From contig JBPOIB010000001.1 of NCBI GenBank assembly GCA_052034935.1, positions 236,173-300,172 of the forward strand: a DNA stretch of 64,000 bases. Reading direction: 5' to 3'. This document shows, piece after piece, positions 1-64,000 of this stretch; the first letter of the stretch is position 1; each line of letters opens with the position of its first letter. Below the pieces are notes generated by a model, which had not been told where the DNA came from, made no database searches, and saw nothing but the letters and a program-made list of their open reading frames with translations. The position numbers and the translations under genes were made by a program. This stretch comes from Candidatus Moraniibacteriota bacterium. Its GTDB lineage: Bacteria; Patescibacteriota; Minisyncoccia; Moranbacterales; UBA1568.

Positions 1-96
1 AATGGCACGATCCACGACGAGACTATCCAGTACTGTGCCGAGTAAGGAGCTCGTTTTTGATGTAAAATAAAAGGGAAATAAATTACGGTTTTTCTC

Positions 97-1710
97 ATGA
101 ACCTTCCCTTCCGATCCTTTGCTGCCGCTTCTCTTCTTGTCTTCAGTCTCGTCTTTTACTTTTGGGATCATGTTTCAAGCATGTTCACTGCGACCAAGAC
201 CTGGGAGCAGGATGGTGATAACAAGAGAGCTGATTCAATCCGTCGCTACAAAAATCTGGTTCGTGTACCTGGAATCCCCCCGGAAAAGATCTGTGACATT
301 CGTGATTACGGCGCGATTCCAAATACGGAAAGTAAATCCACTCAAGCGATTAGCGCTGCTATTGATGACTGTTCTGAAAGTGGCGGCGGAACCGTTGTTA
401 TCCCCGCTGGGCACTGGAACACCGGTGGAATCAGACTTGCTAGCCGTATCAATCTTTTTCTTGAAGAGGATGCGGAGGTTTCATTCAGTACTGATGTCCG
501 GGATTATCTCCCGGTTGTTTTTAGTCGTTTCCAGGGCATAGAATTCTATAATTTTGCTCCGCTCATCTATGTCCGAGATGCTGAGAACATCGCTATCACG
601 GGTCAGGGAAAACTGATGGGGAATGGCGAGTTCCGGACTGCTTGGAATGGCGGGGGTGAATTCGGTTCGGCTCGCGAAACACTCTTCGCGATGGTTCTGA
701 AGGGAGTCCTGCCGGAAGAGCGAGTTTTTGGTGATCAGATGCCAGGCCTTCGCCCGTCGTTCGTTCAGTTCGTAAACTGCCGAAATGTCCTTCTCGACGG
801 TTTTACCGTTGAGAACGGACCATTCTGGACCATCCATCCCGTCTATACGGATAATTTCATCGCTCGCAATCTTCACATCAATACGTGGAGCGGGAATACC
901 GATGGGATTGTCCTCGACTCAACCACAAATGCTGTCATCGAGGATAGTTTCTTTTCGACAGGGGATGATGCTATCGTCATCAAATCGGGGCTCGACGAAG
1001 ATGGCTGGCGCGTCGCAAAGCCGTCAGAGAATATCCAGATTCGAAATGTTCATGTCACCAAGGGTAACAGTGGCGTTTCGATCGGAAGCGAAATGTCGGG
1101 CGGAGTCAGGAATATCAGTATCGAAAACAGTACTTTCGAGAATACCCGGCACGGATTCCGAATCAAATCAACCCAGAGCCGGGGCGGATTCATCGAGGAT
1201 GTGAAGGTGGAAAACATCACAATGGACAATGTCTCAAGCGATGTGATTACGATTGATTTTGCCTATAACTCAGCTCTGATGACGAGCGCGAAGAAAGAAC
1301 CCAGTCTTCGGAATATCCTCCTGAGGAATATCAGCGGAAGCGGAGTGGGCAATTCGTCGGCCGACTCCATCATCAATATTGACGGTCTTTCCGGCGCTAT
1401 CATGGAGAACGTCCACTTTGAACGCATCTCGTTCACCTCAACAGCGAGCGCCGTCCACCTCAAGGATGCCAAGAATATCACTCTCACCGGTATCGATATC
1501 CAGACACCAAATAGCCCGATTTATGAGTTTGATCACGGTGAAAATATTCAAGTCACACAGTCGACGTGTCAAAACGGTCTTAAACCATGTTTTCAGATCA
1601 AGGGCAAGGACACGAAAGCTATCAGAATCAGTGAGACTGATTTTGCTGAAGTTCCTGGGGCAGTAGAAATTTCTGAACGAATATCGAAAGAGCAAGTCAG
1701 GATTGACTGA
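97..1710 (+). CDS. Glycoside hydrolase family 28 (polygalacturonase-like) right-handed beta-helix protein, N-terminal signal/TM anchor
   Basis: ATG at 97. GH28 signature blocks are present: SGNTDGIV (NTD), TGDDAIVIKS (GDD), GNSGVSIGSE (GHG-like) and RHGFRIKS (RIK). The N-terminus MNLPFRSFAAASLLVFSLVFYF is hydrophobic. Confidence 0.8.
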   Translation: MNLPFRSFAAASLLVFSLVFYFWDHVSSMFTATKTWEQDGDNKRADSIRRYKNLVRVPGIPPEKICDIRDYGAIPNTESKSTQAISAAIDDCSESGGGTVVIPAGHWNTGGIRLASRINLFLEEDAEVSFSTDVRDYLPVVFSRFQGIEFYNFAPLIYVRDAENIAITGQGKLMGNGEFRTAWNGGGEFGSARETLFAMVLKGVLPEERVFGDQMPGLRPSFVQFVNCRNVLLDGFTVENGPFWTIHPVYTDNFIARNLHINTWSGNTDGIVLDSTTNAVIEDSFFSTGDDAIVIKSGLDEDGWRVAKPSENIQIRNVHVTKGNSGVSIGSEMSGGVRNISIENSTFENTRHGFRIKSTQSRGGFIEDVKVENITMDNVSSDVITIDFAYNSALMTSAKKEPSLRNILLRNISGSGVGNSSADSIINIDGLSGAIMENVHFERISFTSTASAVHLKDAKNITLTGIDIQTPNSPIYEFDHGENIQVTQSTCQNGLKPCFQIKGKDTKAIRISETDFAEVPGAVEISERISKEQVRID

Positions 1711-1728
1711 GTTAGTTGGGTAAAACTC

Positions 1729-2976
1729 TCAGACTCCGGTTTTCGCCGCTGCGGTTCCAGCGACAGAGCCGGTCGTCCAACAGAGCTGGAGACTGTAGCC
1801 GCCCGATGGCCGGTCGATATCGAGCATATCGCCCACGATATAGAGATTTGGAACAAGGCGCGACCGCATGTATTTACAATCGACTTCGTCGAGTGAAACG
1901 CCACCGCTTGTAACGATTGCTTTATCAGTTCCTAAAAGGCCCGTTACCGTAAGCGATAGGCTCTTCAAGAGTTTCGCTACAACCCGTCGCTCTGGACGTG
2001 TCACACTGTGTACCGGCTTCTCTGGAGCGATACCGGCCAATCTGAGCAATACAGGAACGAGAAGCGGTGGAACAATGAGTGGCAAAACGTTCTGAACCTG
2101 CTTGTTTTTGTGCCCATCGAAGATACCCTGAATGTCGCGGTCGAGCTCGCCTTGATTCCGCGAGGGATGGAAATCGACTTCAGCCGTCACGTTGCCATAG
2201 GGGAGAAGTTCACTTATTGATCGACTCATATTGAGAATAAGCGGACCGCTAAGGCCAGTGTGGGTGAAGAGGAGCTTGCCGCTCCGTGAAGATCGTTTTT
2301 CGCCGTTCTGGAAGACGGTTACTTTCACTTCGGGAAAGCTGAGTCCGGCGAGTGATTTCACCCAGGGCTCCCTCGTTCTGAGCGGAACAAGTGACGGCCG
2401 TGGCTCACGGACGGTATGTCCCAACTTTCGGAGCCAGCCGAAACCGTCGCCCGTCGAGCCTGTTTCTGGGCGTGATTTCCCTCCGGTCGCGAGGATGAAT
2501 GACTGAGCAAGCAGTTCTTCTCCGGTACCGAGAATAACGCTCCGAATCGATCCCTCAGAGCACTGAAACGAAATGACCTCAGTACCGGTCCGGACGGTGA
2601 CTCCAGACTGCTTGAGGTACTTTTTTAAAGCTTCATGCACGGAAACTGCGCTGTCACTTTGCGGAAAGACACGTTTCTCCGCTTCGATTTTGGTCGGCAT
2701 GCCGAGCGTTTCAAAAAAAGCAAGCGTTTCCGAGGTACCGAACGCTGAGAGCGGGGAGTGGAGATATTTTTCAGCACTACCAAACCTAGCTAAAAAGACC
2801 TGGCGATCAAACTCAGCATTCGTGATATTTGACCGCCCACCCCCGGTGATGAGGAGTTTCTTGCCGGTATCAGGATTTTTCTCAAGGAGAAGTACTCGGG
2901 CGCCGTATTCCGCTGCCCGCCCAGCTGCCATCATGCCGGCCGGACCGCCGCCTATCACTATGACATCGTAGGGCAT
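1729..2976 (-). CDS. HI0933/BaiN-family FAD-dependent flavoprotein (NAD(P)/FAD oxidoreductase)
   Basis: The N-terminus YDVIVIGGGPAGMMAA is a GxGxxG Rossmann motif, and the ORF spans 415 aa. ATG was verified as 'cat' at 2974-2976. Confidence 0.75.
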   Translation of the reverse strand: MPYDVIVIGGGPAGMMAAGRAAEYGARVLLLEKNPDTGKKLLITGGGRSNITNAEFDRQVFLARFGSAEKYLHSPLSAFGTSETLAFFETLGMPTKIEAEKRVFPQSDSAVSVHEALKKYLKQSGVTVRTGTEVISFQCSEGSIRSVILGTGEELLAQSFILATGGKSRPETGSTGDGFGWLRKLGHTVREPRPSLVPLRTREPWVKSLAGLSFPEVKVTVFQNGEKRSSRSGKLLFTHTGLSGPLILNMSRSISELLPYGNVTAEVDFHPSRNQGELDRDIQGIFDGHKNKQVQNVLPLIVPPLLVPVLLRLAGIAPEKPVHSVTRPERRVVAKLLKSLSLTVTGLLGTDKAIVTSGGVSLDEVDCKYMRSRLVPNLYIVGDMLDIDRPSGGYSLQLCWTTGSVAGTAAAKTGV

Positions 2977-2998
2977 AAAAAGAGGATCGATACACTGT

Positions 2999-4162
2999 CT
3001 ATTCGACTATTTCGCTTTCGTCAAAATTTTCTCTGGTTGCCTTCACACTGAGACTGATACTCTCTTTTTTCTCACGAAAGCTTTCGGCCTGCTTCCGTAC
3101 CGTTTCCGGCAGAGCTGCGAGAACCGTCTTCAACGCGACACCATCAACCTTCACAACATTCTCCCATTCACCGATAGGAGTGAGGAGTTCGCGGAGTTTT
3201 GCTTCATCATAGGAATACGAGGTACGAACCGATTTGCCGATGATGCCGGTCGACCCAAAAACGCGCTCGATCTCCTCCTGTTCCATGTAGCTCATGATTT
3301 CTTCCTGGAGGAGCGCAAGTCGTTTCTTATCGGCACTCATCTCACTCCGGAGCGCAAGAAATTCTTCAGCCGCCTGTTCGGCCCGACTTTTCTCAATCGG
3401 TAGGGGAGCTTCGGCTTTGAACTTGTGTTTCCACAAGGGGCAAATCTTTTGGAAACTGCACCAATCACAGAGCGGAGAAAGCGTCGGTGAGAATTCTTTG
3501 TTTTCGATAGCGCGGATAACCGAGAGGAATGTTTCGTCAAGGAGCTCCAGCTGCTCCTTTGTCCGAGTTGAAGAAAGTTTCACGCCATGCTTCAGGAAAT
3601 AGAGGCTGACAGTAATTTTATCCAATCGTTCCCATTCTTTCGGGTAACGCTCGAGGAAGGCCCGCAGATAGATAGAAAGCTGCAAATCATTATCGACTTT
3701 GTCCTGACTCGGCATCTTTTTCGTCGTCTTGTAATCGATAATCTCGTAGCCATCCCGTGTCCGGTCAATGCGATCGATAACACCAGCGATGATGTGCTTG
3801 CCGGTTTGATCAGTACCAATTTCAATCGAGAAGCGGCTTTCCAGCGCAAGGGGATTCGACTCGGCTATCGTATTTGACTCATAGTAGCGCTGAATCATCT
3901 CGACGCCTTGAACGAAGGCAGCTCGCTCTTCGAGCTCATTTTCAAACAAGTCACCTTTCCAGTGCTTGCCGAAAAAATCAATCGCCTGTTCGACGGTCGG
4001 CGGGAGGAGTGCTGGCTCATGGATGAATTTCATCACCGAGTGGATGAGCGTTCCGAAGACAGCCTCCTTTGATTTCTCTTCAGGAATTTTGTCGATCTCC
4101 CGGTATTTGTATTTCAGGGAGCAAGTCTGATAGGTATCCAGACTGGAATAAGAGAGTCTCAT
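2999..4162 (-). CDS. PD-(D/E)XK nuclease family protein (Cas4/AddB-like RecB nuclease fold with Cys cluster) plus C-terminal coiled-coil extension
   Basis: The motifs GVIDRIDR...YEIIDYKT (D...ExK), QLSIY (QxxxY) and a Cx2Cx5C cluster (CDWCSFQKICP) plus an N-terminal Cys (TCSLKY) fit a Cas4-like Fe-S arrangement. It lies 23 nt upstream of, and is co-oriented with, the flavoprotein gene. Confidence 0.65.
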   Translation of the reverse strand: MRLSYSSLDTYQTCSLKYKYREIDKIPEEKSKEAVFGTLIHSVMKFIHEPALLPPTVEQAIDFFGKHWKGDLFENELEERAAFVQGVEMIQRYYESNTIAESNPLALESRFSIEIGTDQTGKHIIAGVIDRIDRTRDGYEIIDYKTTKKMPSQDKVDNDLQLSIYLRAFLERYPKEWERLDKITVSLYFLKHGVKLSSTRTKEQLELLDETFLSVIRAIENKEFSPTLSPLCDWCSFQKICPLWKHKFKAEAPLPIEKSRAEQAAEEFLALRSEMSADKKRLALLQEEIMSYMEQEEIERVFGSTGIIGKSVRTSYSYDEAKLRELLTPIGEWENVVKVDGVALKTVLAALPETVRKQAESFREKKESISLSVKATRENFDESEIVE

Positions 4163-4202
4163 ATGGCTCTATTGTAGCTGATTTACCACTTCCCCGCTTC
4201 TA

Positions 4203-4231
4203 TTGACTTTTTACATGTTTCATGCTATCTT
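4203..4231 (+). promoter_or_regulatory. Sigma70-like promoter TTGACT-N17-TGcTATCTT upstream of GGDEF gene
   Basis: TTGACT at 4203-4208, a 17-nt spacer ending in TGc, and a -10 TATCTT at 4226-4231. The ATG lies at 4272. Confidence 0.5.
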
Positions 4232-4271
4232 GTAGAGTCCCTTCCCAACTCAACCACAACGAAAGGCCATC

Positions 4272-5096
4272 ATGGACTCTCCCGTTCGCTTTTTGGTTTT
4301 CTCCTGGATCCAGTATCTCCGGACGCGTCGGAGCATCATCCGTTCCTTGAACCGAGCACTCGGGGAACTCTCGACCGAATTTGAGCGGTCACGGAGCGAG
4401 GCCATCACACTCGCCTCGCGTGTCGTCGAGCAAAACGGCACAATCACCAAGCTCCAAGGCGAACTCACGAATACCCAAGGTGTTCTCGCCCGACTGCTGG
4501 CCAATGAAGGGCCTGGGGCGCGTCTGCTTGCGAGCGATGTCATCACATTGACCGGTAAGGTCGAGCAACTTACCAAAGAGTCGCTCCATGACCCCCTGAC
4601 CGGACTCTTCAACCGCCGCGCCGTGGAAGCCATCGTTCACCCCGAAATTCACCTGCTGCAGCGCTCGGCCGCTACCGATGTCAATATCTCGGTCGTCACG
4701 TTCGATCTCGACCACTTCAAGCGCGTGAACGATTCCTGTGGTCATGCCGCGGGCGACATCGTCCTCCAGCGCGTCGCCGAGTTGGCGCGCAGCGTGTTCC
4801 GACGGGATGTCGATCATCTTTTCCGTTTCGGCGGCGAGGAGTTTGTCATCATCTCGCTCCACACGTCACCGAGTATGGCCGGGAAGCTGGCCGAGACGCT
4901 CCGGCTACGCATTGCTTCCGATGCAATGCTGCGGCTCGAAAGCGTTGGCCAGGTGACGGCCAGTTTCGGTATCAGTACATTGAACCTGAACGAGCAGGTC
5001 GTCGCAGAGACATCTGTCAATGCTGCGTGCGCCCGCGCCGATCAAGCCCTGTATGCGGCTAAGGCTGGCGGCCGAAATGTCGTCATGATCGAGTAA
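4272..5096 (+). CDS. Diguanylate cyclase (GGDEF domain, GGEEF active site with RxxD I-site) with N-terminal coiled-coil
   Basis: RFGGEEF is the active-site motif, and RDVD lies 5 residues upstream (I-site). DHFKRVND matches the usual GGDEF start. No sensor domain was recognised. Confidence 0.8.
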   Translation: MDSPVRFLVFSWIQYLRTRRSIIRSLNRALGELSTEFERSRSEAITLASRVVEQNGTITKLQGELTNTQGVLARLLANEGPGARLLASDVITLTGKVEQLTKESLHDPLTGLFNRRAVEAIVHPEIHLLQRSAATDVNISVVTFDLDHFKRVNDSCGHAAGDIVLQRVAELARSVFRRDVDHLFRFGGEEFVIISLHTSPSMAGKLAETLRLRIASDAMLRLESVGQVTASFGISTLNLNEQVVAETSVNAACARADQALYAAKAGGRNVVMIE

Positions 5097-5133
5097 GTCG
5101 TAGATTCGAACTTCGTTGTGATCAGTACTCGAA

Positions 5134-5177
5134 GCCGCGTTCCATGCACACCTGTGTGGTTCGCGGCCTTTTTCTTT
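5134..5177 (+). terminator. Rho-independent terminator after GGDEF gene
   Basis: The stem gccgcg...cgcggc has an inner cacac/gtgtg stem and is followed by cttttTcttt, immediately 3' of the stop at 5096. Confidence 0.7.
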
Positions 5178-5780
5178 ACCCCCATTTCTGAATCTCATTA
5201 TATCTGGCAGGGGACCTTCGTTTTTTAGTCTTTGAACCCCTGGTTTTTTAAGAGATATTTTTTTCTGAAAAATATTTTTTAGAGTACCCGACAGTAAAGA
5301 ATATATTTTCCGGTTCATCTTTCCTTTAAGGTTTTTTACGACGCGTAAGTGGACAGGCAAGCGCTGCAATGCGGCCAATAACAAAGTGTGCAGTGGAGCC
5401 ATTTCGAAATATTCTATATGTCGCCTTATGTAACTTATGAGACATTATATAAGGAAAAATTCGGGAAGGACACTACGTCATGCATCCATATATACAACCC
5501 TTGTTTTGCTCTTTTTAAAGACTTAATCGAATGCATTTCAATCAACCAAGGATCTATTTTTGATACCCCCCCTCCGTAGAGCAAGTAGAAATTCTGATGA
5601 CTTACTCTCGCTGCTATTCCATCCTCTTTATCGCTGGTTTTTATATGTGCACTGGTACATCTATGTACCCTCGCCCAAGTCTCTTTTTCAGACCATTGAT
5701 CACTCCCCCATTTTTTCAAAAAAAGTCGCAGGGGAGTCAACTCAAAAAAAAATCATGACACAAAACCCGGGGACCGATGA

Positions 5781-5813
5781 TAGAAAAACTCCAGCTCTGA
5801 GTGAGCGGAGTTT
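5781..5813 (-). terminator. Putative terminator hairpin downstream of M23 peptidase gene
   Basis: On the minus strand the stem aaactccgctc/gagctggagttt is followed by TTTTT, about 30 nt past the stop at 5842. Confidence 0.45.
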
Positions 5814-5841
5814 GTATGCCTCAAGATTTTTTACGCGTTGA

Positions 5842-7161
5842 TTATGGAAGATAGACCGCCGGATTGACCGCGGCGCCAATCGGAATCTTTTTTCCGGGAG
5901 CCGACTTCGACTCGACCACTTCATAGGAATCGGCCGCGTACACTGTGAAATGAAGATGGGCAGCGGTCGAATCCCCCGTATTTCCCATCTCGCCGATCTT
6001 CTGCTCGCGGCTTACCTTTTGACCCTTACTCGTGCTGATCTTGCTCAGGTGGCCATAGAGCGTTACGAGGCCGTTATCATGATCGATGGCAACCCATTTA
6101 CCATATGCAACGCGGCCCATATCGCCTGTCCCAATCACTTTTCCAGATGCGGCGGCCATGACCGTGTCACCAGACTTACCCTTGGTCTTGGCACCGAAGT
6201 CGATGCCGTTGTGCCGGCCCGAAACATAGTGATTCGAATACGAGGTCTTGCCATAGCCCTGAGTGATCCGAACTGATTTCACCGGATAAGCGAGCAAGCC
6301 GCGGCTATAGCTCGGGATACCATCGAGTTCGTCGATCTTGCCAGCCTCCAAGTCCTCGATTTCGCTTTCCAATGCTTCACGCTCGGCCTGAAGACTATCA
6401 ACCAACGTGTCGTATTTCTGCACCTCCGACTGCGTCTTAGTGAGGAGGCGCGCTTTCTCTGCACGATTCGCATCGAGATAGGAGTTTCGCTCTTCGAGCT
6501 GGGCCTGGAGAGAATCCGCTTCTTTCTTCTTTGTGATGAGTGACGCATGCTCGGTGACCAGGCTTTCCCGCAATGTCTTCACTGAACCGAGGAGGTCAGA
6601 GATCTTGCTACCGGTTTCCGCGGTCCAATCGCTTTGCTGAAGTGGATTCGCCAGCTGCGACGCATTGACAATAAATTCACTCGGAATCAAAGCTGAACGG
6701 TCGGCATAGTAGCCACGCATAATTTCAGAAAGCAGAGCCTTCTGACTGAAAATAAGATCTTCTTTCTGCTTGATGCGCTCGCTGAGGATGCGGGTCTCTG
6801 TTGCAAGCCGTTCGAGATCGCGCTCATTCAGGAGGATCTGTTCTTCCAGATTCTTCACCTGCGCCTCGAGCGAAGAAAGCTGGTCGCCGAGGGCAGCGCC
6901 TTGTCGCTGCTTGAGCTTAATGATTTCATTGTAGGCCTTGATTTTCGCCTTTAGCTCGTCGTCTTTTTCTTCGAGCTCTTCCCGGAGCTCATCGATGCTC
7001 GGGTCTTCGGCATACGCGGGATATGCTGCATAAGTGAGCGCTAATAAAAAGAAAGAAAACAGTACGGTACCGAGCCGCAATCGTCCGAATGTACTTTTTT
7101 CGTTTTTTTCTTTGTTGGTCATGCTATTTTTCTTTGCTTTTCCTGCAGTGGATTTCCACAT
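5842..7161 (-). CDS. M23 family metallopeptidase (EnvC/NlpD-like murein hydrolase activator type) with long N-terminal coiled-coil and signal/TM
   Basis: C-terminal HNGIDFGA (HxxxD) and AAHLHF (HxH) are M23 zinc motifs. A heptad-rich coiled-coil occupies residues about 55-280. An alternative ATG lies at 7122. Confidence 0.8.
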   Translation of the reverse strand: MWKSTAGKAKKNSMTNKEKNEKSTFGRLRLGTVLFSFFLLALTYAAYPAYAEDPSIDELREELEEKDDELKAKIKAYNEIIKLKQRQGAALGDQLSSLEAQVKNLEEQILLNERDLERLATETRILSERIKQKEDLIFSQKALLSEIMRGYYADRSALIPSEFIVNASQLANPLQQSDWTAETGSKISDLLGSVKTLRESLVTEHASLITKKKEADSLQAQLEERNSYLDANRAEKARLLTKTQSEVQKYDTLVDSLQAEREALESEIEDLEAGKIDELDGIPSYSRGLLAYPVKSVRITQGYGKTSYSNHYVSGRHNGIDFGAKTKGKSGDTVMAAASGKVIGTGDMGRVAYGKWVAIDHDNGLVTLYGHLSKISTSKGQKVSREQKIGEMGNTGDSTAAHLHFTVYAADSYEVVESKSAPGKKIPIGAAVNPAVYLP

Positions 7162-7174
7162 TATATCGTATCAC

Positions 7175-8737
7175 TCAGTCAAGTTTTTTGAGTGCGAACT
7201 CAAGGCGCTTGAGAGATCGGTTTTTCCCGAGTATCCAGAGAATATCCATCGGGGAGGGAGAACGTTCCAAACCAGAGAGAGCAAAGCGGAGCGGCCAGAG
7301 GAAGTCTCCCCGTTTCTCCCCTGCTGCCGCGAGAAATTTTTCTGTCAGTCCCTCGCGCGTCCACTCAGTTTCGCTGATTGATTCCGCCAGTGCCTTTGCC
7401 TGTTCGAGTGCGGATCGCGTCGTTTCGATCGGGTTCGTTTTCCACGCCAAGAGTTTTGCATCATACGAAAGCTCGTCAGCGAAGAGAAATTGGTTCTCAT
7501 CGCCAAGCGTCGCCAGAGTTTTCAGCCGATCTTTTTCGATAGCAATAACCTTGAGGAGGTACTCATCCGTCTTGTAGGCGTCAGCAATTTTTGCATACCA
7601 GTCTTTCTTTTCCAGAAATCCACCCTGTCGGATCAGTACCAAAACATCGGCATCGGATTTTCGGGCGATGTACTCGTGATTCATCCATTCAAGCTTCGTC
7701 CGATCGAAGACGGCGCCTGCTTTATTGAGGTGCTCGAGCGAGAATGCTTTGACCAGCTCGTCGAGGGTGAAAATTTCCTGCGTACTCCCCTGGCCCGGAT
7801 TCCAGCCAAGGAGGGCAACGAAGTTGAGCAGTGCTTCACGGAGATAGCCCGCCTCGACAAACGAGTCGACAGAGACATCTCCTTCGCGTTTGGAAAGCTT
7901 CTTCTTACCGTCTTTACCAAGGATGATTGAGAGATGAGCAAACTCCGGCGCTACCCAACCGAACGCTTCGTAAAGGAGGATATGCTTCGGCAGGCTGGGC
8001 AACCACTCGACCGCGCGCATCACGTGTGTGATCTCCATGAAGTGATCGTCGACGATGTTGGCCAAATGATAGGTCGGAAAACCATCCGACTTCAGAATGA
8101 CAAAATCATCAATCGTCGCCGTATCAGCATCGATGACGCCACGGAGCGTATCAGTCACCGTAAACTTTCCTTTTTCGGGAATTTTGAAGCGAATAACGCT
8201 CGACTCACCGCGCTCACGCCTTTCCTTCACTTCGGCGGCCGGTAGTTTCAAACATTCCCGATCATAGCGCGGCGGAAGCTTGGCTGTTTCTTGGCGTTCA
8301 CGGAGCGCCGTCAGACGTTCTTCGGTGCAGAAGCAATGATAGGCGGTACCTTTCGCAATCAGTTCTTCAGCGTACTTCTGATAGAGATCGAGCCGCTCGG
8401 ACTGGATATAGGGCGCTTTGTTGCCCAGCTCATAAATGCCCGGATAGCGGCTCGAGAGCATACCCGCACTATCATGCTCAGTATCCTTGTCGGCAAGGAG
8501 AATCGGACCTTCGTCATAGCGGAGGCCAAATTCTTTCAGGAAAGAAACCGTATTCTCGAGCGCGCCTTCAACGAAACGCTTCTGATCCGTGTCCTCGATA
8601 CGCAGGATAAACTGGCCGCCAAGCTGACGGGCGTACAGGTAGTTATAGAGGGCGGTTCGCAGTCCCCCGATATGCTGGAGACCGGTTGGTGAGGGTGCAT
8701 AGCGCACCCGGACGGGTTTTCGTTCGGGCTCATTCAT
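7175..8737 (-). CDS. gltX: Glutamate--tRNA ligase
   Basis: VRVRYAPSPTGLQHIGGLRTALYNYLYA carries the HIGH-class signature; KLSKR is the KMSKS motif. I set the start at the ATG coding MNEPER (8737) rather than the upstream alternative start of the ORF track. Confidence 0.85.
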   Translation of the reverse strand: MNEPERKPVRVRYAPSPTGLQHIGGLRTALYNYLYARQLGGQFILRIEDTDQKRFVEGALENTVSFLKEFGLRYDEGPILLADKDTEHDSAGMLSSRYPGIYELGNKAPYIQSERLDLYQKYAEELIAKGTAYHCFCTEERLTALRERQETAKLPPRYDRECLKLPAAEVKERRERGESSVIRFKIPEKGKFTVTDTLRGVIDADTATIDDFVILKSDGFPTYHLANIVDDHFMEITHVMRAVEWLPSLPKHILLYEAFGWVAPEFAHLSIILGKDGKKKLSKREGDVSVDSFVEAGYLREALLNFVALLGWNPGQGSTQEIFTLDELVKAFSLEHLNKAGAVFDRTKLEWMNHEYIARKSDADVLVLIRQGGFLEKKDWYAKIADAYKTDEYLLKVIAIEKDRLKTLATLGDENQFLFADELSYDAKLLAWKTNPIETTRSALEQAKALAESISETEWTREGLTEKFLAAAGEKRGDFLWPLRFALSGLERSPSPMDILWILGKNRSLKRLEFALKKLD

Positions 8738-8772
8738 GGCTTGATTATACCCTTTCTTAAAGCCTTTTTCTA
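8738..8772 (-). promoter_or_regulatory. Possible gltX promoter with TATAAT 6 nt upstream of ATG (leaderless or near-leaderless)
   Basis: The minus strand reads gggTATAATcaagccATG. The -35 is weak (tagaaa/aaaagg). Confidence 0.3.
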
Positions 8773-8774
8773 CA

Positions 8775-8803
8775 TTGACTTTATAGTAAAAATATGCTAA
8801 TAT
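8775..8803 (+). promoter_or_regulatory. Strong sigma70-like promoter TTGACT-N17-TGcTAATAT
   Basis: TTGACT at 8775-8780, a 17-nt spacer, and TAATAT at 8798-8803 preceded by TGc. AGGAG lies 7 nt before the ATG at 8876. Confidence 0.6.
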
Positions 8804-8875
8804 ACTGATTCGGCACACCGTGTCGAAAAGTTCTTTCACCCCCGGCCATTTTGGCCATCACACCAGGAGACTCAG

Positions 8876-9379
8876 ATGCTCAACCGTATCGCGAACGTGG
8901 TCACGTTCCTCACTTTTGGCCTCCTCACCGCCATCCTTGGGCTCAGCGCCGTGGCCATCCACGACTTCAACCACCGTGGAAACAACATCTTCGTCCGTGA
9001 GTGGGAACAACACGCCAATTACACGATTGGTGAGATCGGGGGCGAATTGATCGGCTACCAGGTGCACTACAGAGCCTGCGGCCAAGAAGGTCGCGAGAGT
9101 CTCAAGATTCTTCAGCCCAATCTCATGGCTGGAGAAGTAATTGCAGATGCCGAATTCCCCTCGCTGGTTTACGGTCGAATCGAGAAGCGGGAACACATCC
9201 CCTTCTGGACCTACCACCCCATCTCAGACGAAGACATCCAGAGACTCGATCTCAGAAGTCTCGACAAGGACCTGAGTCGTCCTGACTTCGAGTGGGGGCG
9301 TAGCACGCGCCGCGTCTGCCAAGTGAATCCGGCCGGCACCTGGAACGCGACACGTTCGCTCTTCCGCTCACTGACCTGA
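8876..9379 (+). CDS. Hypothetical membrane-anchored protein (N-terminal TM helix), standalone transcription unit
   Basis: The 167-aa ORF has its own consensus promoter, RBS and a perfect terminator. The N-terminus VVTFLTFGLLTAILGLSAVAI is a TM segment. No motif was recognised. Confidence 0.55.
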   Translation: MLNRIANVVTFLTFGLLTAILGLSAVAIHDFNHRGNNIFVREWEQHANYTIGEIGGELIGYQVHYRACGQEGRESLKILQPNLMAGEVIADAEFPSLVYGRIEKREHIPFWTYHPISDEDIQRLDLRSLDKDLSRPDFEWGRSTRRVCQVNPAGTWNATRSLFRSLT

Positions 9380-9409
9380 CAGCTGCAAATCAGCCGTCAC
9401 CCATAAAGG

Positions 9410-9457
9410 AAAGCCGCACACCGAGTAACCATTCACCGTGCGGCTTTTGAATTTTTA
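9410..9457. terminator. Rho-independent terminator between convergent genes
   Basis: The stem aagccgcac...gtgcggctt is followed by ttttgaattttt, with an A-run on the 5' side, so it may act bidirectionally. Confidence 0.7.
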
Positions 9458-9504
9458 TAAACCTTTCGACGAGCTCATGGCGATCCTTCAAAATAAGTTT
9501 CGGA

Positions 9505-10200
9505 TCATTTCTGGCAGAGCACTTTCACCGGAAACACAACCACTGCATTCCAGATTCGCTTCCACCTTTTTGGCTGCCGCAAGAGTCGCCACAGCCATTC
9601 GAGACCGATGGTTCGAAAGGATTTCGGGGCTCGCGGCACTTTTCCGGTGAGAAAGTCGAAGGCCCCGCCGACCCCTATCGCGAGCCGAATACTTCCCGGA
9701 GAGGATTTCAGTCCAGCCAGCACGATTTCCTGGAGTGGTGCGCCATAATTGCAAAAGACGACATGATAGGGGGCTGGGATTTTACCGAGGAGGCATTCCG
9801 GTGCAAATTTCTCGACTTTCAGATTCGGATAGCTTGTGGCGAGAACCGCCTGGATCTCTTCATATTTCGATAAACCGCCTGGATCAAGCATGAGTCCGAC
9901 GGTAAGTCGCTTCTCATTCGCCTTATCAAGGATTTCGGGCAAAAGATCGGCGCCTGGAATACGCTCGATCAAAGTCTCTCCGGCAAGGAAGAATGGGAGA
10001 TGGAGTCCGAATCCATCAGCGACACGGAGATCGCTCGAGAGGAGTGCTCCTCGGAACGCTGTATTCTTTTCTGAAAGCAAAAGAAACTCTGGATTGACCG
10101 TCGCTATCCGATGGAAACTGGAGTGGCTGAGCCAATCATCGATTTGCTTCAAGACATCAGCCCGGGAAAGATTGTCGATGCCGATGTGGAAGATTTTCAT
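9505..10200 (-). CDS. WecB/TagA/CpsF family (GT26) glycosyltransferase, N-acetylmannosaminyltransferase-like
   Basis: The 231-aa protein matches the GT26 architecture: VATVNPEFLL near the N-terminus and GADLLPEIL...VGLML in the middle. Confidence 0.65.
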   Translation of the reverse strand: MKIFHIGIDNLSRADVLKQIDDWLSHSSFHRIATVNPEFLLLSEKNTAFRGALLSSDLRVADGFGLHLPFFLAGETLIERIPGADLLPEILDKANEKRLTVGLMLDPGGLSKYEEIQAVLATSYPNLKVEKFAPECLLGKIPAPYHVVFCNYGAPLQEIVLAGLKSSPGSIRLAIGVGGAFDFLTGKVPRAPKSFRTIGLEWLWRLLRQPKRWKRIWNAVVVFPVKVLCQK

Positions 10201-10208
10201 AGTATCCT

Positions 10209-10772
10209 CTACACCTTGCTTTCACCACCAAAAGGGAATTCGGCGAGCGGAAGAAAGACGCGCTTGCCATTCTCTGTCGTACTCTCGAAAAGCGTAATGG
10301 TATCGACCGGCTCAATCACATGGAGCGTCTTCGTGAAATCTGGTTTCTCTTCAAGGGCCTCGTACTTGCCGCGGCGAATCTTGGCCAGGGTCACATGCGG
10401 CCGAAAGCTCTTCGATGCTGGAGTGAGGTATTTGAGCGCGTCAGCAACGATATTCCGGAGATCGGTCAACTCGACTGAGTCTTCGCCATTGAATCGAATC
10501 GAGGTCGGGTGATCATTATTCGGCTCAGCTTGGATTTCGGACAAATCGATCTCGAACGGTTCAATATCAATCACCGCGTCTTCCAAAGATTCAATGATGC
10601 GCGGAATCTCCTCTTCCATGATGAAGCCGAGAAAAAGCAGGGAAACATGGAAATTTCCCTTCCGAGTCGGGATAATCGGGAAATCCTTGAAACGGGAAAT
10701 CTCCGATTCCAGACGTTTCTGGAGCCGGTCAGAGAGCGGGATAGCGACAAAAAGGCGGCGGGTGATGAGCAT
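10209..10772 (-). CDS. thpR: RNA 2',3'-cyclic phosphodiesterase / 2'-5' RNA ligase family
   Basis: Two H-x-(T/S)-x motifs are present: FHVSLLFLG and RPHVTLAK. I set the start at the ATG coding MLITRRLFVAIPL (10772). Confidence 0.7.
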   Translation of the reverse strand: MLITRRLFVAIPLSDRLQKRLESEISRFKDFPIIPTRKGNFHVSLLFLGFIMEEEIPRIIESLEDAVIDIEPFEIDLSEIQAEPNNDHPTSIRFNGEDSVELTDLRNIVADALKYLTPASKSFRPHVTLAKIRRGKYEALEEKPDFTKTLHVIEPVDTITLFESTTENGKRVFLPLAEFPFGGESKV

Positions 10773-10857
10773 AGGAGTTAAGCGAGTATACTGAATTTTT
10801 TCCATTCCGGCAAGGGCCGCGAAGCGTTTTTCTCCTGTACAATAAGAGTACTCACTT

Positions 10858-12789
10858 ATGGCCGATTCAAGCCCTCTTTATCGTATCGAAGTCGTTCCAC
10901 TCACGCCGCTTTTCGGCAAACGGAACCCTCGTTTCAGCTATGCTTCGACTGACCCTGTCGTGGCTGGTTCTCTTGTCGCAATTTCTTTCGGCAAGCAGAA
11001 TATCACTGGTATCACGTTCGACTGTGCCCCCCTGCCGGGTCGGGTGCCCGAGTGGATGAAATATGTCGGACCGACGCTCCTCCCCGATTTTCTTACCGCC
11101 GACCAAATCACGCTTGCCGAACGGATGAGCGAAGTACTTTTCGTCCAGCTCGGCCTCGTCCTAAAGCTCTTCCTCCCGGTTGAAAAGAAACCGCGCGAAA
11201 AGAAATCTGATTTAGTGGTGGATAAATCAACTGAGAAAAGATTGAGGAGCACAAAAAAGACCAGAGTGGCCGCCAAAAAGCAGGAGTTTAGATCCGAAGG
11301 TATTACCAATGAACAGGAACTTTTTGAACGACTGATCAAAATTGGAAGAGAGACGAAAGGCGAAAGGAAAACGTTTCTCATCCTCATCCCCGAAGTACTC
11401 GCCGCTGAAGTTCTCTCGGCAAAACTCTCCTCAGCGCTCCCGGAACACCGAATCGGAACGCTTTCAAGCGCTCGAACACCGAGAGAAACATACTTTCTCT
11501 ACGAAGCGATTCGGTCTGGACAGCTCGATATTGTCGTCGGTACGCGCCAAGCGGTCTTCGCGCCCTTTGAGTACCTCGGTCACATCGCCGTCATCGATCC
11601 AGAAAAGCGACTTTCCTATGTGCAGTGGGAGCGAGCACCTCGGTATGATGCTGTTGAAATTGCTGCTTGGATTGCTCTCGCCAAGCATATCCCCTGCTCC
11701 CAACTTTCAATCGCTCCTGGTCTGGAATATTATGCCGGGAAGAAGCGAGCTATTGGGAAGTCTTTCCGCTTCTCGGAAGAACACGACCTCGCTATCGTCG
11801 ACATGCGGCCCGGCTACCAGTCGCGGCAACGAGGAAATCACGCGCTCTCATTCGAGCTGGTTCAGGCGATTCGAAAGGTCTCCAAAGAAAACGGGTCGGT
11901 TCTTATTCTCGTGAAGCAACGAGGATTAGCTCGTTTTTCGCTCTGCGCCAAATGTCAGACTGTGCTCCGCTGTCCCGAGTGTGAGACCGCTCTGACCGAG
12001 GTCAAAAGTGGAACCTACCATTGTCTCAACTGCCGTTATCATGCACCGCTGTTTCCGGCCTGCGCGAATTGCCATGAAATGACTTTCCGGAGTTTTGGTG
12101 CTGGAACCGAGGCCGTGGCAAGAGAGGTATCCCGCGAGTTTCAGGGTGAATCTATCGTGATTGACCGCGATACCCAGACCAAGGAACACCAATTCCGGGC
12201 GCTTACCGAAAAACTCAGTGATCCGTCGGCTCCGCGCTGCATCATCTCGACCTACGAGTCCGCTGAAAGCTTGCTGCTTGGATCATTCAGTCTCATTGCT
12301 ATGGTTGAGCCGGATCAGGGCCTCTTTTTCCCGGATTATCAGTCAGAGGAACGGCTCTGGCGATCACTGCACCGTTTTGGCGGCAAACTTGGCCGAGGCG
12401 GAAAACTCTACGTCCAAACCTTTGAACCTGAGTCGAAACACTGGACGACTTGGGTACGAGAACCGCTCGCGATAACGGCTGAGGCTTTTCTGGAAGAGCG
12501 GAAACTGCTCCACTACCCCCCATATTACCGTTTCATCCAGCTCGAATGCCGAGCAAGCGAGAAAATAACGTCGCTGGCTGTTGCCGAAAAAACCGAGACT
12601 GCTATCCGATTACTGGGGCTTGAAACAATCGAGGTCCTCCCTCGTTACCTCCCCTTCAGTCGAAAAAACGACTATCATATCCTTATCCGCCTAAAGGCTG
12701 GAGAAGAAGTCCCCGACCGCCTCAGAATCTTTCTCTCCACTCTTGACCAATCAGTCAAAATCACGCATAATCCAGTATCATTGCACTAA
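10858..12789 (+). CDS. priA: Primosomal protein N' (PriA-like) with intact Zn-binding Cys cluster but degenerate helicase motifs
   Basis: The N-terminal 3'-DNA-binding-like region is YRIEVVPLTPLF. The Cys cluster reads CAKCQTVLRCPECETAL...CLNCRYHAPLFPACANC. The expected Walker A (GxTGSGKT) and DEEH box are replaced by KGERKTFLIL and IDPEK. The gene order priA-def-fmt is conserved. Confidence 0.7.
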   Translation: MADSSPLYRIEVVPLTPLFGKRNPRFSYASTDPVVAGSLVAISFGKQNITGITFDCAPLPGRVPEWMKYVGPTLLPDFLTADQITLAERMSEVLFVQLGLVLKLFLPVEKKPREKKSDLVVDKSTEKRLRSTKKTRVAAKKQEFRSEGITNEQELFERLIKIGRETKGERKTFLILIPEVLAAEVLSAKLSSALPEHRIGTLSSARTPRETYFLYEAIRSGQLDIVVGTRQAVFAPFEYLGHIAVIDPEKRLSYVQWERAPRYDAVEIAAWIALAKHIPCSQLSIAPGLEYYAGKKRAIGKSFRFSEEHDLAIVDMRPGYQSRQRGNHALSFELVQAIRKVSKENGSVLILVKQRGLARFSLCAKCQTVLRCPECETALTEVKSGTYHCLNCRYHAPLFPACANCHEMTFRSFGAGTEAVAREVSREFQGESIVIDRDTQTKEHQFRALTEKLSDPSAPRCIISTYESAESLLLGSFSLIAMVEPDQGLFFPDYQSEERLWRSLHRFGGKLGRGGKLYVQTFEPESKHWTTWVREPLAITAEAFLEERKLLHYPPYYRFIQLECRASEKITSLAVAEKTETAIRLLGLETIEVLPRYLPFSRKNDYHILIRLKAGEEVPDRLRIFLSTLDQSVKITHNPVSLH

Positions 12790-12801
12790 TCGAGCGCGCC
12801 T

Positions 12802-13272
12802 ATGTACAGTATCGTCACCGGTGCCGAAAACGATATCCTCCACGCCAAGAACGAGAATGTGAAAGATCCGCTTTCGCCGGAAATCCAATCACTGCTTCCA
12901 GAAATGCTGGTCGCTATGCGGAAAGCAGACGGCATCGGATTGGCAGCGCCCCAGATTGGCAAGAATATTCGCGTCTGTGTCGTTGAGATTGAAGGTGTCA
13001 TCCGGAACTTTATCAACCCGAAGATTGCGAGCTTCTCGCGCGAAAAGATCATTTTCGAAGAAGGCTGCCTCAGCCTTCCTGGCGAGCTCTTTCCGATCGA
13101 ACGTTCAGAGACCATCACAATCCGCTACCTGGATGAAACCGGAGCAAACCGGAAGCTGAAACTGCGCGGGCTCTGGGCGATCTGTCTCCAGCATGAGCTC
13201 GACCATCTCGACGGTATCCTTATCTGCGATCGATACAAAAACCAAAAAAATAAACATGTCTATGCCCTCTGA
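12802..13272 (+). CDS. def: Peptide deformylase
   Basis: All three Def signature motifs are present: GIGLAAPQIG, EGCLSLPG and HELDHLDG. Confidence 0.9.
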   Translation: MYSIVTGAENDILHAKNENVKDPLSPEIQSLLPEMLVAMRKADGIGLAAPQIGKNIRVCVVEIEGVIRNFINPKIASFSREKIIFEEGCLSLPGELFPIERSETITIRYLDETGANRKLKLRGLWAICLQHELDHLDGILICDRYKNQKNKHVYAL

Positions 13273-14260
13273 AAAAGATTCCGAAGCACTCGCCGCAACC
13301 TTCAAGGCTCCGCAAGTATCCGTCGTCTTCATGGGAACGCCCGAGTTCGCAGCCACAGCTCTGAAAGCACTCATCGCTGAACACTACAATATTGTCGGTA
13401 TTGTCACCCAGCCGGACCGGAAAACTGGGCGCAAACAGGAATTGACCGCCCCGCCGGTAAAAACGGTCGCGGTCGAACATAAATTACCCCTTCTCCAACC
13501 GGAAAAGCTCGATGCCGAAACAATCGATACGCTCTCCTCTTGGAAGCCAGATGTCATTGTCGTCGCTGCCTACGGAAAAATCTTACCGGAGAGCATCCTC
13601 TCTCTCCCCGGTTTCGGCTGCATCAATATCCATGCCTCGCTCCTCCCTCGCTGGCGAGGCGCTTCGCCCGTCGCGAACGCGCTCATGGCTGGTGACGAAG
13701 AGACCGGTGTCACGCTTATGGAGCTCGACCGAGGAATGGATACCGGGGCAATTATCGCAACCGAGAAGACTCTCATCGGCCCTGATGAACGTGCGCCAGA
13801 ACTTCTCGATCGCCTGTCGGAGATAGGAGCAAAGCTGCTCGTCGCGACACTCCCACTTTGGATCAAACGAAAGATCACCGCCGCGTCGCAACCAGAAGAC
13901 GGCATCACTCTCTGCCAGCTCATTGATCGAGAAGATGGCCATATTTTCTGGACGATGGAAGCGACCGCTATCTATAATCACTACCGTGGACTCTATCCCT
14001 GGCCAGGACTGTTCACGTACTGGCGGCGCGGTGAAGACGATGTGGTCCGGATTAAGCTCCACGAAATAAGCCTGCAAAAAACTCCTCCCGCCATCGCTCA
14101 GCCAGCTGGGAGTGTCGTCGAAATCGGCGAAAAGGTCGGGGTAGTCACCGGTGCCGGAGTCATCTTTCTGCTCAAACTCCAGCTCGAAGGCAAGGAGACA
14201 GTTTCAATCACCGAATTTATCAAAGGATATCCAGAGTTTGTCGGCTCCGTACTCATGTAA
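13256..14260 (+). CDS. fmt: Methionyl-tRNA formyltransferase
   Basis: VVFMGTPEFA is the N-terminal motif and HASLLPRWRGASP is the formyltransferase motif. The start is likely ATG 13256 (MSMPSEKD), overlapping the def stop by 17 nt. Confidence 0.85.
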   Translation: MSMPSEKDSEALAATFKAPQVSVVFMGTPEFAATALKALIAEHYNIVGIVTQPDRKTGRKQELTAPPVKTVAVEHKLPLLQPEKLDAETIDTLSSWKPDVIVVAAYGKILPESILSLPGFGCINIHASLLPRWRGASPVANALMAGDEETGVTLMELDRGMDTGAIIATEKTLIGPDERAPELLDRLSEIGAKLLVATLPLWIKRKITAASQPEDGITLCQLIDREDGHIFWTMEATAIYNHYRGLYPWPGLFTYWRRGEDDVVRIKLHEISLQKTPPAIAQPAGSVVEIGEKVGVVTGAGVIFLLKLQLEGKETVSITEFIKGYPEFVGSVLM

Positions 14261-14278
14261 GTCATTTCTGAATTTCCT

Positions 14279-15088
14279 ATGCCTAGGCAGAACCGAAGTG
14301 AGGGAAAAATACTGGTCATACTCGCCGTGCTAATGCTCGGCGGCGCCGCGTTCATGCTGGGTAAGGCCTGGTACCTTCATTCTCAGGAAAAAAAGGTGGC
14401 GGAGGAAATCACCGATGGCCTCACCGCACTACGCTACATGAGCCCGAAGAATATCCTTGACCGCATCGCGAAGAATGAAGAGCTCCAGTTCATCGACGTC
14501 CGTCCTCGTGAAGCATTCGACCGCGACCATATCATCGATTCGGACTGGCTCGGTCTCGCCGAAATTGCATACTACAATGCACCGGCCGGAAAACTTGTCA
14601 TCATCGTCTACGGTGAAGAGAATTCAAATGATCAGTTGCGGGAAATCAATGCACTGTATACGAAGAAGGGACTCTCTTTCGCCTTTCTCGAAGGTGGCAT
14701 ACGGAATTGGGTAGCTGAGGGCGGAGGCCTCGTGAGCGAGGCCGACCCTGCATCTTTTCTAGACCGGACGAAGATCATCCCAATCGAACCGGAAAATGTC
14801 ATCACCCTCCAGGAATCCCTCGTCCGCAGTACTATTCTGGATGTCCGAACCGATCGAGAATTCGCGGCCGGACATATCCCAGGCGCAATCAATATCCCCT
14901 TGTCGCGGCTCGAAAAAGAGCGAGGAACCATTCCTTCGATTGGCTCACTCTTCGTATATGGTGACACCGAGACAGATAGTTTCCAGGCGGGCGCCAAACT
15001 TTTTGATATGGGTTACATCGGCTTACGCGTTATCACCGGCGGCTACACCGCCTGGAAAGAGAAGGGGTTGCCTGTTGAAAAGAAATAA
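14279..15088 (+). CDS. Rhodanese-domain protein (two rhodanese-like domains) with N-terminal TM anchor
   Basis: The N-terminal TM is ILVILAVLMLGGAAFML. Two repeats share the pattern D(V/I)R...EF..GHI(PG). The C-terminal TGGYTAWKEKGLPV is typical of rhodanese domains. Confidence 0.65.
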   Translation: MPRQNRSEGKILVILAVLMLGGAAFMLGKAWYLHSQEKKVAEEITDGLTALRYMSPKNILDRIAKNEELQFIDVRPREAFDRDHIIDSDWLGLAEIAYYNAPAGKLVIIVYGEENSNDQLREINALYTKKGLSFAFLEGGIRNWVAEGGGLVSEADPASFLDRTKIIPIEPENVITLQESLVRSTILDVRTDREFAAGHIPGAINIPLSRLEKERGTIPSIGSLFVYGDTETDSFQAGAKLFDMGYIGLRVITGGYTAWKEKGLPVEKK

Positions 15089-15118
15089 AAAAATCAGGTT
15101 GTTAACCTGATTTTTTTA
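15086..15118. terminator. Bidirectional rho-independent terminator between rhodanese gene and groES
   Basis: A perfect 9-bp stem aatcaggtt-gtt-aacctgatt is flanked by aaaaaaa on the 5' side and tttttttat on the 3' side. Confidence 0.8.
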
Positions 15119-15142
15119 TCGGATAGGAGAAACGGAAGACTG

Positions 15143-15424
15143 TTAGCCCTCGACAATCGCCAAAACATCTTTGAAATTCAAGATGACATACTCCTCATTG
15201 GCAATTTTCACTTCCTCACTCGAGCCATAACGCTTAAAAATAACCGTATCACCCTTTTTGACGGCAATCTCTTTATGAGACCCGACTGCGACTACTGTAC
15301 CCTGCTGACCCCGTTCGCCTGAAGCGCTTTCAGGGAGGTAGAGGCCCGACTGCGTTCTACTTTCTTTTGTTTCGATTTTTACGAGAACATTCTCGCCAAG
15401 CGGCTGGATACGAACTTTTGGCAT
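15143..15424 (-). CDS. groS: Co-chaperonin GroES (10 kDa chaperonin); no groEL adjacent
   Basis: The protein starts MPKVRIQPLGENVLVK and ends GTVVAVG...KKGDTVIFKRYGSSEEVKIANEEYVILNFKDVLAIVEG. I set the start at ATG 15424. Confidence 0.85.
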   Translation of the reverse strand: MPKVRIQPLGENVLVKIETKESRTQSGLYLPESASGERGQQGTVVAVGSHKEIAVKKGDTVIFKRYGSSEEVKIANEEYVILNFKDVLAIVEG

Positions 15425-15499
15425 ACTGGAAAAATTAAGCAGATTAGCTTCTTCTTTACCCACATTGTACCGTCCGTTAGCAGACTGGTCAAGAGAGTG

Positions 15500-15919
15500 C
15501 TAATGTCGGCTACTTGCAAATAGGTGATCCAACTCGATCACTGCCTTCGCCGGATTGGTATCAAAAAGCTGGAGAAAGTAGTCTTTTCGGCTTTGTTTTC
15601 CAGGCTCTGGCGGATAAGAATACTCCATAATTTCATTCCGAAACCATACACCAAGCTCGATCATCCAGTCCATCTTCACTTCATCATAACTATCATCAGG
15701 CAAAACAAACTGCTTCCCCTTCATGTCAACCCATGCTTTCTGTAAACAGTTTGATTGAAATCTTTCTAAGTCCTCCCTGTTTTTGTGATCATCCTTTGCT
15801 TCCTGATAGAGGGAAACCGTTTCTTCTATCGATTGCAAAACGCTTATTTCAGGTTTTTCTCTAGCTGCTTCAGGCGTGCTTCCGGGAACCGCTTCAGATT
15901 GAATGGGAAATTCTTTCAT
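15500..15919 (-). CDS. Hypothetical protein (139 aa), low-GC
   Basis: The ORF exactly fills the gap between ctpA and groS on the same strand. GC is about 43% against a locus value of about 55%. No motif was recognised. Confidence 0.45.
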   Translation of the reverse strand: MKEFPIQSEAVPGSTPEAAREKPEISVLQSIEETVSLYQEAKDDHKNREDLERFQSNCLQKAWVDMKGKQFVLPDDSYDEVKMDWMIELGVWFRNEIMEYSYPPEPGKQSRKDYFLQLFDTNPAKAVIELDHLFASSRH

Positions 15920-15932
15920 AAACAGTACTTTG

Positions 15933-17195
15933 TTAGTTCAGTTTTTCTTGAAGCAACACTAATGCTCGGTCGAACTGAGGGTCGCGATCAGCCTCGATAT
16001 CCTCGCGTGTCAGCTTCACTGTCTCATCAGGATCGATTCCGACCTTGTTAATCTGATTTCCCTTCGGCGTCAGCCACCGAGCAATAGTTATTTTCACGGA
16101 GGTATTACTCGAAGTCGGGATAAGCTCTTGAACAGAACCCTTGCCGTAGGACTTCCCGCCGACCAAAAGTGTATCCGAGCGATTCTCGCGGATGCCCGCT
16201 GCCAAAATTTCTGACGCGCTTGCGCTGCCTTCATTAATGAGAATGACAACTGGTAGGGAGCCGAAAACATTGTCGCCGCGCGTTCTCAGTTCTTTGCGTT
16301 CTTTCTTTGCATCTTCCTCCATCACCACTACCGATCCCGCTGGCAAAAAGTATCCTCCGAGCTCAACTGCGGCATCGAGAAATCCACCAGGATTATTCCG
16401 CACATCCAAGAGGATGCCCTTGGCTCCCTGGCGTTTGATATCGCTTGCTGCTTGAGCGAACTCATCTGTCGTATCTTCACCGAAGCGGGTCACTCTGATT
16501 ACGGCGATGTCCTCACGCATTTCAACAATGATGCTCTTCACGACGATCACGTCACGGCGAACAGAAACTTCGCGGAGCTCATCCTCTTCCGGGTGAAAGA
16601 GGGAAAGGGTGACCTCTGTTCCACGCGGACCGCGGATGCGATCGACTGCTTCCTGCAAATCCAAGTTCTCCGTCGATTCCCCATTGATTTTGAGCACCTT
16701 GTCGCCCGCGCGGATGCCCGCCTTCTCTGCCGGTGAGCCGTCGAGCGGAGCGACAACAGTTAGAATGCCGTCTTTGATCTGCATTTCGGCGCCGATACCG
16801 TCGAACGACTGGGCGAGCTCTTCTTTAAATTCTTTGTTCTCTTTCGGATCAAAGAAGGTCGTGTACGGATCACCGGTCGCCGCAAGCATGCCGTCGATCG
16901 CGCCATAGAAGAGGGTCTTTGCGTCGAGCGCGTCGTGTTCGACATATCTCTCGCCAAGAAGATTCCAAACCTTCCAGAAAAGAGAGAAGTCGATGCTCGC
17001 ATCCTGTCCCTCGGTCGTACCACGAAAAACCGCTTCGTTCACCGCAATCGGTGCGTCGGTCATAGCCGGCCCGAATTTTCCTTTCTGGTAGCCAGCATAG
17101 AAGGCGAAGATGACAAGTCCGATAATGGCGCCCGCGACAATCAAGCGCCGACTCTTCTCTGGCTGACTGGGTGAAACCTGTTCGTTCTGATCCAT
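15933..17195 (-). CDS. S41 family C-terminal processing peptidase (CtpA-like) with PDZ domain and N-terminal TM
   Basis: The PDZ region is GAEMQIKDGILTVVAPLDGSPAEKAGIRAGDKVLKING. The S41 core is PVVILINEGSASASEILAAGI...GGKSYGKGSVQ. The TM segment is LIVAGAIIGLVIFAFYAGY. Confidence 0.85.
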   Translation of the reverse strand: MDQNEQVSPSQPEKSRRLIVAGAIIGLVIFAFYAGYQKGKFGPAMTDAPIAVNEAVFRGTTEGQDASIDFSLFWKVWNLLGERYVEHDALDAKTLFYGAIDGMLAATGDPYTTFFDPKENKEFKEELAQSFDGIGAEMQIKDGILTVVAPLDGSPAEKAGIRAGDKVLKINGESTENLDLQEAVDRIRGPRGTEVTLSLFHPEEDELREVSVRRDVIVVKSIIVEMREDIAVIRVTRFGEDTTDEFAQAASDIKRQGAKGILLDVRNNPGGFLDAAVELGGYFLPAGSVVVMEEDAKKERKELRTRGDNVFGSLPVVILINEGSASASEILAAGIRENRSDTLLVGGKSYGKGSVQELIPTSSNTSVKITIARWLTPKGNQINKVGIDPDETVKLTREDIEADRDPQFDRALVLLQEKLN

Positions 17196-17199
17196 ATGT

Positions 17200-18024
17200 T
17201 TATTGATGCTCTGGCAATGATTTACCCCGGTACTTGAGAAAATACCGGATGGCGCTCTCGATGTGATACCAGGTGAGCCGATTCATGAAGAGCGAACGAA
17301 AGAACCCACCACGAGCGCTCCCCTTCGCATGATAGTGATAGACAACCGCCGATGGAGTATAGACGACGCGATAGCCTTTTTCCCAGAAGCGCCGACACCA
17401 ATCAACATCTTCCATATACATAAAGAACTGCCTATCCATCGCGCCCACGGCTTCTACCGCGCTCCGCGGAGCAAAGAGCGCCGAACCCATGATCCAGTCC
17501 ACTTCCCGTTCATAGCTATGATCAAAATCTTTCATCGTGAACCATTCGAGGTGTCGGCGTCCGAACGATAGCCGGGAAAGCCAGGTCCGGCGGAAGAGTA
17601 TCGTCCACGGCCGGTAGAAACGCAGACAGGTCGCTTGAAGCGAACCGTTAAAATTAAGCTGCTTGGGACCGACTAAGCCGACATCCGGATGTGCCTTGAC
17701 ATAGGCGAGGAGATTTGGAATAGTCTCCGGCTGGATAATGATGTCAGCATTAATGAAGAAGATGTATTCGCCAGATGACTCCTTAATCGAATCGTTGATG
17801 AGACGGCCAAAGCCGACATTTTCCGGATGTGGAAAAAAACGCACCTCGGGGAATTCTTCCCGCAAAATAAGCTCTGTGTCTTCTTCAGTAGCGCTATCAA
17901 CGACGAGTACTTCGTAGGTAAAATCTGCCTTATCCCGGAGCTCCCGGCGGATAGCCTCAAGGCAGAGCCTGAGGAGTTCAGGGCTTCGATAACTGTTGAC
18001 GGCGATCGAAACCAGTGGGGTCAT
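17200..18024 (-). CDS. Glycosyltransferase family 2
   Basis: GT-A fold markers are present: VSIAVNSYRSPELL...VLVVDSATEED, and FFINADIII (DxD-like). Confidence 0.7.
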   Translation of the reverse strand: MTPLVSIAVNSYRSPELLRLCLEAIRRELRDKADFTYEVLVVDSATEEDTELILREEFPEVRFFPHPENVGFGRLINDSIKESSGEYIFFINADIIIQPETIPNLLAYVKAHPDVGLVGPKQLNFNGSLQATCLRFYRPWTILFRRTWLSRLSFGRRHLEWFTMKDFDHSYEREVDWIMGSALFAPRSAVEAVGAMDRQFFMYMEDVDWCRRFWEKGYRVVYTPSAVVYHYHAKGSARGGFFRSLFMNRLTWYHIESAIRYFLKYRGKSLPEHQ

Positions 18025-18029
18025 GGGTG

Positions 18030-19238
18030 TTACGGAAGAGTCTGAAACAGAGCGCGGATACGGTCATAGTTGTCTCCGCGTGGCAGAAGGATATAGCCAG
18101 CACCATTGGTAGCCGGTGGGGCATAGAGGAGGCCCTCTTCAGAATTCTCAAGCACAAACTGCTTCAGAGATGCATCTTGACTCTCTTGGTAAAGTTCGAG
18201 GAAACGCTTCGCCTCCCAAGCCTCAGCTTTGAGCTGCATATTCTCGCCGAGGCTCTCCAGGAGCGCATTGATCTTTCCGAAGTCGGTTAACGTCCCAGCC
18301 GAAAGTGCCTTCTCTTTGATCGCCTGGATTACCTGCTGCTGGCGCCGGGCGCGCTCGAAATCGTTCGACGTTGCGCGGGATCGAGCATAGCAGAGTGCTG
18401 TTTCGCCGTTGAGCTGATTCGCTCCGGCAGCAAGTTTGAAATTTCCACCGCACTCAAGCGTTTCGGGTTTGATTTTGGCATAGCAGAGCGGGTAGCGTTT
18501 CGGATTGTCATAATACTCCCCGTTTTTCCGCTGGATGCGCTTTTCTTCATAGTTACCCGAGGGAATTGTATAGGTGATACCGTCACAGCGTTGCTCAAGC
18601 CCCAGGAATTGGACGCTTTCTTGAAACGGCTGGTCGAGCGTGATGGTGATACCGCCGAGCGCATCAATGAGCTCCTTGAAGCCTTCGAAGTTAATTACCG
18701 CTGCATAAGGAATCGTGAGCCCGGTCACTTCTCCCACAATAGTCTGCATATCCTCCAACCCGCCGCCAGCACCGCGTTCTTCACCAAGCGCATACACCGC
18801 GTTAATCTTGCGATTCTCTTGCCGGCCGGGCACCTTCACGTAAAGATCTCGCGGGATAGAGACGAGCGAAGCCCGAGCCGTATCACCCTCTTTTGTCCCA
18901 TCCTTCGGATGAAGCGAGAGTACCATGATCGTATCGGCCAGAAGCCCACCGCCGGGAACATTCTTGCCGCGCATGCCGAGGATGAGCACATTGACGCGAC
19001 CATCCTTTTCTCCCTTAAGCTCATCCTTCGTCCCAGGAAGCGTCTTGACGAGATTCTTGAATATCCCGTCTTCACCGAGCGAAATTTTGTTCAGGATAAA
19101 ACCGGCCTTGATACTGAAGGCGATGCCAGCAATGAGAGCGAGCACAACAAAAAAAACTCCGATCCGGACAATTCGCTTCTTTTTCGCCGAAGACGGCAAA
19201 GCGGCTTCTGGAGCCGCATTCTTGTTCAAGAATGACAT
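18030..19238 (-). CDS. LytR-CpsA-Psr (LCP) family glycopolymer-to-peptidoglycan phosphotransferase
   Basis: VNVLILGMRG...LADTIMVLSLHP...ASLVSIPRDLYV is the LCP core. The N-terminus has a TM segment. I set the start at ATG 19238 (MSFLNKNAAPEA). Confidence 0.8.
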   Translation of the reverse strand: MSFLNKNAAPEAALPSSAKKKRIVRIGVFFVVLALIAGIAFSIKAGFILNKISLGEDGIFKNLVKTLPGTKDELKGEKDGRVNVLILGMRGKNVPGGGLLADTIMVLSLHPKDGTKEGDTARASLVSIPRDLYVKVPGRQENRKINAVYALGEERGAGGGLEDMQTIVGEVTGLTIPYAAVINFEGFKELIDALGGITITLDQPFQESVQFLGLEQRCDGITYTIPSGNYEEKRIQRKNGEYYDNPKRYPLCYAKIKPETLECGGNFKLAAGANQLNGETALCYARSRATSNDFERARRQQQVIQAIKEKALSAGTLTDFGKINALLESLGENMQLKAEAWEAKRFLELYQESQDASLKQFVLENSEEGLLYAPPATNGAGYILLPRGDNYDRIRALFQTLP

Positions 19239-19251
19239 GATAACCAAGAGA

Positions 19252-20427
19252 TTATGGCTTATGCCGGACGTGAATCGTCTGATACAGATGGAAGAGCTTT
19301 TCAGCACTTTTTTTCCATGAATACAGGCTTTCCTTCTCTTCACGCTCTCCGGCGCCGACCGCTTTTCCAATCCCATTTTCCGGGTCAGCAATAGAGAAAG
19401 TATACAAAGTTTCTGCCGTCTGAGCAAGACTATGAGGATCAAAATAGACTATCCGGTCCCGCCCAACTTCTCGGAACGCCGGGATATCCGAAGCGAGCAC
19501 TGGGACGCTCAAAGCGAGTGCTTCCTCGATGGGAATGCCGAATCCTTCGTAGAGAGAGGGGAAAATAAAGGCCCGAGAACCGGCGACAAGCGCCCGGAGC
19601 TCCGCATCACTCACATAGCCGGTGAATACGATGCTGCCCGGACGCGTACCAGCAGCAACGGTCTGATCGACATTATGTCCTGCCCTGTCGCCTGTCAAAA
19701 CAAGCCTAAAATTGAAGGATTCTTTCTCCAAAGCTAATCCGAAAGCCTCGATAAGAAAGGCGATATTCTTCCGGGGCTGCATGGTGCCTGACGAGAGGAA
19801 GTATTTTTTCTTCTCAAGACCAAATTTTTCCAGCACTGCGCGAATTTCGTTTTCAGAAATTTCCGCAAACCATTCTTCTGCCGCCGCGTTTTCGATAACC
19901 CGGACCTTCCCCTCCGCCTTCGGGTAGCGGGTGAGAATCTCACTTCGGGTGAATTCAGAAACCGCAACAATCGCATCTGAACGGGAAATCGTCCGCGGGA
20001 TGAGAAGTGAGAGAAAGAAAAGATCGCGCTTCGGAATCCATTCCGGATGAGCCACAAAAGAGACATCATGGATATGTGTGACGACCTTTAATTTCCGCGG
20101 GAGCCACAGCGGAAGAATATACTGGGTATGAAAAACATCGACCGGATTGTGGAGGAGTCGCCACGGCAGCACGAAGGCGTTCCAGCTAAAGCGGTTCTTC
20201 GCAGAGAGTGGGACGATCTCGACGTCTATTCGGCCGAGACACTCGAGCTTCACCTGGAGCGCAGCGAGTTTCTCATCGCGCCGTTCGTCGGTATAGAGCT
20301 CATAGCGCACGCCAACATCCTTCCGTCGGATGAGCTCCCGAACGAGTTGGAAGAAGACAACTTCATCTCCGGTCCGGTTCTTGCCGATGAGCCGAATATC
20401 GATACCGATAGCAAGTGGTTCTGTCAT
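19252..20427 (-). CDS. Glycosyltransferase family 4 (GT-B, GT1 superfamily)
   Basis: The C-terminal EGFGIPIEEALALSVPVLASD is an E-x7-E-type GT4 motif. Confidence 0.75.
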   Translation of the reverse strand: MTEPLAIGIDIRLIGKNRTGDEVVFFQLVRELIRRKDVGVRYELYTDERRDEKLAALQVKLECLGRIDVEIVPLSAKNRFSWNAFVLPWRLLHNPVDVFHTQYILPLWLPRKLKVVTHIHDVSFVAHPEWIPKRDLFFLSLLIPRTISRSDAIVAVSEFTRSEILTRYPKAEGKVRVIENAAAEEWFAEISENEIRAVLEKFGLEKKKYFLSSGTMQPRKNIAFLIEAFGLALEKESFNFRLVLTGDRAGHNVDQTVAAGTRPGSIVFTGYVSDAELRALVAGSRAFIFPSLYEGFGIPIEEALALSVPVLASDIPAFREVGRDRIVYFDPHSLAQTAETLYTFSIADPENGIGKAVGAGEREEKESLYSWKKSAEKLFHLYQTIHVRHKP

Positions 20428-20431
20428 ATAT

Positions 20432-22012
20432 CTAAGCTCTTTTCACGATTCGGGCTGGAAAAATAATGGGCAGAGCGGCGAAAAAGATCCAGACGAACCC
20501 GATAAGAAGTCCGGCATTAAAAAGATTGAAGGTAAGGAAGGTAATAAGCAACGCGCCAGCTAGAACGGCCGAATCCATCACTGGCCGCTTTTCCCGGTCG
20601 AGCACTCGTTTCCCTATTTCAAAAGCGACCCAACCGAAGAATCCGAGAAGTGAAAGAAGGCCGATGAGGCCCGCGCCGAGCCAGGTCTCGAGCCAGAGAT
20701 TGCTCGTATTGTAGGCCGCTCCGTTCTCATCTTCACCGAGTATCACCCCGATATTACCCCAGCCGATCCCGACGATCGGATGAGCTTTGATCTCAGTCCA
20801 GGTCTTTTCATAGATTGCGCTTCTGATCTCGACGTTCGGATCGAGACGTTTCGTCGTAGCAATACTGTAGCCCGCCCCCTCGAGTGTCGAACGTTCCTCA
20901 AGGTCAACATGGCGGCAGCCGAGCGGCGTGAGCTCCGAAAGCGTCGCGATCTGTTCCGGCAAGACAGTCGGCTGTTCGCAGGCGACCGTGATTTCCTGGA
21001 GGCCCGTTGCGGTACTCTCAGCTCGGTTCATGAGATCGAAGCGTGTGAGCGGTATTTCCACCACAATAATGAGCGCGATAATGAGTGCGATAACGGAAAG
21101 CTCAGCCGCCTGAAAAACCGAGCGCACTGTCGAGCGTCTGGCAGAGAGCAGCGTCACGCCGAACCAGACAGCAAGCCCGATACCGGCGCCAAGCCAAGCA
21201 CTCCGGCTGACCGAGATGACGAGGACAGCGCTCACCGGCACGAGGAGAAGCGTCTCAAAAAAGGCTGATGGAAAGAAGGTTTTTCCGCCGTCCTGAATTG
21301 CTTGAATTGAGTGGGCCAGTTTCGCGATTCCGAGAATAAGAAGCAGTGCAGCAAAGAACCCAAGCCAGTCGGGTTCCGCAAACGTGGCATTCGGCCGCCC
21401 AGGCATCACCGATGAGAGTGTTCCTCCGTATTCGAAAGAAATATTCTGGGCGATTCCATACAAGAGCACCGGGAAACCGGCCGCTACAAAAGTAGCGAGA
21501 CCAAGCCGCACATCGTTCAGCGTCTTGAAGAAGACACGAGCGAGAAAATAAAGCGCATAAAATGACGCTACGATAATCCCAAGCCGCATCCCCTCCCCGC
21601 CAGCAATCATCCCTGACAAGAGTGCACCGATCGGAAGCAGGCCGAGAAAAAGGTCGAGCGGATGGAGTGTAAGGAGCGGCCATGCCGACCGCTTGGTCCC
21701 GACCCGAATAGCGAGGGCAATGGCAAGAAGGAGAAAGAGCCACTGATACGGCCGCAGACTCGTGCCAAAGGCTTCCGGCAAGAGATTCAGCATTTCGAAA
21801 GGGAGGAGTGCGAGGAGAAGCAAAAAGCACCAGTTAGGCCGGTACAGGCAGGCAAGTCCCATGAGGATGCTCCAAAAAACCAGATTCACCGAATCAAACG
21901 GAAAAAGATTCTGAGCAAGCAGGCCGAGACCGGAAACCAAAACAGCGAGTGTCGGAAAGACGACATTCGGATTCTTCAACCAACGGTGGTATCGGGTAAA
22001 AAAGGATTCCAT
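20432..22012 (-). CDS. Polytopic membrane protein, O-antigen ligase/polymerase-like (Wzy_C-type)
   Basis: The protein has at least 10 predicted TM segments, a large loop and a short hydrophilic tail. I set the start at ATG 22012 because the track start is TTG. The family assignment rests on architecture and context only. Confidence 0.45.
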   Translation of the reverse strand: MESFFTRYHRWLKNPNVVFPTLAVLVSGLGLLAQNLFPFDSVNLVFWSILMGLACLYRPNWCFLLLLALLPFEMLNLLPEAFGTSLRPYQWLFLLLAIALAIRVGTKRSAWPLLTLHPLDLFLGLLPIGALLSGMIAGGEGMRLGIIVASFYALYFLARVFFKTLNDVRLGLATFVAAGFPVLLYGIAQNISFEYGGTLSSVMPGRPNATFAEPDWLGFFAALLLILGIAKLAHSIQAIQDGGKTFFPSAFFETLLLVPVSAVLVISVSRSAWLGAGIGLAVWFGVTLLSARRSTVRSVFQAAELSVIALIIALIIVVEIPLTRFDLMNRAESTATGLQEITVACEQPTVLPEQIATLSELTPLGCRHVDLEERSTLEGAGYSIATTKRLDPNVEIRSAIYEKTWTEIKAHPIVGIGWGNIGVILGEDENGAAYNTSNLWLETWLGAGLIGLLSLLGFFGWVAFEIGKRVLDREKRPVMDSAVLAGALLITFLTFNLFNAGLLIGFVWIFFAALPIIFPARIVKRA

Positions 22013-22038
22013 ATGCTCTGGTGACGCGACTATTAACG

Positions 22039-23184
22039 CTATGGTAGCAGAGCGCGGAAGACTGCAGAAGCAAACGCGTCCCAATGGTACTGCTTCGCTC
22101 GCTCGCGGCCGAGTGCACTCAGCCGGTCCCGTTCGGCCGGATCTGCTAGGAGTTTGCTGATCGCTTCGACTAAGTTCTCAACGCTATCGGTAACGACGAG
22201 ATGAGCCGCACCACCCGCGAGCTCGCTGAGCGAGCCGGCGGCAGTCGTGATAACCGGCGTCCCAGAAGCGAAGGCTTCGAGGACCGGCAGCCCGAAACCC
22301 TCATAGCGTGAAGGAAAAACGAAAATCAAAGCACTCTGATAGATTGCCGACAGATCAGCATCCGGAACGAAACCGATAAGCTGCACCGTTTCGCCGAGCC
22401 CGTATTCGTCGATGAGCGAGCGGACCGGCGTGGCCATCGGATTCGATTCATCGTGGACCGTACCGCTGATAACAAGCTTCGGTACACTCTCGGGTGCCGA
22501 ACCTCGGACGAGCTTACGATAGGCTTCGAGCAGCACCTGCGTATTTTTCCGTCGCTCAAGCCCTCCGCCGTGATAGATATATCCCGTTGCGAGTCCATAC
22601 CGTTCCAGCACCGCTCGTCTCTCTTCAATCGGAACCGAAACATCGAAGCGTTCATCAATTCCGAGATTCGCCACGGCGATCCGACGACCCGGCACTTCGA
22701 GGAGTGTTTCGAGATCTTTTTTCGTCGCTTCCGAAGGAGTAATGAGGAGCGGCGCTTTGCGGATCGCTTTCAGTATCGCCCGATAATGGAAGCGCTGACG
22801 AAAATTCCGGAGATACTCAGGGAAACGGTACGGGATCAGATCGTGGACGAGCATCGTATGCCGCACCGAGGGTGGGAGGATGGTGGCAGCCTGATAGGGA
22901 CTGAAAAAGACTTCGCAACTGTCCGTTTTGACCGCTTTCGGAAGTGAGAAACGCTCCCAGAAAAAACGATGCGGGATGTCGTCACGCTGCCAGAAAGTCG
23001 TCACGTGTCGAAATCGCCAATTCGTTGGCCAATTTCCTGCCGGTACTTCGCCTTCGTAGTACCAGATCCACTCATGCACCGACTGTTCCGGAAGCCTGGC
23101 GAGCGAACGCATGAACTGAAGCGTGACGACACCGATACCGGTCGCCGGCTTCTGAAAATAATTCGCATTGATACCGATTCTCAT
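22039..23184 (-). CDS. Glycosyltransferase family 4
   Basis: EGFGLPVLEAFASGTPVITT is the GT4 motif. The gene shares an ATGA overlap with the upstream HD gene. Confidence 0.75.
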   Translation of the reverse strand: MRIGINANYFQKPATGIGVVTLQFMRSLARLPEQSVHEWIWYYEGEVPAGNWPTNWRFRHVTTFWQRDDIPHRFFWERFSLPKAVKTDSCEVFFSPYQAATILPPSVRHTMLVHDLIPYRFPEYLRNFRQRFHYRAILKAIRKAPLLITPSEATKKDLETLLEVPGRRIAVANLGIDERFDVSVPIEERRAVLERYGLATGYIYHGGGLERRKNTQVLLEAYRKLVRGSAPESVPKLVISGTVHDESNPMATPVRSLIDEYGLGETVQLIGFVPDADLSAIYQSALIFVFPSRYEGFGLPVLEAFASGTPVITTAAGSLSELAGGAAHLVVTDSVENLVEAISKLLADPAERDRLSALGRERAKQYHWDAFASAVFRALLP

Positions 23185-23813
23185 AGGTTCCGTTCCGGCT
23201 TTGGACCAGATGAACGCGCCGTACGGGCGACTTCCTGCAAGTCTTTCAGGACTTTGTTCATTTCTTCAACAAGTGGATGTTTCAAACGCTCGCTGATCAC
23301 ACGGTCTGCCTCGGTATAGAACCAGTCGAGGTCCTCGGCACTCCGCCGAAATTTGTGCCAGACTTCGTCGCCGTAGACCTGGTATTCATCGATGAGTCCC
23401 CGCATGTTGTGAATCTTATCCGCCGCCGCAACCAAGAGTGCTTCGGGTGTGTCGTTCTTCAAATTGTCGAGGTACCGTTCCTTCCGTGTCCGCCATGAGC
23501 CGTTGTCCCCGCGGAGGAGGTGATTCAGCTTTTCCGCCTGCGTGTAGTCCTCAGTCACCTCTTTGACGATTTGGAAAACACGCTCGCCGAACTCATCTTT
23601 GAGCATCGCTTCGGTGTATTCCGGCGTATCCTCGAGCACATCATGAAGGAGTCCTGCGATGATCACATCCTCATCGTCGACGTAGTGCGCCAAGAGAAAA
23701 GCGACGGAGTACGGATGAACGATGTACGGCACCCCGCTCACTTTCCGTTTCTGGAAATGATGAAGCACCGTCGCACGGACGATCGCCTGTTCGATTCTTT
23801 GAGTGAGAAACAT
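23181..23813 (-). CDS. HD-domain phosphohydrolase, RelA/SpoT-type (p)ppGpp hydrolase-like (small alarmone hydrolase-like)
   Basis: YIVHPYSVAFLLAHYV...IIAGLLHDVLEDT matches the SpoT HD signature (H...HD...D). I set the start at ATG 23813. Confidence 0.65.
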   Translation of the reverse strand: MFLTQRIEQAIVRATVLHHFQKRKVSGVPYIVHPYSVAFLLAHYVDDEDVIIAGLLHDVLEDTPEYTEAMLKDEFGERVFQIVKEVTEDYTQAEKLNHLLRGDNGSWRTRKERYLDNLKNDTPEALLVAAADKIHNMRGLIDEYQVYGDEVWHKFRRSAEDLDWFYTEADRVISERLKHPLVEEMNKVLKDLQEVARTARSSGPKPERNL

Positions 23814-23868
23814 AGTATTCTCATTGTATTCTTTTCTCTGTTTCAAGCCAAACCGCCGCATTTTTACC

Positions 23869-23897
23869 TTGCCGGAGCGAGAGATATTCCGTACAAT
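23869..23897 (+). promoter_or_regulatory. Sigma70-like promoter TTGCCG-N17-TACAAT for the plus-strand glycan operon
   Basis: TTGCCG at 23869-23874 and TACAAT at 23892-23897. The ATG lies at 23940. The region is divergent to the HD operon. Confidence 0.45.
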
Positions 23898-23939
23898 ACG
23901 GCTAGTTTCCCGCAATCATTTTTATCCCCTGAATCCCTT

Positions 23940-25223
23940 ATGTCCAAGCCAAAAGTCGTCGCTGTCATCGGTCTCGGTTATGTCGGATTGCCCTTGGCAC
24001 TCCGGGCGAGCGAACGTGGATATATGACTATCGGTTTTGATACGAGCGAGAAAAAAATCGCACTTCTCAAGAAAGGCGTCTCCCCGATCGAGGATCCCTT
24101 TCTGAAAGAAAATGTCGGCCGCTACAAGATCGAAGCGACGAGTGATGCCAAAGCGCTCAAGAAAGCGGATATCTTTCTCATCTGCGTCCCGACACCGGTC
24201 GATGATTCCTACTATCCTGACTTGACGCCGGTCAAGAACGCGGCCGAGCTCGTCGCGACGCATGCCAAAAAGGGCGCGCTCGTCGTCCTTGAATCGACCG
24301 TGAACCCGGGCGTCTCCGAGGAAGTGGTGAAGCCGATTTTCGAAGCACGCAAGAAAATGGTCGGCCGGGATGTCTATCTCGCCCACTGTCCCGAGCGCAT
24401 CAATCCCGGCGATGCCAAGTGGAACGTGACGAATATCCCCCGCGTCGTCGGTTCCTTCGATGCGGAAGGTCTTGCCTTGGCGCTCGATTTCTACCAGTCG
24501 ATTGTCGATGCCGAAATCCGGCCGATGAAATCTATCCGCGAAGCCGAAGCAGTGAAGATCGTCGAGAACTCCTTCCGGGACATCAACATCGCCTTCGTCA
24601 ACGAGCTCGCCCGCTCTTTCGATGTGCTTGGTATCGATACCAAAGACGTGATTGACGGCGCGGCGACCAAACCGTTCGCCTTCATGGCGCATTATCCGTC
24701 CTGCGGTGTCGGCGGCCATTGCATCCCGGTCGACCCCTATTACCTCATCGAGCGGGCCAAACAGTCCGGCTTCGACCACCGTTTCCTGAAAATCGCCCGC
24801 GAGATCAACAACAGCATGCCCGAATACACGGTCGAGCTGATGCAGGACGCACTCAACGAGGAGAAACTCCCGCTCCATGGCACGACGGTCGGTGTGCTCG
24901 GTGTCGCCTACAAGGCGAACATCGATGACCTCCGTGAATCGCCCGCGCTGAAAATCATCGAGTCCTTAAAGCGCCACAAAGCGAAGGTCATCACCTATGA
25001 TCCGCATGTCCCGGCACACTCAACCGAGAAAACGCTCGCCGGCTTCTTGAAGAAGGCTGATGCCATCATCCTTGCTACCGACCATCGCGAGTTCAAAGAG
25101 AAGGTAACTCCTGCACTCCTCAAGGAAAACGGGGTCAAGGTCTTCATCGACGGCAAGAACGCGTTCGCCAAGGCCGATTTCGCCAAGGCCGGCGTCCATT
25201 ATCACGGCATCGGCCGCGCCTAA
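23940..25223 (+). CDS. Nucleotide-sugar dehydrogenase (UDP-N-acetyl-D-mannosamine/glucosamine 6-dehydrogenase, WecC/WbpA/TviB-like)
   Basis: KVVAVIGLGYVGLPLAL is the Rossmann motif. The catalytic Cys lies in the GGHCIPVDP variant typical of the WecC/WbpA branch. I set the start at ATG 23940. Confidence 0.8.
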   Translation: MSKPKVVAVIGLGYVGLPLALRASERGYMTIGFDTSEKKIALLKKGVSPIEDPFLKENVGRYKIEATSDAKALKKADIFLICVPTPVDDSYYPDLTPVKNAAELVATHAKKGALVVLESTVNPGVSEEVVKPIFEARKKMVGRDVYLAHCPERINPGDAKWNVTNIPRVVGSFDAEGLALALDFYQSIVDAEIRPMKSIREAEAVKIVENSFRDINIAFVNELARSFDVLGIDTKDVIDGAATKPFAFMAHYPSCGVGGHCIPVDPYYLIERAKQSGFDHRFLKIAREINNSMPEYTVELMQDALNEEKLPLHGTTVGVLGVAYKANIDDLRESPALKIIESLKRHKAKVITYDPHVPAHSTEKTLAGFLKKADAIILATDHREFKEKVTPALLKENGVKVFIDGKNAFAKADFAKAGVHYHGIGRA

Positions 25224-25229
25224 CCCGCT

Positions 25230-25496
25230 ATGATTTTCGGACTCATTCGAATCGTCATCTGGCTCGCCGGCGTCGCGGTCATCGCCTATTTCCTCCTCCC
25301 CTTTGTTGGGTATCGATTCAACTGGGACTATTTCCAGGACCGGAAAGTGCAGTGCGAAAAAATCATCCGCCAGTGCCAGAGCGATCTGGTGAAGACCGGC
25401 ATCGAAGGAGCGAGAGAGAACTGCCCCTGGAAATGTGTCGATCCGAAACTCCTCATAAAAAAAGACTCGTCCGAAGAGAATCAACCGGCTAATTAA
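25230..25496 (+). CDS. Small membrane protein (88 aa; one TM helix plus Cys-containing tail)
   Basis: The ORF exactly fills the gap in the operon. LIRIVIWLAGVAVIAYFLL is a TM segment, and a CxxxxxxxC...C motif follows. Confidence 0.5.
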   Translation: MIFGLIRIVIWLAGVAVIAYFLLPFVGYRFNWDYFQDRKVQCEKIIRQCQSDLVKTGIEGARENCPWKCVDPKLLIKKDSSEENQPAN

Positions 25497-25502
25497 AACA
25501 CT

Positions 25503-26456
25503 ATGCGACTCATCATCAATATCCCAGCCTATAACGAAGAGTCCGTCATCGGCAAGACGATTTCAGCAATGCCCCGCCACTTCGATGGCATCGATGAAGT
25601 GCTTGTTCAGGTCGTCGACGACGGCTCGTCCGACAGCACCGCCCGGGTCGCCAAGGAGGCCGGCGCGGATTTCGTCCTCCGGCACGGTATCAATCGCCGG
25701 CTCGGGGTGATGTTTGCGACCGCGACCGAGAACGCACTCAAAGAGGGTGCCGATATCATGGTGAACATCGACGCTGACGGACAATTCGATTCCGGCGAAA
25801 TCCAAAAGCTCATCGATCCGATTCTCCGCTTCGAGGCTGACATGGTTGTCGGCGACCGTTTCTCGGAGTCTTCCGCCAAGAACATCCCCTGGATCAAAGA
25901 CGCACTCAATCGTCTGGGCGCCTCGCTCGTCGGCTCCTTCCTCAATGTGAAGACGGTTGACCTTACTTGCGGCTTCCGTGCCCATAGCCGCGAGACCTTG
26001 CTCCGACTCAATAACCCGACTGGTTTTACTTATACCCAGGAGACCATCATCGATGCCATCGGTAAGAACCTTCGTGTCGTCTGGCTCCCGGTCCAGGTCA
26101 CCTATTTCGCCGATCGCAAGTCGAAAATCGTGAAGAGTGTCTGGAGCTTCGTGAATAACAGCGCCCGCATCATCCTCAAAGCCGTCCGCGATGTCCGTCC
26201 GATGAAATTCTTCGGCATCCCCGGACTTGTCCTCATCGCTCTCTCACTCATCGGCTTCATCGGCTTCTTCATCCAATATCTGTCGCATGACTTCAAGGTA
26301 ACACCGTACCTCAACTATCTCCTCTTCGCGAGCGTCACCTCGCTCGTCGGTATTCAGCTCCTCGTTTTCGCTTTCATCGCCGACATGATCAAATCGAGCC
26401 GCAAGCTGACCGAAGATCTCGCCTACTTCATCAAGAAGGAAAAGTATCAGAAGTAA
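25503..26456 (+). CDS. GT2 polyprenyl-phosphate sugar synthase (DPM1/GtrB/ArnC-like) with two C-terminal TM helices
   Basis: The N-terminal GT-A region is IINIPAYNEE...VVDDGSSDST...NIDADGQ. The C-terminal hydrophobic helices are LVLIALSLIGFIGFFIQY and LLFASVTSLVGIQLLVFAFIADMI. Confidence 0.75.
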   Translation: MRLIINIPAYNEESVIGKTISAMPRHFDGIDEVLVQVVDDGSSDSTARVAKEAGADFVLRHGINRRLGVMFATATENALKEGADIMVNIDADGQFDSGEIQKLIDPILRFEADMVVGDRFSESSAKNIPWIKDALNRLGASLVGSFLNVKTVDLTCGFRAHSRETLLRLNNPTGFTYTQETIIDAIGKNLRVVWLPVQVTYFADRKSKIVKSVWSFVNNSARIILKAVRDVRPMKFFGIPGLVLIALSLIGFIGFFIQYLSHDFKVTPYLNYLLFASVTSLVGIQLLVFAFIADMIKSSRKLTEDLAYFIKKEKYQK

Positions 26457-26478
26457 TAGTTAGAGTAGCCCACCCGCT

Positions 26479-27513
26479 ATGGAAGTACCATCATTCTATA
26501 AAAGACCAGAACTGAAAGTCGTTGGTGGTGCTTCATCCGAGAAAAAAGCCGCTGTTGCACATGAAATCCAGGATCACTTTTCGAACAACCGAGACAAAGT
26601 GAGGGCGGATGCATTGGAAAAACTCAAGATGATTGAGTACCCAAAAAAAGACTTCGAGAGGGCTGCGATTAAGGATATCAATGCTGTACTCAACGATATT
26701 TTGGTTGAAGTTGGTGCTGAGCCATTCGATATACCCGAAGAAAATATCTATATCCTGCCAGAATCAGCCTATCAAGAAATGGGCGGGAACAAGCGCGAAA
26801 GTGGACATGTAGGTCATGATAAACAATATATCGCTATCAATGGCGAGACGACCGATCATCCTTATAGTCGGATATCCGTCACGCTTCATGAGATGGTTCA
26901 CCTCAAAGGATTTGTTTCCGCGGAAGCGACTGGAGATAAGGATGCTCTTCGGAGAATTGGTCTTCAAACTCAGTCATCAATTAGTCAGGCCGCGGCGGCG
27001 AAAAGAAATTTCCGTCATTTTACAGGACTCAATGAAGCAGTAGTTGCCGAACTAGAAAAGCGACTTACTCCAACCATTATTGCTCGCAATCCATTTTTGA
27101 AAGCCGAACGAGAAAAGAATGGCAGTGCAGAGAATCAGGCGCTAAGAGAGAAAATTGCTACAGAAAACGAGTTGCCCATAGACGAAATTGTTTATGCCCG
27201 AGCCCTCGGACCTGAATCGAGAGAATACCTCACTTATTCCTACCGGAAACAGAGAGAGGTGCTTGATTATATTCTCGATTCCATTCAGCAGGCATCGCCA
27301 GAGACCTTTCCCTCACGCGATGAGGTATTTCTCCTCTTCCTCCAAGGTCATTTCAAGGGCGATCTCCTCCCGATGGCCAGGGCTATCAAGAATACCTTTG
27401 GTGTTGATGCGCTCCGAGTCATTGGCATGATGAACGCTAAAGATGGCGAGAGTTGCCAGCAAGTCTTGGAATATCTGAAGAGAAAAGGTGGTCATTTACG
27501 AAAACCGAGCTAA
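26479..27513 (+). CDS. Hypothetical protein with HExxH motif (possible zinc metallohydrolase), low-GC
   Basis: TLHEMVHLKG contains HEMVH. GC is about 41%. The gene is embedded in the GT operon and overlaps the next ORF frame. Confidence 0.5.
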   Translation: MEVPSFYKRPELKVVGGASSEKKAAVAHEIQDHFSNNRDKVRADALEKLKMIEYPKKDFERAAIKDINAVLNDILVEVGAEPFDIPEENIYILPESAYQEMGGNKRESGHVGHDKQYIAINGETTDHPYSRISVTLHEMVHLKGFVSAEATGDKDALRRIGLQTQSSISQAAAAKRNFRHFTGLNEAVVAELEKRLTPTIIARNPFLKAEREKNGSAENQALREKIATENELPIDEIVYARALGPESREYLTYSYRKQREVLDYILDSIQQASPETFPSRDEVFLLFLQGHFKGDLLPMARAIKNTFGVDALRVIGMMNAKDGESCQQVLEYLKRKGGHLRKPS

Positions 27514-27517
27514 GTCT

Positions 27518-28654
27518 ATGCGTATTCTCTTCGTCTCGCGCGCGTTCCCACCGACAATCGGTGGCATCGAGCAGCAGAATGCTGACCTCGCTCACTTCCT
27601 TGGTATTGAAGCCGAGCTCACACTTATCGCCAACACGAGGGGTAAGTCCTTTCTGCCCGTCTTTTTTCCGTATGCGCTCGTAAAAACACTTTTTCTGCTT
27701 TCTCGTCATGATGTCCTCCTTCTTGGCGACGGCGTACTCGCGCCGCTCGGTGCCATCGCAAAACTCTTCCATCCAAAAAGAGCCGTCGTCTCCGTCGTCC
27801 ACGGCCTCGATCTCACCTTCGCGAAGAAAACGAGCCTCCTTGCTCGGATCTATCGTTTCTTCCATCTGCCCGCGCTCCGCATGCTCGACGGCATCATCTG
27901 CGTGAGCAGACAGACCAAAGAGGTCGCCCACTCGCTCGGTATCGACGACACCCGAGCTTTCGTCATCCCGAATGGCATTCATCCCGAGGCCTTTGCAAAG
28001 AAAGCGGAATACACTCGCGAAGCGCTCGCCGCCCTCCTCCAGAAAGACCTCACTGGTAAACAAGTCGTCCTGCGTCTCGGTCGTTTCGTCGAACACAAAG
28101 GCGTTGAGTGGTTCATCCGAAACGTTGTGCCGAAACTCCCGGAACACGTACTCTTTGTCGCGGCCGGCGGTGTCGCCAAAAAAGGTATCCCTGGTGACCA
28201 GAGTTTCTTCCCACGCTGTGTCGCCGCGATCGAAGAACTCGGCCTGTCCGAGCGCGTCATGCTCCGCACCAATATCCCGAGTGATGAGGTCCAACTTCTC
28301 CTCCACACGGCTGACCTCGCCGTCGCGCCCAATGTCCCGGTCGCCGGTACGATGGAGGGTTTCGGCATCTCTGTGCTCGAAGCGAGTGTTTCCGGTCTCC
28401 CCATTGTCGTCTCGCGGCTTGAAGGACTTCAGGAGGCAGTCGTCGACGGAGAAAACGGCATCTTCGCCGAGCCCGGCGATGCCGATGATTTCGCACAAAA
28501 AATTACTGCCCTCCTCGCTGACGATACCCGCCGGAAAACATTTGGCGTTGCATCCGCCGAGTACACAGTCGAACATTTCGGCTGGACGAAACTCTCCCAG
28601 TCGTATCTCTCGCTTCTCGAAGACTTCCGGAAAAGCGCTCTTGATAGCCACTAA
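27518..28654 (+). CDS. Glycosyltransferase family 4
   Basis: EGFGISVLEASVSGLPIVVS is the GT4 motif. I set the start at ATG 27518 (MRILFVSRAFPP). Confidence 0.75.
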   Translation: MRILFVSRAFPPTIGGIEQQNADLAHFLGIEAELTLIANTRGKSFLPVFFPYALVKTLFLLSRHDVLLLGDGVLAPLGAIAKLFHPKRAVVSVVHGLDLTFAKKTSLLARIYRFFHLPALRMLDGIICVSRQTKEVAHSLGIDDTRAFVIPNGIHPEAFAKKAEYTREALAALLQKDLTGKQVVLRLGRFVEHKGVEWFIRNVVPKLPEHVLFVAAGGVAKKGIPGDQSFFPRCVAAIEELGLSERVMLRTNIPSDEVQLLLHTADLAVAPNVPVAGTMEGFGISVLEASVSGLPIVVSRLEGLQEAVVDGENGIFAEPGDADDFAQKITALLADDTRRKTFGVASAEYTVEHFGWTKLSQSYLSLLEDFRKSALDSH

Positions 28655-28657
28655 ACT

Positions 28658-30571
28658 ATGGAAATCTTTTCTCAATCATTCGCCTTTCTCACGACGCTCG
28701 TTCTCGCCTTTCTTCTGCCGGGCTTCGTGCTCTGGCGTGCCCTGTTCGGTCGCACGTTTTCGCGGGCCGAAGAACTTTTCTTTTCATTTATCGGGAGCAT
28801 CATTTTGGTCGACCTTCTCATGCTCATCTATAGCCGAATCGGTATCCCACTCTCTGGCCCAGTCGTCGGTGGCACACTCTTCTTTGTCACCCTCCTTGCT
28901 GGTGCTTACGCGCGGAAGAAGGGTGCACTCTTTTCTGGCCGATCGATTCCGGAAAGCTTTTCACCGAAAACGAATCTCCTCATCCTCGCGGTCTTCATCC
29001 TCGCGGTCTTCATCCGGACCATTTTCCTCTCGTCCAACATGCTACCGACGGCGACCGATCTCGGCCATCATATGTACTGGAGCGCGGTCATCGCCGAGAC
29101 CGAGGCCATCCCACCCTACGAAAAGATAGAGGTCGTGACGAATCCGGAAACCGGTGCATCCCTGGTTGCCCCGCCGAAACCAATTGCTGACTTCATCATC
29201 GGCGAACACCTCCCCTTTGCGCTCTTTCATTCCCTGAGCGGTCTCTCCTTCCAAAGCGCGTTCCCGATTCTTTTCCTCCACCTCATCAATCTGCTCTCGG
29301 TCATTGCCGTCGTCCTCCTCGCCTATCGCCTGGCTGAGCCGCTCGCGCCCAAAGTGAAGCCCGAATGGGTCGCGCTCGCGGTCCTCCTCCTCCTCGGACC
29401 CTTGTTCGCGCTCGCTTCCCCTCAGGCCAAATTCGTTTCAGGTGGTGTCGTCGGCAATCTTTTTGGCAATCTCTTCATCCCGGCTATCCTTCTTCTCTTC
29501 TATCGCGCCTTCGCTGACCGTAAATCACTGCTTTTCGCCGTGGCGATTGTACTGTCATTTTTCCTCGCGTATACCCATCATCTCTCGACGCTGGTCCTCG
29601 CCTTTATCCTCGTTGGTACCGGAGTCGCCTTCGTCATCGGTTCACTTCGAACGAAAGAAGACTTCGTGAGGAGCACACTCAAGCTCGTCATCTCTCCATC
29701 TGTCCTCGCGACACTTTTCTTCGCGTTTGCATTCATGGCGCTCGTCGCACTGCCGTCTTACCTCGATACCAAAGCGATTGACTCCGCTATCGGCACTCCG
29801 ACCAAGACGACGCGGACCGGCCTTTCTTTCTTCCAGGTTTCGAACTCGATTGGTGGCGGCAAAGTAGCGCTCGGTGTCATCGGTCTCGCCTTTGGGCTCT
29901 TCACCCTCTTCCGCCGACCGCTTCCGGGCGCGCTTATTTTCGCTTGGGGTGGCACACTCCTCGTCATGGCCCTTTTCCCACACTGGCTCTTCCTCGATAT
30001 CCCCTCGGGTCGGGTCGGGAGCTATCTCGCCTATCCGATAGCGCTTGCCGGTGGCTTCGCGCTTGCCTGGCTCATCCAGCTTTTCATCGTCGACCGCACG
30101 CTCCCTCGTCCGCTGACCATCATTGCTGCCGCCTCTCTTTTCGCCTTCGTCATCGGTACCGGATCATCCGACAATGCTGGCTCCCTCACGAACAAAGACC
30201 GCTCCTACGAGCTCGTCCAGACGATTGCTGCGACCGAGTACCTGGCCGACCATGCTGATGGCGCCATGATATTGAAGGACCACAACTACCTCTCGGCCGA
30301 TGCCTGGATGAAGCTTTCCTTCCTGAAAGACTACGGCTACCCACTCTCACGTGGGCTCTTTGGTCGCTACGAGGAAGGTGGCAATCGCCGTGAGCGCTGT
30401 ACCCTCGCCATGATTTCAACCCCAAATACCGAAGCTGGCGTCCGCTGCTATGACGAGACCGGTGTCCGCTATCTCGTCGTGAACCCCGTTTACGACCGCG
30501 CGCAGTTCGAGAAATCAGATTCGTTCTCCAAACTCTACACGAGCCAAACAGCAGCTATCTACCAGCGATGA
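28658..30571 (+). CDS. Large polytopic membrane protein (637 aa, at least 12 TM), putative GT-C-fold glycosyltransferase or polymerase
   Basis: Hydrophobic helices run throughout and the protein ends in a C-terminal soluble domain of about 120 aa. No definitive motif was recognised. Confidence 0.4.
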   Translation: MEIFSQSFAFLTTLVLAFLLPGFVLWRALFGRTFSRAEELFFSFIGSIILVDLLMLIYSRIGIPLSGPVVGGTLFFVTLLAGAYARKKGALFSGRSIPESFSPKTNLLILAVFILAVFIRTIFLSSNMLPTATDLGHHMYWSAVIAETEAIPPYEKIEVVTNPETGASLVAPPKPIADFIIGEHLPFALFHSLSGLSFQSAFPILFLHLINLLSVIAVVLLAYRLAEPLAPKVKPEWVALAVLLLLGPLFALASPQAKFVSGGVVGNLFGNLFIPAILLLFYRAFADRKSLLFAVAIVLSFFLAYTHHLSTLVLAFILVGTGVAFVIGSLRTKEDFVRSTLKLVISPSVLATLFFAFAFMALVALPSYLDTKAIDSAIGTPTKTTRTGLSFFQVSNSIGGGKVALGVIGLAFGLFTLFRRPLPGALIFAWGGTLLVMALFPHWLFLDIPSGRVGSYLAYPIALAGGFALAWLIQLFIVDRTLPRPLTIIAAASLFAFVIGTGSSDNAGSLTNKDRSYELVQTIAATEYLADHADGAMILKDHNYLSADAWMKLSFLKDYGYPLSRGLFGRYEEGGNRRERCTLAMISTPNTEAGVRCYDETGVRYLVVNPVYDRAQFEKSDSFSKLYTSQTAAIYQR

Positions 30572-31116
30572 CTACGTATATAGCCCTTATTCGCGGCATC
30601 AATGTTGGTGGCAAAAACAAGATGCCGATGTCAAAACTGAAGAGCGTTCTCGAGACGCACGGATTTTCCGATGTTTCGACGTATATCGCCAGCGGCAATG
30701 TCATTTTAAAATCCAAAAGGCCAGCTTCCGAAGTACAGGATGTGTTTGAGAAGATCCTGCCAAAAAACTTCGATCTCGATACTAAACTCATCAGAGTTCT
30801 CGTCCTGACCCATGAGCAACTAAAGACTATCGTTCACAAAAAGCCGCACGGCTTCGGCGGACAGTCGGATAAGTACCATAGTGACACCATTTTTCTGATT
30901 GGTATTCCTTCGTCCCAAGCTATCACTCTATTCAGTCCACGCGAAGGCGTCGATAAAGTCTGGCCGGGCGATGGTGTGGTCTATTCACAGCGTCTCAGTG
31001 CCTTACGGACGAAAAGCCGCCTCAACAAAATCATGAGCACCCCGGAGTATCAGCTCATGACGATTCGCAATTGGAATACCACCCTGAAACTGCTGGAATT
31101 AAGCCGTCCGCAATAA
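30568..31116 (+). CDS. DUF1697 family protein
   Basis: The N-terminus MTTYIALIRGINVGGKNKMPMSKLKSVLETHGFSDVSTYIASGNVILKS matches the DUF1697 consensus. It shares an ATGA overlap with the upstream gene. GC is low. Confidence 0.7.
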   Translation: MTTYIALIRGINVGGKNKMPMSKLKSVLETHGFSDVSTYIASGNVILKSKRPASEVQDVFEKILPKNFDLDTKLIRVLVLTHEQLKTIVHKKPHGFGGQSDKYHSDTIFLIGIPSSQAITLFSPREGVDKVWPGDGVVYSQRLSALRTKSRLNKIMSTPEYQLMTIRNWNTTLKLLELSRPQ

Positions 31117-31171
31117 TCTATTAATTTTCAGAAAATACTCTTTTTTCAGCTTCAATAAGCCTCTTTTTCTA

Positions 31172-31200
31172 TTGACGGATAGCATATTTTGTGCTATCAT
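31172..31200 (+). promoter_or_regulatory. Sigma70-like promoter TTGACG-N17-TGcTATCAT
   Basis: TTGACG at 31172-31177, a 17-nt spacer ending in TGc, and TATCAT at 31195-31200, all inside an AT-rich stretch. Confidence 0.5.
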
Positions 31201-31264
31201 ATGTAGTCCGATGAGTTTTTCGTCGGCCACACCCAACCCTTCCTTCCCAACTGGAGCCCCCACA

Positions 31265-31765
31265 ATGTCCAAGCTCATTTCCGCTCTGATCACCGCCCTG
31301 CTGGCATTCGCCGCTTTCAGCGTGCACGCCGGTCTGGGGCGTATCAACCCCGAAGAGCAGGCTTTCCGCAACAATGACGGCGAGTACCTGATCGTCAAGT
31401 CCAACGGGAACATCGACGCCTACGTGGCCGTCACTACGGCCATCATCAAGGCCGGCTACTACACCACCAGCGGCATCGAGCCCGGCACCAAGACCGACAC
31501 TTGGTGCAAAGTGAACGTCTACCAGGAACGTCAGATCCTGGGCGAGTGCTACACGCCGCGCATGGGGTTCGGCATCTCCGTGCGCGACGATCTGGCCTGG
31601 ACACGCGAACAGTTCAAAGGTGACTACTCCGGCGTGGTGACGATGATCGCCAAGATCCGCAACGAACACCGCCGCGCCAGCGCCTTCCTGAAGGCGAACT
31701 CCAGGTCGGATGAGGCTGTTCAGTACCCGCTCAACGAAGCGCCGCCCGTAGCCGATAGGAAGTAG
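31265..31765 (+). CDS. Secreted hypothetical protein (signal peptide), high-GC cassette
   Basis: MSKLISALITALLAFAAFSVHA is a signal peptide. GC is about 62% with a strong GC3 bias. The gene has its own promoter and terminator. Confidence 0.55.
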   Translation: MSKLISALITALLAFAAFSVHAGLGRINPEEQAFRNNDGEYLIVKSNGNIDAYVAVTTAIIKAGYYTTSGIEPGTKTDTWCKVNVYQERQILGECYTPRMGFGISVRDDLAWTREQFKGDYSGVVTMIAKIRNEHRRASAFLKANSRSDEAVQYPLNEAPPVADRK

Positions 31766-31800
31766 CGCCCGCTACAAGGCCGTCTCAACCGAGACTACAG

Positions 31801-31831
31801 ACGACCCGCCACAAGAGGTCGTTTTTCTTTT
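31801..31831 (+). terminator. Rho-independent terminator
   Basis: The stem acgacc-cgccacaaga-ggtcgt is followed by ttttcttttg. Confidence 0.6.
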
Positions 31832-31833
31832 GT

Positions 31834-32853
31834 CTAAAGAGCGATTTTCTTGAATCCCTCCTCTATTGCCTCGCGGTCGAGGTTTTGACCGATGACGACG
31901 ATTGTCGTTTCGCGCTTTTCATCCACTTTCCACTCTCGGTCCGGGATAACGGTATAGAGTGCATGCACGCCTTGGAGGATGGCACGCTTCCCTTCCCATT
32001 CGTCCGAATAAATTATGCCTTTGTAGCGAAAGAGATCTGGCCCAAGGGTATTCTGAAGCTCTCCAATCCACTCATAGAGCCGATCAAGCTGAATCGGCTT
32101 TTCGCTGCGGAGTACCAGGCTCGAGATACCATGCGTGTGACTCGCATGATTGTGGTCATCATAGTCGTGGTCATGCATCACTTCGGGTGGCGCAAAGAAG
32201 CGTCGCTCGCGGAAGAGCTCGCTATTCGGCACCGCTCCTTCATCGACCTGGATGATTGGCACCGTCCGGTTGATAGCGTGGATCTTCGATTCAATCTCCG
32301 GTATGAGTATTTTTCGAGCCTCGACCGGAATGAGGTCGGTCTTCGACAGGATAACGAGGTCAGCAAGCGCGATCTGCTCCGCCGCGACCGGTAGGTACCC
32401 GAGCTGGCGCTCGATATGGAGCGCGTCGACGACGGTCACGATCGACGATATCTCGTAGGCGGCCATGAGCACCTCGTCGGTCATAAATGTCTGAACGAGC
32501 GGGATCGGGTCAGCGAGGCCAGTAGTCTCGATCACGATGCGGTCGAACTCGAGCTTTGTAGCACCATCCATCTCGAGCTTGCGCTTGAGGAGATCAGTCA
32601 AGGTCTCAACCAGGTCGTTCCGCACCGTGCAGCAGATACAGCCGTTGTCGAGCGTGACGAGGTGCTCTTCGCCAGAAGCCACGAGCGCGCCGTCGATATC
32701 GGCCGCGCCGAATTCATTCACGATGACCGCGATTTTCTCCCCCGTTTCGCTCCGGAGGATCTGGTTGAGGAGAGTGGTTTTGCCCGCACCGAGGAAGCCG
32801 GTCAGAATCGTGACCGGGATTTTCTTGAAAAGCGGCGAATCGTCTTTTTCCAT
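31834..32853 (-). CDS. COG0523/CobW-family G3E GTPase (putative zinc metallochaperone)
   Basis: GFLGAGKTTLLN is the Walker A motif. GCICCTV is the CxCC motif. A His-rich stretch MHDHDYDDHNHASHTHG is present. I set the start at ATG 32853. Confidence 0.8.
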   Translation of the reverse strand: MEKDDSPLFKKIPVTILTGFLGAGKTTLLNQILRSETGEKIAVIVNEFGAADIDGALVASGEEHLVTLDNGCICCTVRNDLVETLTDLLKRKLEMDGATKLEFDRIVIETTGLADPIPLVQTFMTDEVLMAAYEISSIVTVVDALHIERQLGYLPVAAEQIALADLVILSKTDLIPVEARKILIPEIESKIHAINRTVPIIQVDEGAVPNSELFRERRFFAPPEVMHDHDYDDHNHASHTHGISSLVLRSEKPIQLDRLYEWIGELQNTLGPDLFRYKGIIYSDEWEGKRAILQGVHALYTVIPDREWKVDEKRETTIVVIGQNLDREAIEEGFKKIAL

Positions 32854-32952
32854 ACGAGTATGCAGTATCGGCATGATAGAGAGCCTGTTCCAAACCGTCA
32901 ACGGAGACAGCTGGAATATCGGGTTGGAAACGGCTATAATAACGGGGTACAT

Positions 32953-33309
32953 ATGCCTGAAAAACGCCTGCTTCTCAGTCTTTTTGTTTTGTTTGCGCTT
33001 TCCGCTGTTTTCCTCACGGCCGCGAATATCCGAGGTATCGATCCGGACGGAAAAAACTGGTGGAGCCTGGCTTTCGCTGAGCCCACTAGCGAGTCCAGCC
33101 TCGTTTTCACGGTGACCAATCATACCGAGAACCCGTCTTTCCGCTACACCATCACCCGTGGTCTAGAAACGCTCGAGACCAGTGAATTTTCCGTCCCAAC
33201 GGGCACGAGCGGGAATCAGTCCCCGAAAGCAACTATCGACCTCTCCGGCCGGATTACCATCACCGTCACGCACGAGGGTTCCGAGGAAACTATCTATCGT
33301 AACTTATGA
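32953..33309 (+). CDS. Small secreted hypothetical protein (118 aa)
   Basis: MPEKRLLLSLFVLFALSAVFLTAANIRG is a signal peptide. The stop overlaps the next ATG in an ATGA configuration. Confidence 0.5.
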   Translation: MPEKRLLLSLFVLFALSAVFLTAANIRGIDPDGKNWWSLAFAEPTSESSLVFTVTNHTENPSFRYTITRGLETLETSEFSVPTGTSGNQSPKATIDLSGRITITVTHEGSEETIYRNL

Positions 33310-34430
33310 AAAAAGTTCTCCTCGTCACCCGACCGATTGTCCCTCCCTGGGATGAAGCCTCCAAGAACTTCGCCTATTTCCTCGCTCGGAGTGTCGCCGG
33401 TCATGAACTCACCCTCCTCACCGCGTCCGCCGATCGGCTCGAAAAACTTCCCGAGGCTGCCAAGCAGGTGCCAATTTATGATTCTTCCTCTTTCGACTGG
33501 AAAGCCAAACTAGACCTTTTCCGCTATCTTCGGAAAAGCCGTGACAGTTTTGACGTGACGCATTACCTCTTCACCCCGACGAAATTCAATACGAAAGCCC
33601 TCACGACCTTCGCCCGTCCGACGAGAGGCAGGACGATCCAGACGGTCGCGACGCTCCGCTCTGATCTGTACAGCGAAGCCGAACTGAAGGCGCTCCTCTT
33701 CGCCGACCGCATCACCGTCTATACCGACGCCACCAAGACGAAGCTCACTACTCTCGGCTTCAGCAATGTCGAGCGAATCTACCCGGGCATCGATCTCGAG
33801 AAGTATCAGATCCGCCCGAAGAGCCAAACCGTGCTCGACCAGTATCAGCTCGCGGCCGATGATTTCCTGGTTGTCTATCCGGGAGAGTATACCCGCCTCG
33901 GCGCGACCGATTTCCTCGTCGAGACGCTCATCGGATATTTCGCCAATCCCGACGCCGAGCGTTTCATCTTTCATTTCGCCTGCCGCATCAAGAACGAGGC
34001 TGATCGAGTGAAGCGCGAGGAAGTCCGCGAACGCTTCCGCGCCGCCGGCTGCCTCGACCGCATCCGCTTCGATGAAGGCCATGCGACCGCCGATATGGCT
34101 GCCGTGTACAATACCGCCGACGTCATCGCGTTCCCGGTGGGCGACTTGAAGGGGAAGTTCGATGTGCCGCTCATCATCATCGAAGGCTACGCTTCGGGCA
34201 AGCCCGTTATCCTGTCGGATCTCCCAGCTTTCGGAGAGTTTTCAAATGACCAGATTTCTGCTACTATTCCCCGGCTCGAAAGCGCTCCGCTCATCGATAA
34301 AATCCTTTATTTGAAGCATAATCCGGAAAAGCGTCACGCCATGGGCCAGGCGGCACGCGCCTACAGCGAGGCTCATTTCGACCTCCGGGAAACGGCCCGC
34401 CGGTACAGCGCACTCTACGCGTCGCTCTAA
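33306..34430 (+). CDS. Glycosyltransferase family 4-like (GT-B)
   Basis: IIIEGYASGKPVILSDLPAFGE is a GT4-like C-terminal motif. Confidence 0.6.
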   Translation: MKKVLLVTRPIVPPWDEASKNFAYFLARSVAGHELTLLTASADRLEKLPEAAKQVPIYDSSSFDWKAKLDLFRYLRKSRDSFDVTHYLFTPTKFNTKALTTFARPTRGRTIQTVATLRSDLYSEAELKALLFADRITVYTDATKTKLTTLGFSNVERIYPGIDLEKYQIRPKSQTVLDQYQLAADDFLVVYPGEYTRLGATDFLVETLIGYFANPDAERFIFHFACRIKNEADRVKREEVRERFRAAGCLDRIRFDEGHATADMAAVYNTADVIAFPVGDLKGKFDVPLIIIEGYASGKPVILSDLPAFGEFSNDQISATIPRLESAPLIDKILYLKHNPEKRHAMGQAARAYSEAHFDLRETARRYSALYASL

Positions 34431-34448
34431 CACCCAATCCAATCACCT

Positions 34449-35954
34449 ATGTACGAAGACAAGATCAAGAAAATCAGCGCGGTCAAGCAGGAAATGAAGA
34501 CCGAGAAGATGAAAGTTCCCGTCGTGTTCCATGTCGGCGACGAGCTCATGCCGAGCGATGCCACCCTGGAGCAGCTCGAGAGCGTGGCGAGCAATGACAC
34601 CGTCTTCCACCACATCGCCGCGATGGCCGATGTCCACTCGAAGCCGGGCCGCAAGAACGCGACCGGCACCACCGTCACTTCCAAAGAGCATATCCTCCCG
34701 CAGGTGAACGATTCCGATCCGGCCTGCGGCATGCGCCTGGTGAAGACGAACCTGACCGAAGAGAATATCACTCCCGAGGAGCTCGATGTGCTCTTCAAGT
34801 CGCTCGTCGAGACGGTTCCGACGAAAAGGTTTATCGGTACGCGCGTTTCATTCAACACCGTCGTCGATATCTGCCGCGGAGGCATCCGTCCGCTCGTGAA
34901 GGCGCTCGGTATCGAGACCAAGAACGAAGAGACACACTGCATCGAAAACGGCAATTTTTTCCCGCAGGAAGTCTCGCGGCAGAGCATCTTCGATGTCATC
35001 CCGAAGCTTTTCCTCTGGTTTGCCACCTTCCGCCTCGGCATCCTCGGTGCGGCCGGCAATCACTTCCTCGACCTCATGAAAGTGACCGGCATCGAGGACG
35101 AGGAGACCGCCAAGAAGTTCGGCCTCAAAAACGGCCAGTATGTCTTCATGGTTCACTGCGGCTCGGGCATCCTGGGACAATACACGATGTACATGTATAC
35201 CGCGAAGAAGCGCGAACACCTCTCGCAGGCGATCATGGTCGAGCTCGGCAAGCTCCTCTTCCGCTCACCGCTGAAACCCGTCTACAGTCGCATCGCGAAG
35301 AAGATCAAAGAGTACCAGTTCGGCGCCAAGGAAGAGCTCTTTACCTACGATGGCCACGGACCCGAGGGAGAGATGTATATGGCGGCGCGCAATGCCTGCT
35401 CGAACTTTGCCCATGCCAACCGGGCGGTCATCACCCATAACGTGAGCGAAACGGTGAAACGCGTTCTTGGCCGCGACCCCGAGCTCGAGCTCCTCTACGA
35501 TATGCCGCATATCCTCGTTTCCGAAGAAGAGCACTTCGGCGAAAAAATCTGGGTTCATCGGAACGGCACCAGTCGAGCCTATGGTCCGACACGGATGAGC
35601 AACCATCCGCTCTTCAAGGAAACCGGCGAGCCGGCCTTTATTCCGTCTTCGATGTCGACCGAAGCCTTCCTCTGCGTCGGCATGGATGGCAACGAATCAA
35701 GCTTCTACTCCTGCAATCACGGGGCCGGCAAAGCGAAGGCGAAGTCGGATGCAGTGACACCCGAAGACAAAGCTGCCCTCCATGAGAAGCTCGCCGGCCG
35801 CGGCGTCCGCCTCTATAACGGCCAGTCCTCGAAAGTCATCGAACAGGACAGCTCGCACTACAAGCGCATCGACGACATCATCGCGACCGTGAAGGAGAAC
35901 CAGGTCGTGAAGCCGGTTGCCCGACTCATGCCCGTCTCGATCATCATGTACTAA
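34449..35954 (+). CDS. rtcB: RtcB family RNA 3'-phosphate ligase
   Basis: ADVHSKPGRKNATGTTV is a metal-binding-His motif. DPACGMRLV contains the Cys. WVHRNGTSRA and YSCNHGAGKAKAKSDA contain the nucleophile-His region. Confidence 0.8.
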   Translation: MYEDKIKKISAVKQEMKTEKMKVPVVFHVGDELMPSDATLEQLESVASNDTVFHHIAAMADVHSKPGRKNATGTTVTSKEHILPQVNDSDPACGMRLVKTNLTEENITPEELDVLFKSLVETVPTKRFIGTRVSFNTVVDICRGGIRPLVKALGIETKNEETHCIENGNFFPQEVSRQSIFDVIPKLFLWFATFRLGILGAAGNHFLDLMKVTGIEDEETAKKFGLKNGQYVFMVHCGSGILGQYTMYMYTAKKREHLSQAIMVELGKLLFRSPLKPVYSRIAKKIKEYQFGAKEELFTYDGHGPEGEMYMAARNACSNFAHANRAVITHNVSETVKRVLGRDPELELLYDMPHILVSEEEHFGEKIWVHRNGTSRAYGPTRMSNHPLFKETGEPAFIPSSMSTEAFLCVGMDGNESSFYSCNHGAGKAKAKSDAVTPEDKAALHEKLAGRGVRLYNGQSSKVIEQDSSHYKRIDDIIATVKENQVVKPVARLMPVSIIMY

Positions 35955-35983
35955 TTTGTTCCTACTGGAGCGGGATTGACGCT

Positions 35984-36583
35984 ATGAAAATCATCACCTT
36001 CAGCGGCGTCGACGGTTCGGGAAAGTCGAGCCAACTCGAACTCTTCCAAAAGGAACTCGAGAACCGGGGTGTACAAGCAGCGTATTTTCACGCTGTCCAC
36101 TTTAGCCTCCCCCAGGCAGCGAAACGGCTCTTCGCGCGAAGCTTGAGCAAGCCGGGCGTTTCAAAAGCGGTGACGAAGAGCTCCGGCCTCGGGGTGCTGC
36201 TGCGCAAAGGAGTGCTCCTCCTTGATCTCTTCCGCTTCCGGAGTTATCTGAAGCAGCTTGAGCGCTCGGGAGTGACCCATCTCATCTCGGACCGTTACTT
36301 CTATGATAGCCTCGTCAATATCGCCTATCTCGACGGCACTTCAATCGATACTGCCTACGCCCGCTTCGCAGCGCGCTTCATCCCAAAGCCAGACCGAGCT
36401 TTCTTCCTTTCAGTTTCGCCCGAAGCTGTGATGACCAGAGAACGCGCGCCCGAACAAGGGCTCCAGTATCTGAAGGATAAGCAGAGCCTCTTCGAGGAAG
36501 CGGCCACACTCTGGGGTTTCGTCGTAATCGACGCCAATGCTCCGCTCGATGCGGTCCGCGCCGCTGTTTCCGAACGCATATGA
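35984..36583 (+). CDS. Thymidylate-kinase-fold P-loop kinase lacking the canonical TMP-binding (REPGG) segment
   Basis: ITFSGVDGSGKSSQ is the P-loop. ISDRYFYDSLV is the DRY/DRH motif. AFFLSVSPEAVMTR is the lid-like segment. Confidence 0.55.
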   Translation: MKIITFSGVDGSGKSSQLELFQKELENRGVQAAYFHAVHFSLPQAAKRLFARSLSKPGVSKAVTKSSGLGVLLRKGVLLLDLFRFRSYLKQLERSGVTHLISDRYFYDSLVNIAYLDGTSIDTAYARFAARFIPKPDRAFFLSVSPEAVMTRERAPEQGLQYLKDKQSLFEEAATLWGFVVIDANAPLDAVRAAVSERI

Positions 36584-38073
36584 AACACTTCTCCCGCTCA
36601 CTCGTCTGGCTCACCGCTTCCGAGATCGCCTTTAATGTGGCCGCCTACATCGTCCACTCAGTCGTCGGGCGCATCCTCGGACCCGCCGACTACGGCCGTT
36701 ACGGGCTCGTGGTCACCTTCACAACCATGATCATCGTCCTCATCGGGAACGGCATCCCGACCGCGATGTCGAAATACCTGAGCGAGGTGCTCGAGGCGAA
36801 TCCTGGTCGGATCAAGGCGATCAAGCGAAAAACCGCCACCCTTCAAGTCATCATCATCGGCGCCGTGACGGCCGTATTTTTCCTCGTGTCTCCGCTCATC
36901 GCAGCACTTCTCCATGATCCCTCCCTCACCCCGCTCTTCCAACTCTCATCACTTGTCATCCCAGCCTTCGCAGCGGCCTCGTTCTATCATTACTACCTCA
37001 TCGGGCTTCATCTCTTCCGGATTCAGGCAATTGTAAAGATTATCCGTTCCTTCGCGCGAGTCGGATGCATCGCTCTCGCTGCCATCTATTTCGGCCTTGA
37101 TGGCGCGATTGCTGGGTACATCCTCGCGCCGCTCCTCACCTTCATCGCAGTCGTCCTCATAGACGAATTCTATATCAAACGCCACCTCGGCCTGGGTAAG
37201 GAAATAGGGAAGACTGGCTTCCAGTTTCCGGCTAAAATACTCCTCAATTATGCTGGCCCGCTCACGCTCTTTCTCATTTTTTATGAGCTTATCCTCACGC
37301 TCGATCTCTACTTCGTGAAAGCTCTCCTCCAGGACGACCACCTGACCGGACTCTACAATGCAGCGATCACCGTCGGTCGCATCCCATACTACCTCTTCGC
37401 GGCACTCGCGATGATCATGCTCCCCGCGATCTCAAAAACCACCGCCGAGCGTAATGACGCCGAAACCACCTCGCTCGTCGAGCGCTCGCTCCGCCTCCTC
37501 GCACTCATCCTCTTTCCACTCGTCGCACTCCTCTCAGCCTATGCAAACGAAATCCTCCATCTCTTCTACGGAAGCCGCTACGACGGCGCGGCGGCAGCCA
37601 TGCAAGTCTTTGCGGTCGGTGTCGGCTTCCTCACCGTCTTCTATGTCCTCGCCTTCGCACTCAACGGCGCCGGACTCGTGAAGATACCGCTCCGCCTTTC
37701 GTTCGCCGGTTTTTTCGGCATGCTTGTCCTCAATTTCGCCCTCATCCCGCCCTTTGGCATCGTCGGCGCCGCCCTCGCGACGACCATCATCTCTGGACTC
37801 CTCATGCTCGGCATTCTCGTCTACACCGAAATCAACTTCCACGCCAAGCTCTCGATCCGCCTCATCCTCATCTCTCTTGTCACTGCCATCGGTATCGCTC
37901 TCCTTGCTGTCTCTATCCCCCCAGCCGGACCTTGGAGTTTCCTTGTCTCTGGTACCATCCTCGCCGCGCTGTATTACGGTGTGCTCCGACTTTTTGGTGA
38001 GCTCACCGATGATGATATCGCCCCGCTTTTGAAAGCATTTTCTCGAAAGAAGTCTGACTCTCAGGAATCTTGA
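36580..38073 (+). CDS. MOP-superfamily polysaccharide flippase (Wzx-like)
   Basis: About 14 TM helices are predicted and the protein is 497 aa. The N-terminus LVWLTASEIAFNVAAYIVHSVVGRILGPADYGRYGLV is typical of Wzx/PST family proteins. Confidence 0.7.
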   Translation: MKHFSRSLVWLTASEIAFNVAAYIVHSVVGRILGPADYGRYGLVVTFTTMIIVLIGNGIPTAMSKYLSEVLEANPGRIKAIKRKTATLQVIIIGAVTAVFFLVSPLIAALLHDPSLTPLFQLSSLVIPAFAAASFYHYYLIGLHLFRIQAIVKIIRSFARVGCIALAAIYFGLDGAIAGYILAPLLTFIAVVLIDEFYIKRHLGLGKEIGKTGFQFPAKILLNYAGPLTLFLIFYELILTLDLYFVKALLQDDHLTGLYNAAITVGRIPYYLFAALAMIMLPAISKTTAERNDAETTSLVERSLRLLALILFPLVALLSAYANEILHLFYGSRYDGAAAAMQVFAVGVGFLTVFYVLAFALNGAGLVKIPLRLSFAGFFGMLVLNFALIPPFGIVGAALATTIISGLLMLGILVYTEINFHAKLSIRLILISLVTAIGIALLAVSIPPAGPWSFLVSGTILAALYYGVLRLFGELTDDDIAPLLKAFSRKKSDSQES

Positions 38074-38115
38074 TTCTTGTTCCGTTCAGAGAAAAAAGTT
38101 GTTTATTGTTTTTGA

Positions 38116-38150
38116 AAAATAAAAAGCCCCGAGTCACAAGGGAAACGGGG
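38116..38150 (-). terminator. Rho-independent terminator on minus strand about 280 nt beyond the nearest minus-strand stop
   Basis: On the minus strand the stem ccccg-tttcccttgtgact-cgggg is followed by ctttttatttttc. Confidence 0.55.
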
Positions 38151-38433
38151 TTGTGTGGGGCGAGTCAGCATAGCTCGAGCCACTATTACCTGTAACTAGC
38201 AATGAAGGCAGTGGCATCGCTGATATCGAGGTCGACCAGCTGATTCAATGCGGTGTGCTTACCGTCAAACTACCAGCGGTGGGGATGAGTTGAAGATGGC
38301 GCGATGACAGGACACGATTGGTGCATTCTGAAATTCTGGAGGAAAAAAGACTTTATAGTCCAGGGAGACCTCAGTCTTTATCTTCTCTTGGGGCCTAGTC
38401 TCTTCCACTAGCGCGTAAATAAGGATTTTGATT

Positions 38434-39969
38434 CTACCGTCCCCAACGGTAGACCGTGATGTCACCACGGACATTAGCGTTACTGACGCGTTCCCAGTTT
38501 TTTATGATGTACGGCTCGACATCGGCAGAGATATAGTCCTCATCATTGCCGGAATAGACGAACCAGCCGGACAGATGCTCGGCCTCGATTTTTTGGATGT
38601 CGGCCAGGGAAAGCTTCTTATCGGAGAGTTCGCCGCCGAAATCAAAGACGGGTAGCTTCGCGCCGCTCCAGTAGTAATTACGGAAATTGCGCGCGATGAG
38701 GACATCGCCTTCGGTCTTTTCTTTCTTCACGAAGGTGAAGACTTTGCGATAATTCGGATTGCCGCCCGTCGAGGTCTCGTGATAGGTGTTGTTTTCAGCG
38801 AAGAAATAGGCCAGATTTGGGACAAGAAGGGAAAGACAGAGTCCCACAAAGACAGTGCGACGGATATCCCATGGACCACTTTTCTCTCGGACCCATTCAA
38901 AGAGAGCAACGATACCAGTCGCAGCCAGGATCATCCCGAACGACTGGATAAAATAAATGTACTGCGGGCCGACATTCCGATTCCACATGAAGACCGCCAT
39001 GAAAAGCGGTACGGCATAGGCCAGGGTGAGATAGAGCGCTGCATTCGGTCGAACGAGATTACTCACGAACAACTTCCAGGCACCCAAGATAATGAGAAGC
39101 ACTCCAATGACTGGGGTGGCAAAGTCAGAGAGAGCATGAGTGAGATAGCCGAAGTGGTCTTCAAAGAAGACAAAACCGTTCATGAGGAGCCGGATGACAC
39201 TCGGAACAAAGATCGCGGAAAGGATAAGTACAAGCACCCCGAGCGCGAGCGAAGTCCCGTATTTGTTCCGGATACTCCCCGACTGATGGTATTCCTGAAC
39301 CGTCCGGACGACGAGATAGACACCGAGTGAGATGAAGAGATTGAGCGTCAGCTGATGCACGGAGGCCGAGAGAATACCAAACACGAGGGTGAGAAAAGCG
39401 TACAGCGGATGAATTCCGAAACGCTCCGAGAGAGACCGGAGTGAACGAATCGCACCCTCATACCGGAGCTCATACGCAGCATATACAGCCGTCGCAAAGC
39501 CGAGATACAGCGGAAAAAACATCGCGTACATCCGCAGGCGCCGACTGAAGACAATCGCTGAAACGCTCACCGCACACAGAAGTGCTGCGACGAGGCCGAT
39601 TTCGCGACGACGAGTGAAGATGAGCGCCGACCAATAGACGACCAGGATGGAAAAGAGGCCCCAGAGAGCGCTCACACTTCGTGCCACACCCTCGGTCGGT
39701 GGGAGAAACGAAAAAAGAGCAGCCACCTGCCACTTGTAGACGAAGGCCCGTTCATCGCGAGCATCGTTGACATTCATCTCGGCCGGCTCGCCGTAATTGA
39801 AATCCCAGGCTTTCCAGAGACCAGTCTGATGATAGCCGTACGTCGAATTGATATCGAGGAACTCGTCTGCGACGAAAGAATTCGTCCCGAGACCAGCGAA
39901 GCGAAGTACTGCGCCAAGCGCGAGAAGAACGAATAGGGCACGGAAAACGTTTTTCTGAGAAATTTCCAT
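38434..39969 (-). CDS. ArnT/PMT-like GT-C fold membrane glycosyltransferase (GT39/GT83-like)
   Basis: A DE dyad in the first extracytoplasmic loop (VADEFLD) is followed by about 11 TM segments and a C-terminal soluble domain. The track start is GTG; I used ATG 39969. Confidence 0.55.
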   Translation of the reverse strand: MEISQKNVFRALFVLLALGAVLRFAGLGTNSFVADEFLDINSTYGYHQTGLWKAWDFNYGEPAEMNVNDARDERAFVYKWQVAALFSFLPPTEGVARSVSALWGLFSILVVYWSALIFTRRREIGLVAALLCAVSVSAIVFSRRLRMYAMFFPLYLGFATAVYAAYELRYEGAIRSLRSLSERFGIHPLYAFLTLVFGILSASVHQLTLNLFISLGVYLVVRTVQEYHQSGSIRNKYGTSLALGVLVLILSAIFVPSVIRLLMNGFVFFEDHFGYLTHALSDFATPVIGVLLIILGAWKLFVSNLVRPNAALYLTLAYAVPLFMAVFMWNRNVGPQYIYFIQSFGMILAATGIVALFEWVREKSGPWDIRRTVFVGLCLSLLVPNLAYFFAENNTYHETSTGGNPNYRKVFTFVKKEKTEGDVLIARNFRNYYWSGAKLPVFDFGGELSDKKLSLADIQKIEAEHLSGWFVYSGNDEDYISADVEPYIIKNWERVSNANVRGDITVYRWGR

Positions 39970-39986
39970 AGGCGGGATATAACGAA

Positions 39987-42293
39987 TTACTCTTTCCACT
40001 TGAGACCATCGGAATCATTGAACGTGAGTGTTCTTTCTTCGATGACTGGCGCTTCATTCGGTTGGAGCCGAAGAATATAGCCGAGTGACTTCGATTCCTT
40101 CTCCAGTCCGACGGCCGTATCATCGAATACGAATCCCTGTGAATAGACGATCCGACCGGACTGGTAAGCCTCGCTCTCGACAGGAATCGACAGGCCAGAT
40201 CCGAGGACAAGCGTCGCGCCTGCTTCGACGAAGCTCTGAGCGACCTTCTTGCGTTCTTCGTTCAGGCTCGCGCCAAGCGCGCGGTCCCAGACGAGATATG
40301 TGACAACTACCCGGTCGGATTCTTTCGCTCGCGCAATACTCGCGCGAAGCTTCTCCGGATCAGCCGTCTTCGTCTCACGATACTCAAAAAATGAAAGTTT
40401 TGCATGGAGGAGCGGTTGCATTTCGATCGTCCCACTGACTGAAATCGTGCCGTCGGCTGGTCCGCCGAAAGACTTCACCCCCGCCTGAGAGAGATTACTC
40501 GTGGTCTTTTCAAAACTCTCAGCTTTCTCTCGAGCGAAAGGCAGCGTGCTCCCGAGATGCATGAAGCGGATGTTCGCAGCGCCAAAGACATTGGAAAAGC
40601 GTGTCGGAAAAGAGAGCACGGCAGCCGAATCGGTCGGTGGTACTGGATCAGCGTCCGTGAGAAACGGCACAGCGAGACTCCCAGTAACGAGATCGAAGCG
40701 ACGGAATTCATCTTTCAGCCCCTGAAGAAAAAAATCATCACTCCCCTTCACAACACCTCGGCGAAGCTTCGGGTGATAGGCGAGATCGCCGAGGAAGAGA
40801 ACTTCCCGGACACGGCCCCGGTCTTGAAGCGAGAGCGCCTTCTCTTCTGCCGAAAGAAGACTTGGCGTAGTACGCCGCGCTTCGATAAGCTTCTTCATCC
40901 AGCCGAAGAGGGAAAAACTGCAGGACTGACCAGCAGCGAGCGATGACTCGATTGATGCCTGCGCTTCCCGGATACTCCCGATTGCTTCTTCCGCAAGACG
41001 GCGGTTCGCATCGAACTCGAGAAGGAGGGATTCTTTCTCGATTACTTCAAGAACCGGCGCCATCTCAGCGAGCGCGAGACGGAGTGCCTTTTCGGTGCGC
41101 ACATCATCGCCAGTGAAGAAGCACTGTGTTTTCGAACGGGAAGCGAGCGATGCCTCGGAAGCGCGGAGACGCTCAGTGATTCCGGCGAGAGCAAGCAGCG
41201 ACGGATTGATGTGATCGGCCTCGCGCGAGAGACGCATATCGTCATATTCCTTCCGAGCAGCTGCGGCCTTCGCGGCTCGATCGGCAAGCATCTCGCTGGT
41301 GAGCATCAGCGTCTTCGCCTCAGCCGCTTCTTCGGCCTTCTTCTTCTCTTCCGCTTCGAAGAGAATACGCTCCTCGTCGGTCATGATCTTGCAGCTCTTG
41401 GCAATCTCGCCGTCGCGATTATCAGCGAATGTATTGCCCGAGATCCGAAGCGAATTCAGGAAATAGAACCGCGACGACCCGCCCTGTGGTGCCTTACAGT
41501 CGATGCCCCAGTCGTTCTTACTCAGACGGTTACCTTCGATCTTCACATCGCCGACATCCTTGGCGCCCTTGAAAAACTGTGTCGCGATGCCGCTCGCCCC
41601 GTTGCCTGAGAACGTACTTGATCGAATGACGAGATTCGAATCGCCGAGGACGACTTCGATTCCTGACTCACCGTTGTCACGAAACTCGCTCTTCTCGATC
41701 GTCCCGGACACTTTTTCCCGAATATCGAGCCCCTCTTCGGTATTATCGCGGACTTCAAGTCCTTCGAACTTCACTTCATTCCCTGCCTGCATATAGAGAC
41801 CTTTCCGGGAACCTTCAATCACCGAATCACGAACCGTGATCGTCCCTCGTCCTTCTTCGGCTTTGATACCGACAATCGGGGCGTTTTTCACACGGACTTT
41901 CTCGATCGCGACGTCTGCCCCTTTGAGCGCAAGGATATTCCCACCGCTCGCGAGCGTCACTTTGGACAGCTTGGTGTCGTCCCCCATCTGGACGAGGCCG
42001 GTGATGATGACATCACCCTGGTCGGCGCCCGTGAGCGCTACCCCTTTCGGCAAGGTGAATCCTTCGGAGTACGACCCCTTGGCTACATAGATCGAGTCGC
42101 CGCCTTTGTCCCTCAATTCGTCGAGTGCATCGCTGATCGAGCCGAAAGGGCTTCCTTCCGACCCGTCGCCGCTCTCGCCGTCTTTCACATAATAATCATA
42201 CGAGGCAGCCTCTGCCGTCGGTATCGCTGCCATGAAAAAAACGGCTATTGCCAGAGACTGCCGGAGAAAAGAAGTGGTTTTCGTGAAAAGCAT
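39987..42293 (-). CDS. Secreted fusion protein: right-handed parallel beta-helix repeats plus a coiled-coil region plus a degenerate CapA/PGA_cap (metallophosphatase-fold) domain
   Basis: MLFTKTTSFLRQSLAIAVFFMAAIPTAEA is a signal peptide. Repeated GxxxIxxxxxG beta-helix turns occupy residues about 40-290. An Ala/Glu-rich coiled coil occupies 300-420. The C-terminus aligns to CapA (LFLGDLAY; VVVTYLVWD; EAGATLVLGSGLSIPVESEAYQSGRIVYSQGFVFD), but the His ligands are replaced. Confidence 0.6.
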   Translation of the reverse strand: MLFTKTTSFLRQSLAIAVFFMAAIPTAEAASYDYYVKDGESGDGSEGSPFGSISDALDELRDKGGDSIYVAKGSYSEGFTLPKGVALTGADQGDVIITGLVQMGDDTKLSKVTLASGGNILALKGADVAIEKVRVKNAPIVGIKAEEGRGTITVRDSVIEGSRKGLYMQAGNEVKFEGLEVRDNTEEGLDIREKVSGTIEKSEFRDNGESGIEVVLGDSNLVIRSSTFSGNGASGIATQFFKGAKDVGDVKIEGNRLSKNDWGIDCKAPQGGSSRFYFLNSLRISGNTFADNRDGEIAKSCKIMTDEERILFEAEEKKKAEEAAEAKTLMLTSEMLADRAAKAAAARKEYDDMRLSREADHINPSLLALAGITERLRASEASLASRSKTQCFFTGDDVRTEKALRLALAEMAPVLEVIEKESLLLEFDANRRLAEEAIGSIREAQASIESSLAAGQSCSFSLFGWMKKLIEARRTTPSLLSAEEKALSLQDRGRVREVLFLGDLAYHPKLRRGVVKGSDDFFLQGLKDEFRRFDLVTGSLAVPFLTDADPVPPTDSAAVLSFPTRFSNVFGAANIRFMHLGSTLPFAREKAESFEKTTSNLSQAGVKSFGGPADGTISVSGTIEMQPLLHAKLSFFEYRETKTADPEKLRASIARAKESDRVVVTYLVWDRALGASLNEERKKVAQSFVEAGATLVLGSGLSIPVESEAYQSGRIVYSQGFVFDDTAVGLEKESKSLGYILRLQPNEAPVIEERTLTFNDSDGLKWKE

Positions 42294-42307
42294 GTCTGCG
42301 TTCGTTA

Positions 42308-44074
42308 TTACTCGGCTGATTCGTCGGCATCCTCTTCGTCGAGGAGCGGATCCGAGTTGCGCTCGAAGAATTCGTTCCAGGTATAGCGCGGCGGCGCCGT
42401 CGAGACGCTCGGCTTCAGCTTGGTGAAATCCTGACGTTCGCCCTCAATCACCTCAGGAAGCGGAAAGAGTTCGATTGCGAGCAGCGTTCCGAACGAAGTC
42501 GTCTCGCCAACCGTATAGCTTTTGCGGTACTTCGCGAGACCCGTCTCGAGATTCGATTGCGCTCGGACGATCAGATAATAGACGCCCTGCCGGTAGATAC
42601 CATCGAAACCGAGCACGGCATTGTCGAGCCCGCGTTTGGTGATGAGATACTTCAGCGCCCGCCGGTACTGCGGCTCATTGAACATGTAGATTGGATATCC
42701 AGTCTCGAGCGAGCGTTGCTCCAGAAAATCCACCATCCGTTCCTGCTGCTCGAACGTGACGCGGATCTTTTCCTTCAGGATACGGTCAGGAACATTCTCG
42801 ACCGCTTCCGTGCCGGCCCGGCTCATTTCGCCGAGCCGGGTGGCAAGCGACACGAGGTTGGCGAGAATGAGCGCCGCAATCGTAACACCGAAGACGATTC
42901 CGGCCCATCGGCTGAACCGGCCGCCGGAAATCCGGGAAAGAGCCGCGAAGAAAAGACCGATCAGGATGATGAAGAATGGTCCGGAGAGGAGAAAGAATCG
43001 AGGTGCGGTGCCGTAGGAGAGAGGGAGAAAGAGCGTGAACGTCACTCCCACCCAAATACCGGAAAGGATGAGGAAGTCTCGCTTTTTCCGATCCGTTTCA
43101 CGACAGAGAAGCCATACGAACGCTACAAGCGAAAGGAAAAGAGCGATGACGCCCAGCGTGCCGTACCATTTCCCATCATCGCATTTCTCGGGACAGTTCC
43201 ACTTGAGCCGTCCCTCGATGACGAAGGAGGGAAAATCAGCGCCTTCGAAACCGGTCGTCACAACAATGGCATGAAGCGCGTGTTCGGAGACGTTCCGGAT
43301 CGCCTTCTCCAGAAGCGGATGATCTTCGCGATTCGATTTTTCGGTGATCGCCCCCCAGAATTCCTCCAGGTTCTGGCCGCCGGTCTCGATTTCATTCAGC
43401 ACCATCGGAAAATAGAGAGCGAAGACAATACCGACGGCGGCGACCCACGTCCGGCCCCGGTAGCGCGGACGCTTGACGAGGAGATAGAGGACGAGAGCGG
43501 TCGGGGCCGCCAGAAAGACGAGGAAGTGGAAGTGGGTGGCGAAGGCGAGAGCCGCGACCGCGGCGAGGAACCAGCGGCCCGGGTGACGTTCGCCGGTTTC
43601 CGTCGCTCGGAGCAGCGCATAAAGACCGAGGAGGACGAAGAAGGGTATCAGGTTGGGATTCCAGGCAAAGCGGCCATACATGACGAAAAACTCAGAAACG
43701 GCAAAGATAGCGGTCAGTCCGAGCGACCAGGAGTCACCAAAGAAACGCCGCGCCAAGAGGAAGAATATCGGGATCGAGAGTACGGAGAAAATGAGTACGA
43801 ACGCCGCCATACCCGCCGGACTGCCGCCGAAAACGAGAGCGCTCAGGTATTCCAGGTAATAGAAACCGGGAGCGAGCCGGAGATAGGTGCCGCCCGCCTT
43901 CGGCCCGAGCAGCGGGAGCTCTCCGGGTCCGCCTTCGAGCGCGGAGTCAATGACGATCGCATCGCGCGCCTGATCGAGCTCAAAATGCAGCCAGTCGGAG
44001 AAGTGGTAGGCACGCAGGAAAAACCCGACCGCGACCAGGGCGACGAGAGCGAAGATAACCTGATTCTTTTTCAT
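42308..44074 (-). CDS. ArnT-like GT-C membrane glycosyltransferase (paralog of the N-terminal domain of 48373-50862)
   Basis: DQARDAIVIDSALEGG...LLGPKAGGTYLRLAPGFYYLEYL...RFAWNPN aligns with the ArnT DEaRYaE...P region and with the ORF at 48373. Confidence 0.6.
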   Translation of the reverse strand: MKKNQVIFALVALVAVGFFLRAYHFSDWLHFELDQARDAIVIDSALEGGPGELPLLGPKAGGTYLRLAPGFYYLEYLSALVFGGSPAGMAAFVLIFSVLSIPIFFLLARRFFGDSWSLGLTAIFAVSEFFVMYGRFAWNPNLIPFFVLLGLYALLRATETGERHPGRWFLAAVAALAFATHFHFLVFLAAPTALVLYLLVKRPRYRGRTWVAAVGIVFALYFPMVLNEIETGGQNLEEFWGAITEKSNREDHPLLEKAIRNVSEHALHAIVVTTGFEGADFPSFVIEGRLKWNCPEKCDDGKWYGTLGVIALFLSLVAFVWLLCRETDRKKRDFLILSGIWVGVTFTLFLPLSYGTAPRFFLLSGPFFIILIGLFFAALSRISGGRFSRWAGIVFGVTIAALILANLVSLATRLGEMSRAGTEAVENVPDRILKEKIRVTFEQQERMVDFLEQRSLETGYPIYMFNEPQYRRALKYLITKRGLDNAVLGFDGIYRQGVYYLIVRAQSNLETGLAKYRKSYTVGETTSFGTLLAIELFPLPEVIEGERQDFTKLKPSVSTAPPRYTWNEFFERNSDPLLDEEDADESAE

Positions 44075-44184
44075 ACGGACAAACGCTTTCTTTTTCGGCC
44101 TTTTTTCGCTAGAATAGTCGTGAATTGAGGCGCCGACAATTGATTTATTTTACCCTTTTTCGGGGTTTTCGCACAACACCTCCT

Positions 44185-46446
44185 ATGCCCCTTGTTTCCC
44201 TATCCCGACTCATGGCGGCACTGCTTTCCCTGACCGCCTTTTTCTTTGTCGCTCGCCAGGTTCCGGACCTCGCAGCCTTCCATTTGGGAGATATCAACCG
44301 ACCTTTCTACCTGACTTTTTTTGTCTTGGGTACAGTTCTCATCGCCGTACTCTTGCGCCAAAGCGGACGGAATTTCCGGCGACTCTTTCCACTCGTCCTC
44401 CGCTTTCTCCTCCCGATGGAACTCATCCTCGGGGCTGGACTCTTCCTTTCAACCAATTTTCACCTCCTCGTTTCTCTCAATGTCGGGATCTATTTCCTCA
44501 CCCTCTTCGGTTACTGGGCCATCCGGACCGCCAAACGTGAACAGACTCTCGAAACGGCCGAGGCAGATGTTCCATCCGCGACTGCCGGATGGGTGGAACG
44601 CTATGGGAAAAAAGAGCTCTTTGTCGTTCTTTTCCTCACTGCTCTCTTCTTTTCCTTCGGTGCCTCACATCTCAGCCGTTTCGCCGCGGTCGATGAGCCG
44701 CTCTGGCTCGAAGGCCGGATTCCGAAATTCTGGAAAAATCTCGGCGAGGGCGACCTTCAGAAGACCAATATTAGTGACAAGCCCGGCATCACCGTGACCT
44801 ACGCCACCGGCCCGGGCCTCTTCTTCGTTGATCCGAAGCAGTACATCGATACCCGCTTCGTCTACAGCGAAAAGAATCCTGACGCCGACATCACCGATCT
44901 GTACCTCGCCTTCCGGCTCCCACTCCTCATCGTCATCACTCTTTTCCTTCCCTGTTTCTACTTTTTACTCTCACCGCTCATTGGCCGACGAAGCGCGCTC
45001 TTCTCATACGCCTTCATTGCACTCTCACCCATCCTCATCGGCATGAGTCGCATCATCAATCCGGACTCGCTCCTCTGGCTCTTCGTTCCGCTTTCCTTCA
45101 TCGCCTACCTCAATTTCCTCGAGAAGCGGCGTTTCTCTTTCCTCTTCATCTCCGCGCTTTTCCTCGGACTCGGTCTCTTGACCAAGTACGTGGCGAACTT
45201 CCTCCTCGTCTACTTTTTTGCTTTCATTTTCTTCTCCTATCTCTACAGCCGGCGCCGCGCCCCGATCGCTTTCGCTGAGCACTTCAGGAGAGAATTAGCT
45301 GCTTTCGGCCTCTGGCTCGGCACCGGACTGTCAGTGTTCTACCTCCTCCTCCCAGCCGTCTGGCAAGAGCCACAAGAACTCTTCACCAGCACAATTCTGA
45401 GCGAAGCCTTCGAAAAGGTCGCACCAATTTTCGTTCTTGTTATCCTCCTTATCCTCATCGATCGGCGCTTTTTCCAGTCACGAGCTGCAACCGCCACTAT
45501 GGCTTTTTTTGTTCAGCAAAAGGACCGGCTTGAACGTCTATTTCTCGCGATTTTCACTCTCGCCGTCGGCATCACTCTCCTCAACGGCATACTCGGTATG
45601 CCCTGGCTCGATTTCATGGAAATTGTCGCCTCACCGAAGAGCATTTCTCAGACACAAGGAGCGATTGGGATTTTCCTTGCAAATTTCTTTCCACTCCTCT
45701 TTGGAGTCCCCGTCATCACCCTCGGTTTCCTCCTCATCGCAACGGGAAATGCCGCGCGGCGGACCGCCATAGAGACTCCTGAGCGTATTCTCACCCTCAG
45801 CATCATTCTTTTCATTCTTCTCTACTATCTCGGCTCAACCGTGAACGAAGTCGTCCTCATCAATCGGTATCAGATCGTCCTCTATCCGCTCGCGAGCATC
45901 CTCGCGGGACTTGGTGCAAGTGCCTGCTTTGATTTTCTCCGCGGCCGGTATGCCCGCTTCGCCACGCTTGATGAACGATTCCTTCCTAGTATCCTCATCA
46001 TCATATTACCGCTCGTCATCACCCTCCTCGCGACACCGTTTCCCATGAGTTATACCTCGCCGCTTCTCCCCGACCAGTACACCATCGATATCAAGGACAT
46101 GGGCAACGGAAGCTACGAGGCGGCAGAATACCTGAACAGCCTCCCCGATGCCCGGTCAATGGCCATCTGGACTGATAAGCGCGGCGTCTGTAAATTCTTC
46201 CTGGGCGAGTGCACCGACGGCTTTGACTTCGACAACATACCGACGGACGAGATTGATTACATTGTCATTTCATCAGGGCGTGAGAGCCGGACAGAACGAA
46301 TGATGGCGAACCCGTACGTCCTGAATGACGAGGGTCTCATCCGCTTCGACACCTATTACTCGCGCACGGACGCCGACTTCGAGCTCCTCATCAACGGCCG
46401 GCCCTCACACTACGTCCGTGTCTTTCGCTTCGAACCTGAATCATAG
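44185..46446 (+). CDS. PMT/ArnT-like GT-C membrane glycosyltransferase (tandem paralog A)
   Basis: The loop-1 motif is DEPLWLEG, followed by DKPGITV and RIINPDSLLW. The C-terminal domain is paralogous to that of 46449. The track start is TTG; I used ATG 44185. Confidence 0.6.
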   Translation: MPLVSLSRLMAALLSLTAFFFVARQVPDLAAFHLGDINRPFYLTFFVLGTVLIAVLLRQSGRNFRRLFPLVLRFLLPMELILGAGLFLSTNFHLLVSLNVGIYFLTLFGYWAIRTAKREQTLETAEADVPSATAGWVERYGKKELFVVLFLTALFFSFGASHLSRFAAVDEPLWLEGRIPKFWKNLGEGDLQKTNISDKPGITVTYATGPGLFFVDPKQYIDTRFVYSEKNPDADITDLYLAFRLPLLIVITLFLPCFYFLLSPLIGRRSALFSYAFIALSPILIGMSRIINPDSLLWLFVPLSFIAYLNFLEKRRFSFLFISALFLGLGLLTKYVANFLLVYFFAFIFFSYLYSRRRAPIAFAEHFRRELAAFGLWLGTGLSVFYLLLPAVWQEPQELFTSTILSEAFEKVAPIFVLVILLILIDRRFFQSRAATATMAFFVQQKDRLERLFLAIFTLAVGITLLNGILGMPWLDFMEIVASPKSISQTQGAIGIFLANFFPLLFGVPVITLGFLLIATGNAARRTAIETPERILTLSIILFILLYYLGSTVNEVVLINRYQIVLYPLASILAGLGASACFDFLRGRYARFATLDERFLPSILIIILPLVITLLATPFPMSYTSPLLPDQYTIDIKDMGNGSYEAAEYLNSLPDARSMAIWTDKRGVCKFFLGECTDGFDFDNIPTDEIDYIVISSGRESRTERMMANPYVLNDEGLIRFDTYYSRTDADFELLINGRPSHYVRVFRFEPES

Positions 46447-46448
46447 AC

Positions 46449-48371
46449 ATGGAAACTGAATCACTCACACCACCATCGACTCACTGCCCTCATTCCCGCA
46501 AGGAACAAGTTTTCCTCTTCGGGATGCTTGCACTCATCCTCGGGACTTTCTTCTCCTTCGGCTGGTTTCATCTCGGTAAGTTCGAGACGACCGATGAACA
46601 TCTCTGGAAGTACGACCGCATCGGCCAATACTGGTCAGCCCTCGCGGAGTGGGACCTGGAAAAAACCTACATCAACGATAAGCCTGGTGTCACGGTCGCG
46701 CTCATCTCAGGTTTCGGTCTTCTCACCGAACCACATCCCGAACAAAACGAACTGCGTCCCGAAAATGATAGCCGCTTCGAAGCATACGATACGAAACAGT
46801 CCGAAATCACCAACGTCCGCTTCCGCCTCCCCGTCCTTATTTTCAGTACGATTGCGCTCATTGCCTTCTTTTTCCTCCTGGGCCATGCTTTCGGCAATTG
46901 GCGGATAGCCCTCCTCGGTACACTCATGATTGCGCTCTCACCGGTCCTCGTTGGTATCGCGCAGATTATTAACCCGGACAGCTTTTTCTGGATCTTCGGT
47001 AGTCTCTCGGCCCTCGCCTATTTCGCTCTGCTCCGGACCGGCCGGTTCTCTTTCGTTATTCTTACCGGCATTCTCACCGGCTTCGCACTCCTTTCCAAGT
47101 ACACCGCCTTCATTCTCTTCGCATTCTATGGTTTAGCACTCGGCTTCTCACTCATCAGTGAGCGGGCTGCAGACACCGATTGGCGCAACCTCGGAACGAA
47201 TCTTGTTCGTCTCGCCCTCATCTTTCTCCTCTCGATTGTTGTTTTCGTTCTCTTTCTCCCGGCTGTCTTCGTTCGGCCGGAGTATCTCTTCAAGGGAATC
47301 TCGCAATTTTTCTCCGGGGACGTAGCGCTTCTTCCAACCCTTTTCTTCGCCGGACTCATCATTGTTGCCGGAACTTTCATCATCCGCCGCTTTCCACTCA
47401 CGCCAATACTGAAGTTTTTCCGAACGAAAGAGCGCTTCATCTCCGGCGTGATTCTCGCTGCTTTTCTCGCACTCTTCTTTCTTTCTCTTCTCAATGTCTG
47501 GACGGGACAGAAACTCGTACCAGTTGATGCACTCCGCGATGCTGCCTATTCCAATGAACCGCAGTCATTCAATTTCCGCCCGCTCATCCCGAAAGGTGCG
47601 CCCGAGCTCGGGAAGAATGCCCGACTCATCTTCGTCGAAAGCTACCCGCTCTTTTTCGCTCTGTCGCCGCTCATCCTCGGACTCATCCTCATGGGCTGTA
47701 TGCAGTTCTTCCGCGGAAAACTCTCATCCGAAACGCGTCTTTTTCTCGTAACTCTTATCGCCTTCACCCTCCTCTATTTCGCCTCGACACTCTTTGCTAA
47801 AGTAGTGACCAATGCCCGCTACCTTATCCTCCTCTATCCACTCTTTGCCACCCTTGCCGCACTCGTCCTTTTTGATCTGCTCCGGGAACGCACCATGAAG
47901 CAACCACTCGCTCTCATAGGGGCTGCCTTTTTCGTCTTCGTAATAGGTAGTCTGACACTCTGGCAAGTCCGACCATTCTATTTTAGCTACACGAACAGTC
48001 TCCTCCCCAACCAGTTCACTGCCCATGATTCGTGGGGTCACGGCGCTTACGAAGCAGCTCAGTACCTGAACAGCTTGCCCAATGCTCAAAACATTATCAT
48101 CTGGTCGAATTCCGATACGGTCTGCCGGTTCTTCGAAGGCAAGTGCCTCCGCTCGCGAAAAATTGATCTTTCCGTCGTAACACCCGACTATTTCGTCCTT
48201 TCCAAACGCGGGGTGATCAAGCTAAATAATCGTTTCATCCTCCTCAATAACCCGGACCCGGAAAAAGACAGCGACTACTACTTTAAGCAACTAGAGAAGG
48301 ATCCTCTCTGGAAGCTCGAAATCAACGGCCGGCCAGAGAACTATCTGAAGATTATCCCATTCGAAAAGTAA
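46449..48371 (+). CDS. PMT/ArnT-like GT-C membrane glycosyltransferase (tandem paralog B)
   Basis: The motifs DEHLWKYD, DKPGVTV, QIINPDSFFW and YEAAQYLNSLPNA parallel those of 44185. Confidence 0.6.
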   Translation: METESLTPPSTHCPHSRKEQVFLFGMLALILGTFFSFGWFHLGKFETTDEHLWKYDRIGQYWSALAEWDLEKTYINDKPGVTVALISGFGLLTEPHPEQNELRPENDSRFEAYDTKQSEITNVRFRLPVLIFSTIALIAFFFLLGHAFGNWRIALLGTLMIALSPVLVGIAQIINPDSFFWIFGSLSALAYFALLRTGRFSFVILTGILTGFALLSKYTAFILFAFYGLALGFSLISERAADTDWRNLGTNLVRLALIFLLSIVVFVLFLPAVFVRPEYLFKGISQFFSGDVALLPTLFFAGLIIVAGTFIIRRFPLTPILKFFRTKERFISGVILAAFLALFFLSLLNVWTGQKLVPVDALRDAAYSNEPQSFNFRPLIPKGAPELGKNARLIFVESYPLFFALSPLILGLILMGCMQFFRGKLSSETRLFLVTLIAFTLLYFASTLFAKVVTNARYLILLYPLFATLAALVLFDLLRERTMKQPLALIGAAFFVFVIGSLTLWQVRPFYFSYTNSLLPNQFTAHDSWGHGAYEAAQYLNSLPNAQNIIIWSNSDTVCRFFEGKCLRSRKIDLSVVTPDYFVLSKRGVIKLNNRFILLNNPDPEKDSDYYFKQLEKDPLWKLEINGRPENYLKIIPFEK

Positions 48372-48372
48372 C

Positions 48373-50862
48373 ATGATGTCGAAACTCTCGATGGGTCATA
48401 TTGTAGAGCAGACTCGGAAAAACCGAACGGTCTTAATCCTTGCTGCCATCCTTGTCATCGGCGCCATCTTCAAACTGGCCGACTTTTCTGACCTTGTTCG
48501 CTTCAACGCCGACCAGGTGCGCGACGTACGCATTGTCGAATCCATGGTGAATGAAGGAGAGTTCCCACTCCTCGGCCCGAAAGCCGGTGGCACGACCTTC
48601 AAGCTCGGGCCAGCCTTCTACTATCTCGAATACTTCTCAGCATCCCTCTTCGGTGCAACACCAGAGGGTATCGCGCTCATTTTTCCTCTTCTCAGCATCG
48701 CTTCAGTCGCACTCCTTTTCTTCCTTTTCCGCCGCTTCTTTCCTGTGCCGCTCGCACTTGGGTTGACCCTGCTCTACGCTACTGCGTTCTACTTCACCAA
48801 GTACTCACGCTTCGCCTGGAATCCGAACGCGATTCCGTTCCTCTTTATCGCTTTCCTTATCCTTCTCCTCATTTCGATGGAAACGACCGGAAAACGACTC
48901 CTCATCACTTACGGACTCATCGGACTCACCATGGGTATCGGGATGCAACTCCACACGACACTCCTACTTCTCATGCCGGCTCTTTTCCTCGCGGTGCATA
49001 TCCGGAGTGCCATCGAGAAAAATAACTACCGCTGGCAAGAATTTGCCCTCGCCACCATGCTCGCGCTTTTCTGCCATGTCCCATTCTTCCTTTCGGATCT
49101 CCAGAACGGTGGCGCCAATATCCGGTCATTCTTCGCCGGGATGACCACCAAGACCGAAGAGAACCAATCTCTCGGCAGCAATCTCATCTTGAATGCTCAA
49201 TTTTTTATCCAAGGCACCACGTACGCACTATCTGGAATGGAGCCGAGCAAGGACTGGACTAAGTCAAAAAGTTACGCTTCGTTTCCGAATTTCCGCGAAT
49301 TCCTCCTCGTCATAGGTGGTCTCGGCTTCTTCGTACTTGGAGCCTTCTTCCTGGTCCGTCGGCTTCAGAGCGAACGCAACCAGGAGCGCAAGAATTTCCT
49401 TGAGCTCATGTCCGCGCTCCTCGGATTTTCTTTTCTTCTTTTCCTCCCAATCGCCAACGAGCTCAATCTCCGATTCTTCATCGTCCTTGTGGTATTGCCC
49501 TACCTCTTCCTCGCACTCATTAGTGAAGAGTTCCTTCACCGATGCAAGACACGTCCTCACTTCGCCTACACAGCGGTCACTTTACTCTTCGTTCTCCTTA
49601 TCCTCGCCAATACCCGCATGGTCATCCGGACTTATGATCTCGAAGACTACCAGGTCAAAGACCAAGTCTATGGTGGTCTTTCGCTTGACGAAGGAAAGCG
49701 ACTCGCCACTTTCATTGCCGAAACGGACCAGGCATCAGGAAATAAAAACGGCCGTGTCATCATGTATTCATTCGAGTTCGAACGCTCTCTTGAATACCTT
49801 CTTGAGCCCTATAATCTCCAGATTGACGAAATCGAAGAGGACCAGTCGCGCCTCGCGCTCCGCTACCTCATTACCGAAAATGACAAGACTGAAGCGGCCA
49901 GGAAAAAGCTCGATTGCTGTTACACTGTGCTCCGAGAGAATAAGATTGGCCGCTTCACCATCACCGCTCTCGCGCCGAAAGAGGATCTGGGCGCGTGCAA
50001 AATCGGATTCATCACTGATATCCATGCCACCCGTTCGAAAGAAGCTCCCTTCATCGGTTTCGGCTCCTACGAGCCACTCCTCGCCTTCATGGATACGATG
50101 GAGGAAAAATTCCAGCCTGATATCCTCGTCGAGAACGGCGACTTTATCGACGGTTCGGAGACGAGCAATGCTCGGGCGCTTGAACTCTACCAACGCACGA
50201 AAAGGATCTACGATAGACTCGGCCTCCCCACACTCCATGTCATGGGCAATCATGAGACCAGGAAGGGCGGCATCACCACGGAGCAGTGGCTCACGTTCGC
50301 CGGGCAGGACCGTACCTACTACTCCGAAACCTGCAAGAACACCGAGATCGTCGTGCTTGACGGAAACAATGATGCGCTCCGCGAATCAATGAACGAAGAC
50401 GAGCGTAAAACACTCGAGAGGAACTATTTCATACCGGAAGAACAATTCGCTTGGCTCGAGTCCGCGCTCGCCGCTGCGAAAGACCGCCAGAAAATCGTCT
50501 TCATCCATGAACCGCTCTTTCCTCGCGCCGAAATCACCCAGAATATCAAGCCCGAAAAGGATTTACGGAAAGAGGATAGAGAACGGCTTCAGGCGCTTTT
50601 CAAAGAGCACTCAGTGGCAGCTGTCGTCTCTGGACATGTCGAGTCCCTCTTCCATTCAACTATCGGTGGCACTGGACATTTTATCCTCCCGGGTGTCCGG
50701 AAGAGTGCCAACCTCGCCGTCCAGTGGCTCGGGTCTTTCGCGGAAATCGTCGTCGGAAGCAATGGCGAAGTTGCACTGAATTTTATGTATCGGAAAAACT
50801 GGGAAGAGTCCTACGAATCTGTCTTCATCCCCTCCCGAGCCTACCGGAATCTGGAGAAATAA
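48373..50862 (+). CDS. Fusion: ArnT-like GT-C membrane domain (N-terminal, about 380 aa) plus C-terminal calcineurin-like metallophosphoesterase domain
   Basis: The N-terminus is paralogous to 42308 (ADQVRDVRIVESMVNEGEFPLLGPKAGG; RFAWNPN). The C-terminus has the motifs DIH, GDFIDG, GNHE, FIHEP and SGHVE. Confidence 0.65.
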   Translation: MMSKLSMGHIVEQTRKNRTVLILAAILVIGAIFKLADFSDLVRFNADQVRDVRIVESMVNEGEFPLLGPKAGGTTFKLGPAFYYLEYFSASLFGATPEGIALIFPLLSIASVALLFFLFRRFFPVPLALGLTLLYATAFYFTKYSRFAWNPNAIPFLFIAFLILLLISMETTGKRLLITYGLIGLTMGIGMQLHTTLLLLMPALFLAVHIRSAIEKNNYRWQEFALATMLALFCHVPFFLSDLQNGGANIRSFFAGMTTKTEENQSLGSNLILNAQFFIQGTTYALSGMEPSKDWTKSKSYASFPNFREFLLVIGGLGFFVLGAFFLVRRLQSERNQERKNFLELMSALLGFSFLLFLPIANELNLRFFIVLVVLPYLFLALISEEFLHRCKTRPHFAYTAVTLLFVLLILANTRMVIRTYDLEDYQVKDQVYGGLSLDEGKRLATFIAETDQASGNKNGRVIMYSFEFERSLEYLLEPYNLQIDEIEEDQSRLALRYLITENDKTEAARKKLDCCYTVLRENKIGRFTITALAPKEDLGACKIGFITDIHATRSKEAPFIGFGSYEPLLAFMDTMEEKFQPDILVENGDFIDGSETSNARALELYQRTKRIYDRLGLPTLHVMGNHETRKGGITTEQWLTFAGQDRTYYSETCKNTEIVVLDGNNDALRESMNEDERKTLERNYFIPEEQFAWLESALAAAKDRQKIVFIHEPLFPRAEITQNIKPEKDLRKEDRERLQALFKEHSVAAVVSGHVESLFHSTIGGTGHFILPGVRKSANLAVQWLGSFAEIVVGSNGEVALNFMYRKNWEESYESVFIPSRAYRNLEK

Positions 50863-51796
50863 TTCCTTCGGTTTCCTTCGCTTTGAGATAATGCGGCAGA
50901 GCGAGGAATGAAATGAGCATCTGCAGAAGCCGGGAAAGAAGTGCGGCGGTCACCGCTACTTCCGCTGAAACGCCGACGAGCCCAAAGAAAAAGACATACG
51001 CCCACTCTTTCACGCCGATATTATTGACGGAGATGGGGATATTGGCGACGAGCGTCGCAGAAAAGATTGCGCTGAAAAATACCCAGAACGGGAGATCGGC
51101 GCTGAGCGCCTGGAAAAGTACGTAGTTGCTGAGTCCCACCCCGACCAACATGAAAAAAAGCGACCAGAGAAGTGCTCGGCCGTAGGTTTTCCGGTTCGCG
51201 AATAATTCGAAGCCCTGGAAAACCCCGACCAGCTTCTGTCCAGGGAACAGTGCGGCCAGCGGCTGGAGAGAGCGGTAGAGCTTCTCCGTCCAGAGAAGCG
51301 CCGCGAAGATCATCAGGGCAGCCGAAAGCACGATCGCACCAAGGATAATCAGTACGGGATCGGTCGACAAGACCGCCCACGGGTACGCAAAAAGCCCGAG
51401 ACCCGACAAGAGGAAGAGTCCGAGCAGGCCGGTAATCCGGTCGAAGAAAACGACCGCGAACGCACGAACGCGTTCCCCTGCCTTCGCCATCCAGAAAACC
51501 CGGTAGGTGTCACCGCCGACCGTCGAGGGCAGGAAATTATTGATAAAAGCGCCGGAGAGATAGGCGAAGAATCCATCAGCTACACTGAAGGAGAAACCCT
51601 GAAGCCGGGCAAGATACTGCCATTTCGCCGCCGAAATAATGTTTCCGATAATCTGGATGAGGCAGTAGCTGATCAGGAGCGGCACCGAAGCCTCAGCGAT
51701 GATACCGGCTACCGATGACCAATCGACCGCTTTGATGAGCCAGACGACCAAGGCAATAGTCACGGCAATTTTAAGCGGCAATTTTACATTTTTCAT
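50825..51796 (-). CDS. UPF0104 / lysylphosphatidylglycerol-synthase-TM-like flippase-like membrane protein
   Basis: About 8 TM segments are predicted. The N-terminus KIAVTIALVVWLIKAVDW...FINNFLPSTVGGDTYRVFW matches the family. I set the start at ATG 51796. Confidence 0.6.
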   Translation of the reverse strand: MKNVKLPLKIAVTIALVVWLIKAVDWSSVAGIIAEASVPLLISYCLIQIIGNIISAAKWQYLARLQGFSFSVADGFFAYLSGAFINNFLPSTVGGDTYRVFWMAKAGERVRAFAVVFFDRITGLLGLFLLSGLGLFAYPWAVLSTDPVLIILGAIVLSAALMIFAALLWTEKLYRSLQPLAALFPGQKLVGVFQGFELFANRKTYGRALLWSLFFMLVGVGLSNYVLFQALSADLPFWVFFSAIFSATLVANIPISVNNIGVKEWAYVFFFGLVGVSAEVAVTAALLSRLLQMLISFLALPHYLKAKETEGIISPDSGRLGRG

Positions 51797-51804
51797 ATCC
51801 TCGT

Positions 51805-52965
51805 TTATTTTGTGGAACACTGTTCGAGGACCGACTGAAAATTCTTTGCTACCTTATTCCAACTCTGTGCTTCAGCCCGCTGCCGACTTTCGCTCCCATA
51901 CTTCATTACAAGCTCTCGGTTCTGTAAAAACATCTCAATCGCTTTCGCGAGCGCTTCAGCGGAACGCTCTGGGATAACTATACCATTCACTCCTTCTCGG
52001 ACGAGCTCAGCCGTTCCGCCGGTCGGCGTAGCAATGATAGGGAGACCACACGCGAGCGCTTCAAGCATCGCATTGCTCATCCCCTCGTTCAGCGATGGGA
52101 GGACAAAAAGCGAAGCCTCCTGGTAGTACGGCGCCGTTTCTTCGCGCGGTATCCGTCCGAGGAAAGTCACTTTTTCCTGCAATCCTTTTTCTCGGACAAG
52201 CGTTTCAAGCGCCGGCCGAGCACTTCCATCCCCCATCACTTTCAGATGAATGTCCGGATACCGGGACGCGAGCATCGCGACGGCTTCGATCAGATAATCA
52301 AGCCCCTTCCGCTCGGTCACCCGAGAAGCCCCAGGCGTGATAATGAATTCGTCCTTCGGGCGCCTGCTTTGATCGGAGGTAAAACGACGGATATCGACGC
52401 CGTTTTCAATGATAGTGAACGACTGTTTTGGTGCTGACTCTTTGGCCAGTGCCTCAAGACCGACGCTATTCGGGACTACTGCCGCCGCAAAGCGCCAGAC
52501 GAGACGGATAACCGGACGAATAAAAGGATAGAGCCATGAATACTTGCGACTATACCCTGGGACATCCGATCCACGAAGGGACACAATATACGGTAGGTGG
52601 AATTCCCATTTGAGAAGCAACGCCAAAAATCCACAGGGTACCCCGAAGAAAGCCAGTGTCGTATCAAAAGGCTTGGACTGCTTCTCTATGAGCTTACGCG
52701 AGAACCACCAAGCCTTGAGACTGTATCTGAGAACATCCCCGATCGACTGATGGTGTAGATTATTCTCGTTCTTCCCAATCGGTAAACGATGAATGAAGAC
52801 ATTGCTGCCGAGCGTCGTTTTGACGAACTCAGAACCCACGCTCGACGTCACGAGATGCACCTCGATAGATTCGTCCCGCGCCCATTCTTCGAGAATACAG
52901 GCTGTAGCATTGGCTGCTCCACCGCCGAGGGGCGGATACTCGTAGTTAAGGAAGAGGACTTTCAT
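51805..52965 (-). CDS. Glycosyltransferase family 4
   Basis: The N-terminus MKVLFLNYEYPPLGGGAANA is typical of GT4. NEGMSNAMLEALACGLPIIAT is the C-terminal motif. Confidence 0.75.
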   Translation of the reverse strand: MKVLFLNYEYPPLGGGAANATACILEEWARDESIEVHLVTSSVGSEFVKTTLGSNVFIHRLPIGKNENNLHHQSIGDVLRYSLKAWWFSRKLIEKQSKPFDTTLAFFGVPCGFLALLLKWEFHLPYIVSLRGSDVPGYSRKYSWLYPFIRPVIRLVWRFAAAVVPNSVGLEALAKESAPKQSFTIIENGVDIRRFTSDQSRRPKDEFIITPGASRVTERKGLDYLIEAVAMLASRYPDIHLKVMGDGSARPALETLVREKGLQEKVTFLGRIPREETAPYYQEASLFVLPSLNEGMSNAMLEALACGLPIIATPTGGTAELVREGVNGIVIPERSAEALAKAIEMFLQNRELVMKYGSESRQRAEAQSWNKVAKNFQSVLEQCSTK

Positions 52966-52984
52966 GCGCTGAAGATTTCAGATT

Positions 52985-54295
52985 CTACACCCCGACCCCG
53001 TAGTACTCGAATCCGGCGGCCTCCGCCTCGGAGCGCTCAAGAACATTGCGCCCATCATAGATGATCACACCTCTCATCTGTTTCTTGATATCTTTATAAT
53101 CTGCTACTCGGAATTCATCCCACTCAGTACAGATAACGAGCGCGTCCACGCCCTTGAGCGCTTCCAGAGCTTTTTTGGTATATGTGAGCCGCTTGTCAGT
53201 CATTACCTTCGCGGCTGTTTCCATCGCGACCGGATCAAAAGCCCGGACCTTTGCCCCTGCCTCGAGCAGCGCGCGGATATTCATGAGTGCGGCCGCCTCG
53301 CGGACATCGTCCGTTCGTGGCTTAAATGCGAGCCCCCAGACGGCAACGGTTTTGTCCTTCATCTTTTCGCCCCAGAGCTCGCGCAGCTTTGCAAAGGGCC
53401 GGAGACGTTGGCTCGTATTCACCTCATCCACCATCTCGAGTAGTTGGAAATGCGACTGATATTCATGTCCGGTCTTGATGAATGCTTTCACATCTTTTGG
53501 GAAGCATGAGCCACCATAGCCGATTCCCGCATAGAGAAAACGTGAGCCGATCCGATTATCATAGCCGAGCCCCTTGGCCACTTCTTTTACGTTGCCGCCG
53601 GCCGCCTCGCAGAAATTCGCCACCTCATTGATGAAAGTAATCTTGGTCGCGAGGAACGCATTCGCTGCGTACTTAATGATTTCTGCACTCCGGACATCGG
53701 TCAGCATGAGCGGCCGACCGCTCCGGACGATCGGACGATACACCTGTTCCATAATCTTCTTCGCCTTGACTGATGCGGCTCCGACGACAACTCGGTCCGG
53801 ATTGAGGAAATCCTTCACTGCCGCTCCCTCGCGGAGAAATTCCGGATTGGAGACGACTTCGAACGGATGCTTGCCTTTGGACGCTTCTTTGATAACCCGA
53901 GTGACTTTCTCCGCCGTCCCGACTGGTACGGTCGACTTATCGACGAAGATCTTGTAGCTATTCAAATGTTTACCAAAGGCTTCCGCCGCCGAGAAAACAT
54001 ACTTCAGATTCGCCTCGCCCGTCACCGGGTCCTCTGGAGTACCGACCGCCATAAATACAACCTCCGATTCTTGGATCGCCTCCTTCAGGTCAGTCGTAAA
54101 CGAGAGCCGGCCCTCCTTTACATTTCGCTCGACAACCTCCTCGAGGCCAATTTCGTAGATTGGGATGATCCCTTTCTTCAGCTTGGCAATCTTTTCTTTG
54201 TCGACATCGGCGCAAATCACCTCATGCCCGATTTCCGCCATGCACGCCCCCGACACTAGACCGACATACCCCGTCCCCAGAAAGGAAAGTTTCAT
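52985..54295 (-). CDS. ugd: UDP-glucose 6-dehydrogenase
   Basis: MKLSFLGTGYVGLVSG is the Rossmann motif. GGSCFPKD carries the catalytic Cys. I set the start at ATG 54295 because the track start is TTG. Confidence 0.85.
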   Translation of the reverse strand: MKLSFLGTGYVGLVSGACMAEIGHEVICADVDKEKIAKLKKGIIPIYEIGLEEVVERNVKEGRLSFTTDLKEAIQESEVVFMAVGTPEDPVTGEANLKYVFSAAEAFGKHLNSYKIFVDKSTVPVGTAEKVTRVIKEASKGKHPFEVVSNPEFLREGAAVKDFLNPDRVVVGAASVKAKKIMEQVYRPIVRSGRPLMLTDVRSAEIIKYAANAFLATKITFINEVANFCEAAGGNVKEVAKGLGYDNRIGSRFLYAGIGYGGSCFPKDVKAFIKTGHEYQSHFQLLEMVDEVNTSQRLRPFAKLRELWGEKMKDKTVAVWGLAFKPRTDDVREAAALMNIRALLEAGAKVRAFDPVAMETAAKVMTDKRLTYTKKALEALKGVDALVICTEWDEFRVADYKDIKKQMRGVIIYDGRNVLERSEAEAAGFEYYGVGV

Positions 54296-54364
54296 ACACA
54301 AATCAATTATCAGTAATCAAATCCGCTGGCACGATAAAAACCTTCGCAGTCAAGAAATCCCGTC

Positions 54365-55309
54365 TTAAGGATTCGTGACGACTTCGCGCACATTGTAGTT
54401 CATCCGATGGCGCGCCTGGTAATAGCTCCGCACCGAGATATCCGCCAAAAGGCCGGAGACAAAGAGTTGAATCCCAATGAGAGCGAAGAAGACGCCAATG
54501 AGCGGCCAGAGACGCTCCGAGAGCGAAGCGCCAAAAACGAGCTTCTCCACGAGCATCCAAGCGAGGATGACACCGCCGAGAGAAAAAAGGAATACGCCGA
54601 CACCACCGAAAAGATGGAGCGGACGATGGGAGTACTTGCGCCAGAACCAAATGGAGAGCATATCAACGAACCCTTTCATCCCGCGCTTCCAATTGTATTT
54701 GGTCACGCCATGGACGCGTGGGTGATGGCTCACCTTCACTTCCGCCACCCTGAATCCTTCGAGCTCGAGGATTGCCGGGATAAAACGATGCATTTCGCCA
54801 AAGAGATCGATATCTTTGAAGCACTCGCGACGATACGCCTTCAGGCTGCAGCCGGAATCATGGATATTGTCATGAATGAGGACCTTGCGGAGTAGGTTGG
54901 CAATGCGCGATGGAATCTTCTTACTCCATGGATCCTGGCGTTTGTAGCGCCAGCCGGACACGACATCATAACCCTCATTTATTTTCCCAATGAGAAGCGG
55001 GATATCGTCCGGATCATTCTGAAGATCGCCATCAAGGGTTACAATGATATCATTCGTTGCTGCCTTGATACCTGCATCGAACGCCGCCGTCTGACCGAAG
55101 TTCTTCCGGAAGACGATGAGTTTCACTGGCGTGCACTGCTTGGCCTCAACAAGCGTCTTATCCCGCGAACCATCATCGACGAAGATGATTTCATAGGGAT
55201 TGCCCATCTTTTGGAGCGCCGCCTTAATCCGTCGGTGAAGCTCAAGCACATTCCCCTCTTCGTTATAGAGCGGAACGACCACTGAAAGCGAACATTTTAC
55301 TGTTTCCAT
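54365..55309 (-). CDS. GT2 polyprenyl-phosphate glycosyltransferase (GtrB/ArnC/DPM1-like) with two C-terminal TM helices
   Basis: The GT-A region is LSVVVPLYNEEGN...FVDDGSRDKT...TLDGDLQND. The C-terminal TM segments are FGGVGVFLFSLGGVILAWMLV and LIGVFFALIGIQLFVSGLL. Confidence 0.8.
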   Translation of the reverse strand: METVKCSLSVVVPLYNEEGNVLELHRRIKAALQKMGNPYEIIFVDDGSRDKTLVEAKQCTPVKLIVFRKNFGQTAAFDAGIKAATNDIIVTLDGDLQNDPDDIPLLIGKINEGYDVVSGWRYKRQDPWSKKIPSRIANLLRKVLIHDNIHDSGCSLKAYRRECFKDIDLFGEMHRFIPAILELEGFRVAEVKVSHHPRVHGVTKYNWKRGMKGFVDMLSIWFWRKYSHRPLHLFGGVGVFLFSLGGVILAWMLVEKLVFGASLSERLWPLIGVFFALIGIQLFVSGLLADISVRSYYQARHRMNYNVREVVTNP

Positions 55310-55389
55310 GGTGTCATTTTACCGGATAGCGGTATGAAAGGCAAAGCCAGATCGAATAATTCCAAACCCCGATACTCGGATTTTTTACC

Positions 55390-55418
55390 TTGACAAAGAA
55401 TGTTATTACATGTAGTAT
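55390..55418 (+). promoter_or_regulatory. Sigma70-like promoter TTGACA-N17-TGtAGTAT
   Basis: TTGACA at 55390-55395, a 17-nt spacer, and TAGTAT at 55413-55418 preceded by TG. It lies 18 nt before ATG 55436. Confidence 0.55.
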
Positions 55419-55435
55419 ATGACTTAATAAAACCT

Positions 55436-56371
55436 ATGCGTGTACTCATTACAGGTGGAGCCGGCTTTATCGGCTCTCATGTGGCGGATGTGCTCATTGA
55501 ACGTGGTCATCGCGTGACCATTCTTGATGATCTCTCGAGCGGATCGCCGAGCAACGTCAATCGTCGGGCCAAGTTCTACAAATTCGATATCGGCAACCGG
55601 AAACGGCTCGAAAAACTCTTTGAGAAGGTAGAGCCCGAAGCGGTTTTCCACTTCGCTGCCCAAATCAATGTCCGAGCCTCGGTCGAGAATCCGCTCGCCG
55701 ACGCGACGACGAATATCCTCGGGACCATCTCGCTCATCGAGCTCGCGGCCAAGCATCAGGTGAAGAAATTTGTCTTTTCCTCGACCGGCGGGGCAATGTT
55801 CGACGACCTCACGCCGCGGCCCACACCCGAATCAATTCCAGCCGCGCCGCTTTCGCCCTACGGTATCGCCAAGCTCTCCGTCGAACACTATCTGCGCTTT
55901 TTCCATACTGTACACGGACTCCCGTATATCGTGCTGCGCTATGCGAATGTCTATGGTCCGCGCCAGAACGCCCATGGTGAGGCTGGCGTCGTCGCGATCT
56001 TCCTCAACCGCATGCTGGAGCAAGTCGCGCCGGTCATCAATGGTGATGGCACGCAGACTCGTGATTACGTCTATGTCGGCGATGTTGCCGAAGCGAACGT
56101 GAAGGCGCTCGACTCCGAGCTGACGGAAGGTACTTTCCATATTGGTACTGGTGTTGAAACAAGTGTGAACGACATTTTCCGCATGCTCAACTGGCAATTT
56201 GGCAAGGTCTTTGAAGAAAGCCACGGCCCAGCGAAAGCGGGTGAAACCATGGCAAGTGCGCTCAATGCCCGGCTCGCCAAGGAGAAACTCGGCTGGGAGC
56301 CCAAAGTTGCCCTCGCCGAAGGCTTGGTCGCTACGGCTACCTGGTTCAAGGCTCGCTCCCGAGAAGCCTAA
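55436..56371 (+). CDS. NAD-dependent epimerase/dehydratase (UDP-sugar 4-epimerase-like SDR)
   Basis: MRVLITGGAGFIGSH is the Rossmann motif. YGIAK is the catalytic YxxxK. YANVYGPRQ is a family motif. Confidence 0.8.
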   Translation: MRVLITGGAGFIGSHVADVLIERGHRVTILDDLSSGSPSNVNRRAKFYKFDIGNRKRLEKLFEKVEPEAVFHFAAQINVRASVENPLADATTNILGTISLIELAAKHQVKKFVFSSTGGAMFDDLTPRPTPESIPAAPLSPYGIAKLSVEHYLRFFHTVHGLPYIVLRYANVYGPRQNAHGEAGVVAIFLNRMLEQVAPVINGDGTQTRDYVYVGDVAEANVKALDSELTEGTFHIGTGVETSVNDIFRMLNWQFGKVFEESHGPAKAGETMASALNARLAKEKLGWEPKVALAEGLVATATWFKARSREA

Positions 56372-56513
56372 AACCTATCTGGACCGGGATGAAAGAGCAT
56401 GCCATACTGTTGGCATGTTTTGCTTTTCTTAAGCCTTTTCACCAACCTGTTTCCGATCAAGCAAAATACTGGATCGCTCAATATGCCCAAAGCTCGCCTG
56501 AATATTCGACCGA

Positions 56514-57236
56514 ATGACCTTATTGGCTGTTATGACCACCTCGAAGTCTAAAAACAACCCGCTGATCTATGTCGTACTCCCGGCCTGGAATGAGTCCACA
56601 GTGCTTCGGAACGTCTTGGCTGAAATCCAATCGGCCGGATACCGAAATATCATTGTTGTCGATGATGGGAGCAAGGACACTACTTTCGAAGTGGCCGATA
56701 GCGTACTCGGAGTTACGGCGCTCCGTCACCGGCTGAACCGCGGCAAAGGCGCCGCTACCAAGACCGGTATCGAGGCAGCGAAGCTCCTCGGAGCCGATAT
56801 CATCATCACGATGGATTCGGACGGCCAGCACAACCCCGCCGACATCGATCGACTCATCCGGCCAATCACACTTGGCAAGGCCGATGTCGTCCTCGGCAGC
56901 CGTCTCATGGACCCGCGCGGCATGCCGGTACATAAAATTCTCGCGAATTGGGTTGGCAATGCCATCACCTGGTATTTCTACGGACTCTGGGTGACTGATA
57001 GCCAATCGGGCTTCCGCGCCTATTCAAAAAAAGCCGCCCACCTCATCAATACCCGTTCCGACCGCTATGACTACGAGAGCGAAGTCATCCGCGAACTCCG
57101 CCTCCATCGGCTCTCCTTCGTAGAAATCCCTGTCGAGGTGCGCTATACTAGCTATTCCATGGGGAAACCGGAACGCCAGAGCTTTATCAATGGACTCAAG
57201 ACCTTCGGTCGCATCCTCTGGAGGCTGTTCACTTAA
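56514..57236 (+). CDS. Glycosyltransferase family 2 (short soluble DPM1-like form, partner of the downstream DUF2304 membrane protein)
   Basis: The GT-A region is IYVVLPAWNES...VVDDGSKDTT...TMDSDGQH. Confidence 0.75.
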   Translation: MTLLAVMTTSKSKNNPLIYVVLPAWNESTVLRNVLAEIQSAGYRNIIVVDDGSKDTTFEVADSVLGVTALRHRLNRGKGAATKTGIEAAKLLGADIIITMDSDGQHNPADIDRLIRPITLGKADVVLGSRLMDPRGMPVHKILANWVGNAITWYFYGLWVTDSQSGFRAYSKKAAHLINTRSDRYDYESEVIRELRLHRLSFVEIPVEVRYTSYSMGKPERQSFINGLKTFGRILWRLFT

Positions 57237-57250
57237 CTGATAGAAACTGT

Positions 57251-57595
57251 ATGAAAATCTACCAATTCATCATACTCTTCATCGCGATCTACATGCTCTA
57301 CGAAGGCGTGGAAAAATTCATGCGCCATCAGACCGGACAGACGCTCATGAAGCTCGGCGCCCGAGCGATAGTCTGGGGCGGAATGGCAATTGTTGTCATG
57401 TTTCCGGCGCTCTCGAATGACCTGGCCGAACTTATCGGCATCGAAGGCAATATCAATGCCGTCATCCTGACTGGTTTCATCCTGGTCTTCCTCATGATTT
57501 TCAAACTCCTCTCCGCCATCGAGCGTCTCGAGCAGCAGATCACGCTCTTTACCCGCAAAGACGCTCTGAAAAATATTGCCACACCTGAAAAATAG
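57251..57595 (+). CDS. DUF2304 small integral membrane protein
   Basis: Three TM segments are predicted and the protein is 114 aa. It lies immediately downstream of the GT2 gene. Confidence 0.6.
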   Translation: MKIYQFIILFIAIYMLYEGVEKFMRHQTGQTLMKLGARAIVWGGMAIVVMFPALSNDLAELIGIEGNINAVILTGFILVFLMIFKLLSAIERLEQQITLFTRKDALKNIATPEK

Positions 57596-57699
57596 AATTC
57601 CTTCTGGAAATTCTCGTCAAATAGTCTAAACCCTTTATTTCCTGTAAAATGAGGGGTAGTTTTCATTAAACTCAATCCTGTCCGCGACCGATCGACTGT

Positions 57700-58842
57700 A
57701 TGAAACTGCTCATCTTCTCTCCCTACTACCCTCCCCACACTGGCGGACTCGAGAGCCACAGCGAGGAATTCAATATCGCACTCGCTTCAAAAGGAGTTTC
57801 CCTGACCGTCTTCACCCCCCTCCTTCCAATTGCTGGTTCGTTTGATGAGTCACCGCGTCCAGGCATCAGAGTCATTCGCTACCCAGCCTTTGAAATCGTC
57901 TCCAATTTCCCCGCTCCGAAAATCTGGCAGCCTGTTTTCTGGAAACAACTCGAGACTCTTTCGCAAGAGGATTTTGACTTTGTCGTTTCCCGGACCCGCT
58001 TTTTTCTCTCTTCGCTTCTCGCGCTCGCTTTCGCGAAATATCGTCGGATTCCGCTCATCCACATCGAGCACGGATCGGACTTCGTCCAGCTCTCGAGCCG
58101 CTTCAAGACGATCGCTGCGAAAATGTATGACCTCACCTTCGGCCGGCTCGTTCTCCACTCATCGAAGATAAACATCTCCATATCCAAGGCGGTCCAACGA
58201 TTCGTCGCTCGATTCGATAACCGACCCTCTCCCGTCATCTACCGAGGAGTAGATTTTACCGCTATCGATTCAGTCTCAGCCGAAGAGATGCTCCGGCAGC
58301 AGCACTCGGGAAAAATCATCCTTTCTACCGTCGCCCGTCTTTATCACTGGAAGGGAATAGCTGTCTCGATAGAGGCGATCCGAAAGCTCCCTGAAGATAT
58401 CCGGTCGAAGGTCGTTTTCTTGATCGTCGGCGATGGCGAAGATTTTAGCCGGCTTCAAGCGCTCAGCGCCGGACTGCCGATCGTCATGCTCGGCCGACGC
58501 AAGAACGAAGAAGCGATTGGCATCCTGAAAAGTACCGACATTTACCTGCATTCTTCTTTCCCAGGCGGTGGACTATCGACATCTCTCCTCGAGGCGCTCG
58601 CCTGCGGAGCAGCCGTGATCGCGACTCGGAATGAAGGCGCTGAAGAAGTGGTCGATCACGACCGGAACGGAATGCTCGTCGAAGCACCTGACTCCGCACT
58701 TTTCCGGACGGCAATTGAAGCGCTGGCAAACGACCCGGCACGACGAAGTCGCTACGGACAACTGGCAAGACAATCCGTCCGGGAACGATTCGATTGGCAG
58801 AAAACTGCCGAGCAGTACCTCGAAATACTGAAAGGACTATGA
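57700..58842 (+). CDS. Glycosyltransferase family 4
   Basis: GGGLSTSLLEALACGAAVIATR is the C-terminal GT4 motif. Confidence 0.7.
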   Translation: MKLLIFSPYYPPHTGGLESHSEEFNIALASKGVSLTVFTPLLPIAGSFDESPRPGIRVIRYPAFEIVSNFPAPKIWQPVFWKQLETLSQEDFDFVVSRTRFFLSSLLALAFAKYRRIPLIHIEHGSDFVQLSSRFKTIAAKMYDLTFGRLVLHSSKINISISKAVQRFVARFDNRPSPVIYRGVDFTAIDSVSAEEMLRQQHSGKIILSTVARLYHWKGIAVSIEAIRKLPEDIRSKVVFLIVGDGEDFSRLQALSAGLPIVMLGRRKNEEAIGILKSTDIYLHSSFPGGGLSTSLLEALACGAAVIATRNEGAEEVVDHDRNGMLVEAPDSALFRTAIEALANDPARRSRYGQLARQSVRERFDWQKTAEQYLEILKGL

Positions 58843-59699
58843 ATCTGAAATCCTTCATCAAGGTCCCGCTCGTTCTTCTCGAGAACATCCTCTTCGGATT
58901 ATTTCCTCGCCTCCGACCAATCATCGAGCGCCACTTTTTCAATCCGCTCGACTTCAAAGCTGACCATATCGCCTATTCGCAGAGAAAATTCGAGGAATTC
59001 TCCGCTCGTGTTCCGATTGGAAAAATCAAAAACAGCCATATACTAGAGCTTGGTCCGGGTGGATCGATCGGTTTCGGCCTCCTCACACTTGAAGGCGGTG
59101 CCGAGCGCTATACAGCGATTGATGATGGACTCCACACATTCATCGAAGACAAGATCCTCGAGCGCTATACCAAGCTCCTCCGGGGCAATACCGACGCCCT
59201 AAACGATTACTTTTCCGTTTCGCCCGATGGAAAATCAGAGTACCGTTCAGAGAAAATCGCTTTCTCCGCCATAGACCAAGAGTCGCGCTATCCGCTTCCC
59301 AACGCATCAGTTGACATCATCTACTCCTGCGCCGTACTCGAGCACGTCCACGACCTCGATTTGTGTTTTGCAGAAATGTCGCGCGTTCTCAAACCGGGCG
59401 GAATCATGTACCACGAGGTCGACCTGCGCGATCACATCTTTTCGCAGAAAAGCCTCTTCTTCCTTAATCTGAGCGATCGCTGGTTCAAGGCTCTTTTTCA
59501 AAATACTGGCGGTTATGTCAACCGGAAACGTGTCAGTTACTACCGAGATTTGGCAGCGAAATACCATTTGTCGATGATTTCACTCGAAGGAAAAAACGAA
59601 TCACCGCTGCCGGCTGTTCCAAAAAATATTATGAACCGGTATTCGGAAGAGGACCTGCAAACGCTCTCCTTCGTCGCAGTCTTTTCAAAAAACGAATAG
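58839..59699 (+). CDS. Class I SAM-dependent methyltransferase
   Basis: ILELGPGGSIGFG is motif I. VLKPGGIMY is a post-II motif. The gene shares an ATGA overlap with the upstream GT4 stop. Confidence 0.65.
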   Translation: MNLKSFIKVPLVLLENILFGLFPRLRPIIERHFFNPLDFKADHIAYSQRKFEEFSARVPIGKIKNSHILELGPGGSIGFGLLTLEGGAERYTAIDDGLHTFIEDKILERYTKLLRGNTDALNDYFSVSPDGKSEYRSEKIAFSAIDQESRYPLPNASVDIIYSCAVLEHVHDLDLCFAEMSRVLKPGGIMYHEVDLRDHIFSQKSLFFLNLSDRWFKALFQNTGGYVNRKRVSYYRDLAAKYHLSMISLEGKNESPLPAVPKNIMNRYSEEDLQTLSFVAVFSKNE

Positions 59700-59702
59700 T
59701 CT

Positions 59703-61367
59703 ATGGCACTCACTGAGCGAATCAGGACATTCTCAAAAGATAACATCTGGGTAATCGCCGCAGTCCTTTTTTTCATCGTCTGGAAATTCTTCCTCATCAG
59801 CACGCTCTGGGAGGATCGATTAATACCTCCCGGTCCAGATGACTCATTTGTCTACATCCTACACATTGACTCATCTCTTCACTGCGACAACCTTCTCTCT
59901 TGCCATGAACGCGCGTTCAACTTTGATACCTATGGCGGATTTGACCACCTCACCTACCGGGTCTTTCTTGGCGGTATTGGAAAATTACTTAAACTTGACG
60001 CGGTTGAGACCTACAAAATAAGTTTTTTTATAGGTATCATCCTCCTTGTCGGATCACTTATTTTTTTTCTTTCTCGATTCAAGGGCGCGACTGCCCCAAG
60101 CATTGCGGTATCACTCGGAGCACTCGCCCTCTATAACGGAGCCGGATCGTACCATGGATTTTTTTGGGTCGTTCCAAGTTTTTTTGCCCTTCTTATTTTC
60201 TTCTACATTTTTGGCATCTTCCTTGATGAGAAAATCCAGTATTGGAAATTATATTTCCTTTTTCTTGTCCCGGCAGGAATTTTCACACACGTACTCGGAC
60301 TATACCTTCTCACTGTTCTCCCTCTCTATATTGGATTCCAGACAATTATTACTCGCCACATAGACTGGCTCCAAGTCCGAAAAATATTTTTTATTTTCAT
60401 AATCGCCGCAGTATTTTATTTACCCGTTGGTGCTTACTATTCACATTTCTCATACGGAAATCCATACGGACCCAATGTCATCGCAAAACACATATTTGAA
60501 AAAGCGACCGACTTCGGAACGACTTCTACTCCAAAAACAGATAATTCAGACAGGGGGGTGTTTATTATATCTCAATCAGAACCAAACCATGCCAAACTTT
60601 TTCCTGGCTGGGAAAAAATTTACAGCGACTATTTCCGTTGGATTTTCCCAAGCCCTCTCGGCTATTTAGCTCTCGGTGTCTGCCTGCTCATCCTTGCATC
60701 GTATCGACAGTCTCAACTACTCAATTTATACTTGGCAAGCCTTGTTTTTGCTTTTGCTGCTTCGCTCAGTCCACACGGAGAGCGGTCCCTGATACTTGTT
60801 TGGCCAATCACTTTCCTTGTATATGCTCAAGCAGCCTGGTATGCATTTATCTTTATTTGTGAATGGGATACCCGGAGGCACATTGGTAAACTGGTAGGAT
60901 TCGCCTTCCTCTTTCTCGCTATAATCTGTGCCATCTTTCTCTCTGCCTCTTATAGCTACCTTTGGAACGTCTACTTAAATCACTCCCGAAACATCGCCAT
61001 CCCGTCAGCCCTTACTGAACATCTACTAAGTCTTCCACAAGAAAAAAATCAAATCGCCTACTCGATTGATATGAACTTTCTGGACAACTATCTTTTGCTA
61101 ATCAACGGAAGCAATCGCCCAAAAAAAACGATACTTTTATCTGAGGCCGCTTACTATGTAGAACTTACTCCTGAGCGGATTGAGCGCGATCAGAAAGCCT
61201 ACGACAAGATATTTAATGATTTCTTCACTATTATCCAAAACTTAGTCTTTTTTCATCGAGAAGAGAACAATATGAAAAGAGCAGGCGAACTCCCGCTTGA
61301 TAGGTTCTTTTCTCATATACCAGCAGTTCATTTCGATGATGTGGAGATCCTTCCTTCCCTTCAATAA
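59703..61367 (+). CDS. Polytopic membrane protein (554 aa), low-GC; possible GT-C/polymerase-like
   Basis: About 12 TM helices are predicted. GC is about 42%. No motif was recognised. Confidence 0.4.
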   Translation: MALTERIRTFSKDNIWVIAAVLFFIVWKFFLISTLWEDRLIPPGPDDSFVYILHIDSSLHCDNLLSCHERAFNFDTYGGFDHLTYRVFLGGIGKLLKLDAVETYKISFFIGIILLVGSLIFFLSRFKGATAPSIAVSLGALALYNGAGSYHGFFWVVPSFFALLIFFYIFGIFLDEKIQYWKLYFLFLVPAGIFTHVLGLYLLTVLPLYIGFQTIITRHIDWLQVRKIFFIFIIAAVFYLPVGAYYSHFSYGNPYGPNVIAKHIFEKATDFGTTSTPKTDNSDRGVFIISQSEPNHAKLFPGWEKIYSDYFRWIFPSPLGYLALGVCLLILASYRQSQLLNLYLASLVFAFAASLSPHGERSLILVWPITFLVYAQAAWYAFIFICEWDTRRHIGKLVGFAFLFLAIICAIFLSASYSYLWNVYLNHSRNIAIPSALTEHLLSLPQEKNQIAYSIDMNFLDNYLLLINGSNRPKKTILLSEAAYYVELTPERIERDQKAYDKIFNDFFTIIQNLVFFHREENNMKRAGELPLDRFFSHIPAVHFDDVEILPSLQ

Positions 61368-61377
61368 AAGAACCTCT

Positions 61378-63273
61378 ATGTGCGGCATCGCTGGAAAAAT
61401 TTCACTGACTAACCAATCCGTCTCAACCGAGGCCGTCGAGACGATGTGTGATGCCATCAAGCATCGAGGGCCGGACGATAGCGGCACCTATCTTTCTCCT
61501 GACCGAAAAATCGGCCTCGGCCATCGCCGGCTCGCGATTATCGATCTTTCCCCTCTCGGCCATCAACCGATGCGCTACCTCGACCGCTACGAGATCGTCT
61601 TCAATGGCGAGATCTATAATTTCCAGGAAGAGCGCGCCCTTCTCGAGAAAGACGGCTACACGTTTCAGTCTCATTCTGACACCGAGGTCATCCTCGCGCT
61701 CTATGACAAATACGGGGAACGCTGTCTCGAACGTCTCCGAGGAATGTTCGCTTTCGCGATTTACGACGAGCAAGAACAGATCCTCTTCGTTGCCCGTGAC
61801 CGGGTCGGCAAGAAGCCGTTCAAATACTTTTTTGATGGTGAAACATTCCTCTTCGCCTCGGAATTGAAGGCCATCCTCACTCAGCCGGAATATCGACGCG
61901 AACCAGACTATGTGGCCATCCATCACTACCTGACGCTCCAGTATGTTCCGGCACCGATGACCGGTTTCAAGGGTATCGCCAAGCTCGAACCCGGACACTT
62001 CCTCAAACTCGACGTGAAAGCGAAAACTCTGGAAAAAAAACGGTACTGGAAGCTTGATTACTCTGAGAAGCTTAATCTCTCCGAAGAAGAATGGAAGCAG
62101 CGGATTATCGATACACTCGAGGAATCCGTGAAACTCCGCATGATTTCGGATGTACCCATCGGCGCTTTTCTCTCGGGTGGCGTCGATTCGAGTGCCATCG
62201 TCGCCCTGATGGCTCGGAATTCTTCCCAGCCCATCAAGACTTTTTCCATTGGCTTCAAAGAGGAGAAATACAATGAACTCCCGTATGCGCGAAGGGTGGC
62301 GGAAACATTCGGCACAGAGCACACGGAATTCATCGTCGAGCCGCATACGATCGAACTCCTCCCGATGCTTGTCCGGCAGTACGAGGAACCATTCGCCGAC
62401 TCGAGCGCCCTTCCGACCTACTATGTCTCGAAACTGACGCGCGAACATGTGACAGTGGCGCTCAACGGCGACGGCGGCGACGAGAACTTTGCCGGCTACA
62501 CGCGCTATGCTGCCCTTCAGGCTTCGTTCATTCTCGAGCGTTTCTCATGGCTCGCCAAGACCGTCGGCGTCCCGATGACGAAGCTTCTGACCGATAGGGT
62601 GCCGAACACACTCACGAGCCGCATGCACCGCTTCACCAAGACGCTCTCTATCGACTACCGCGAGCGCTATATGGGCTTCACTTCGTACTTCACCAATGAG
62701 CAGAAAGCTCTGCTCTACACAGAAGACTTTAAGGCAAAGGTTTGGAGCAAAAATACATCCGACCTCATCGGGGTGCGCTTCCTCGAGTCCGGTTCGAAGA
62801 ATCGAACGGAACAAGCAGTTTATGCAGACTTCGCCACCTATCTCCCGGAAGACCTCATGGCCAAGGTCGACATCGCTACCATGGCTGTCTCGCTCGAGGG
62901 ACGATCCCCATTCCTCGATCACGTTCTCCTTGAACTCTCGGCCAAGATTCCTTTCAATCTCAAGCTCAAGGGATTCAACGACAAGAAATACATCCTCAAA
63001 GAAGCGCTCCGTGGTCTCGTCCCGGACGAAGTGATGGATCGGCCGAAAATGGGCTTCGGCGTCCCTATCGACCACTGGTTCCGAAACGAGCTGGCTGGCT
63101 ACGCTCGAGAAAAACTCCTCGGTGGAGAGCTTGTCAAACGGAACATCGTCCGGAAGGAATATGTCGCCTGGATTATCGACCAGCATACCGGCACCCGCGT
63201 CAACTACGCGAATCACCTCTGGGCTCTCCTCACGCTTGAGCTCTGGCTTGAGGAATACTTCGGGAAGGGCTAG
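61378..63273 (+). CDS. Asparagine synthase (glutamine-hydrolysing) family amidotransferase (AsnB/WbpS-like)
   Basis: MCGIAGKIS carries the Cys2 nucleophile. RGPDDSG, GHRRLAIIDLS and the PP-loop SGGVDSS are present. I set the start at ATG 61378. Confidence 0.85.
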   Translation: MCGIAGKISLTNQSVSTEAVETMCDAIKHRGPDDSGTYLSPDRKIGLGHRRLAIIDLSPLGHQPMRYLDRYEIVFNGEIYNFQEERALLEKDGYTFQSHSDTEVILALYDKYGERCLERLRGMFAFAIYDEQEQILFVARDRVGKKPFKYFFDGETFLFASELKAILTQPEYRREPDYVAIHHYLTLQYVPAPMTGFKGIAKLEPGHFLKLDVKAKTLEKKRYWKLDYSEKLNLSEEEWKQRIIDTLEESVKLRMISDVPIGAFLSGGVDSSAIVALMARNSSQPIKTFSIGFKEEKYNELPYARRVAETFGTEHTEFIVEPHTIELLPMLVRQYEEPFADSSALPTYYVSKLTREHVTVALNGDGGDENFAGYTRYAALQASFILERFSWLAKTVGVPMTKLLTDRVPNTLTSRMHRFTKTLSIDYRERYMGFTSYFTNEQKALLYTEDFKAKVWSKNTSDLIGVRFLESGSKNRTEQAVYADFATYLPEDLMAKVDIATMAVSLEGRSPFLDHVLLELSAKIPFNLKLKGFNDKKYILKEALRGLVPDEVMDRPKMGFGVPIDHWFRNELAGYAREKLLGGELVKRNIVRKEYVAWIIDQHTGTRVNYANHLWALLTLELWLEEYFGKG

Positions 63274-63295
63274 AATAGACCAATACTTATATCCT

Positions 63296-64000
63296 ATGCG
63301 TAAAAACCACCTCCCCTACCTCCGCGACCCGCTGACCCGATCCGTTTTCAACCTGAGTATCTTCGAAGAGTCCGGCGGGCACGTTATCTCCGGTCTTCTC
63401 TTGGCTGACCAAGGAAAAAGCTGGTATCCCATTATCGGTGGCATCCCCAGGATTCTCGTCGGTGAACTCAAGGAAAATCTCCTTCAGACGAGACAGGAAT
63501 TCTTTCAGCTCTACAAAAATGCTCTGCCGGAAGCGATACGGAACGAGTGGCAGAAAACGATTGAGAACATCGCTGATCTCGACGCCTTTCTCGCTCATCA
63601 GAAAAAAACAGCGGAGAGTTTCGCTTATGAATGGAAATACATCTATCGCGAAAACGACTATGAAAAGAATAACTTCTTTCATTTCGCCGGCCCGTACGTG
63701 ACCGAAGAGAGTCTCCGAAGAAAAGAAACCCTTGATATCGGCTGCGGATCAGGAAGATTCACCAAATGGGCTGCTCTTTCCGGCACAAAAGTCTCATTCG
63801 GGACAGATCTCGGCGAAAGCGTCGAAGTGGCGTATGAACTTACGAAGGATATCGAAAATGTTGCAATCGTCCAGGCAGATATCTACGCAATGCCGTTTTT
63901 CGGAAGTTTCGATCTCGCCTATTCTATCGGTGTCCTCCATCACCTTCCGAAACCGAAAGATGGCTTTCTCGGCTTACCGAAGGTCTTGAAGAGGGGCGGC
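63296..64000 (+). CDS. SAM-dependent methyltransferase with N-terminal Trm112-like segment (3'-partial, runs off window)
   Basis: The ATG lies at 63296. YPIIGGIPRIL is a Trm112-like motif. LDIGCGSGRFT is motif I. The ORF is absent from the track because no stop falls inside the window. Confidence 0.6.
   Translation, partial: MRKNHLPYLRDPLTRSVFNLSIFEESGGHVISGLLLADQGKSWYPIIGGIPRILVGELKENLLQTRQEFFQLYKNALPEAIRNEWQKTIENIADLDAFLAHQKKTAESFAYEWKYIYRENDYEKNNFFHFAGPYVTEESLRRKETLDIGCGSGRFTKWAALSGTKVSFGTDLGESVEVAYELTKDIENVAIVQADIYAMPFFGSFDLAYSIGVLHHLPKPKDGFLGLPKVLKRGG

Follow-up and report, generated by a model that had tools for sequence, protein, structure and literature searches.

Anciently duplicated GT-C glycosyltransferases in two predicted divergent operons of a Moraniibacteriota bacterium and their probable role in a cell-envelope glycan pathway

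Introduction

The 64,000-nucleotide stretch of DNA analysed here (the window) comes from Candidatus Moraniibacteriota, a Moranbacteria-type CPR/Patescibacteria bacterium, and encodes five GT-C glycosyltransferases, designated A to E. We consider it probable (about 0.8) that this region forms the extracytoplasmic branch of a pathway for a cell-envelope glycan, with five GT-Cs derived from ancient duplications encoded in stable divergent operons and one of them, D, carrying an exported phosphoesterase. The five enzymes most likely modify a glycan of the cell wall on the outer side of the membrane. Four features were absent from the first-pass annotation of this DNA: the Metallophos domain of D, gene E, the N-terminal extension of B and the lack of nucleotide similarity between the paralogs.

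Results and Discussion

Organization of the GT-C genes

The GT-C genes and the elements between them are as follows.

38434..39999, minus strand: E, fifth and divergent GT-C glycosyltransferase, 521 aa, about 9+ TM (from profile-profile comparison)
39987..42293, minus strand: BH-PGAcap (Pfam Beta_helix 2.9e-27, PGA_cap 3.7e-14)
42308..44074, minus strand: A, GT-C glycosyltransferase of the A/D subfamily, 588 aa (PMT_2 1.1e-10)
44075..44184, no strand: divergent A/B intergenic region, 110 nt, with conserved -10-like boxes
44185..46446, plus strand: B, GT-C glycosyltransferase of the B/C subfamily, 753 aa (PMT_2 9.7e-12, PMT 8e-7)
46449..48371, plus strand: C, GT-C glycosyltransferase of the B/C subfamily, 640 aa (PMT 1.4e-9)
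48373..50862, plus strand: D, whole ORF, 829 aa, GT-C module and metallophosphoesterase domain
48373..49992, plus strand: D N-terminal part, residues 1-540, GT-C module of the A/D subfamily (PMT_2 2.3e-9)
49993..50862, plus strand: D C-terminal part, residues 541-829, metallophosphoesterase domain (Metallophos 1.3e-17)

The open reading frames of A to D, and all ten peptides quoted from them in the first-pass annotation, were found where that annotation had placed them, and all four proteins (4/4) pass the Pfam gathering threshold for PMT_2 and/or PMT. On the minus strand A is the first gene and E the last, with BH-PGAcap between them; on the plus strand C starts 2 nt past B and D starts 1 nt past C. 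Junctions within these groups measure -13 to +14 nt, compared with 110 nt for the divergent gap between A and B, a spacing which suggests that A-BH-E and B-C-D are two divergently transcribed operons. A and D appear inverted because they lie in these divergently transcribed operons, which share a conserved, putative promoter region. What had been described as a symmetric duplication, an inverted pair flanking a tandem pair, is thus a pair of divergent operons, and the addition of E removes the symmetry. This layout is a stable arrangement and not a switch.

The 110-nt A/B region is highly conserved and probably functions as a promoter. It contains a -10-like box TAGAAT on the plus strand (44110-44115) pointing to B and a second, TAAAAT, on the minus strand (44147-44152) pointing to A, and similar boxes were found in the related loci L018 and L019. 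Its nucleotide identity with locus L079 is 96%, while that of gene A is only 83%, and L080 and L081 retain long invariant intergenic blocks even though their coding dS exceeds 1. An Rfam search of the region gave no match, and a generic sigma-70 scan returned nothing above chance and did not flag the -10-like boxes.

B has an alternative TTG start at 44125 and a conserved extra N-terminal extension of ~120 aa containing 4 TM helices, which gave no match in a Pfam search. BH-PGAcap combines a right-handed beta-helix with a PGA_cap (CapA-like) domain, and roughly half of the syntenic loci retain it between A and E. Its hydrophobic N-terminus, judged by eye from the translation, reads like a signal peptide; a crude TM scan of the protein gave 0 segments.

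Paralogy and age of the duplications

A and D are paralogs in opposite orientation, with 28% BLASTP identity over 560 aa (E 9e-38). The similarity had been reported for the first ~160 aa, where identity is 45%, but it continues at 24% through the remainder, and homology therefore spans the whole ~540-aa GT-C unit and not the N-terminus alone. The proposed tandem pair is likewise borne out, as B and C share 33% identity over 663 aa (E 1e-75) in an alignment that begins at B residue 122. BLASTP detects nothing between A/D and B/C, so similarity within each pair lies far above the background of unrelated GT-C proteins; the two subfamilies are linked by profile-profile comparison only (D-C, 93.5% probability). 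E itself has no Pfam match, but 6 of its 29 orthologs match PMT_2 (best E 1.4e-5), and its family aligns with that of D over the N-terminal ~200 aa (hhalign 92% probability, E 6e-7).

In a neighbour-joining tree A/D and B/C each split into clades holding the same genomes, and both pairs are duplications older than the radiation of these species. The syntenic set comprised 14 complete loci plus partial ones, and three close relatives. Each paralog has its own positional ortholog in the 14 complete loci, which belong to other Moraniibacteriota species, and in the three close relatives; the positional orthologs of A, for example, score 380-632 bits against A and 122-169 bits against D. Gene order and orientation are identical in these 14 more distant species and in the three close relatives (70-89% nucleotide identity), giving the same arrangement in 17/17 relatives at 35-96% protein identity. 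Values of dN/dS of 0.04-0.17 across the paralogs, and of 0.04-0.09 for A alone, indicate strong purifying selection on all of them.

Beyond this set the locus is more variable. Some 35 loci have E beside A, a locus holds from 1 to 7 GT-C copies depending on the species, and in some distant lineages the A-like and D-like genes lie in tandem and are not inverted. C and D are missing from many related loci, and the five enzymes are therefore not an obligate set.

Recombination and phase variation

The first-pass annotation proposed that the locus could be phase- or recombination-variable. Under that explanation inversion, gene conversion or phase switching would act on the inverted A/D and tandem B/C genes, and cells or strains would differ in the glycosyltransferase specificities that they express. 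The paralogs really are placed inverted and tandem, and the variation in GT-C number and the tandem A-like and D-like genes of distant lineages fit such a locus, so the comparison of relatives upholds a change in copy number between species. It does not uphold a change in orientation, which is constant in 17/17, and the purifying selection on every paralog also argues against variation. Nor do the genes offer a usable substrate at the nucleotide level, since the best inverted repeat between paralogs is only 51 nt at 73% and the best blastn match only 36 nt at 80%. No breakpoint or flanking repeats were found, there are no simple-sequence repeats of useful length, and the annotated ORFs of the window that reach 200 aa or more include no recombinase or invertase.

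The strain-level variation seen is allelic only. A mosaic of synonymous divergence between two strains indicates allelic recombination, and one related contig has D, A and the flippase-like gene frameshifted by single-base indels in T6 and C3 tracts. Both could be read in favour of a variable locus; however, the tracts are short and several genes are affected, including one that is not a GT-C gene, and for these reasons the indels look like assembly error or decay. We regard a glycan-variation locus as very improbable, and it is already largely refuted.

The idea of local diversification of specificity survives in part. Symmetric duplication and switching fall away. The most reasonable interpretation is that specificities have diverged over the long term, because each paralog forms a separate orthologous lineage, keeps its catalytic motifs intact and is under purifying selection.

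Fold, motifs and topology

AF2 models were obtained for D (pLDDT 92.7) and C (pLDDT 88.8, pTM 0.91), and both models have the GT-C class A fold. Foldseek placed ArnT (5F15) as the best match of the D GT-C module (E 3.9e-8), with AglB, STT3 and ALG12 also matched, and returned STT3, AglB, PglB, Pmt4 and ArnT for C. ALG9/12 are also among the fold matches of the two models, and Emb, AftA and AftD are weak fold matches only. D and ArnT are 12-14% identical in sequence, so that their similarity is at fold level only. The D module has 11 TM plus an alpha/beta domain, and C has 13 TM.

An acidic first-loop motif is invariant in all five GT-Cs. Across 96 sequences, D47, Q48, R50, D51, W149, N150, N152 and H194 of D do not vary, nor do 6/7 positions of GPKAGGT (residues 68-74), with K70 nearly invariant; the first loop of A retains D-Q-x-R-D, and that of E has an invariant D45-E46-x-x-D49. 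The invariant residues of B are D170-E171, DKPG (198-201), NPD (292-294), C669 and C676, and those of C are D49-E50, NDKPG, NPD, C559 and C566, the Cys pairs lying in the C-terminal domains. From the positive-inside rule and homology the topology is probably N-in/C-out, with the catalytic acidic loops and the C-terminal domains facing outward.

It could be argued that the paralogs are obligate hetero-oligomers, for example B with C or A with E, and hence subunits of one enzyme as in Pmt1-Pmt2 or EmbA-EmbB. Conservation of the B-C and A-E neighbourhoods is high, heterodimers of PMT and Emb paralogs are established, and PDB 6P25 and 7BVF are among the fold matches. Against this, in many loci B occurs with no C, and A with no D, and every paralog retains the full set of catalytic motifs, making such an assembly unlikely.

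The metallophosphoesterase domain of D

The most novel element of the cluster is the C-terminal metallophosphoesterase of D, whose fusion to a GT-C is unusual. Pfam places Metallophos at residues 543-756, and the invariant residues are D549, H551, D590, N626, H627, H712, H755 and E757, with motif V being GHxE and not GHxH. The domain is predicted to be extracytoplasmic because it is preceded by an odd number (11) of TM and the cytoplasmic loops are K/R-rich. Metallophosphoesterases of this type form a narrow clade, either fused to a GT-C or stand-alone with an N-terminal anchor, and they recur fused to or beside GT-C genes.

This domain most likely acts on a phosphodiester or diphosphate bond in the substrate or the lipid carrier of the GT-C pathway. 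There is a metallophosphoesterase precedent in UpsH (YpbG), which cleaves UndPP-linked wall polymers (PMC11898649). UpsH and LpxH have the calcineurin-like fold in common with the D domain and act on lipid-linked diphosphate substrates, but they face the cytoplasm, whereas prediction puts the D domain outside it, joined covalently to a GT-C. In structure it is nearest to Rv0805 (Foldseek 2.2e-9), GpdQ and purple acid phosphatase rather than to LpxH, which is also among its fold matches.

Neighbouring genes and the proposed pathway

The genes around the block with a possible part in the pathway are as follows.

36580..38073, plus strand: Wzx/MOP-family flippase (Polysacc_synt 8e-25), adjoining E/A in about 40 loci
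50825..51820, minus strand: LPGs, LPG_synthase_TM / flippase-like protein, 7-8 TM (PF03706 1.1e-38; TIGR00374 56 bits)
51805..52965, minus strand: GT4a, cytoplasmic GT4 glycosyltransferase (Glycos_transf_1 3.3e-41), syntenic in most loci
52985..54301, minus strand: Ugd, UDP-glucose 6-dehydrogenase with all three UDPG_MGDP_dh domains (TuaD-like, 532 bits)
54365..55309, minus strand: GT2tm, polyprenyl-phosphate sugar synthase of the ArnC/PgfS/GtrB type (Glycos_transf_2 7.6e-35)
55400..56371, plus strand: Epim, SDR nucleotide-sugar 4-epimerase or dehydratase, GalE-like (Epimerase 3e-64)
56514..57595, plus strand: GT2b (56514-57236) and DUF2304 small membrane protein (57251-57595) (PpgS 134 bits; PF10066)

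GT2tm, with 62-87% identity across loci, is the most conserved gene of the block; it has two C-terminal TM helices (at 230 and 266) and matches ArnC (190 bits) and PgfS (150 bits) over its full length, both under their equivalog cutoffs. Epim scores 208 bits against GalE, under the cutoff of 262. GT2b has PpgS as its best NCBIfam match (134 bits, full length) and is followed by a 114-aa DUF2304 product for which PF10066 was precomputed; the two appear to be a second synthase of lipid-phosphate sugars, paired as in PpgS/Rv3632 or GacI/GacJ. GacJ is a DUF2304 protein, and the PpgS/Rv3632 pairing has been described (10.1101/180810). LPGs is convergent with D (38-nt overlap), adjoins the GT-C block in about 46 loci and exceeds the cutoff of the TIGR00374 "flippase-like domain", which makes it a candidate for the flippase that exports lipid-phosphate sugars. 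A GtrA-type flippase is absent. The wider locus also encodes GT4 enzymes, an LCP ligase and Wzy-like and Wzx proteins, a set that marks a cell-wall glycopolymer locus.

In the proposed pathway, cytoplasmic Ugd and the GalE-like epimerase would produce UDP-sugars, which GT2tm (ArnC/PgfS-like) and GT2b with DUF2304 would load onto polyprenyl phosphate at the membrane. A flippase, either the LPG_synthase_TM protein or the adjacent Wzx, would export the lipid-phosphate sugars, and A, D, B, C and E would each move a sugar from its polyprenyl-phosphate donor to a different acceptor position by means of the acidic motif in the first outward-facing loop. The acceptor would be a glycopolymer or protein beyond the membrane and could be a polysaccharide, protein or lipid, with the exported phosphoesterase of D acting on a linkage in the same material.

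An alternative that changes only the acceptor class is that the GT-Cs are protein O-glycosyltransferases (PMT/Pmt or PgfM1/PgtC2-like) acting on Ser/Thr-rich exported proteins, pili or S-layer. The Pfam labels PMT/PMT_2, the PMT-type D-E pair in the first loop of B, C and E, the match of C to protein-modifying Pmt4 and STT3/PglB, and a PgfS-like GT2tm that, as in the pgf operon, neighbours an epimerase all point that way. However, PMT_2 members also modify lipids and polysaccharides (PMC8035078), the best GT-C match of D is ArnT, the block sits inside a Wzx/Wzy/LCP/GT4 glycopolymer locus, and no Ser/Thr-rich acceptor candidate was noted among nearby genes. Protein glycosylation is thus possible but doubtful, and a cell-wall glycan is preferred.

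Comparison with known systems

Multi-component transmembrane glycosylation systems include GtrA/B/C, CsbB-GtcA-YfhO, GacI/J/K/L and CsdAB/CD/EF-CflA (PMC8035078). They follow the same sequence of a membrane-linked GT2 forming a polyprenyl-phosphate sugar, export by a flippase and GT-C transfer to a cell-wall polymer, with a polytopic GT-C that has an acidic extracellular-loop motif and a setting inside a cell-wall polysaccharide locus. The GT2b and DUF2304 pair resembles GacI/GacJ, and in L. lactis Csd one flippase can serve several GT-C enzymes. The known systems have one GT-C each, whereas here there are five in two divergent operons, with one joined to a metallophosphoesterase, a PF03706 (MprF-TM-like) protein and Wzx as flippase candidates in place of GtrA, and a CPR host.

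ArnT/ArnC are the best structural match of D and the best family match of GT2tm respectively, but equivalents of ArnA, ArnB and ArnD are not adjacent. The Rhizobium Rgt system consists of the donor synthase RgtE and the ArnT-like GT-C paralogs RgtA-D/F, and its logic of GalA transfer is mirrored here by several paralogous PMT_2-type GT-Cs in combination with an ArnC-like GT2, Ugd and a 4-epimerase-like SDR. Patescibacteria are not known to have LPS; if the organism lacks it, the acceptor here cannot be lipid A or LPS core. In the Rgt system each paralog serves one acceptor position (PMC7663294).

The Streptococcus mutans Pgf machinery (PgfS, PgfE, PgfM1 and PgfM2, with extracellular catalytic motifs; 10.1101/2024.05.05.592596) similarly has a GT2, an epimerase and paralogous GT-C membrane proteins encoded together, although PgfM1/PgfM2 belong to the YfhO family and not PMT_2, and Pgf targets Ser/Thr-rich proteins. 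The mycobacterial embC-embA-embB, AftA-D and MptA-C sets, and PpgS/Rv3632 with Rv3779, are parallels in which ancient, tandemly arranged GT-C paralogs that differ in acceptor specificity use polyprenyl-phosphate sugars to assemble a single envelope glycan; they too have a donor synthase of the PpgS/DUF2304 type and extracytoplasmic C-terminal accessory domains. They differ in GT-C family (GT53/GT87 etc., as against PMT_2-like here), and the Emb C-terminal domains are carbohydrate-binding modules, compared with the phosphoesterase on D. Paralogs acting sequentially or in parallel are found also in EmbA/B/C-Aft, RgtA-D, PgfM1/M2 and ALG3/9/12.

Gene content and paralogy

The first-pass annotation had described four GT-C genes here, an inverted outer pair (A and D) flanking a tandem inner pair (B and C). 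All four ORFs were located at the coordinates it reported, every peptide it quoted was found, and each protein exceeds the Pfam gathering cutoff for PMT_2 (PF13231, 26.1 bits) and/or PMT (PF02366, 22.7 bits). Three features had been overlooked: a phosphoesterase domain in D, an N-terminal extension of B and a fifth GT-C, E.

Candidate GT-C genes of the window
38434-39999, minus strand: E, 521-aa polytopic protein, predicted divergent fifth GT-C
42308-44074, minus strand: A, 588 aa, PMT_2 42.4 bits
44185-46446, plus strand: B, 753 aa, PMT_2 45.8 bits
46449-48371, plus strand: C, 640 aa, 33.2 bits (PMT 38.3)
48373-50862, plus strand: D, 829 aa, 38.1 bits, C-terminal Metallophos domain

BLASTP aligns A with D along 560 aa (28% identity, E 9e-38), with 45% identity in the N-terminal ~160 aa and 24% beyond them, while B and C align with 33% identity over 663 aa (E 1e-75). 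Between the A/D and B/C pairs BLASTP gives no match, and the link is seen only by profile-profile comparison (hhalign probability 93.5% for D with C and 76% for A with C). Similarity within each pair is far above the GT-C background, rather than at the level of unrelated GT-C proteins, and the paralogy proposed for both pairs is therefore real.

E itself has no Pfam or NCBIfam match. Its hhalign probability against the D family is 92%, six of 29 E orthologs match PMT_2 (up to 1.4e-5) and its first loop carries an invariant D45-E46-x-x-D49, from which we assign E as a fifth, divergent GT-C. No two genes adjoin each other as constantly as E and A, which are found together across ~35 loci.

The extension of B (residues 1-~125, window 44185-44560) is ~120 aa long, contains four TM helices and is missing in C. 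It is kept in orthologs, where Y42 and P77 are invariant. The idea that it could be a fused GtrA flippase is unsupported, as eight orthologs gave no match to any Pfam family, GtrA included, at E values up to 10. Antisense to A lies a 523-aa ORF (42557-44128, plus strand) with a low-complexity translation rich in R, E and G; the strong purifying selection in the A frame (dN/dS 0.04-0.09) indicates that this ORF is spurious.

Arrangement and conservation of the block

The layout had been interpreted as a symmetric duplication, an interpretation that the gene junctions do not bear out. On the minus strand A is followed by a 14-nt gap, the gene BH-PGAcap and then a 13-nt overlap with E, and on the plus strand C starts 2 nt after B and D 1 nt after C, so that the block comprises two predicted divergent operons, A-BH-E (minus) and B-C-D (plus), 110 nt apart (44075-44184). 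BH-PGAcap (39987-42293, minus strand) encodes 768 aa with a right-handed, NosD/Pel9A-like beta-helix and a CapA-like PGA_cap domain, the latter belonging to the metallophosphatase superfamily. Its N-terminal hydrophobic stretch reads like a putative signal peptide, and roughly one in two syntenic loci keeps the gene.

The intergenic region between A and B is 96% identical to that of the closest relative, L079, compared with 83-91% for the flanking coding sequence (83% for A), and its invariant blocks are still present in a further close relative, L081, where coding dS is >1.4. It contains the invariant boxes TAGAAT (44110-44115, plus strand) and TAAAAT (44147-44152, minus strand), and similar boxes are found in two other loci (L018 and L019). 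The region is probably a pair of overlapping back-to-back divergent promoters, and possibly holds a regulator site as well. A generic sigma-70/terminator scan, in which promoter-like sites occurred at chance level, did not flag the boxes, and an Rfam scan of 36-58 kb returned no riboswitch or sRNA match in the region. A CAATTG palindrome is also located there.

A scan of species-representative genomes gave 77 related loci. In 14 complete loci, together with partial contigs, the full order is E(-), BH-PGAcap(-) where present, A(-), B(+), C(+), D(+), followed on the minus strand by the PF03706 flippase-like gene LPGs, a GT4 gene, Ugd and the GT2 gene GT2tm. In these loci each positional gene scores 2-4x higher against its own counterpart than against the paralog; for genes in the A position, for example, the scores are 380-632 bits with A and 122-169 bits with D. 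In a neighbour-joining tree A separates from D, and B from C, into clades that each contain the same genomes; the two duplications are therefore older than the split between these species. Neither gene order nor orientation differs in three closer relatives (89%, 78% and 70% nucleotide identity).

The window derives from a CPR bacterium; those homologs that carry an organism name come from Candidatus Moranbacteria/Moraniibacteriota, and one metagenome contig carries an identical copy. Many MAG contigs among L002-L077 are titled 'uncultured Bdellovibrionales bacterium' and carry the Moraniibacteriota-type block at 35-60% identity; these titles appear to be taxonomic mislabels.

Is the locus variable?

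The first-pass annotation took the arrangement as a hallmark of glycan variation loci that could be phase- or recombination-variable. Such a locus would have simple-sequence repeats within or upstream of its genes, inverted repeats together with a site-specific recombinase, or paralogs whose similarity would permit gene conversion, and none of these features was found. The best DNA match between paralogs (blastn, word size 7) is 36 nt at 80%. Breakpoint repeats, which it had suggested looking for, are absent from 41.5-51.5 kb, where the top inverted match spans 51 nt at 73% identity and lies over the conserved FAWNPN codons. With matches at chance level and this single repeat, we reject the paralogs as recombination substrates. 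TRF revealed no relevant simple-sequence tracts, the annotated ORFs of the 64-kb window yielded no recombinase or invertase domain, and orientation does not differ among 17 relatives.

Purifying selection on all GT-C genes is strong, with dN/dS values of 0.04-0.17 against three relatives (NG86), which rules against diversifying selection. The suggestion that duplication had diversified specificity is supported over evolutionary timescales only, by a copy number that differs between lineages, from 1 to 7 GT-Cs per locus. Many lineages have a reduced block of Wzx, E and A, then B with or without C, then LPGs, and lack D; in others the A family is present as 3-6 tandem copies and the B family as 1-3. 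As the inverted and tandem paralogs are ancient, fixed and subject to purifying selection, paralog geometry alone should not be taken to indicate phase or recombinational variation, and the value of the finding as originally posed is mostly corrective.

Two features of the comparison with L079 bear on this question. The first is a set of 1-nt indels (T6 to T7, C3 to C4/5) at L079 positions ~8607, ~10095, ~10409 and ~1949, the window counterparts being 49201, 50688, 51001 and 42546. These split D into 296 and 510 aa, truncate A and also affect the flippase-like gene. As they fall in T6/C3 runs of several genes, and TRF found no tracts, we reject phase variation by simple-sequence repeats; the indels in this JGI contig probably reflect either gene decay or errors of sequencing or assembly. 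The second is the spread of dS across 10 kb (C 0.135, B 0.33, D 0.51, BH 0.99 and A 1.03), which is about 7-fold over window 39987-51073 while dN/dS stays at 0.04-0.17. This mosaic suggests allelic exchange between strains and does not come from paralogs recombining with each other. Allelic exchange between strains is frequent at surface-glycan loci.

Fold and topology of the GT-C proteins

AlphaFold (AF2) models built from deep alignments had a pLDDT of 92.7 and pTM of 0.82 for D, and a pLDDT of 88.8 and pTM of 0.91 for C. Foldseek searches of the PDB matched the membrane module of D to ArnT (5F15, E 3.9e-8), AglB, STT3 and ALG12, and C to STT3, AglB, PglB, Pmt4, ArnT and ALG9/12; for the two models the Foldseek probability was 1.00 for ArnT 5F15, AglB, STT3, PglB, Pmt4 and ALG9/12. 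At the sequence level, a PDB search with the GT-C parts of D and with the E family gave no match. A is tied to D and B to C with 100% hhalign probability and so are covered by the modelled folds. The predicted helical modules place these proteins in class A (ArnT/PMT/STT3-like) of the GT-C superfamily.

The first loop of the A/D family contains a D-Q-x-R-D motif in which D47, Q48, R50 and D51 are invariant across 96 sequences, and an invariant D-E pair is found in C (D49-E50), B (D170-E171) and E (D45-E46). All five proteins thus have an acidic first loop that the AF2 helices and the positive-inside rule place outside the membrane, and none of them looks like a pseudo-enzyme. D is predicted to have 11 TM helices and C 13, both with an N-in/C-out topology; in D the modelled helices and the positive-inside rule leave every cytoplasmic loop rich in K/R. 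This topology would therefore direct the catalytic loops and C-terminal domains outward, and the invariant Cys pairs that B and C carry in their C-terminal domains are compatible with an outside location.

The proteins do not correspond to protein O-mannosyltransferases proper (GT39, PMT/Pmt), which are marked by a MIR domain in eukaryotic PMTs, or by a Ppm1-type polyprenyl-P-mannose synthase nearby and a mannose donor. Pfam found no MIR domain in the GT-Cs, no GDP-mannose pathway genes were seen within the window, and the GT2 adjoining the block is closer to ArnC/PgfS than to dolichyl-P-hexose synthases. The name 'mannosyltransferase' should not be transferred to them.

A candidate lipid-phosphate-sugar pathway

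[quoted passage not shown] Candidates for the first two components surround the GT-C genes, together with two large membrane proteins.

Further membrane and glycosyltransferase genes of the window
25503-26456, plus strand: third GT2, two C-terminal TM helices
28658-30571, plus strand: G14tm, 637 aa, about 14 TM helices, synteny with GT4 genes kept in 15 or more loci
54365-55309, minus strand: GT2tm, GT2 with two C-terminal TM helices, full-length matches to ArnC (190 bits) and PgfS (150 bits)
56514-57236, plus strand: GT2b, best match PpgS, next to a DUF2304 protein (pair 56514-57595)
59703-61367, plus strand: F8tm, 554 aa, about 8 TM helices

In sequence and architecture GT2tm, the most conserved gene in the block (62-87% identity), and GT2b with its DUF2304 partner correspond to the membrane-linked GT-A. 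The pairing of a GT2 with DUF2304 is also seen in PpgS/Rv3632 and GacI/GacJ, which supply lipid-phosphate HexNAc for GT-C enzymes (10.1101/180810). These ArnC/PgfS-like and PpgS-like candidate donor synthases lie within 4-8 kb of the GT-C genes and are syntenic in many loci, a contextual indication that the GT-Cs may use a polyprenyl-phosphate-linked sugar. Given GT2tm, GT2b with DUF2304 and the GT2 at 25.5 kb, two or three different lipid-phosphate sugars are probably made by this locus, for which Ugd and a GalE-like SDR would provide nucleotide sugars. A GtrA-family protein was not found; the flippase candidates are the PF03706/TIGR00374 'flippase-like' protein adjoining D (50825-51820, minus strand), which is syntenic in ~46 loci, and the Wzx that flanks E. 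Taken together, these genes identify the locus as a putative CPR module for glycosylation from lipid-phosphate sugars by several GT-Cs. Our literature search found no prior description of ArnT-type glycosylation in CPR bacteria.

The wider window also contains a Wzy-like protein, an LCP ligase and several GT4 enzymes, and is therefore read as a cell-wall glycopolymer locus. With LCP, Wzy and Wzx genes present, a wall-polymer acceptor for the GT-Cs is plausible; a protein acceptor instead of a glycopolymer is a live alternative. In the best-supported model, for which we infer the donor identity, the flippase and the acceptor, each GT-C would take a sugar from a lipid-phosphate donor and attach it at a position of its own on an acceptor outside the cytoplasm, much like the paralog sets EmbA/B/C-Aft, RgtA-D, PgfM1/M2 and ALG3/9/12.

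F8tm and G14tm have no Pfam or NCBIfam match. They are not supported as additional GT-Cs, with hhalign probabilities of at most 2.2%, and could be polymerases or other envelope enzymes. An RtcB RNA ligase gene (34449-35954, plus strand) lies between GT4c and Wzx; this Wzx-RtcB-GT4c adjacency is kept in ~40 related loci and has no obvious link to glycan synthesis.

To our knowledge the cell envelopes of CPR bacteria are almost uncharacterised. These bacteria cannot be grown on their own, and it is through their surfaces that they attach to host cells. A conserved set of two or three candidate lipid-phosphate-sugar synthases, a candidate flippase, five GT-Cs and a predicted exported phosphoesterase predicts extensive extracytoplasmic glycan decoration in Moranbacteria. 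The one element of the locus worth following up is the fusion of a GT-C to a phosphoesterase in D.

The phosphoesterase domain of D

The C-terminal part of D matches a calcineurin-like Metallophos domain (1.3e-17, residues 543-756), and residues 541-829 (window 49993-50862) score 65.3 bits against PF00149, for which the cutoff is 21.5. The signature of calcineurin-like metallophosphoesterases consists of five motifs, DxH, GD, GNH(D/E), H and GHxH. In 12 fusion proteins D549-x-H551, G589-D590, G625-N626-H627, H712 and G754-H755 are invariant, and motif V is GHxE rather than GHxH, an invariant E757 replacing the second His. From these motifs residues 541-829 are assigned as a metallophosphoesterase, and the fold resembles those of Rv0805, GpdQ and purple acid phosphatases.

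This narrow clade is fused to D in nine loci (fusions are present in the window, L002-L007, L016 and L020) and to a C-type GT-C in one (L059:2843-5581). In 13 further cases it is encoded beside GT-C genes as a stand-alone protein of 280-360 aa (for example L004:9833-10834, L038:2432-3496 and L064:13369-14307), 12 of which have a single N-terminal hydrophobic anchor by a crude hydropathy scan. Such a Rosetta-stone pattern argues for functional coupling of the predicted phosphoesterase and GT-C outside the membrane.

No prior description of a GT-C fused to a metallophosphoesterase was found in the searchable literature. D may be an undescribed bifunctional extracytoplasmic enzyme that couples glycosyl transfer to a reaction outside the membrane in which a phosphodiester or diphosphate bond is cleaved or remodelled, a reading to which we give about one chance in four. 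The phosphoesterase might trim a sugar-phosphate or glycerol-phosphate substituent on the wall polymer, or it might release polyprenyl phosphate from lipid-linked intermediates in the outer leaflet. A precedent for metallophosphoesterases acting on lipid-linked glycans is UpsH, which cleaves UndPP-linked wall polymers (PMC11898649). UpsH faces the cytoplasm, whereas the domain of D is predicted to be extracytoplasmic, and the second activity would make D an external counterpart of UpsH. If this reading is true, the D fusion and the PF03706 candidate lipid-phosphate-sugar flippase would outline a CPR-specific envelope glycosylation pathway. The fusion itself is a compact candidate in which a new kind of enzyme coupling could be tested.

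Among 1.84 billion representatives, searched exhaustively, only 29 close relatives of the phosphoesterase domain were recovered at E <= 1e-30, of which ~11 are fusions of ~800-830 aa and most of the others are stand-alone proteins of ~320-350 aa with a leader.

What the first reader, a model, noticed from the sequence alone, without database searches (positions are those of the whole stretch)
48373..50862. Novel domain fusion: ArnT-like GT-C glycosyltransferase joined to a calcineurin-like metallophosphoesterase
One 829-aa ORF carries two domains. The N-terminal part is about 380 aa of polytopic membrane domain, paralogous to 42308-44074 (shared LLGPKAGG, FYYLEY, RFAWNPN). The C-terminal part is about 330 aa with the full set of metallophosphoesterase metal-binding motifs: DIH, GDFIDG, GNHE, FIHEP and SGHVE.

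Both domains would face the extracytoplasmic side. This suggests coupled glycosyl transfer and phosphoester hydrolysis, for example trimming a phosphodiester-linked glycan or recycling the lipid-PP carrier. I do not recognise this architecture from any characterised system.
Basis: partly seen in the sequence, partly recalled or inferred. Interest (0 to 1): 0.7.

Follow-up and report, generated by a model that had tools for sequence, protein, structure and literature searches.

The report
Sugar-transferase fused to outward-facing metallophosphoesterase
This is a real, conserved membrane enzyme of tiny uncultured (Patescibacteria/Moranbacteria) bacteria in which a lipid-linked-sugar transferase is joined to a metal-dependent phosphate-ester-cutting domain on the outside of the cell, a pairing no one has characterised, and which has arisen several separate times.

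Summary
Window 48373-50862 (+) is one uninterrupted 829-aa ORF. It has an 11-helix GT-C membrane domain (PMT_2; fold closest to Pmt2/Pmt4, ArnT and STT3), a ~120-aa soluble middle domain, and a ~290-aa calcineurin-like metallophosphoesterase (MPE). All metal-ligand motifs are invariant, but the last motif is GHxE rather than GHxH.

It is not an assembly artefact. About 28 full-length homologues (36-100% identity) come from independent assemblies, all from Moranbacteria/Patescibacteria.

The fusion is the joined form of a gene module. In syntenic clusters elsewhere, the GT (~530 aa) and the MPE (~320 aa, with its own signal-anchor) are abutting separate genes. The same MPE clade is also fused to a second, unannotated GT-C family (L018), and once to the cluster's flippase-like LPG_synthase_TM protein (L039).

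Topology (N-in, 11 TM, C-out) puts both catalytic sites outside the cell. The cluster also makes polyprenyl-phosphate sugars (ArnC-like GT2, UDP-Glc dehydrogenase, epimerase).

My best reading (about 0.4) is that the MPE hydrolyses a polyprenyl-phosphate-linked intermediate at the outer leaflet to salvage carrier lipid, like UpsH but outward-facing. Trimming of a glycan phosphodiester is the main rival.

The architecture is uncharacterised: a new variant of known kinds.

The parts
48373..50862 (+). Whole fused gene: 829-aa GT-C / middle domain / metallophosphoesterase protein (stop TAA at 50860-50862)
   Evidence: An identical protein is recorded from NCBI and Logan assemblies.
48373..49632 (+). 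GT-C membrane domain, aa 1-420: 11 TM helices, N-terminus inside
48499..48525 (+). First extracytoplasmic loop motif RFNADQVRD (aa 43-51), with invariant D47 and D51: the predicted GT-C catalytic acidic residues
   Evidence: Invariant in 25 fused proteins and in 11 fused, unfused and paralogous GTs. The catalytic role is inferred from general knowledge of GT-C enzymes.
49633..49986 (+). Soluble alpha/beta 'middle' domain (aa 421-538). It belongs to the GT module, is also present in unfused orthologues and the 588-aa paralogue, and joins the phosphoesterase through only about 6 residues.
   Evidence: strand 528-535 then strand 542-547; pLDDT 82-94 across the junction; own MID profile.
49987..50859 (+). 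Calcineurin-like binuclear metallophosphoesterase domain (aa 539-829)
50017..50025 (+). Metal motif I, D549-I-H551
   Evidence: Invariant.
50137..50142 (+). Metal motif II, G589-D590 (bridging Asp)
   Evidence: Invariant.
50245..50256 (+). Metal motif III, G625-N626-H627-E628 (followed by invariant R630)
50506..50508 (+). Metal motif IV, H712
   Evidence: Invariant.
50632..50643 (+). Metal motif V, G754-H755-V-E757: the clade-specific GHxE variant of GHxH
   Evidence: E757 is invariant in every Patescibacteria clade member, fused or free. The Chitinophaga and Fimbriimonadia outgroup keeps GHxH.
44125..48371 (+). Two upstream PMT/PMT_2 GT-C genes (44125-46446 and 46449-48371), 2 nt and 1 nt from their downstream neighbours: probably one operon with the fused gene
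42308..44074 (-). 588-aa paralogue of the GT module (no phosphoesterase)
38434..39999 (-). 521-aa 'type-2' GT-C-like membrane protein with no Pfam or NCBIfam hit. Its family is the one fused to the same phosphoesterase clade in L018.
   Evidence: 29% identity, E 3e-68; 314 bits to the A3 profile.
39987..42293 (-). Secreted Beta_helix + PGA_cap protein, a conserved cluster member
   Evidence: synteny.
50825..51820 (-). Flippase-like LPG_synthase_TM protein, convergent with the fused gene and overlapping it by 38 nt. Its orthologue is itself fused to the phosphoesterase in L039.
51805..57236 (.). Sugar-activation genes of the cluster: GT4 (51805-52965 -), UDP-glucose 6-dehydrogenase (52985-54301 -), ArnC/PgfS-like polyprenyl-phosphate GT2 (54365-55309 -), GalE-like epimerase (55400-56371 +), PpgS-like GT2 (56514-57236 +)
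   Evidence: Conserved synteny in L001, L005, L034-L036, L038 and L039.

Best explanation
The gene encodes a bifunctional, outward-facing cell-envelope enzyme. It is the fused form of a gene module that recurs in Moranbacteria/Patescibacteria glycan clusters.

Shown or strongly supported (about 0.9):
(i) It is one intact protein with an 11-TM GT-C domain, a soluble middle domain and a binuclear metallophosphoesterase (MPE).
(ii) The catalytic residues of both halves are under purifying selection.
(iii) The topology is N-in / C-out, so the GT-C catalytic loop, the middle domain and the MPE all lie outside the membrane.
(iv) GT and MPE are functionally coupled, because the same MPE clade occurs as an abutting separate gene and is fused to two different GT-C families and to the cluster's flippase-like protein.

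Inferred pathway (about 0.7): UDP-sugars made by the cluster's dehydrogenase and epimerase are loaded on polyprenyl phosphate by the ArnC-like GT2, flipped, and used outside by the four or five GT-C enzymes to build or decorate a surface glycoconjugate.

Inferred chemistry of the MPE (about 0.4, the number given as confidence): it hydrolyses the phosphodiester or pyrophosphate head-group of a polyprenyl-phosphate-linked sugar or glycan, or the spent carrier, at the outer leaflet next to the protein that binds that lipid. This liberates or recycles scarce carrier lipid. It would be an outward-facing, physically tethered counterpart of B. subtilis UpsH/UshA.
For: Architecture and activity. Invariant residues are D47/D51 in the GT half and D549, H551, D590, N626, H627, H712, H755 and E757 in the MPE half.

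Topology: 11 helices in the model; K+R 21.6 in six short 'inside' segments against 3.1 in three short 'outside' segments over 25 sequences; all 14 free MPEs start with a K/R-rich stretch followed by a hydrophobic helix. In the L039 fusion a KRNKHKKIKKNNKRK stretch, one extra TM helix and then the MPE follow the flippase-like domain.

Coupling:
- Split adjacent pairs, with a 1-nt gap in L001.
- A locus carrying both a free and a fused MPE.
- Fused and free MPEs interleave in the tree.
- A second fusion to a remote GT-C family: hhalign 96%, E 1.3e-9; four fused members; fold matches to AglB, STT3 and ArnT.
- A fusion to the orthologue of the window's LPG_synthase_TM gene.
What the three partners share is the handling of polyprenyl-phosphate-linked sugars.

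Pathway context: ArnC/PgfS-like and PpgS-like GT2 enzymes, UDP-Glc dehydrogenase and a GalE-like epimerase, with conserved synteny.

Chemistry:
- UpsH is a membrane-anchored MPE shown genetically to free Und-P from Und-PP-linked teichuronic and teichoic acid intermediates (PMC11898649).
- The MPE is an accessory rather than a universal cluster member: it is next to the flippase-like gene in 3 of 44 informative metagenome loci, and there is none within 10 kb in L038. This suits a salvage or editing role.
Against: - No biochemical evidence exists for any member of the family.
- The 120-aa middle domain lies between the last TM helix and the MPE, so the active site may sit away from the membrane surface. 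I could not obtain coordinates to measure this.
- GT-C enzymes of the PMT/ArnT type release polyprenyl monophosphate, which needs no phosphatase.
- UpsH faces the cytoplasm and, from memory, belongs to a different MPE subgroup (COG1408, GHTHGGQ-type motif); this was not tested here.
- The nearest sequence relatives are soluble diesterases (GpdQ E 0.008; SpdA model 40 bits against a cutoff of 400).
Confidence: 0.4

Rival explanations
1. Glycan trimming. The MPE removes a phosphodiester-linked substituent (such as glycerol-phosphate, ethanolamine-phosphate, choline-phosphate or sugar-1-phosphate) from the surface glycan that the GT-C enzymes build. This could be a maturation or checkpoint step, as the luminal metallophosphoesterases PGAP5/Ted1/Cdc1 do for GPI anchors made by GT-C mannosyltransferases.
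For: The nearest sequence and structure relatives are phosphodiesterases acting on hydrophilic head-groups: GpdQ, Rv0805, PhoD and Lmo2642. The MPE surface insertions are charged, with no lipid-binding lid. A rigid 6-residue join to the soluble middle domain would suit acting on the acceptor or product held by the GT. PGAP5 is listed as the GPI-remodelling metallophosphoesterase in PMC6742230; its ethanolamine-phosphate-removing activity is established knowledge and was not tested here.
Against: No recognisable phospho-substituent transferase (LtaS/EptA, LicD or Stealth type) was found among the cluster genes scanned, although several polytopic ORFs have no annotation. This reading does not readily explain the fusion of the MPE to a flippase-like protein, or its pairing with two different GT-C families.
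Confidence: 0.25
2. Acceptor preparation. The MPE cleaves the head-group of a membrane phospholipid or a polyol-phosphate polymer, possibly host-derived (sphingomyelinase- or PLC/PLD-like). This exposes a hydroxyl or phosphomonoester that the attached GT-C then glycosylates, as ArnT glycosylates a lipid phosphate.
Against: This rests purely on structural analogy. Most syntenic clusters work without the MPE, which is hard to square with an obligatory acceptor-generating step. The saposin and C-terminal domains that give sphingomyelinases their lipid access are absent.
Confidence: 0.12
3. Unrelated scavenging enzyme. The MPE is an extracellular nucleotide or phosphodiester scavenger (CpdA/CpdB/GpdQ-like) for a nucleotide-auxotrophic symbiont, tethered to whichever membrane protein was next to it, with no mechanistic link to glycosylation.
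For: The best NCBIfam hit is a 2',3'-cyclic nucleotide phosphodiesterase model (SpdA, E 2e-10). Rv0805 and Lmo2642 are close structural matches. A more distant branch of the clade (L020-L027) has no GT-C detected by my profiles within 6 kb in seven of eight loci.
Against: At least three independent fusions all involve partners from the same glycan cluster, and strict adjacency holds across 36-100% identity. The scores to the cNMP phosphodiesterase models are far below their cutoffs (40.6 against 400; 21.9 against 225).
Confidence: 0.1
4. The membrane half is not a transferase but a lipid-linked-sugar flippase or scaffold (Agl23-like) that presents its lipid cargo to the MPE. On this view the protein is a translocase-hydrolase rather than a transferase-hydrolase.
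For: The GT domain hits the Agl23 family model TIGR03663 weakly (E 1e-4). Agl23 is reported to flip hexose-P-dolichol and to translocate M5GN2-PP-Dol in liposomes (PMC11182771). The MPE is also fused to a flippase-like LPG_synthase_TM protein.
Against: The score is 21 bits against a family cutoff of 126. D47 and D51 are invariant in the loop where GT-C enzymes carry their catalytic acid. The best fold matches are bona fide transferases.
Confidence: 0.08
5. Artefact: a sequencing or assembly error merged two genes, or the MPE domain is a dead remnant.
For: A ~97% nt-identical copy in a JGI contig is called as two genes.
Against: That split is a T6-to-T7 homopolymer indel inside the GT domain of the other assembly, not at the junction. 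The intact frame is shared by about 28 homologues from NCBI, JGI, ENA and Logan. The junction is ordered and conserved, and all metal ligands are invariant.
Confidence: 0.01

Closest known systems
Protein O-mannosyltransferases Pmt1/2/4 (GT39) and ArnT (GT83): GT-C enzymes of the Pfam PMT_2/PMT group
   Different: Sequence identity is only 10-14%. There is no MIR domain (PMTs). There is no hit to an ArnT equivalog model, and the host presumably lacks lipid A (knowledge, not tested). It carries its own conserved motifs (RFNADQVRD, LLGPKAGGT, RFAWNPN) and a catalytic phosphoesterase at the C-terminus, which no characterised GT-C has.
Class III phosphodiesterase / purple-acid-phosphatase-like metallophosphoesterases: GpdQ, Rv0805/CpdA, PAP, ADPRibase-Mn-like 2nxf, SMPDL3B/acid sphingomyelinase, PhoD
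   Different: 13-21% identity. The last ligand is Glu (GHxE) throughout the clade. The domain is membrane-tethered or fused to GT-C or flippase-like proteins. Scores lie far below the cutoffs of the SpdA and CpdA equivalog models.
UpsH (YpbG) and UshA of Bacillus subtilis: carrier-lipid-liberating hydrolases (PMC11898649)
   Same: UpsH is a membrane-anchored metallophosphoesterase genetically shown to free Und-P from Und-PP-linked teichuronic and teichoic acid precursors. UshA does the same for Und-P-sugars that accumulate when the GT-C enzyme is missing. The window's cluster likewise combines UDP-GlcA synthesis, polyprenyl-P-sugar synthases, GT-C enzymes and an MPE.
   Different: UpsH's catalytic domain is cytoplasmic (protease protection), whereas the domain here is predicted to be outside. 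UpsH is a free, stress-induced gene, not fused to or paired with a GT-C. The sequence relationship was not tested.
Three-component extracytoplasmic glycosylation systems (CsbB/GtrB-type GT2 + GtrA/GtcA flippase + YfhO/GtrC/PgfM GT-C)
   Same: The same logic and parts are present: ArnC/PgfS-like GT2, a flippase(-like) protein and GT-C transferases acting outside. In L008, L010 and L018 the GT2 is even fused to a GtrA domain.
   Different: There are four or five GT-C paralogues per cluster, the flippase candidate is of the LPG_synthase_TM type, and there is an added phosphoesterase component.
GPI-anchor pathway: GT-C mannosyltransferases (PIG-M/V/B) plus the luminal metallophosphoesterases PGAP5/Ted1/Cdc1
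   Same: An MPE on the non-cytoplasmic side edits a phosphodiester on a glycan assembled by GT-C enzymes from polyprenyl-P-mannose.
   Different: The eukaryotic proteins are separate, act in different compartments and are not shown to be homologous beyond the superfamily. No ethanolamine-phosphate transferase was found here.
LtaS / EptA (MCR-1) architecture
   Same: A polytopic membrane domain followed by an extracytoplasmic metal-dependent enzyme acting on phospho-head-groups of lipids.
   Different: Those catalytic domains are of the alkaline-phosphatase/sulfatase fold and act as transferases via a covalent intermediate. Here the fold is calcineurin-like, a typical hydrolase, and the membrane part is a GT-C.

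Membership tests
GT-C glycosyltransferase superfamily (Pfam PMT_2, PF13231) | Sequence match to the family model above the curated threshold | tested here: met
   38.1 bits against a cutoff of 26.1, aa 80-233.
GT-C glycosyltransferase superfamily (Pfam PMT_2, PF13231) | GT-C fold: multi-pass membrane domain resembling solved GT-C enzymes | tested here: met
GT-C glycosyltransferase superfamily (Pfam PMT_2, PF13231) | Conserved acidic residue(s) in the first extracytoplasmic loop | tested here: met
   D47 and D51 are invariant in 25 fused proteins and in 11 mixed fused, unfused and paralogous sequences.
GT-C glycosyltransferase superfamily (Pfam PMT_2, PF13231) | Uses a polyprenyl-phosphate-linked sugar donor and transfers it outside the membrane | not testable with these tools
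   Indirect evidence only: ArnC/PgfS-like and PpgS-like GT2 enzymes and a flippase-like gene in the conserved cluster.
ArnT (L-Ara4N transferase) proper | Match to an ArnT equivalog model, with lipid A as acceptor | tested here: not met
   No ArnT model appears among the NCBIfam hits at E <= 0.01. Only fold-level similarity at 12-14% identity. Relatives are named Moranbacteria/Patescibacteria; absence of lipid A in these organisms is background knowledge, not tested.
Calcineurin-like metallophosphoesterase superfamily (PF00149) | Sequence match above the curated threshold | tested here: met
   65.3 bits against a cutoff of 21.5, aa 543-756.
Calcineurin-like metallophosphoesterase superfamily (PF00149) | Metal-ligand motifs DxH / GD / GNH[DE] / H / GHxH | tested here: inconclusive
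   The first four motifs and the His of the fifth are invariant. The final His is replaced by an invariant Glu (GHxE) in the whole clade. A carboxylate can ligate the metal, and from memory 5'-nucleotidases carry Gln there, but activity is unproven.
Calcineurin-like metallophosphoesterase superfamily (PF00149) | Alpha-beta-beta-alpha sandwich fold | tested here: met
Class III cyclic-nucleotide phosphodiesterases (CpdA / SpdA / Rv0805) | Score at or above the equivalog model cutoff | tested here: not met
   SpdA 40.6 bits against 400; CpdA PRK11148 21.9 against 225.
UpsH (YpbG) carrier-lipid hydrolase | Catalytic domain on the cytoplasmic face | tested here: not met
   Predicted to be outside: an odd number (11) of TM helices, N-in by the positive-inside count. 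UpsH is cytoplasmic by protease protection.
UpsH (YpbG) carrier-lipid hydrolase | Specific sequence relationship to YpbG/COG1408 | not tested
LpxH-type lipid pyrophosphatase | Close structural match including the helical lipid-binding lid | tested here: not met
Agl23 (TIGR03663) flippase-associated family | Score at or above the family cutoff | tested here: not met
   21.3 bits against 126.25.

The most novel reading that the evidence does not exclude
The GHxE metallophosphoesterase clade is an outer-leaflet carrier-lipid hydrolase. It would cleave polyprenyl-P-sugars or polyprenyl-PP(-glycans), or dephosphorylate polyprenyl-P to a freely flipping polyprenol, while docked on the GT-C transferase or flippase that holds the lipid. 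If so, it would be the first extracytoplasmic, physically coupled system for reclaiming polyprenyl carrier. It may be an adaptation of ultra-small symbionts that cannot afford to strand carrier lipid.
Probability: 0.3. Interest if true: 0.8.

Novelty: new variant of a known kind. Interest (0 to 1): 0.6.

Why it matters
How bacteria keep the small pool of polyprenyl-phosphate carrier available is an active question. The first enzymes that free it from dead-end intermediates (UshA, UpsH) were reported in 2025, and both act inside the cell.

Here, evolution has repeatedly welded a metallophosphoesterase to the outside-facing proteins that handle polyprenyl-linked sugars: two GT-C families and a flippase-like protein. 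That is strong comparative evidence for an unrecognised phosphoester-hydrolysis step on the outer face of a glycosylation pathway. It also supplies a compact single-polypeptide system in which to test that step.

The finding further defines a Patescibacteria-specific phosphoesterase clade (GHxE) and exposes an unannotated GT-C family. Both improve annotation of the poorly understood cell envelopes of CPR bacteria.

Tried and rejected
- **Artefact hypothesis:** rejected.
- **Sequence search of the PDB with the MPE half:** only weak hits, best GpdQ at E 0.008. Profiles of the GT families (A3, A4) found nothing meaningful in the PDB by sequence, so fold searches were needed.
- **AFDB (afdb50) fold search:** the library was unavailable, so I could not survey UniProt for the architecture outside these lineages.
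- **Literature:** six term combinations found no description of the fusion.
- **Promoter/terminator scan of the operon:** nothing above background.
- **First positive-inside count:** using full AF2 helices as boundaries was uninformative because the helices include charged ends. I redid it with hydrophobic cores.
- **Free MPE N-termini:** their orientation is ambiguous by charge alone, since lysines occur on both sides of the helix. The topology argument therefore rests on the fused proteins.
- **Metagenome scan for more flippase-MPE fusions:** only the query's own contig was found, so that fusion is so far a single lineage (one protein cluster, two contigs).
- **P0239:** its C-terminus matches my own MPE profile weakly (40 + 25 bits) but not Pfam Metallophos. 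I treat it as a degenerate variant and not as evidence.
- **Geometry:** I could not obtain model coordinates, so the distance and orientation between the two active sites and the membrane remain unmeasured.
- **NJ tree:** it has no bootstrap support. 'Repeated fusion/fission' within Moranbacteria is indicative only, but independence of the L018 and L039 fusions rests on their different partners.
Full report
**Observation**

The ORF at 48373-50862 (+) is real, ATG-initiated and uninterrupted, and encodes 829 aa.

Pfam places PMT_2 at aa 80-233 (38.1 bits, cutoff 26.1) and Metallophos at aa 543-756 (65.3 bits, cutoff 21.5). The N-terminal part is paralogous to 42308-44074 (27% identity over aa 15-535, E 1e-50).

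The domain sizes need correcting. The GT module is about 535 aa. It consists of 11 transmembrane helices (aa 1-420) plus a soluble alpha/beta 'middle' domain (aa 421-538), which the paralogue and all unfused orthologues also possess. The phosphoesterase occupies aa 539-829.

**Structure and topology**

An AlphaFold2 model built on 25 family members is confident (mean pLDDT 85.4, pTM 0.69). The junction is ordered: strand 528-535, six residues, then strand 542-547, with pLDDT 82-94.

With hydrophobic cores as boundaries, the 25 aligned proteins carry on average 21.6 Lys+Arg in the six short segments predicted inside, against 3.1 in the three short segments predicted outside. Eleven helices and an inside N-terminus place three elements outside the membrane:
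- the first loop, with invariant D47 and D51;
- the middle domain;
- the phosphoesterase.

This is a prediction, not an experiment.

**Not an artefact, and conserved**

A search of 5.8 billion proteins found about 28 full-length homologues (797-879 aa, 36-100% identity) carrying both Pfam domains, from NCBI, JGI, ENA and Logan assemblies. Where named, they are Candidatus Moranbacteria or 'uncultured bacterium'.

In the alignment the GT motifs are invariant (RFNADQVRD, GPKAGGT, WNPN, H194). So is the full metal-ligand set of the phosphoesterase: D549, H551, D590, N626, H627, H712 and H755.

The last motif is GHxE, not GHxH. The Glu is invariant in every Patescibacteria member of the clade, fused or free, whereas the Chitinophaga/Fimbriimonadia outgroup keeps GHxH.

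A profile search of 1.84 billion cluster representatives found only about ten fused representatives at 50% clustering. The same top-150 list held more than a hundred unfused ~530-aa GT representatives.

One near-identical JGI copy is called as two genes. This is a T6/T7 homopolymer indel inside the GT domain of that other assembly, not at the domain junction.

**The fusion is the joined form of a gene module**

Free homologues of the phosphoesterase (310-365 aa) exist, each with an N-terminal K/R-rich stretch followed by a hydrophobic helix.

In L001/L014 and L002-L004 the orthologous GT (519-535 aa as called) and the free phosphoesterase (310-319 aa) are adjacent genes, with a 1-nt gap in L001. 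The surrounding synteny is otherwise the same as in the window. L005 and L035 carry both a free and a fused copy.

In an unbootstrapped NJ tree of 67 phosphoesterase domains, fused and free forms interleave.

Three other arrangements involve different partners:

- **A second GT-C family.** In L008, L009, L010, L017 and L019 the phosphoesterase genes are preceded by a ~460-520-aa membrane protein with no Pfam hit. In L018 that protein is fused to the phosphoesterase, giving an 831-aa ORF whose phosphoesterase half is 31% identical to the window's (E 6e-39). The family has four fused and about 80 unfused members. It is remotely homologous to the window's GT (hhalign 96.4%, E 1.3e-9). Its model has a GT-C fold: AglB E 1.8e-8, plus STT3, ArnT, ALG9 and PglB. 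The window's own unannotated ORF 38434-39999 (-) belongs to this family (29% identity, E 3e-68).
- **The flippase-like protein.** In L039 the GT is unfused, and the phosphoesterase, preceded by one extra TM helix, is fused to the C-terminus of the orthologue of the window's LPG_synthase_TM gene. The N-terminal half is 36% identical (E 5e-56) and the phosphoesterase half 30% identical (E 3e-29), with the GHxE signature. The sequence is recorded from JGI, Logan and MetaClust.
- **A degenerate variant.** P0239 joins a paralogue-type GT to a degenerate phosphoesterase-like domain.

**Pathway context**

The conserved Moranbacteria cluster runs in this order:

1. type-2 GT-C
2. secreted beta-helix protein (with or without PGA_cap)
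3. PMT_2 paralogue
4. two PMT-type GT-Cs
5. the GT, with or without the phosphoesterase
6. LPG_synthase_TM flippase-like protein
7. GT4
8. UDP-glucose 6-dehydrogenase
9. ArnC/PgfS-like GT2
10. GalE-like epimerase
11. PpgS-like GT2

This is the logic of three-component extracytoplasmic glycosylation: a polyprenyl-phosphate-sugar synthase, a flippase and GT-C transferases.

The three GT-C genes at 44125-50862 are 1-2 nt apart.

The phosphoesterase is an accessory part. Of 44 metagenome loci with at least 1.5 kb beyond the flippase-like gene, 3 have the phosphoesterase there, 18 have an unfused GT without it, and 23 have neither. L038 has none within 10 kb.

**Mechanism**

Shown or strongly supported: a single polypeptide with two intact catalytic centres, both predicted to be outside, whose coupling is selected repeatedly.

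Inferred: the GT half transfers a sugar from a polyprenyl-monophosphate donor. Its best fold matches, PMT and ArnT, both use such donors.

For the phosphoesterase I favour hydrolysis of a polyprenyl-phosphate-linked species at the outer leaflet, i.e. carrier-lipid liberation or recycling (about 0.4). Four observations lead me there:

- The one thing its three fusion partners have in common is handling polyprenyl-linked sugars.
- Its structural neighbours include cell-surface lipid head-group phosphodiesterases and pyrophosphate-cleaving enzymes.
- B. subtilis UpsH, a membrane-anchored metallophosphoesterase, frees Und-P from Und-PP-linked teichuronic and teichoic acid intermediates, and UshA does so for Und-P-sugars (Roney and Rudner 2025, PMC11898649).
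- An accessory distribution fits a salvage role.

Four points count against this:

- There is no hydrophobic lid, and similarity to LpxH is poor.
- The middle domain may hold the active site away from the membrane.
- PMT/ArnT-type reactions release a monophosphate that needs no phosphatase.
- UpsH faces the cytoplasm.

The main rival (about 0.25) is trimming of a phosphodiester substituent on the glycan, as PGAP5/Ted1/Cdc1 do in the GPI pathway. Further rivals:

- head-group cleavage to prepare a lipid or polyol-phosphate acceptor (0.12);
- an unrelated scavenging phosphodiesterase (0.10);
- a membrane half that flips rather than transfers, Agl23-like (0.08; PMC11182771).

**Comparison and novelty**

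Each half is a member of a known superfamily (GT-C/PMT_2 and calcineurin-like phosphoesterase). Neither reaches the threshold of any functionally defined family model (ArnT, SpdA, CpdA, Agl23).

No characterised GT-C carries a catalytic phosphoesterase, and no paper describing the fusion or the gene pairing was found. The sequences themselves have been public for years as hypothetical proteins (for example EKD58401.1 and EKE25803.1).

I therefore rate it a new variant of known kinds, and of above-average interest. The repeated fusions point to an unrecognised phosphoester-hydrolysis step on the outer face of a polyprenyl-dependent glycosylation pathway, and they offer a single-protein system in which to test it.

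Noticed in passing
window 38434-39999 (-): A 521-aa polytopic protein with no Pfam or NCBIfam hit belongs to an unannotated, remote GT-C family ('type 2'). The family has about 80 unfused ~510-aa members, mostly labelled 'hypothetical'. Evidence: hhalign 96% to the PMT_2-type GT, and an AF2/Foldseek GT-C fold for a fused relative. It occupies a conserved position beside the beta-helix gene in L005, L034-L036 and L039.
   Followed up: yes
L018 4429-6924 (+) (JABGXP010000020.1); proteins P0258-P0261: A second, independent fusion: the type-2 GT-C joined to the same GHxE phosphoesterase clade (826-835 aa; four members at 62-100% identity). In L019, L008, L009, L010 and L017 the same two parts are separate adjacent genes, sometimes as tandem pairs.
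   Followed up: yes
L039 11623-13512 (-) (JGI Ga0209575_10000029); protein P0345: A 629-aa fusion of the cluster's flippase-like LPG_synthase_TM protein, one extra TM helix and the GHxE phosphoesterase. So far it is a single lineage (one protein cluster, two contigs). A metagenome scan found no further fused copies, but did find free phosphoesterase genes abutting the flippase-like gene in L045, L073 and L091.
   Followed up: yes
protein P0239 (904 aa): A paralogue-type GT (like window 42308-44074) fused to a divergent phosphoesterase-like C-terminus with altered motifs (DIDH, GDNASH, GDHD, SDHP, GEAH). It is missed by Pfam Metallophos and may be a degenerate or re-purposed domain.
   Followed up: partly
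L037 4136-6533 against window ~49195-49210: A ~97% nt-identical copy in a JGI contig is split into 296-aa and 510-aa gene calls by a T6-to-T7 homopolymer indel inside the GT domain. This is either a sequencing error or slipped-strand variation.
   Followed up: partly
window 39987-42293 (-): A secreted protein (signal peptide ...AAIPTAEA|ASYDY) combining a right-handed beta-helix with a PGA_cap (CapA-like) domain. It is conserved next to the GT-C genes. In L001 a GH28 gene and in L036 a Pel9A-like beta-helix sit in the same region, hinting at a uronic-acid-rich polymer. By recall (not tested here), PGA_cap is a second metallophosphatase-superfamily domain.
   Followed up: partly
window 28658-30571 (+), 59703-61367 (+), 20432-22084 (-): Further polytopic membrane ORFs (about 14, 8 and 11 hydrophobic segments). 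The first two have no Pfam hit and the third was not scanned. They could be additional transferases, polymerases or phospho-substituent transferases relevant to the mechanism.
   Followed up: no
L019 6869-9097 (+): A 742-aa protein next to a normal phosphoesterase gene has a phosphoesterase-like domain with degenerate metal motifs (SDWEYG, GGDYIRS, GNHDLK, FTHYS, SGDSSE) and a weak isoamylase-C-like stretch. It may be a pseudo-enzyme.
   Followed up: no
L011-L014, L016, L017, L021, L025-L027 (record titles): Many GTDB-species MAG records that carry this cluster are titled 'uncultured Bdellovibrionales bacterium'. Their proteins are closest to Moranbacteria/Patescibacteria sequences, so the titles look like mislabels from a bulk submission.
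   Followed up: no
window 50825-50862: The 3' ends of the fused gene (+) and the flippase-like gene (-) overlap convergently by 38 nt. The same tight convergent arrangement is seen in L036.
   Followed up: no
L020-L027: A more distant Patescibacteria branch of the GHxE phosphoesterase clade (382-407 aa, with a ~115-135-aa N-terminal extension). Seven of the eight loci have no GT-C detected by my profiles within 6 kb, so the GT association is not universal for the whole clade.
   Followed up: partly
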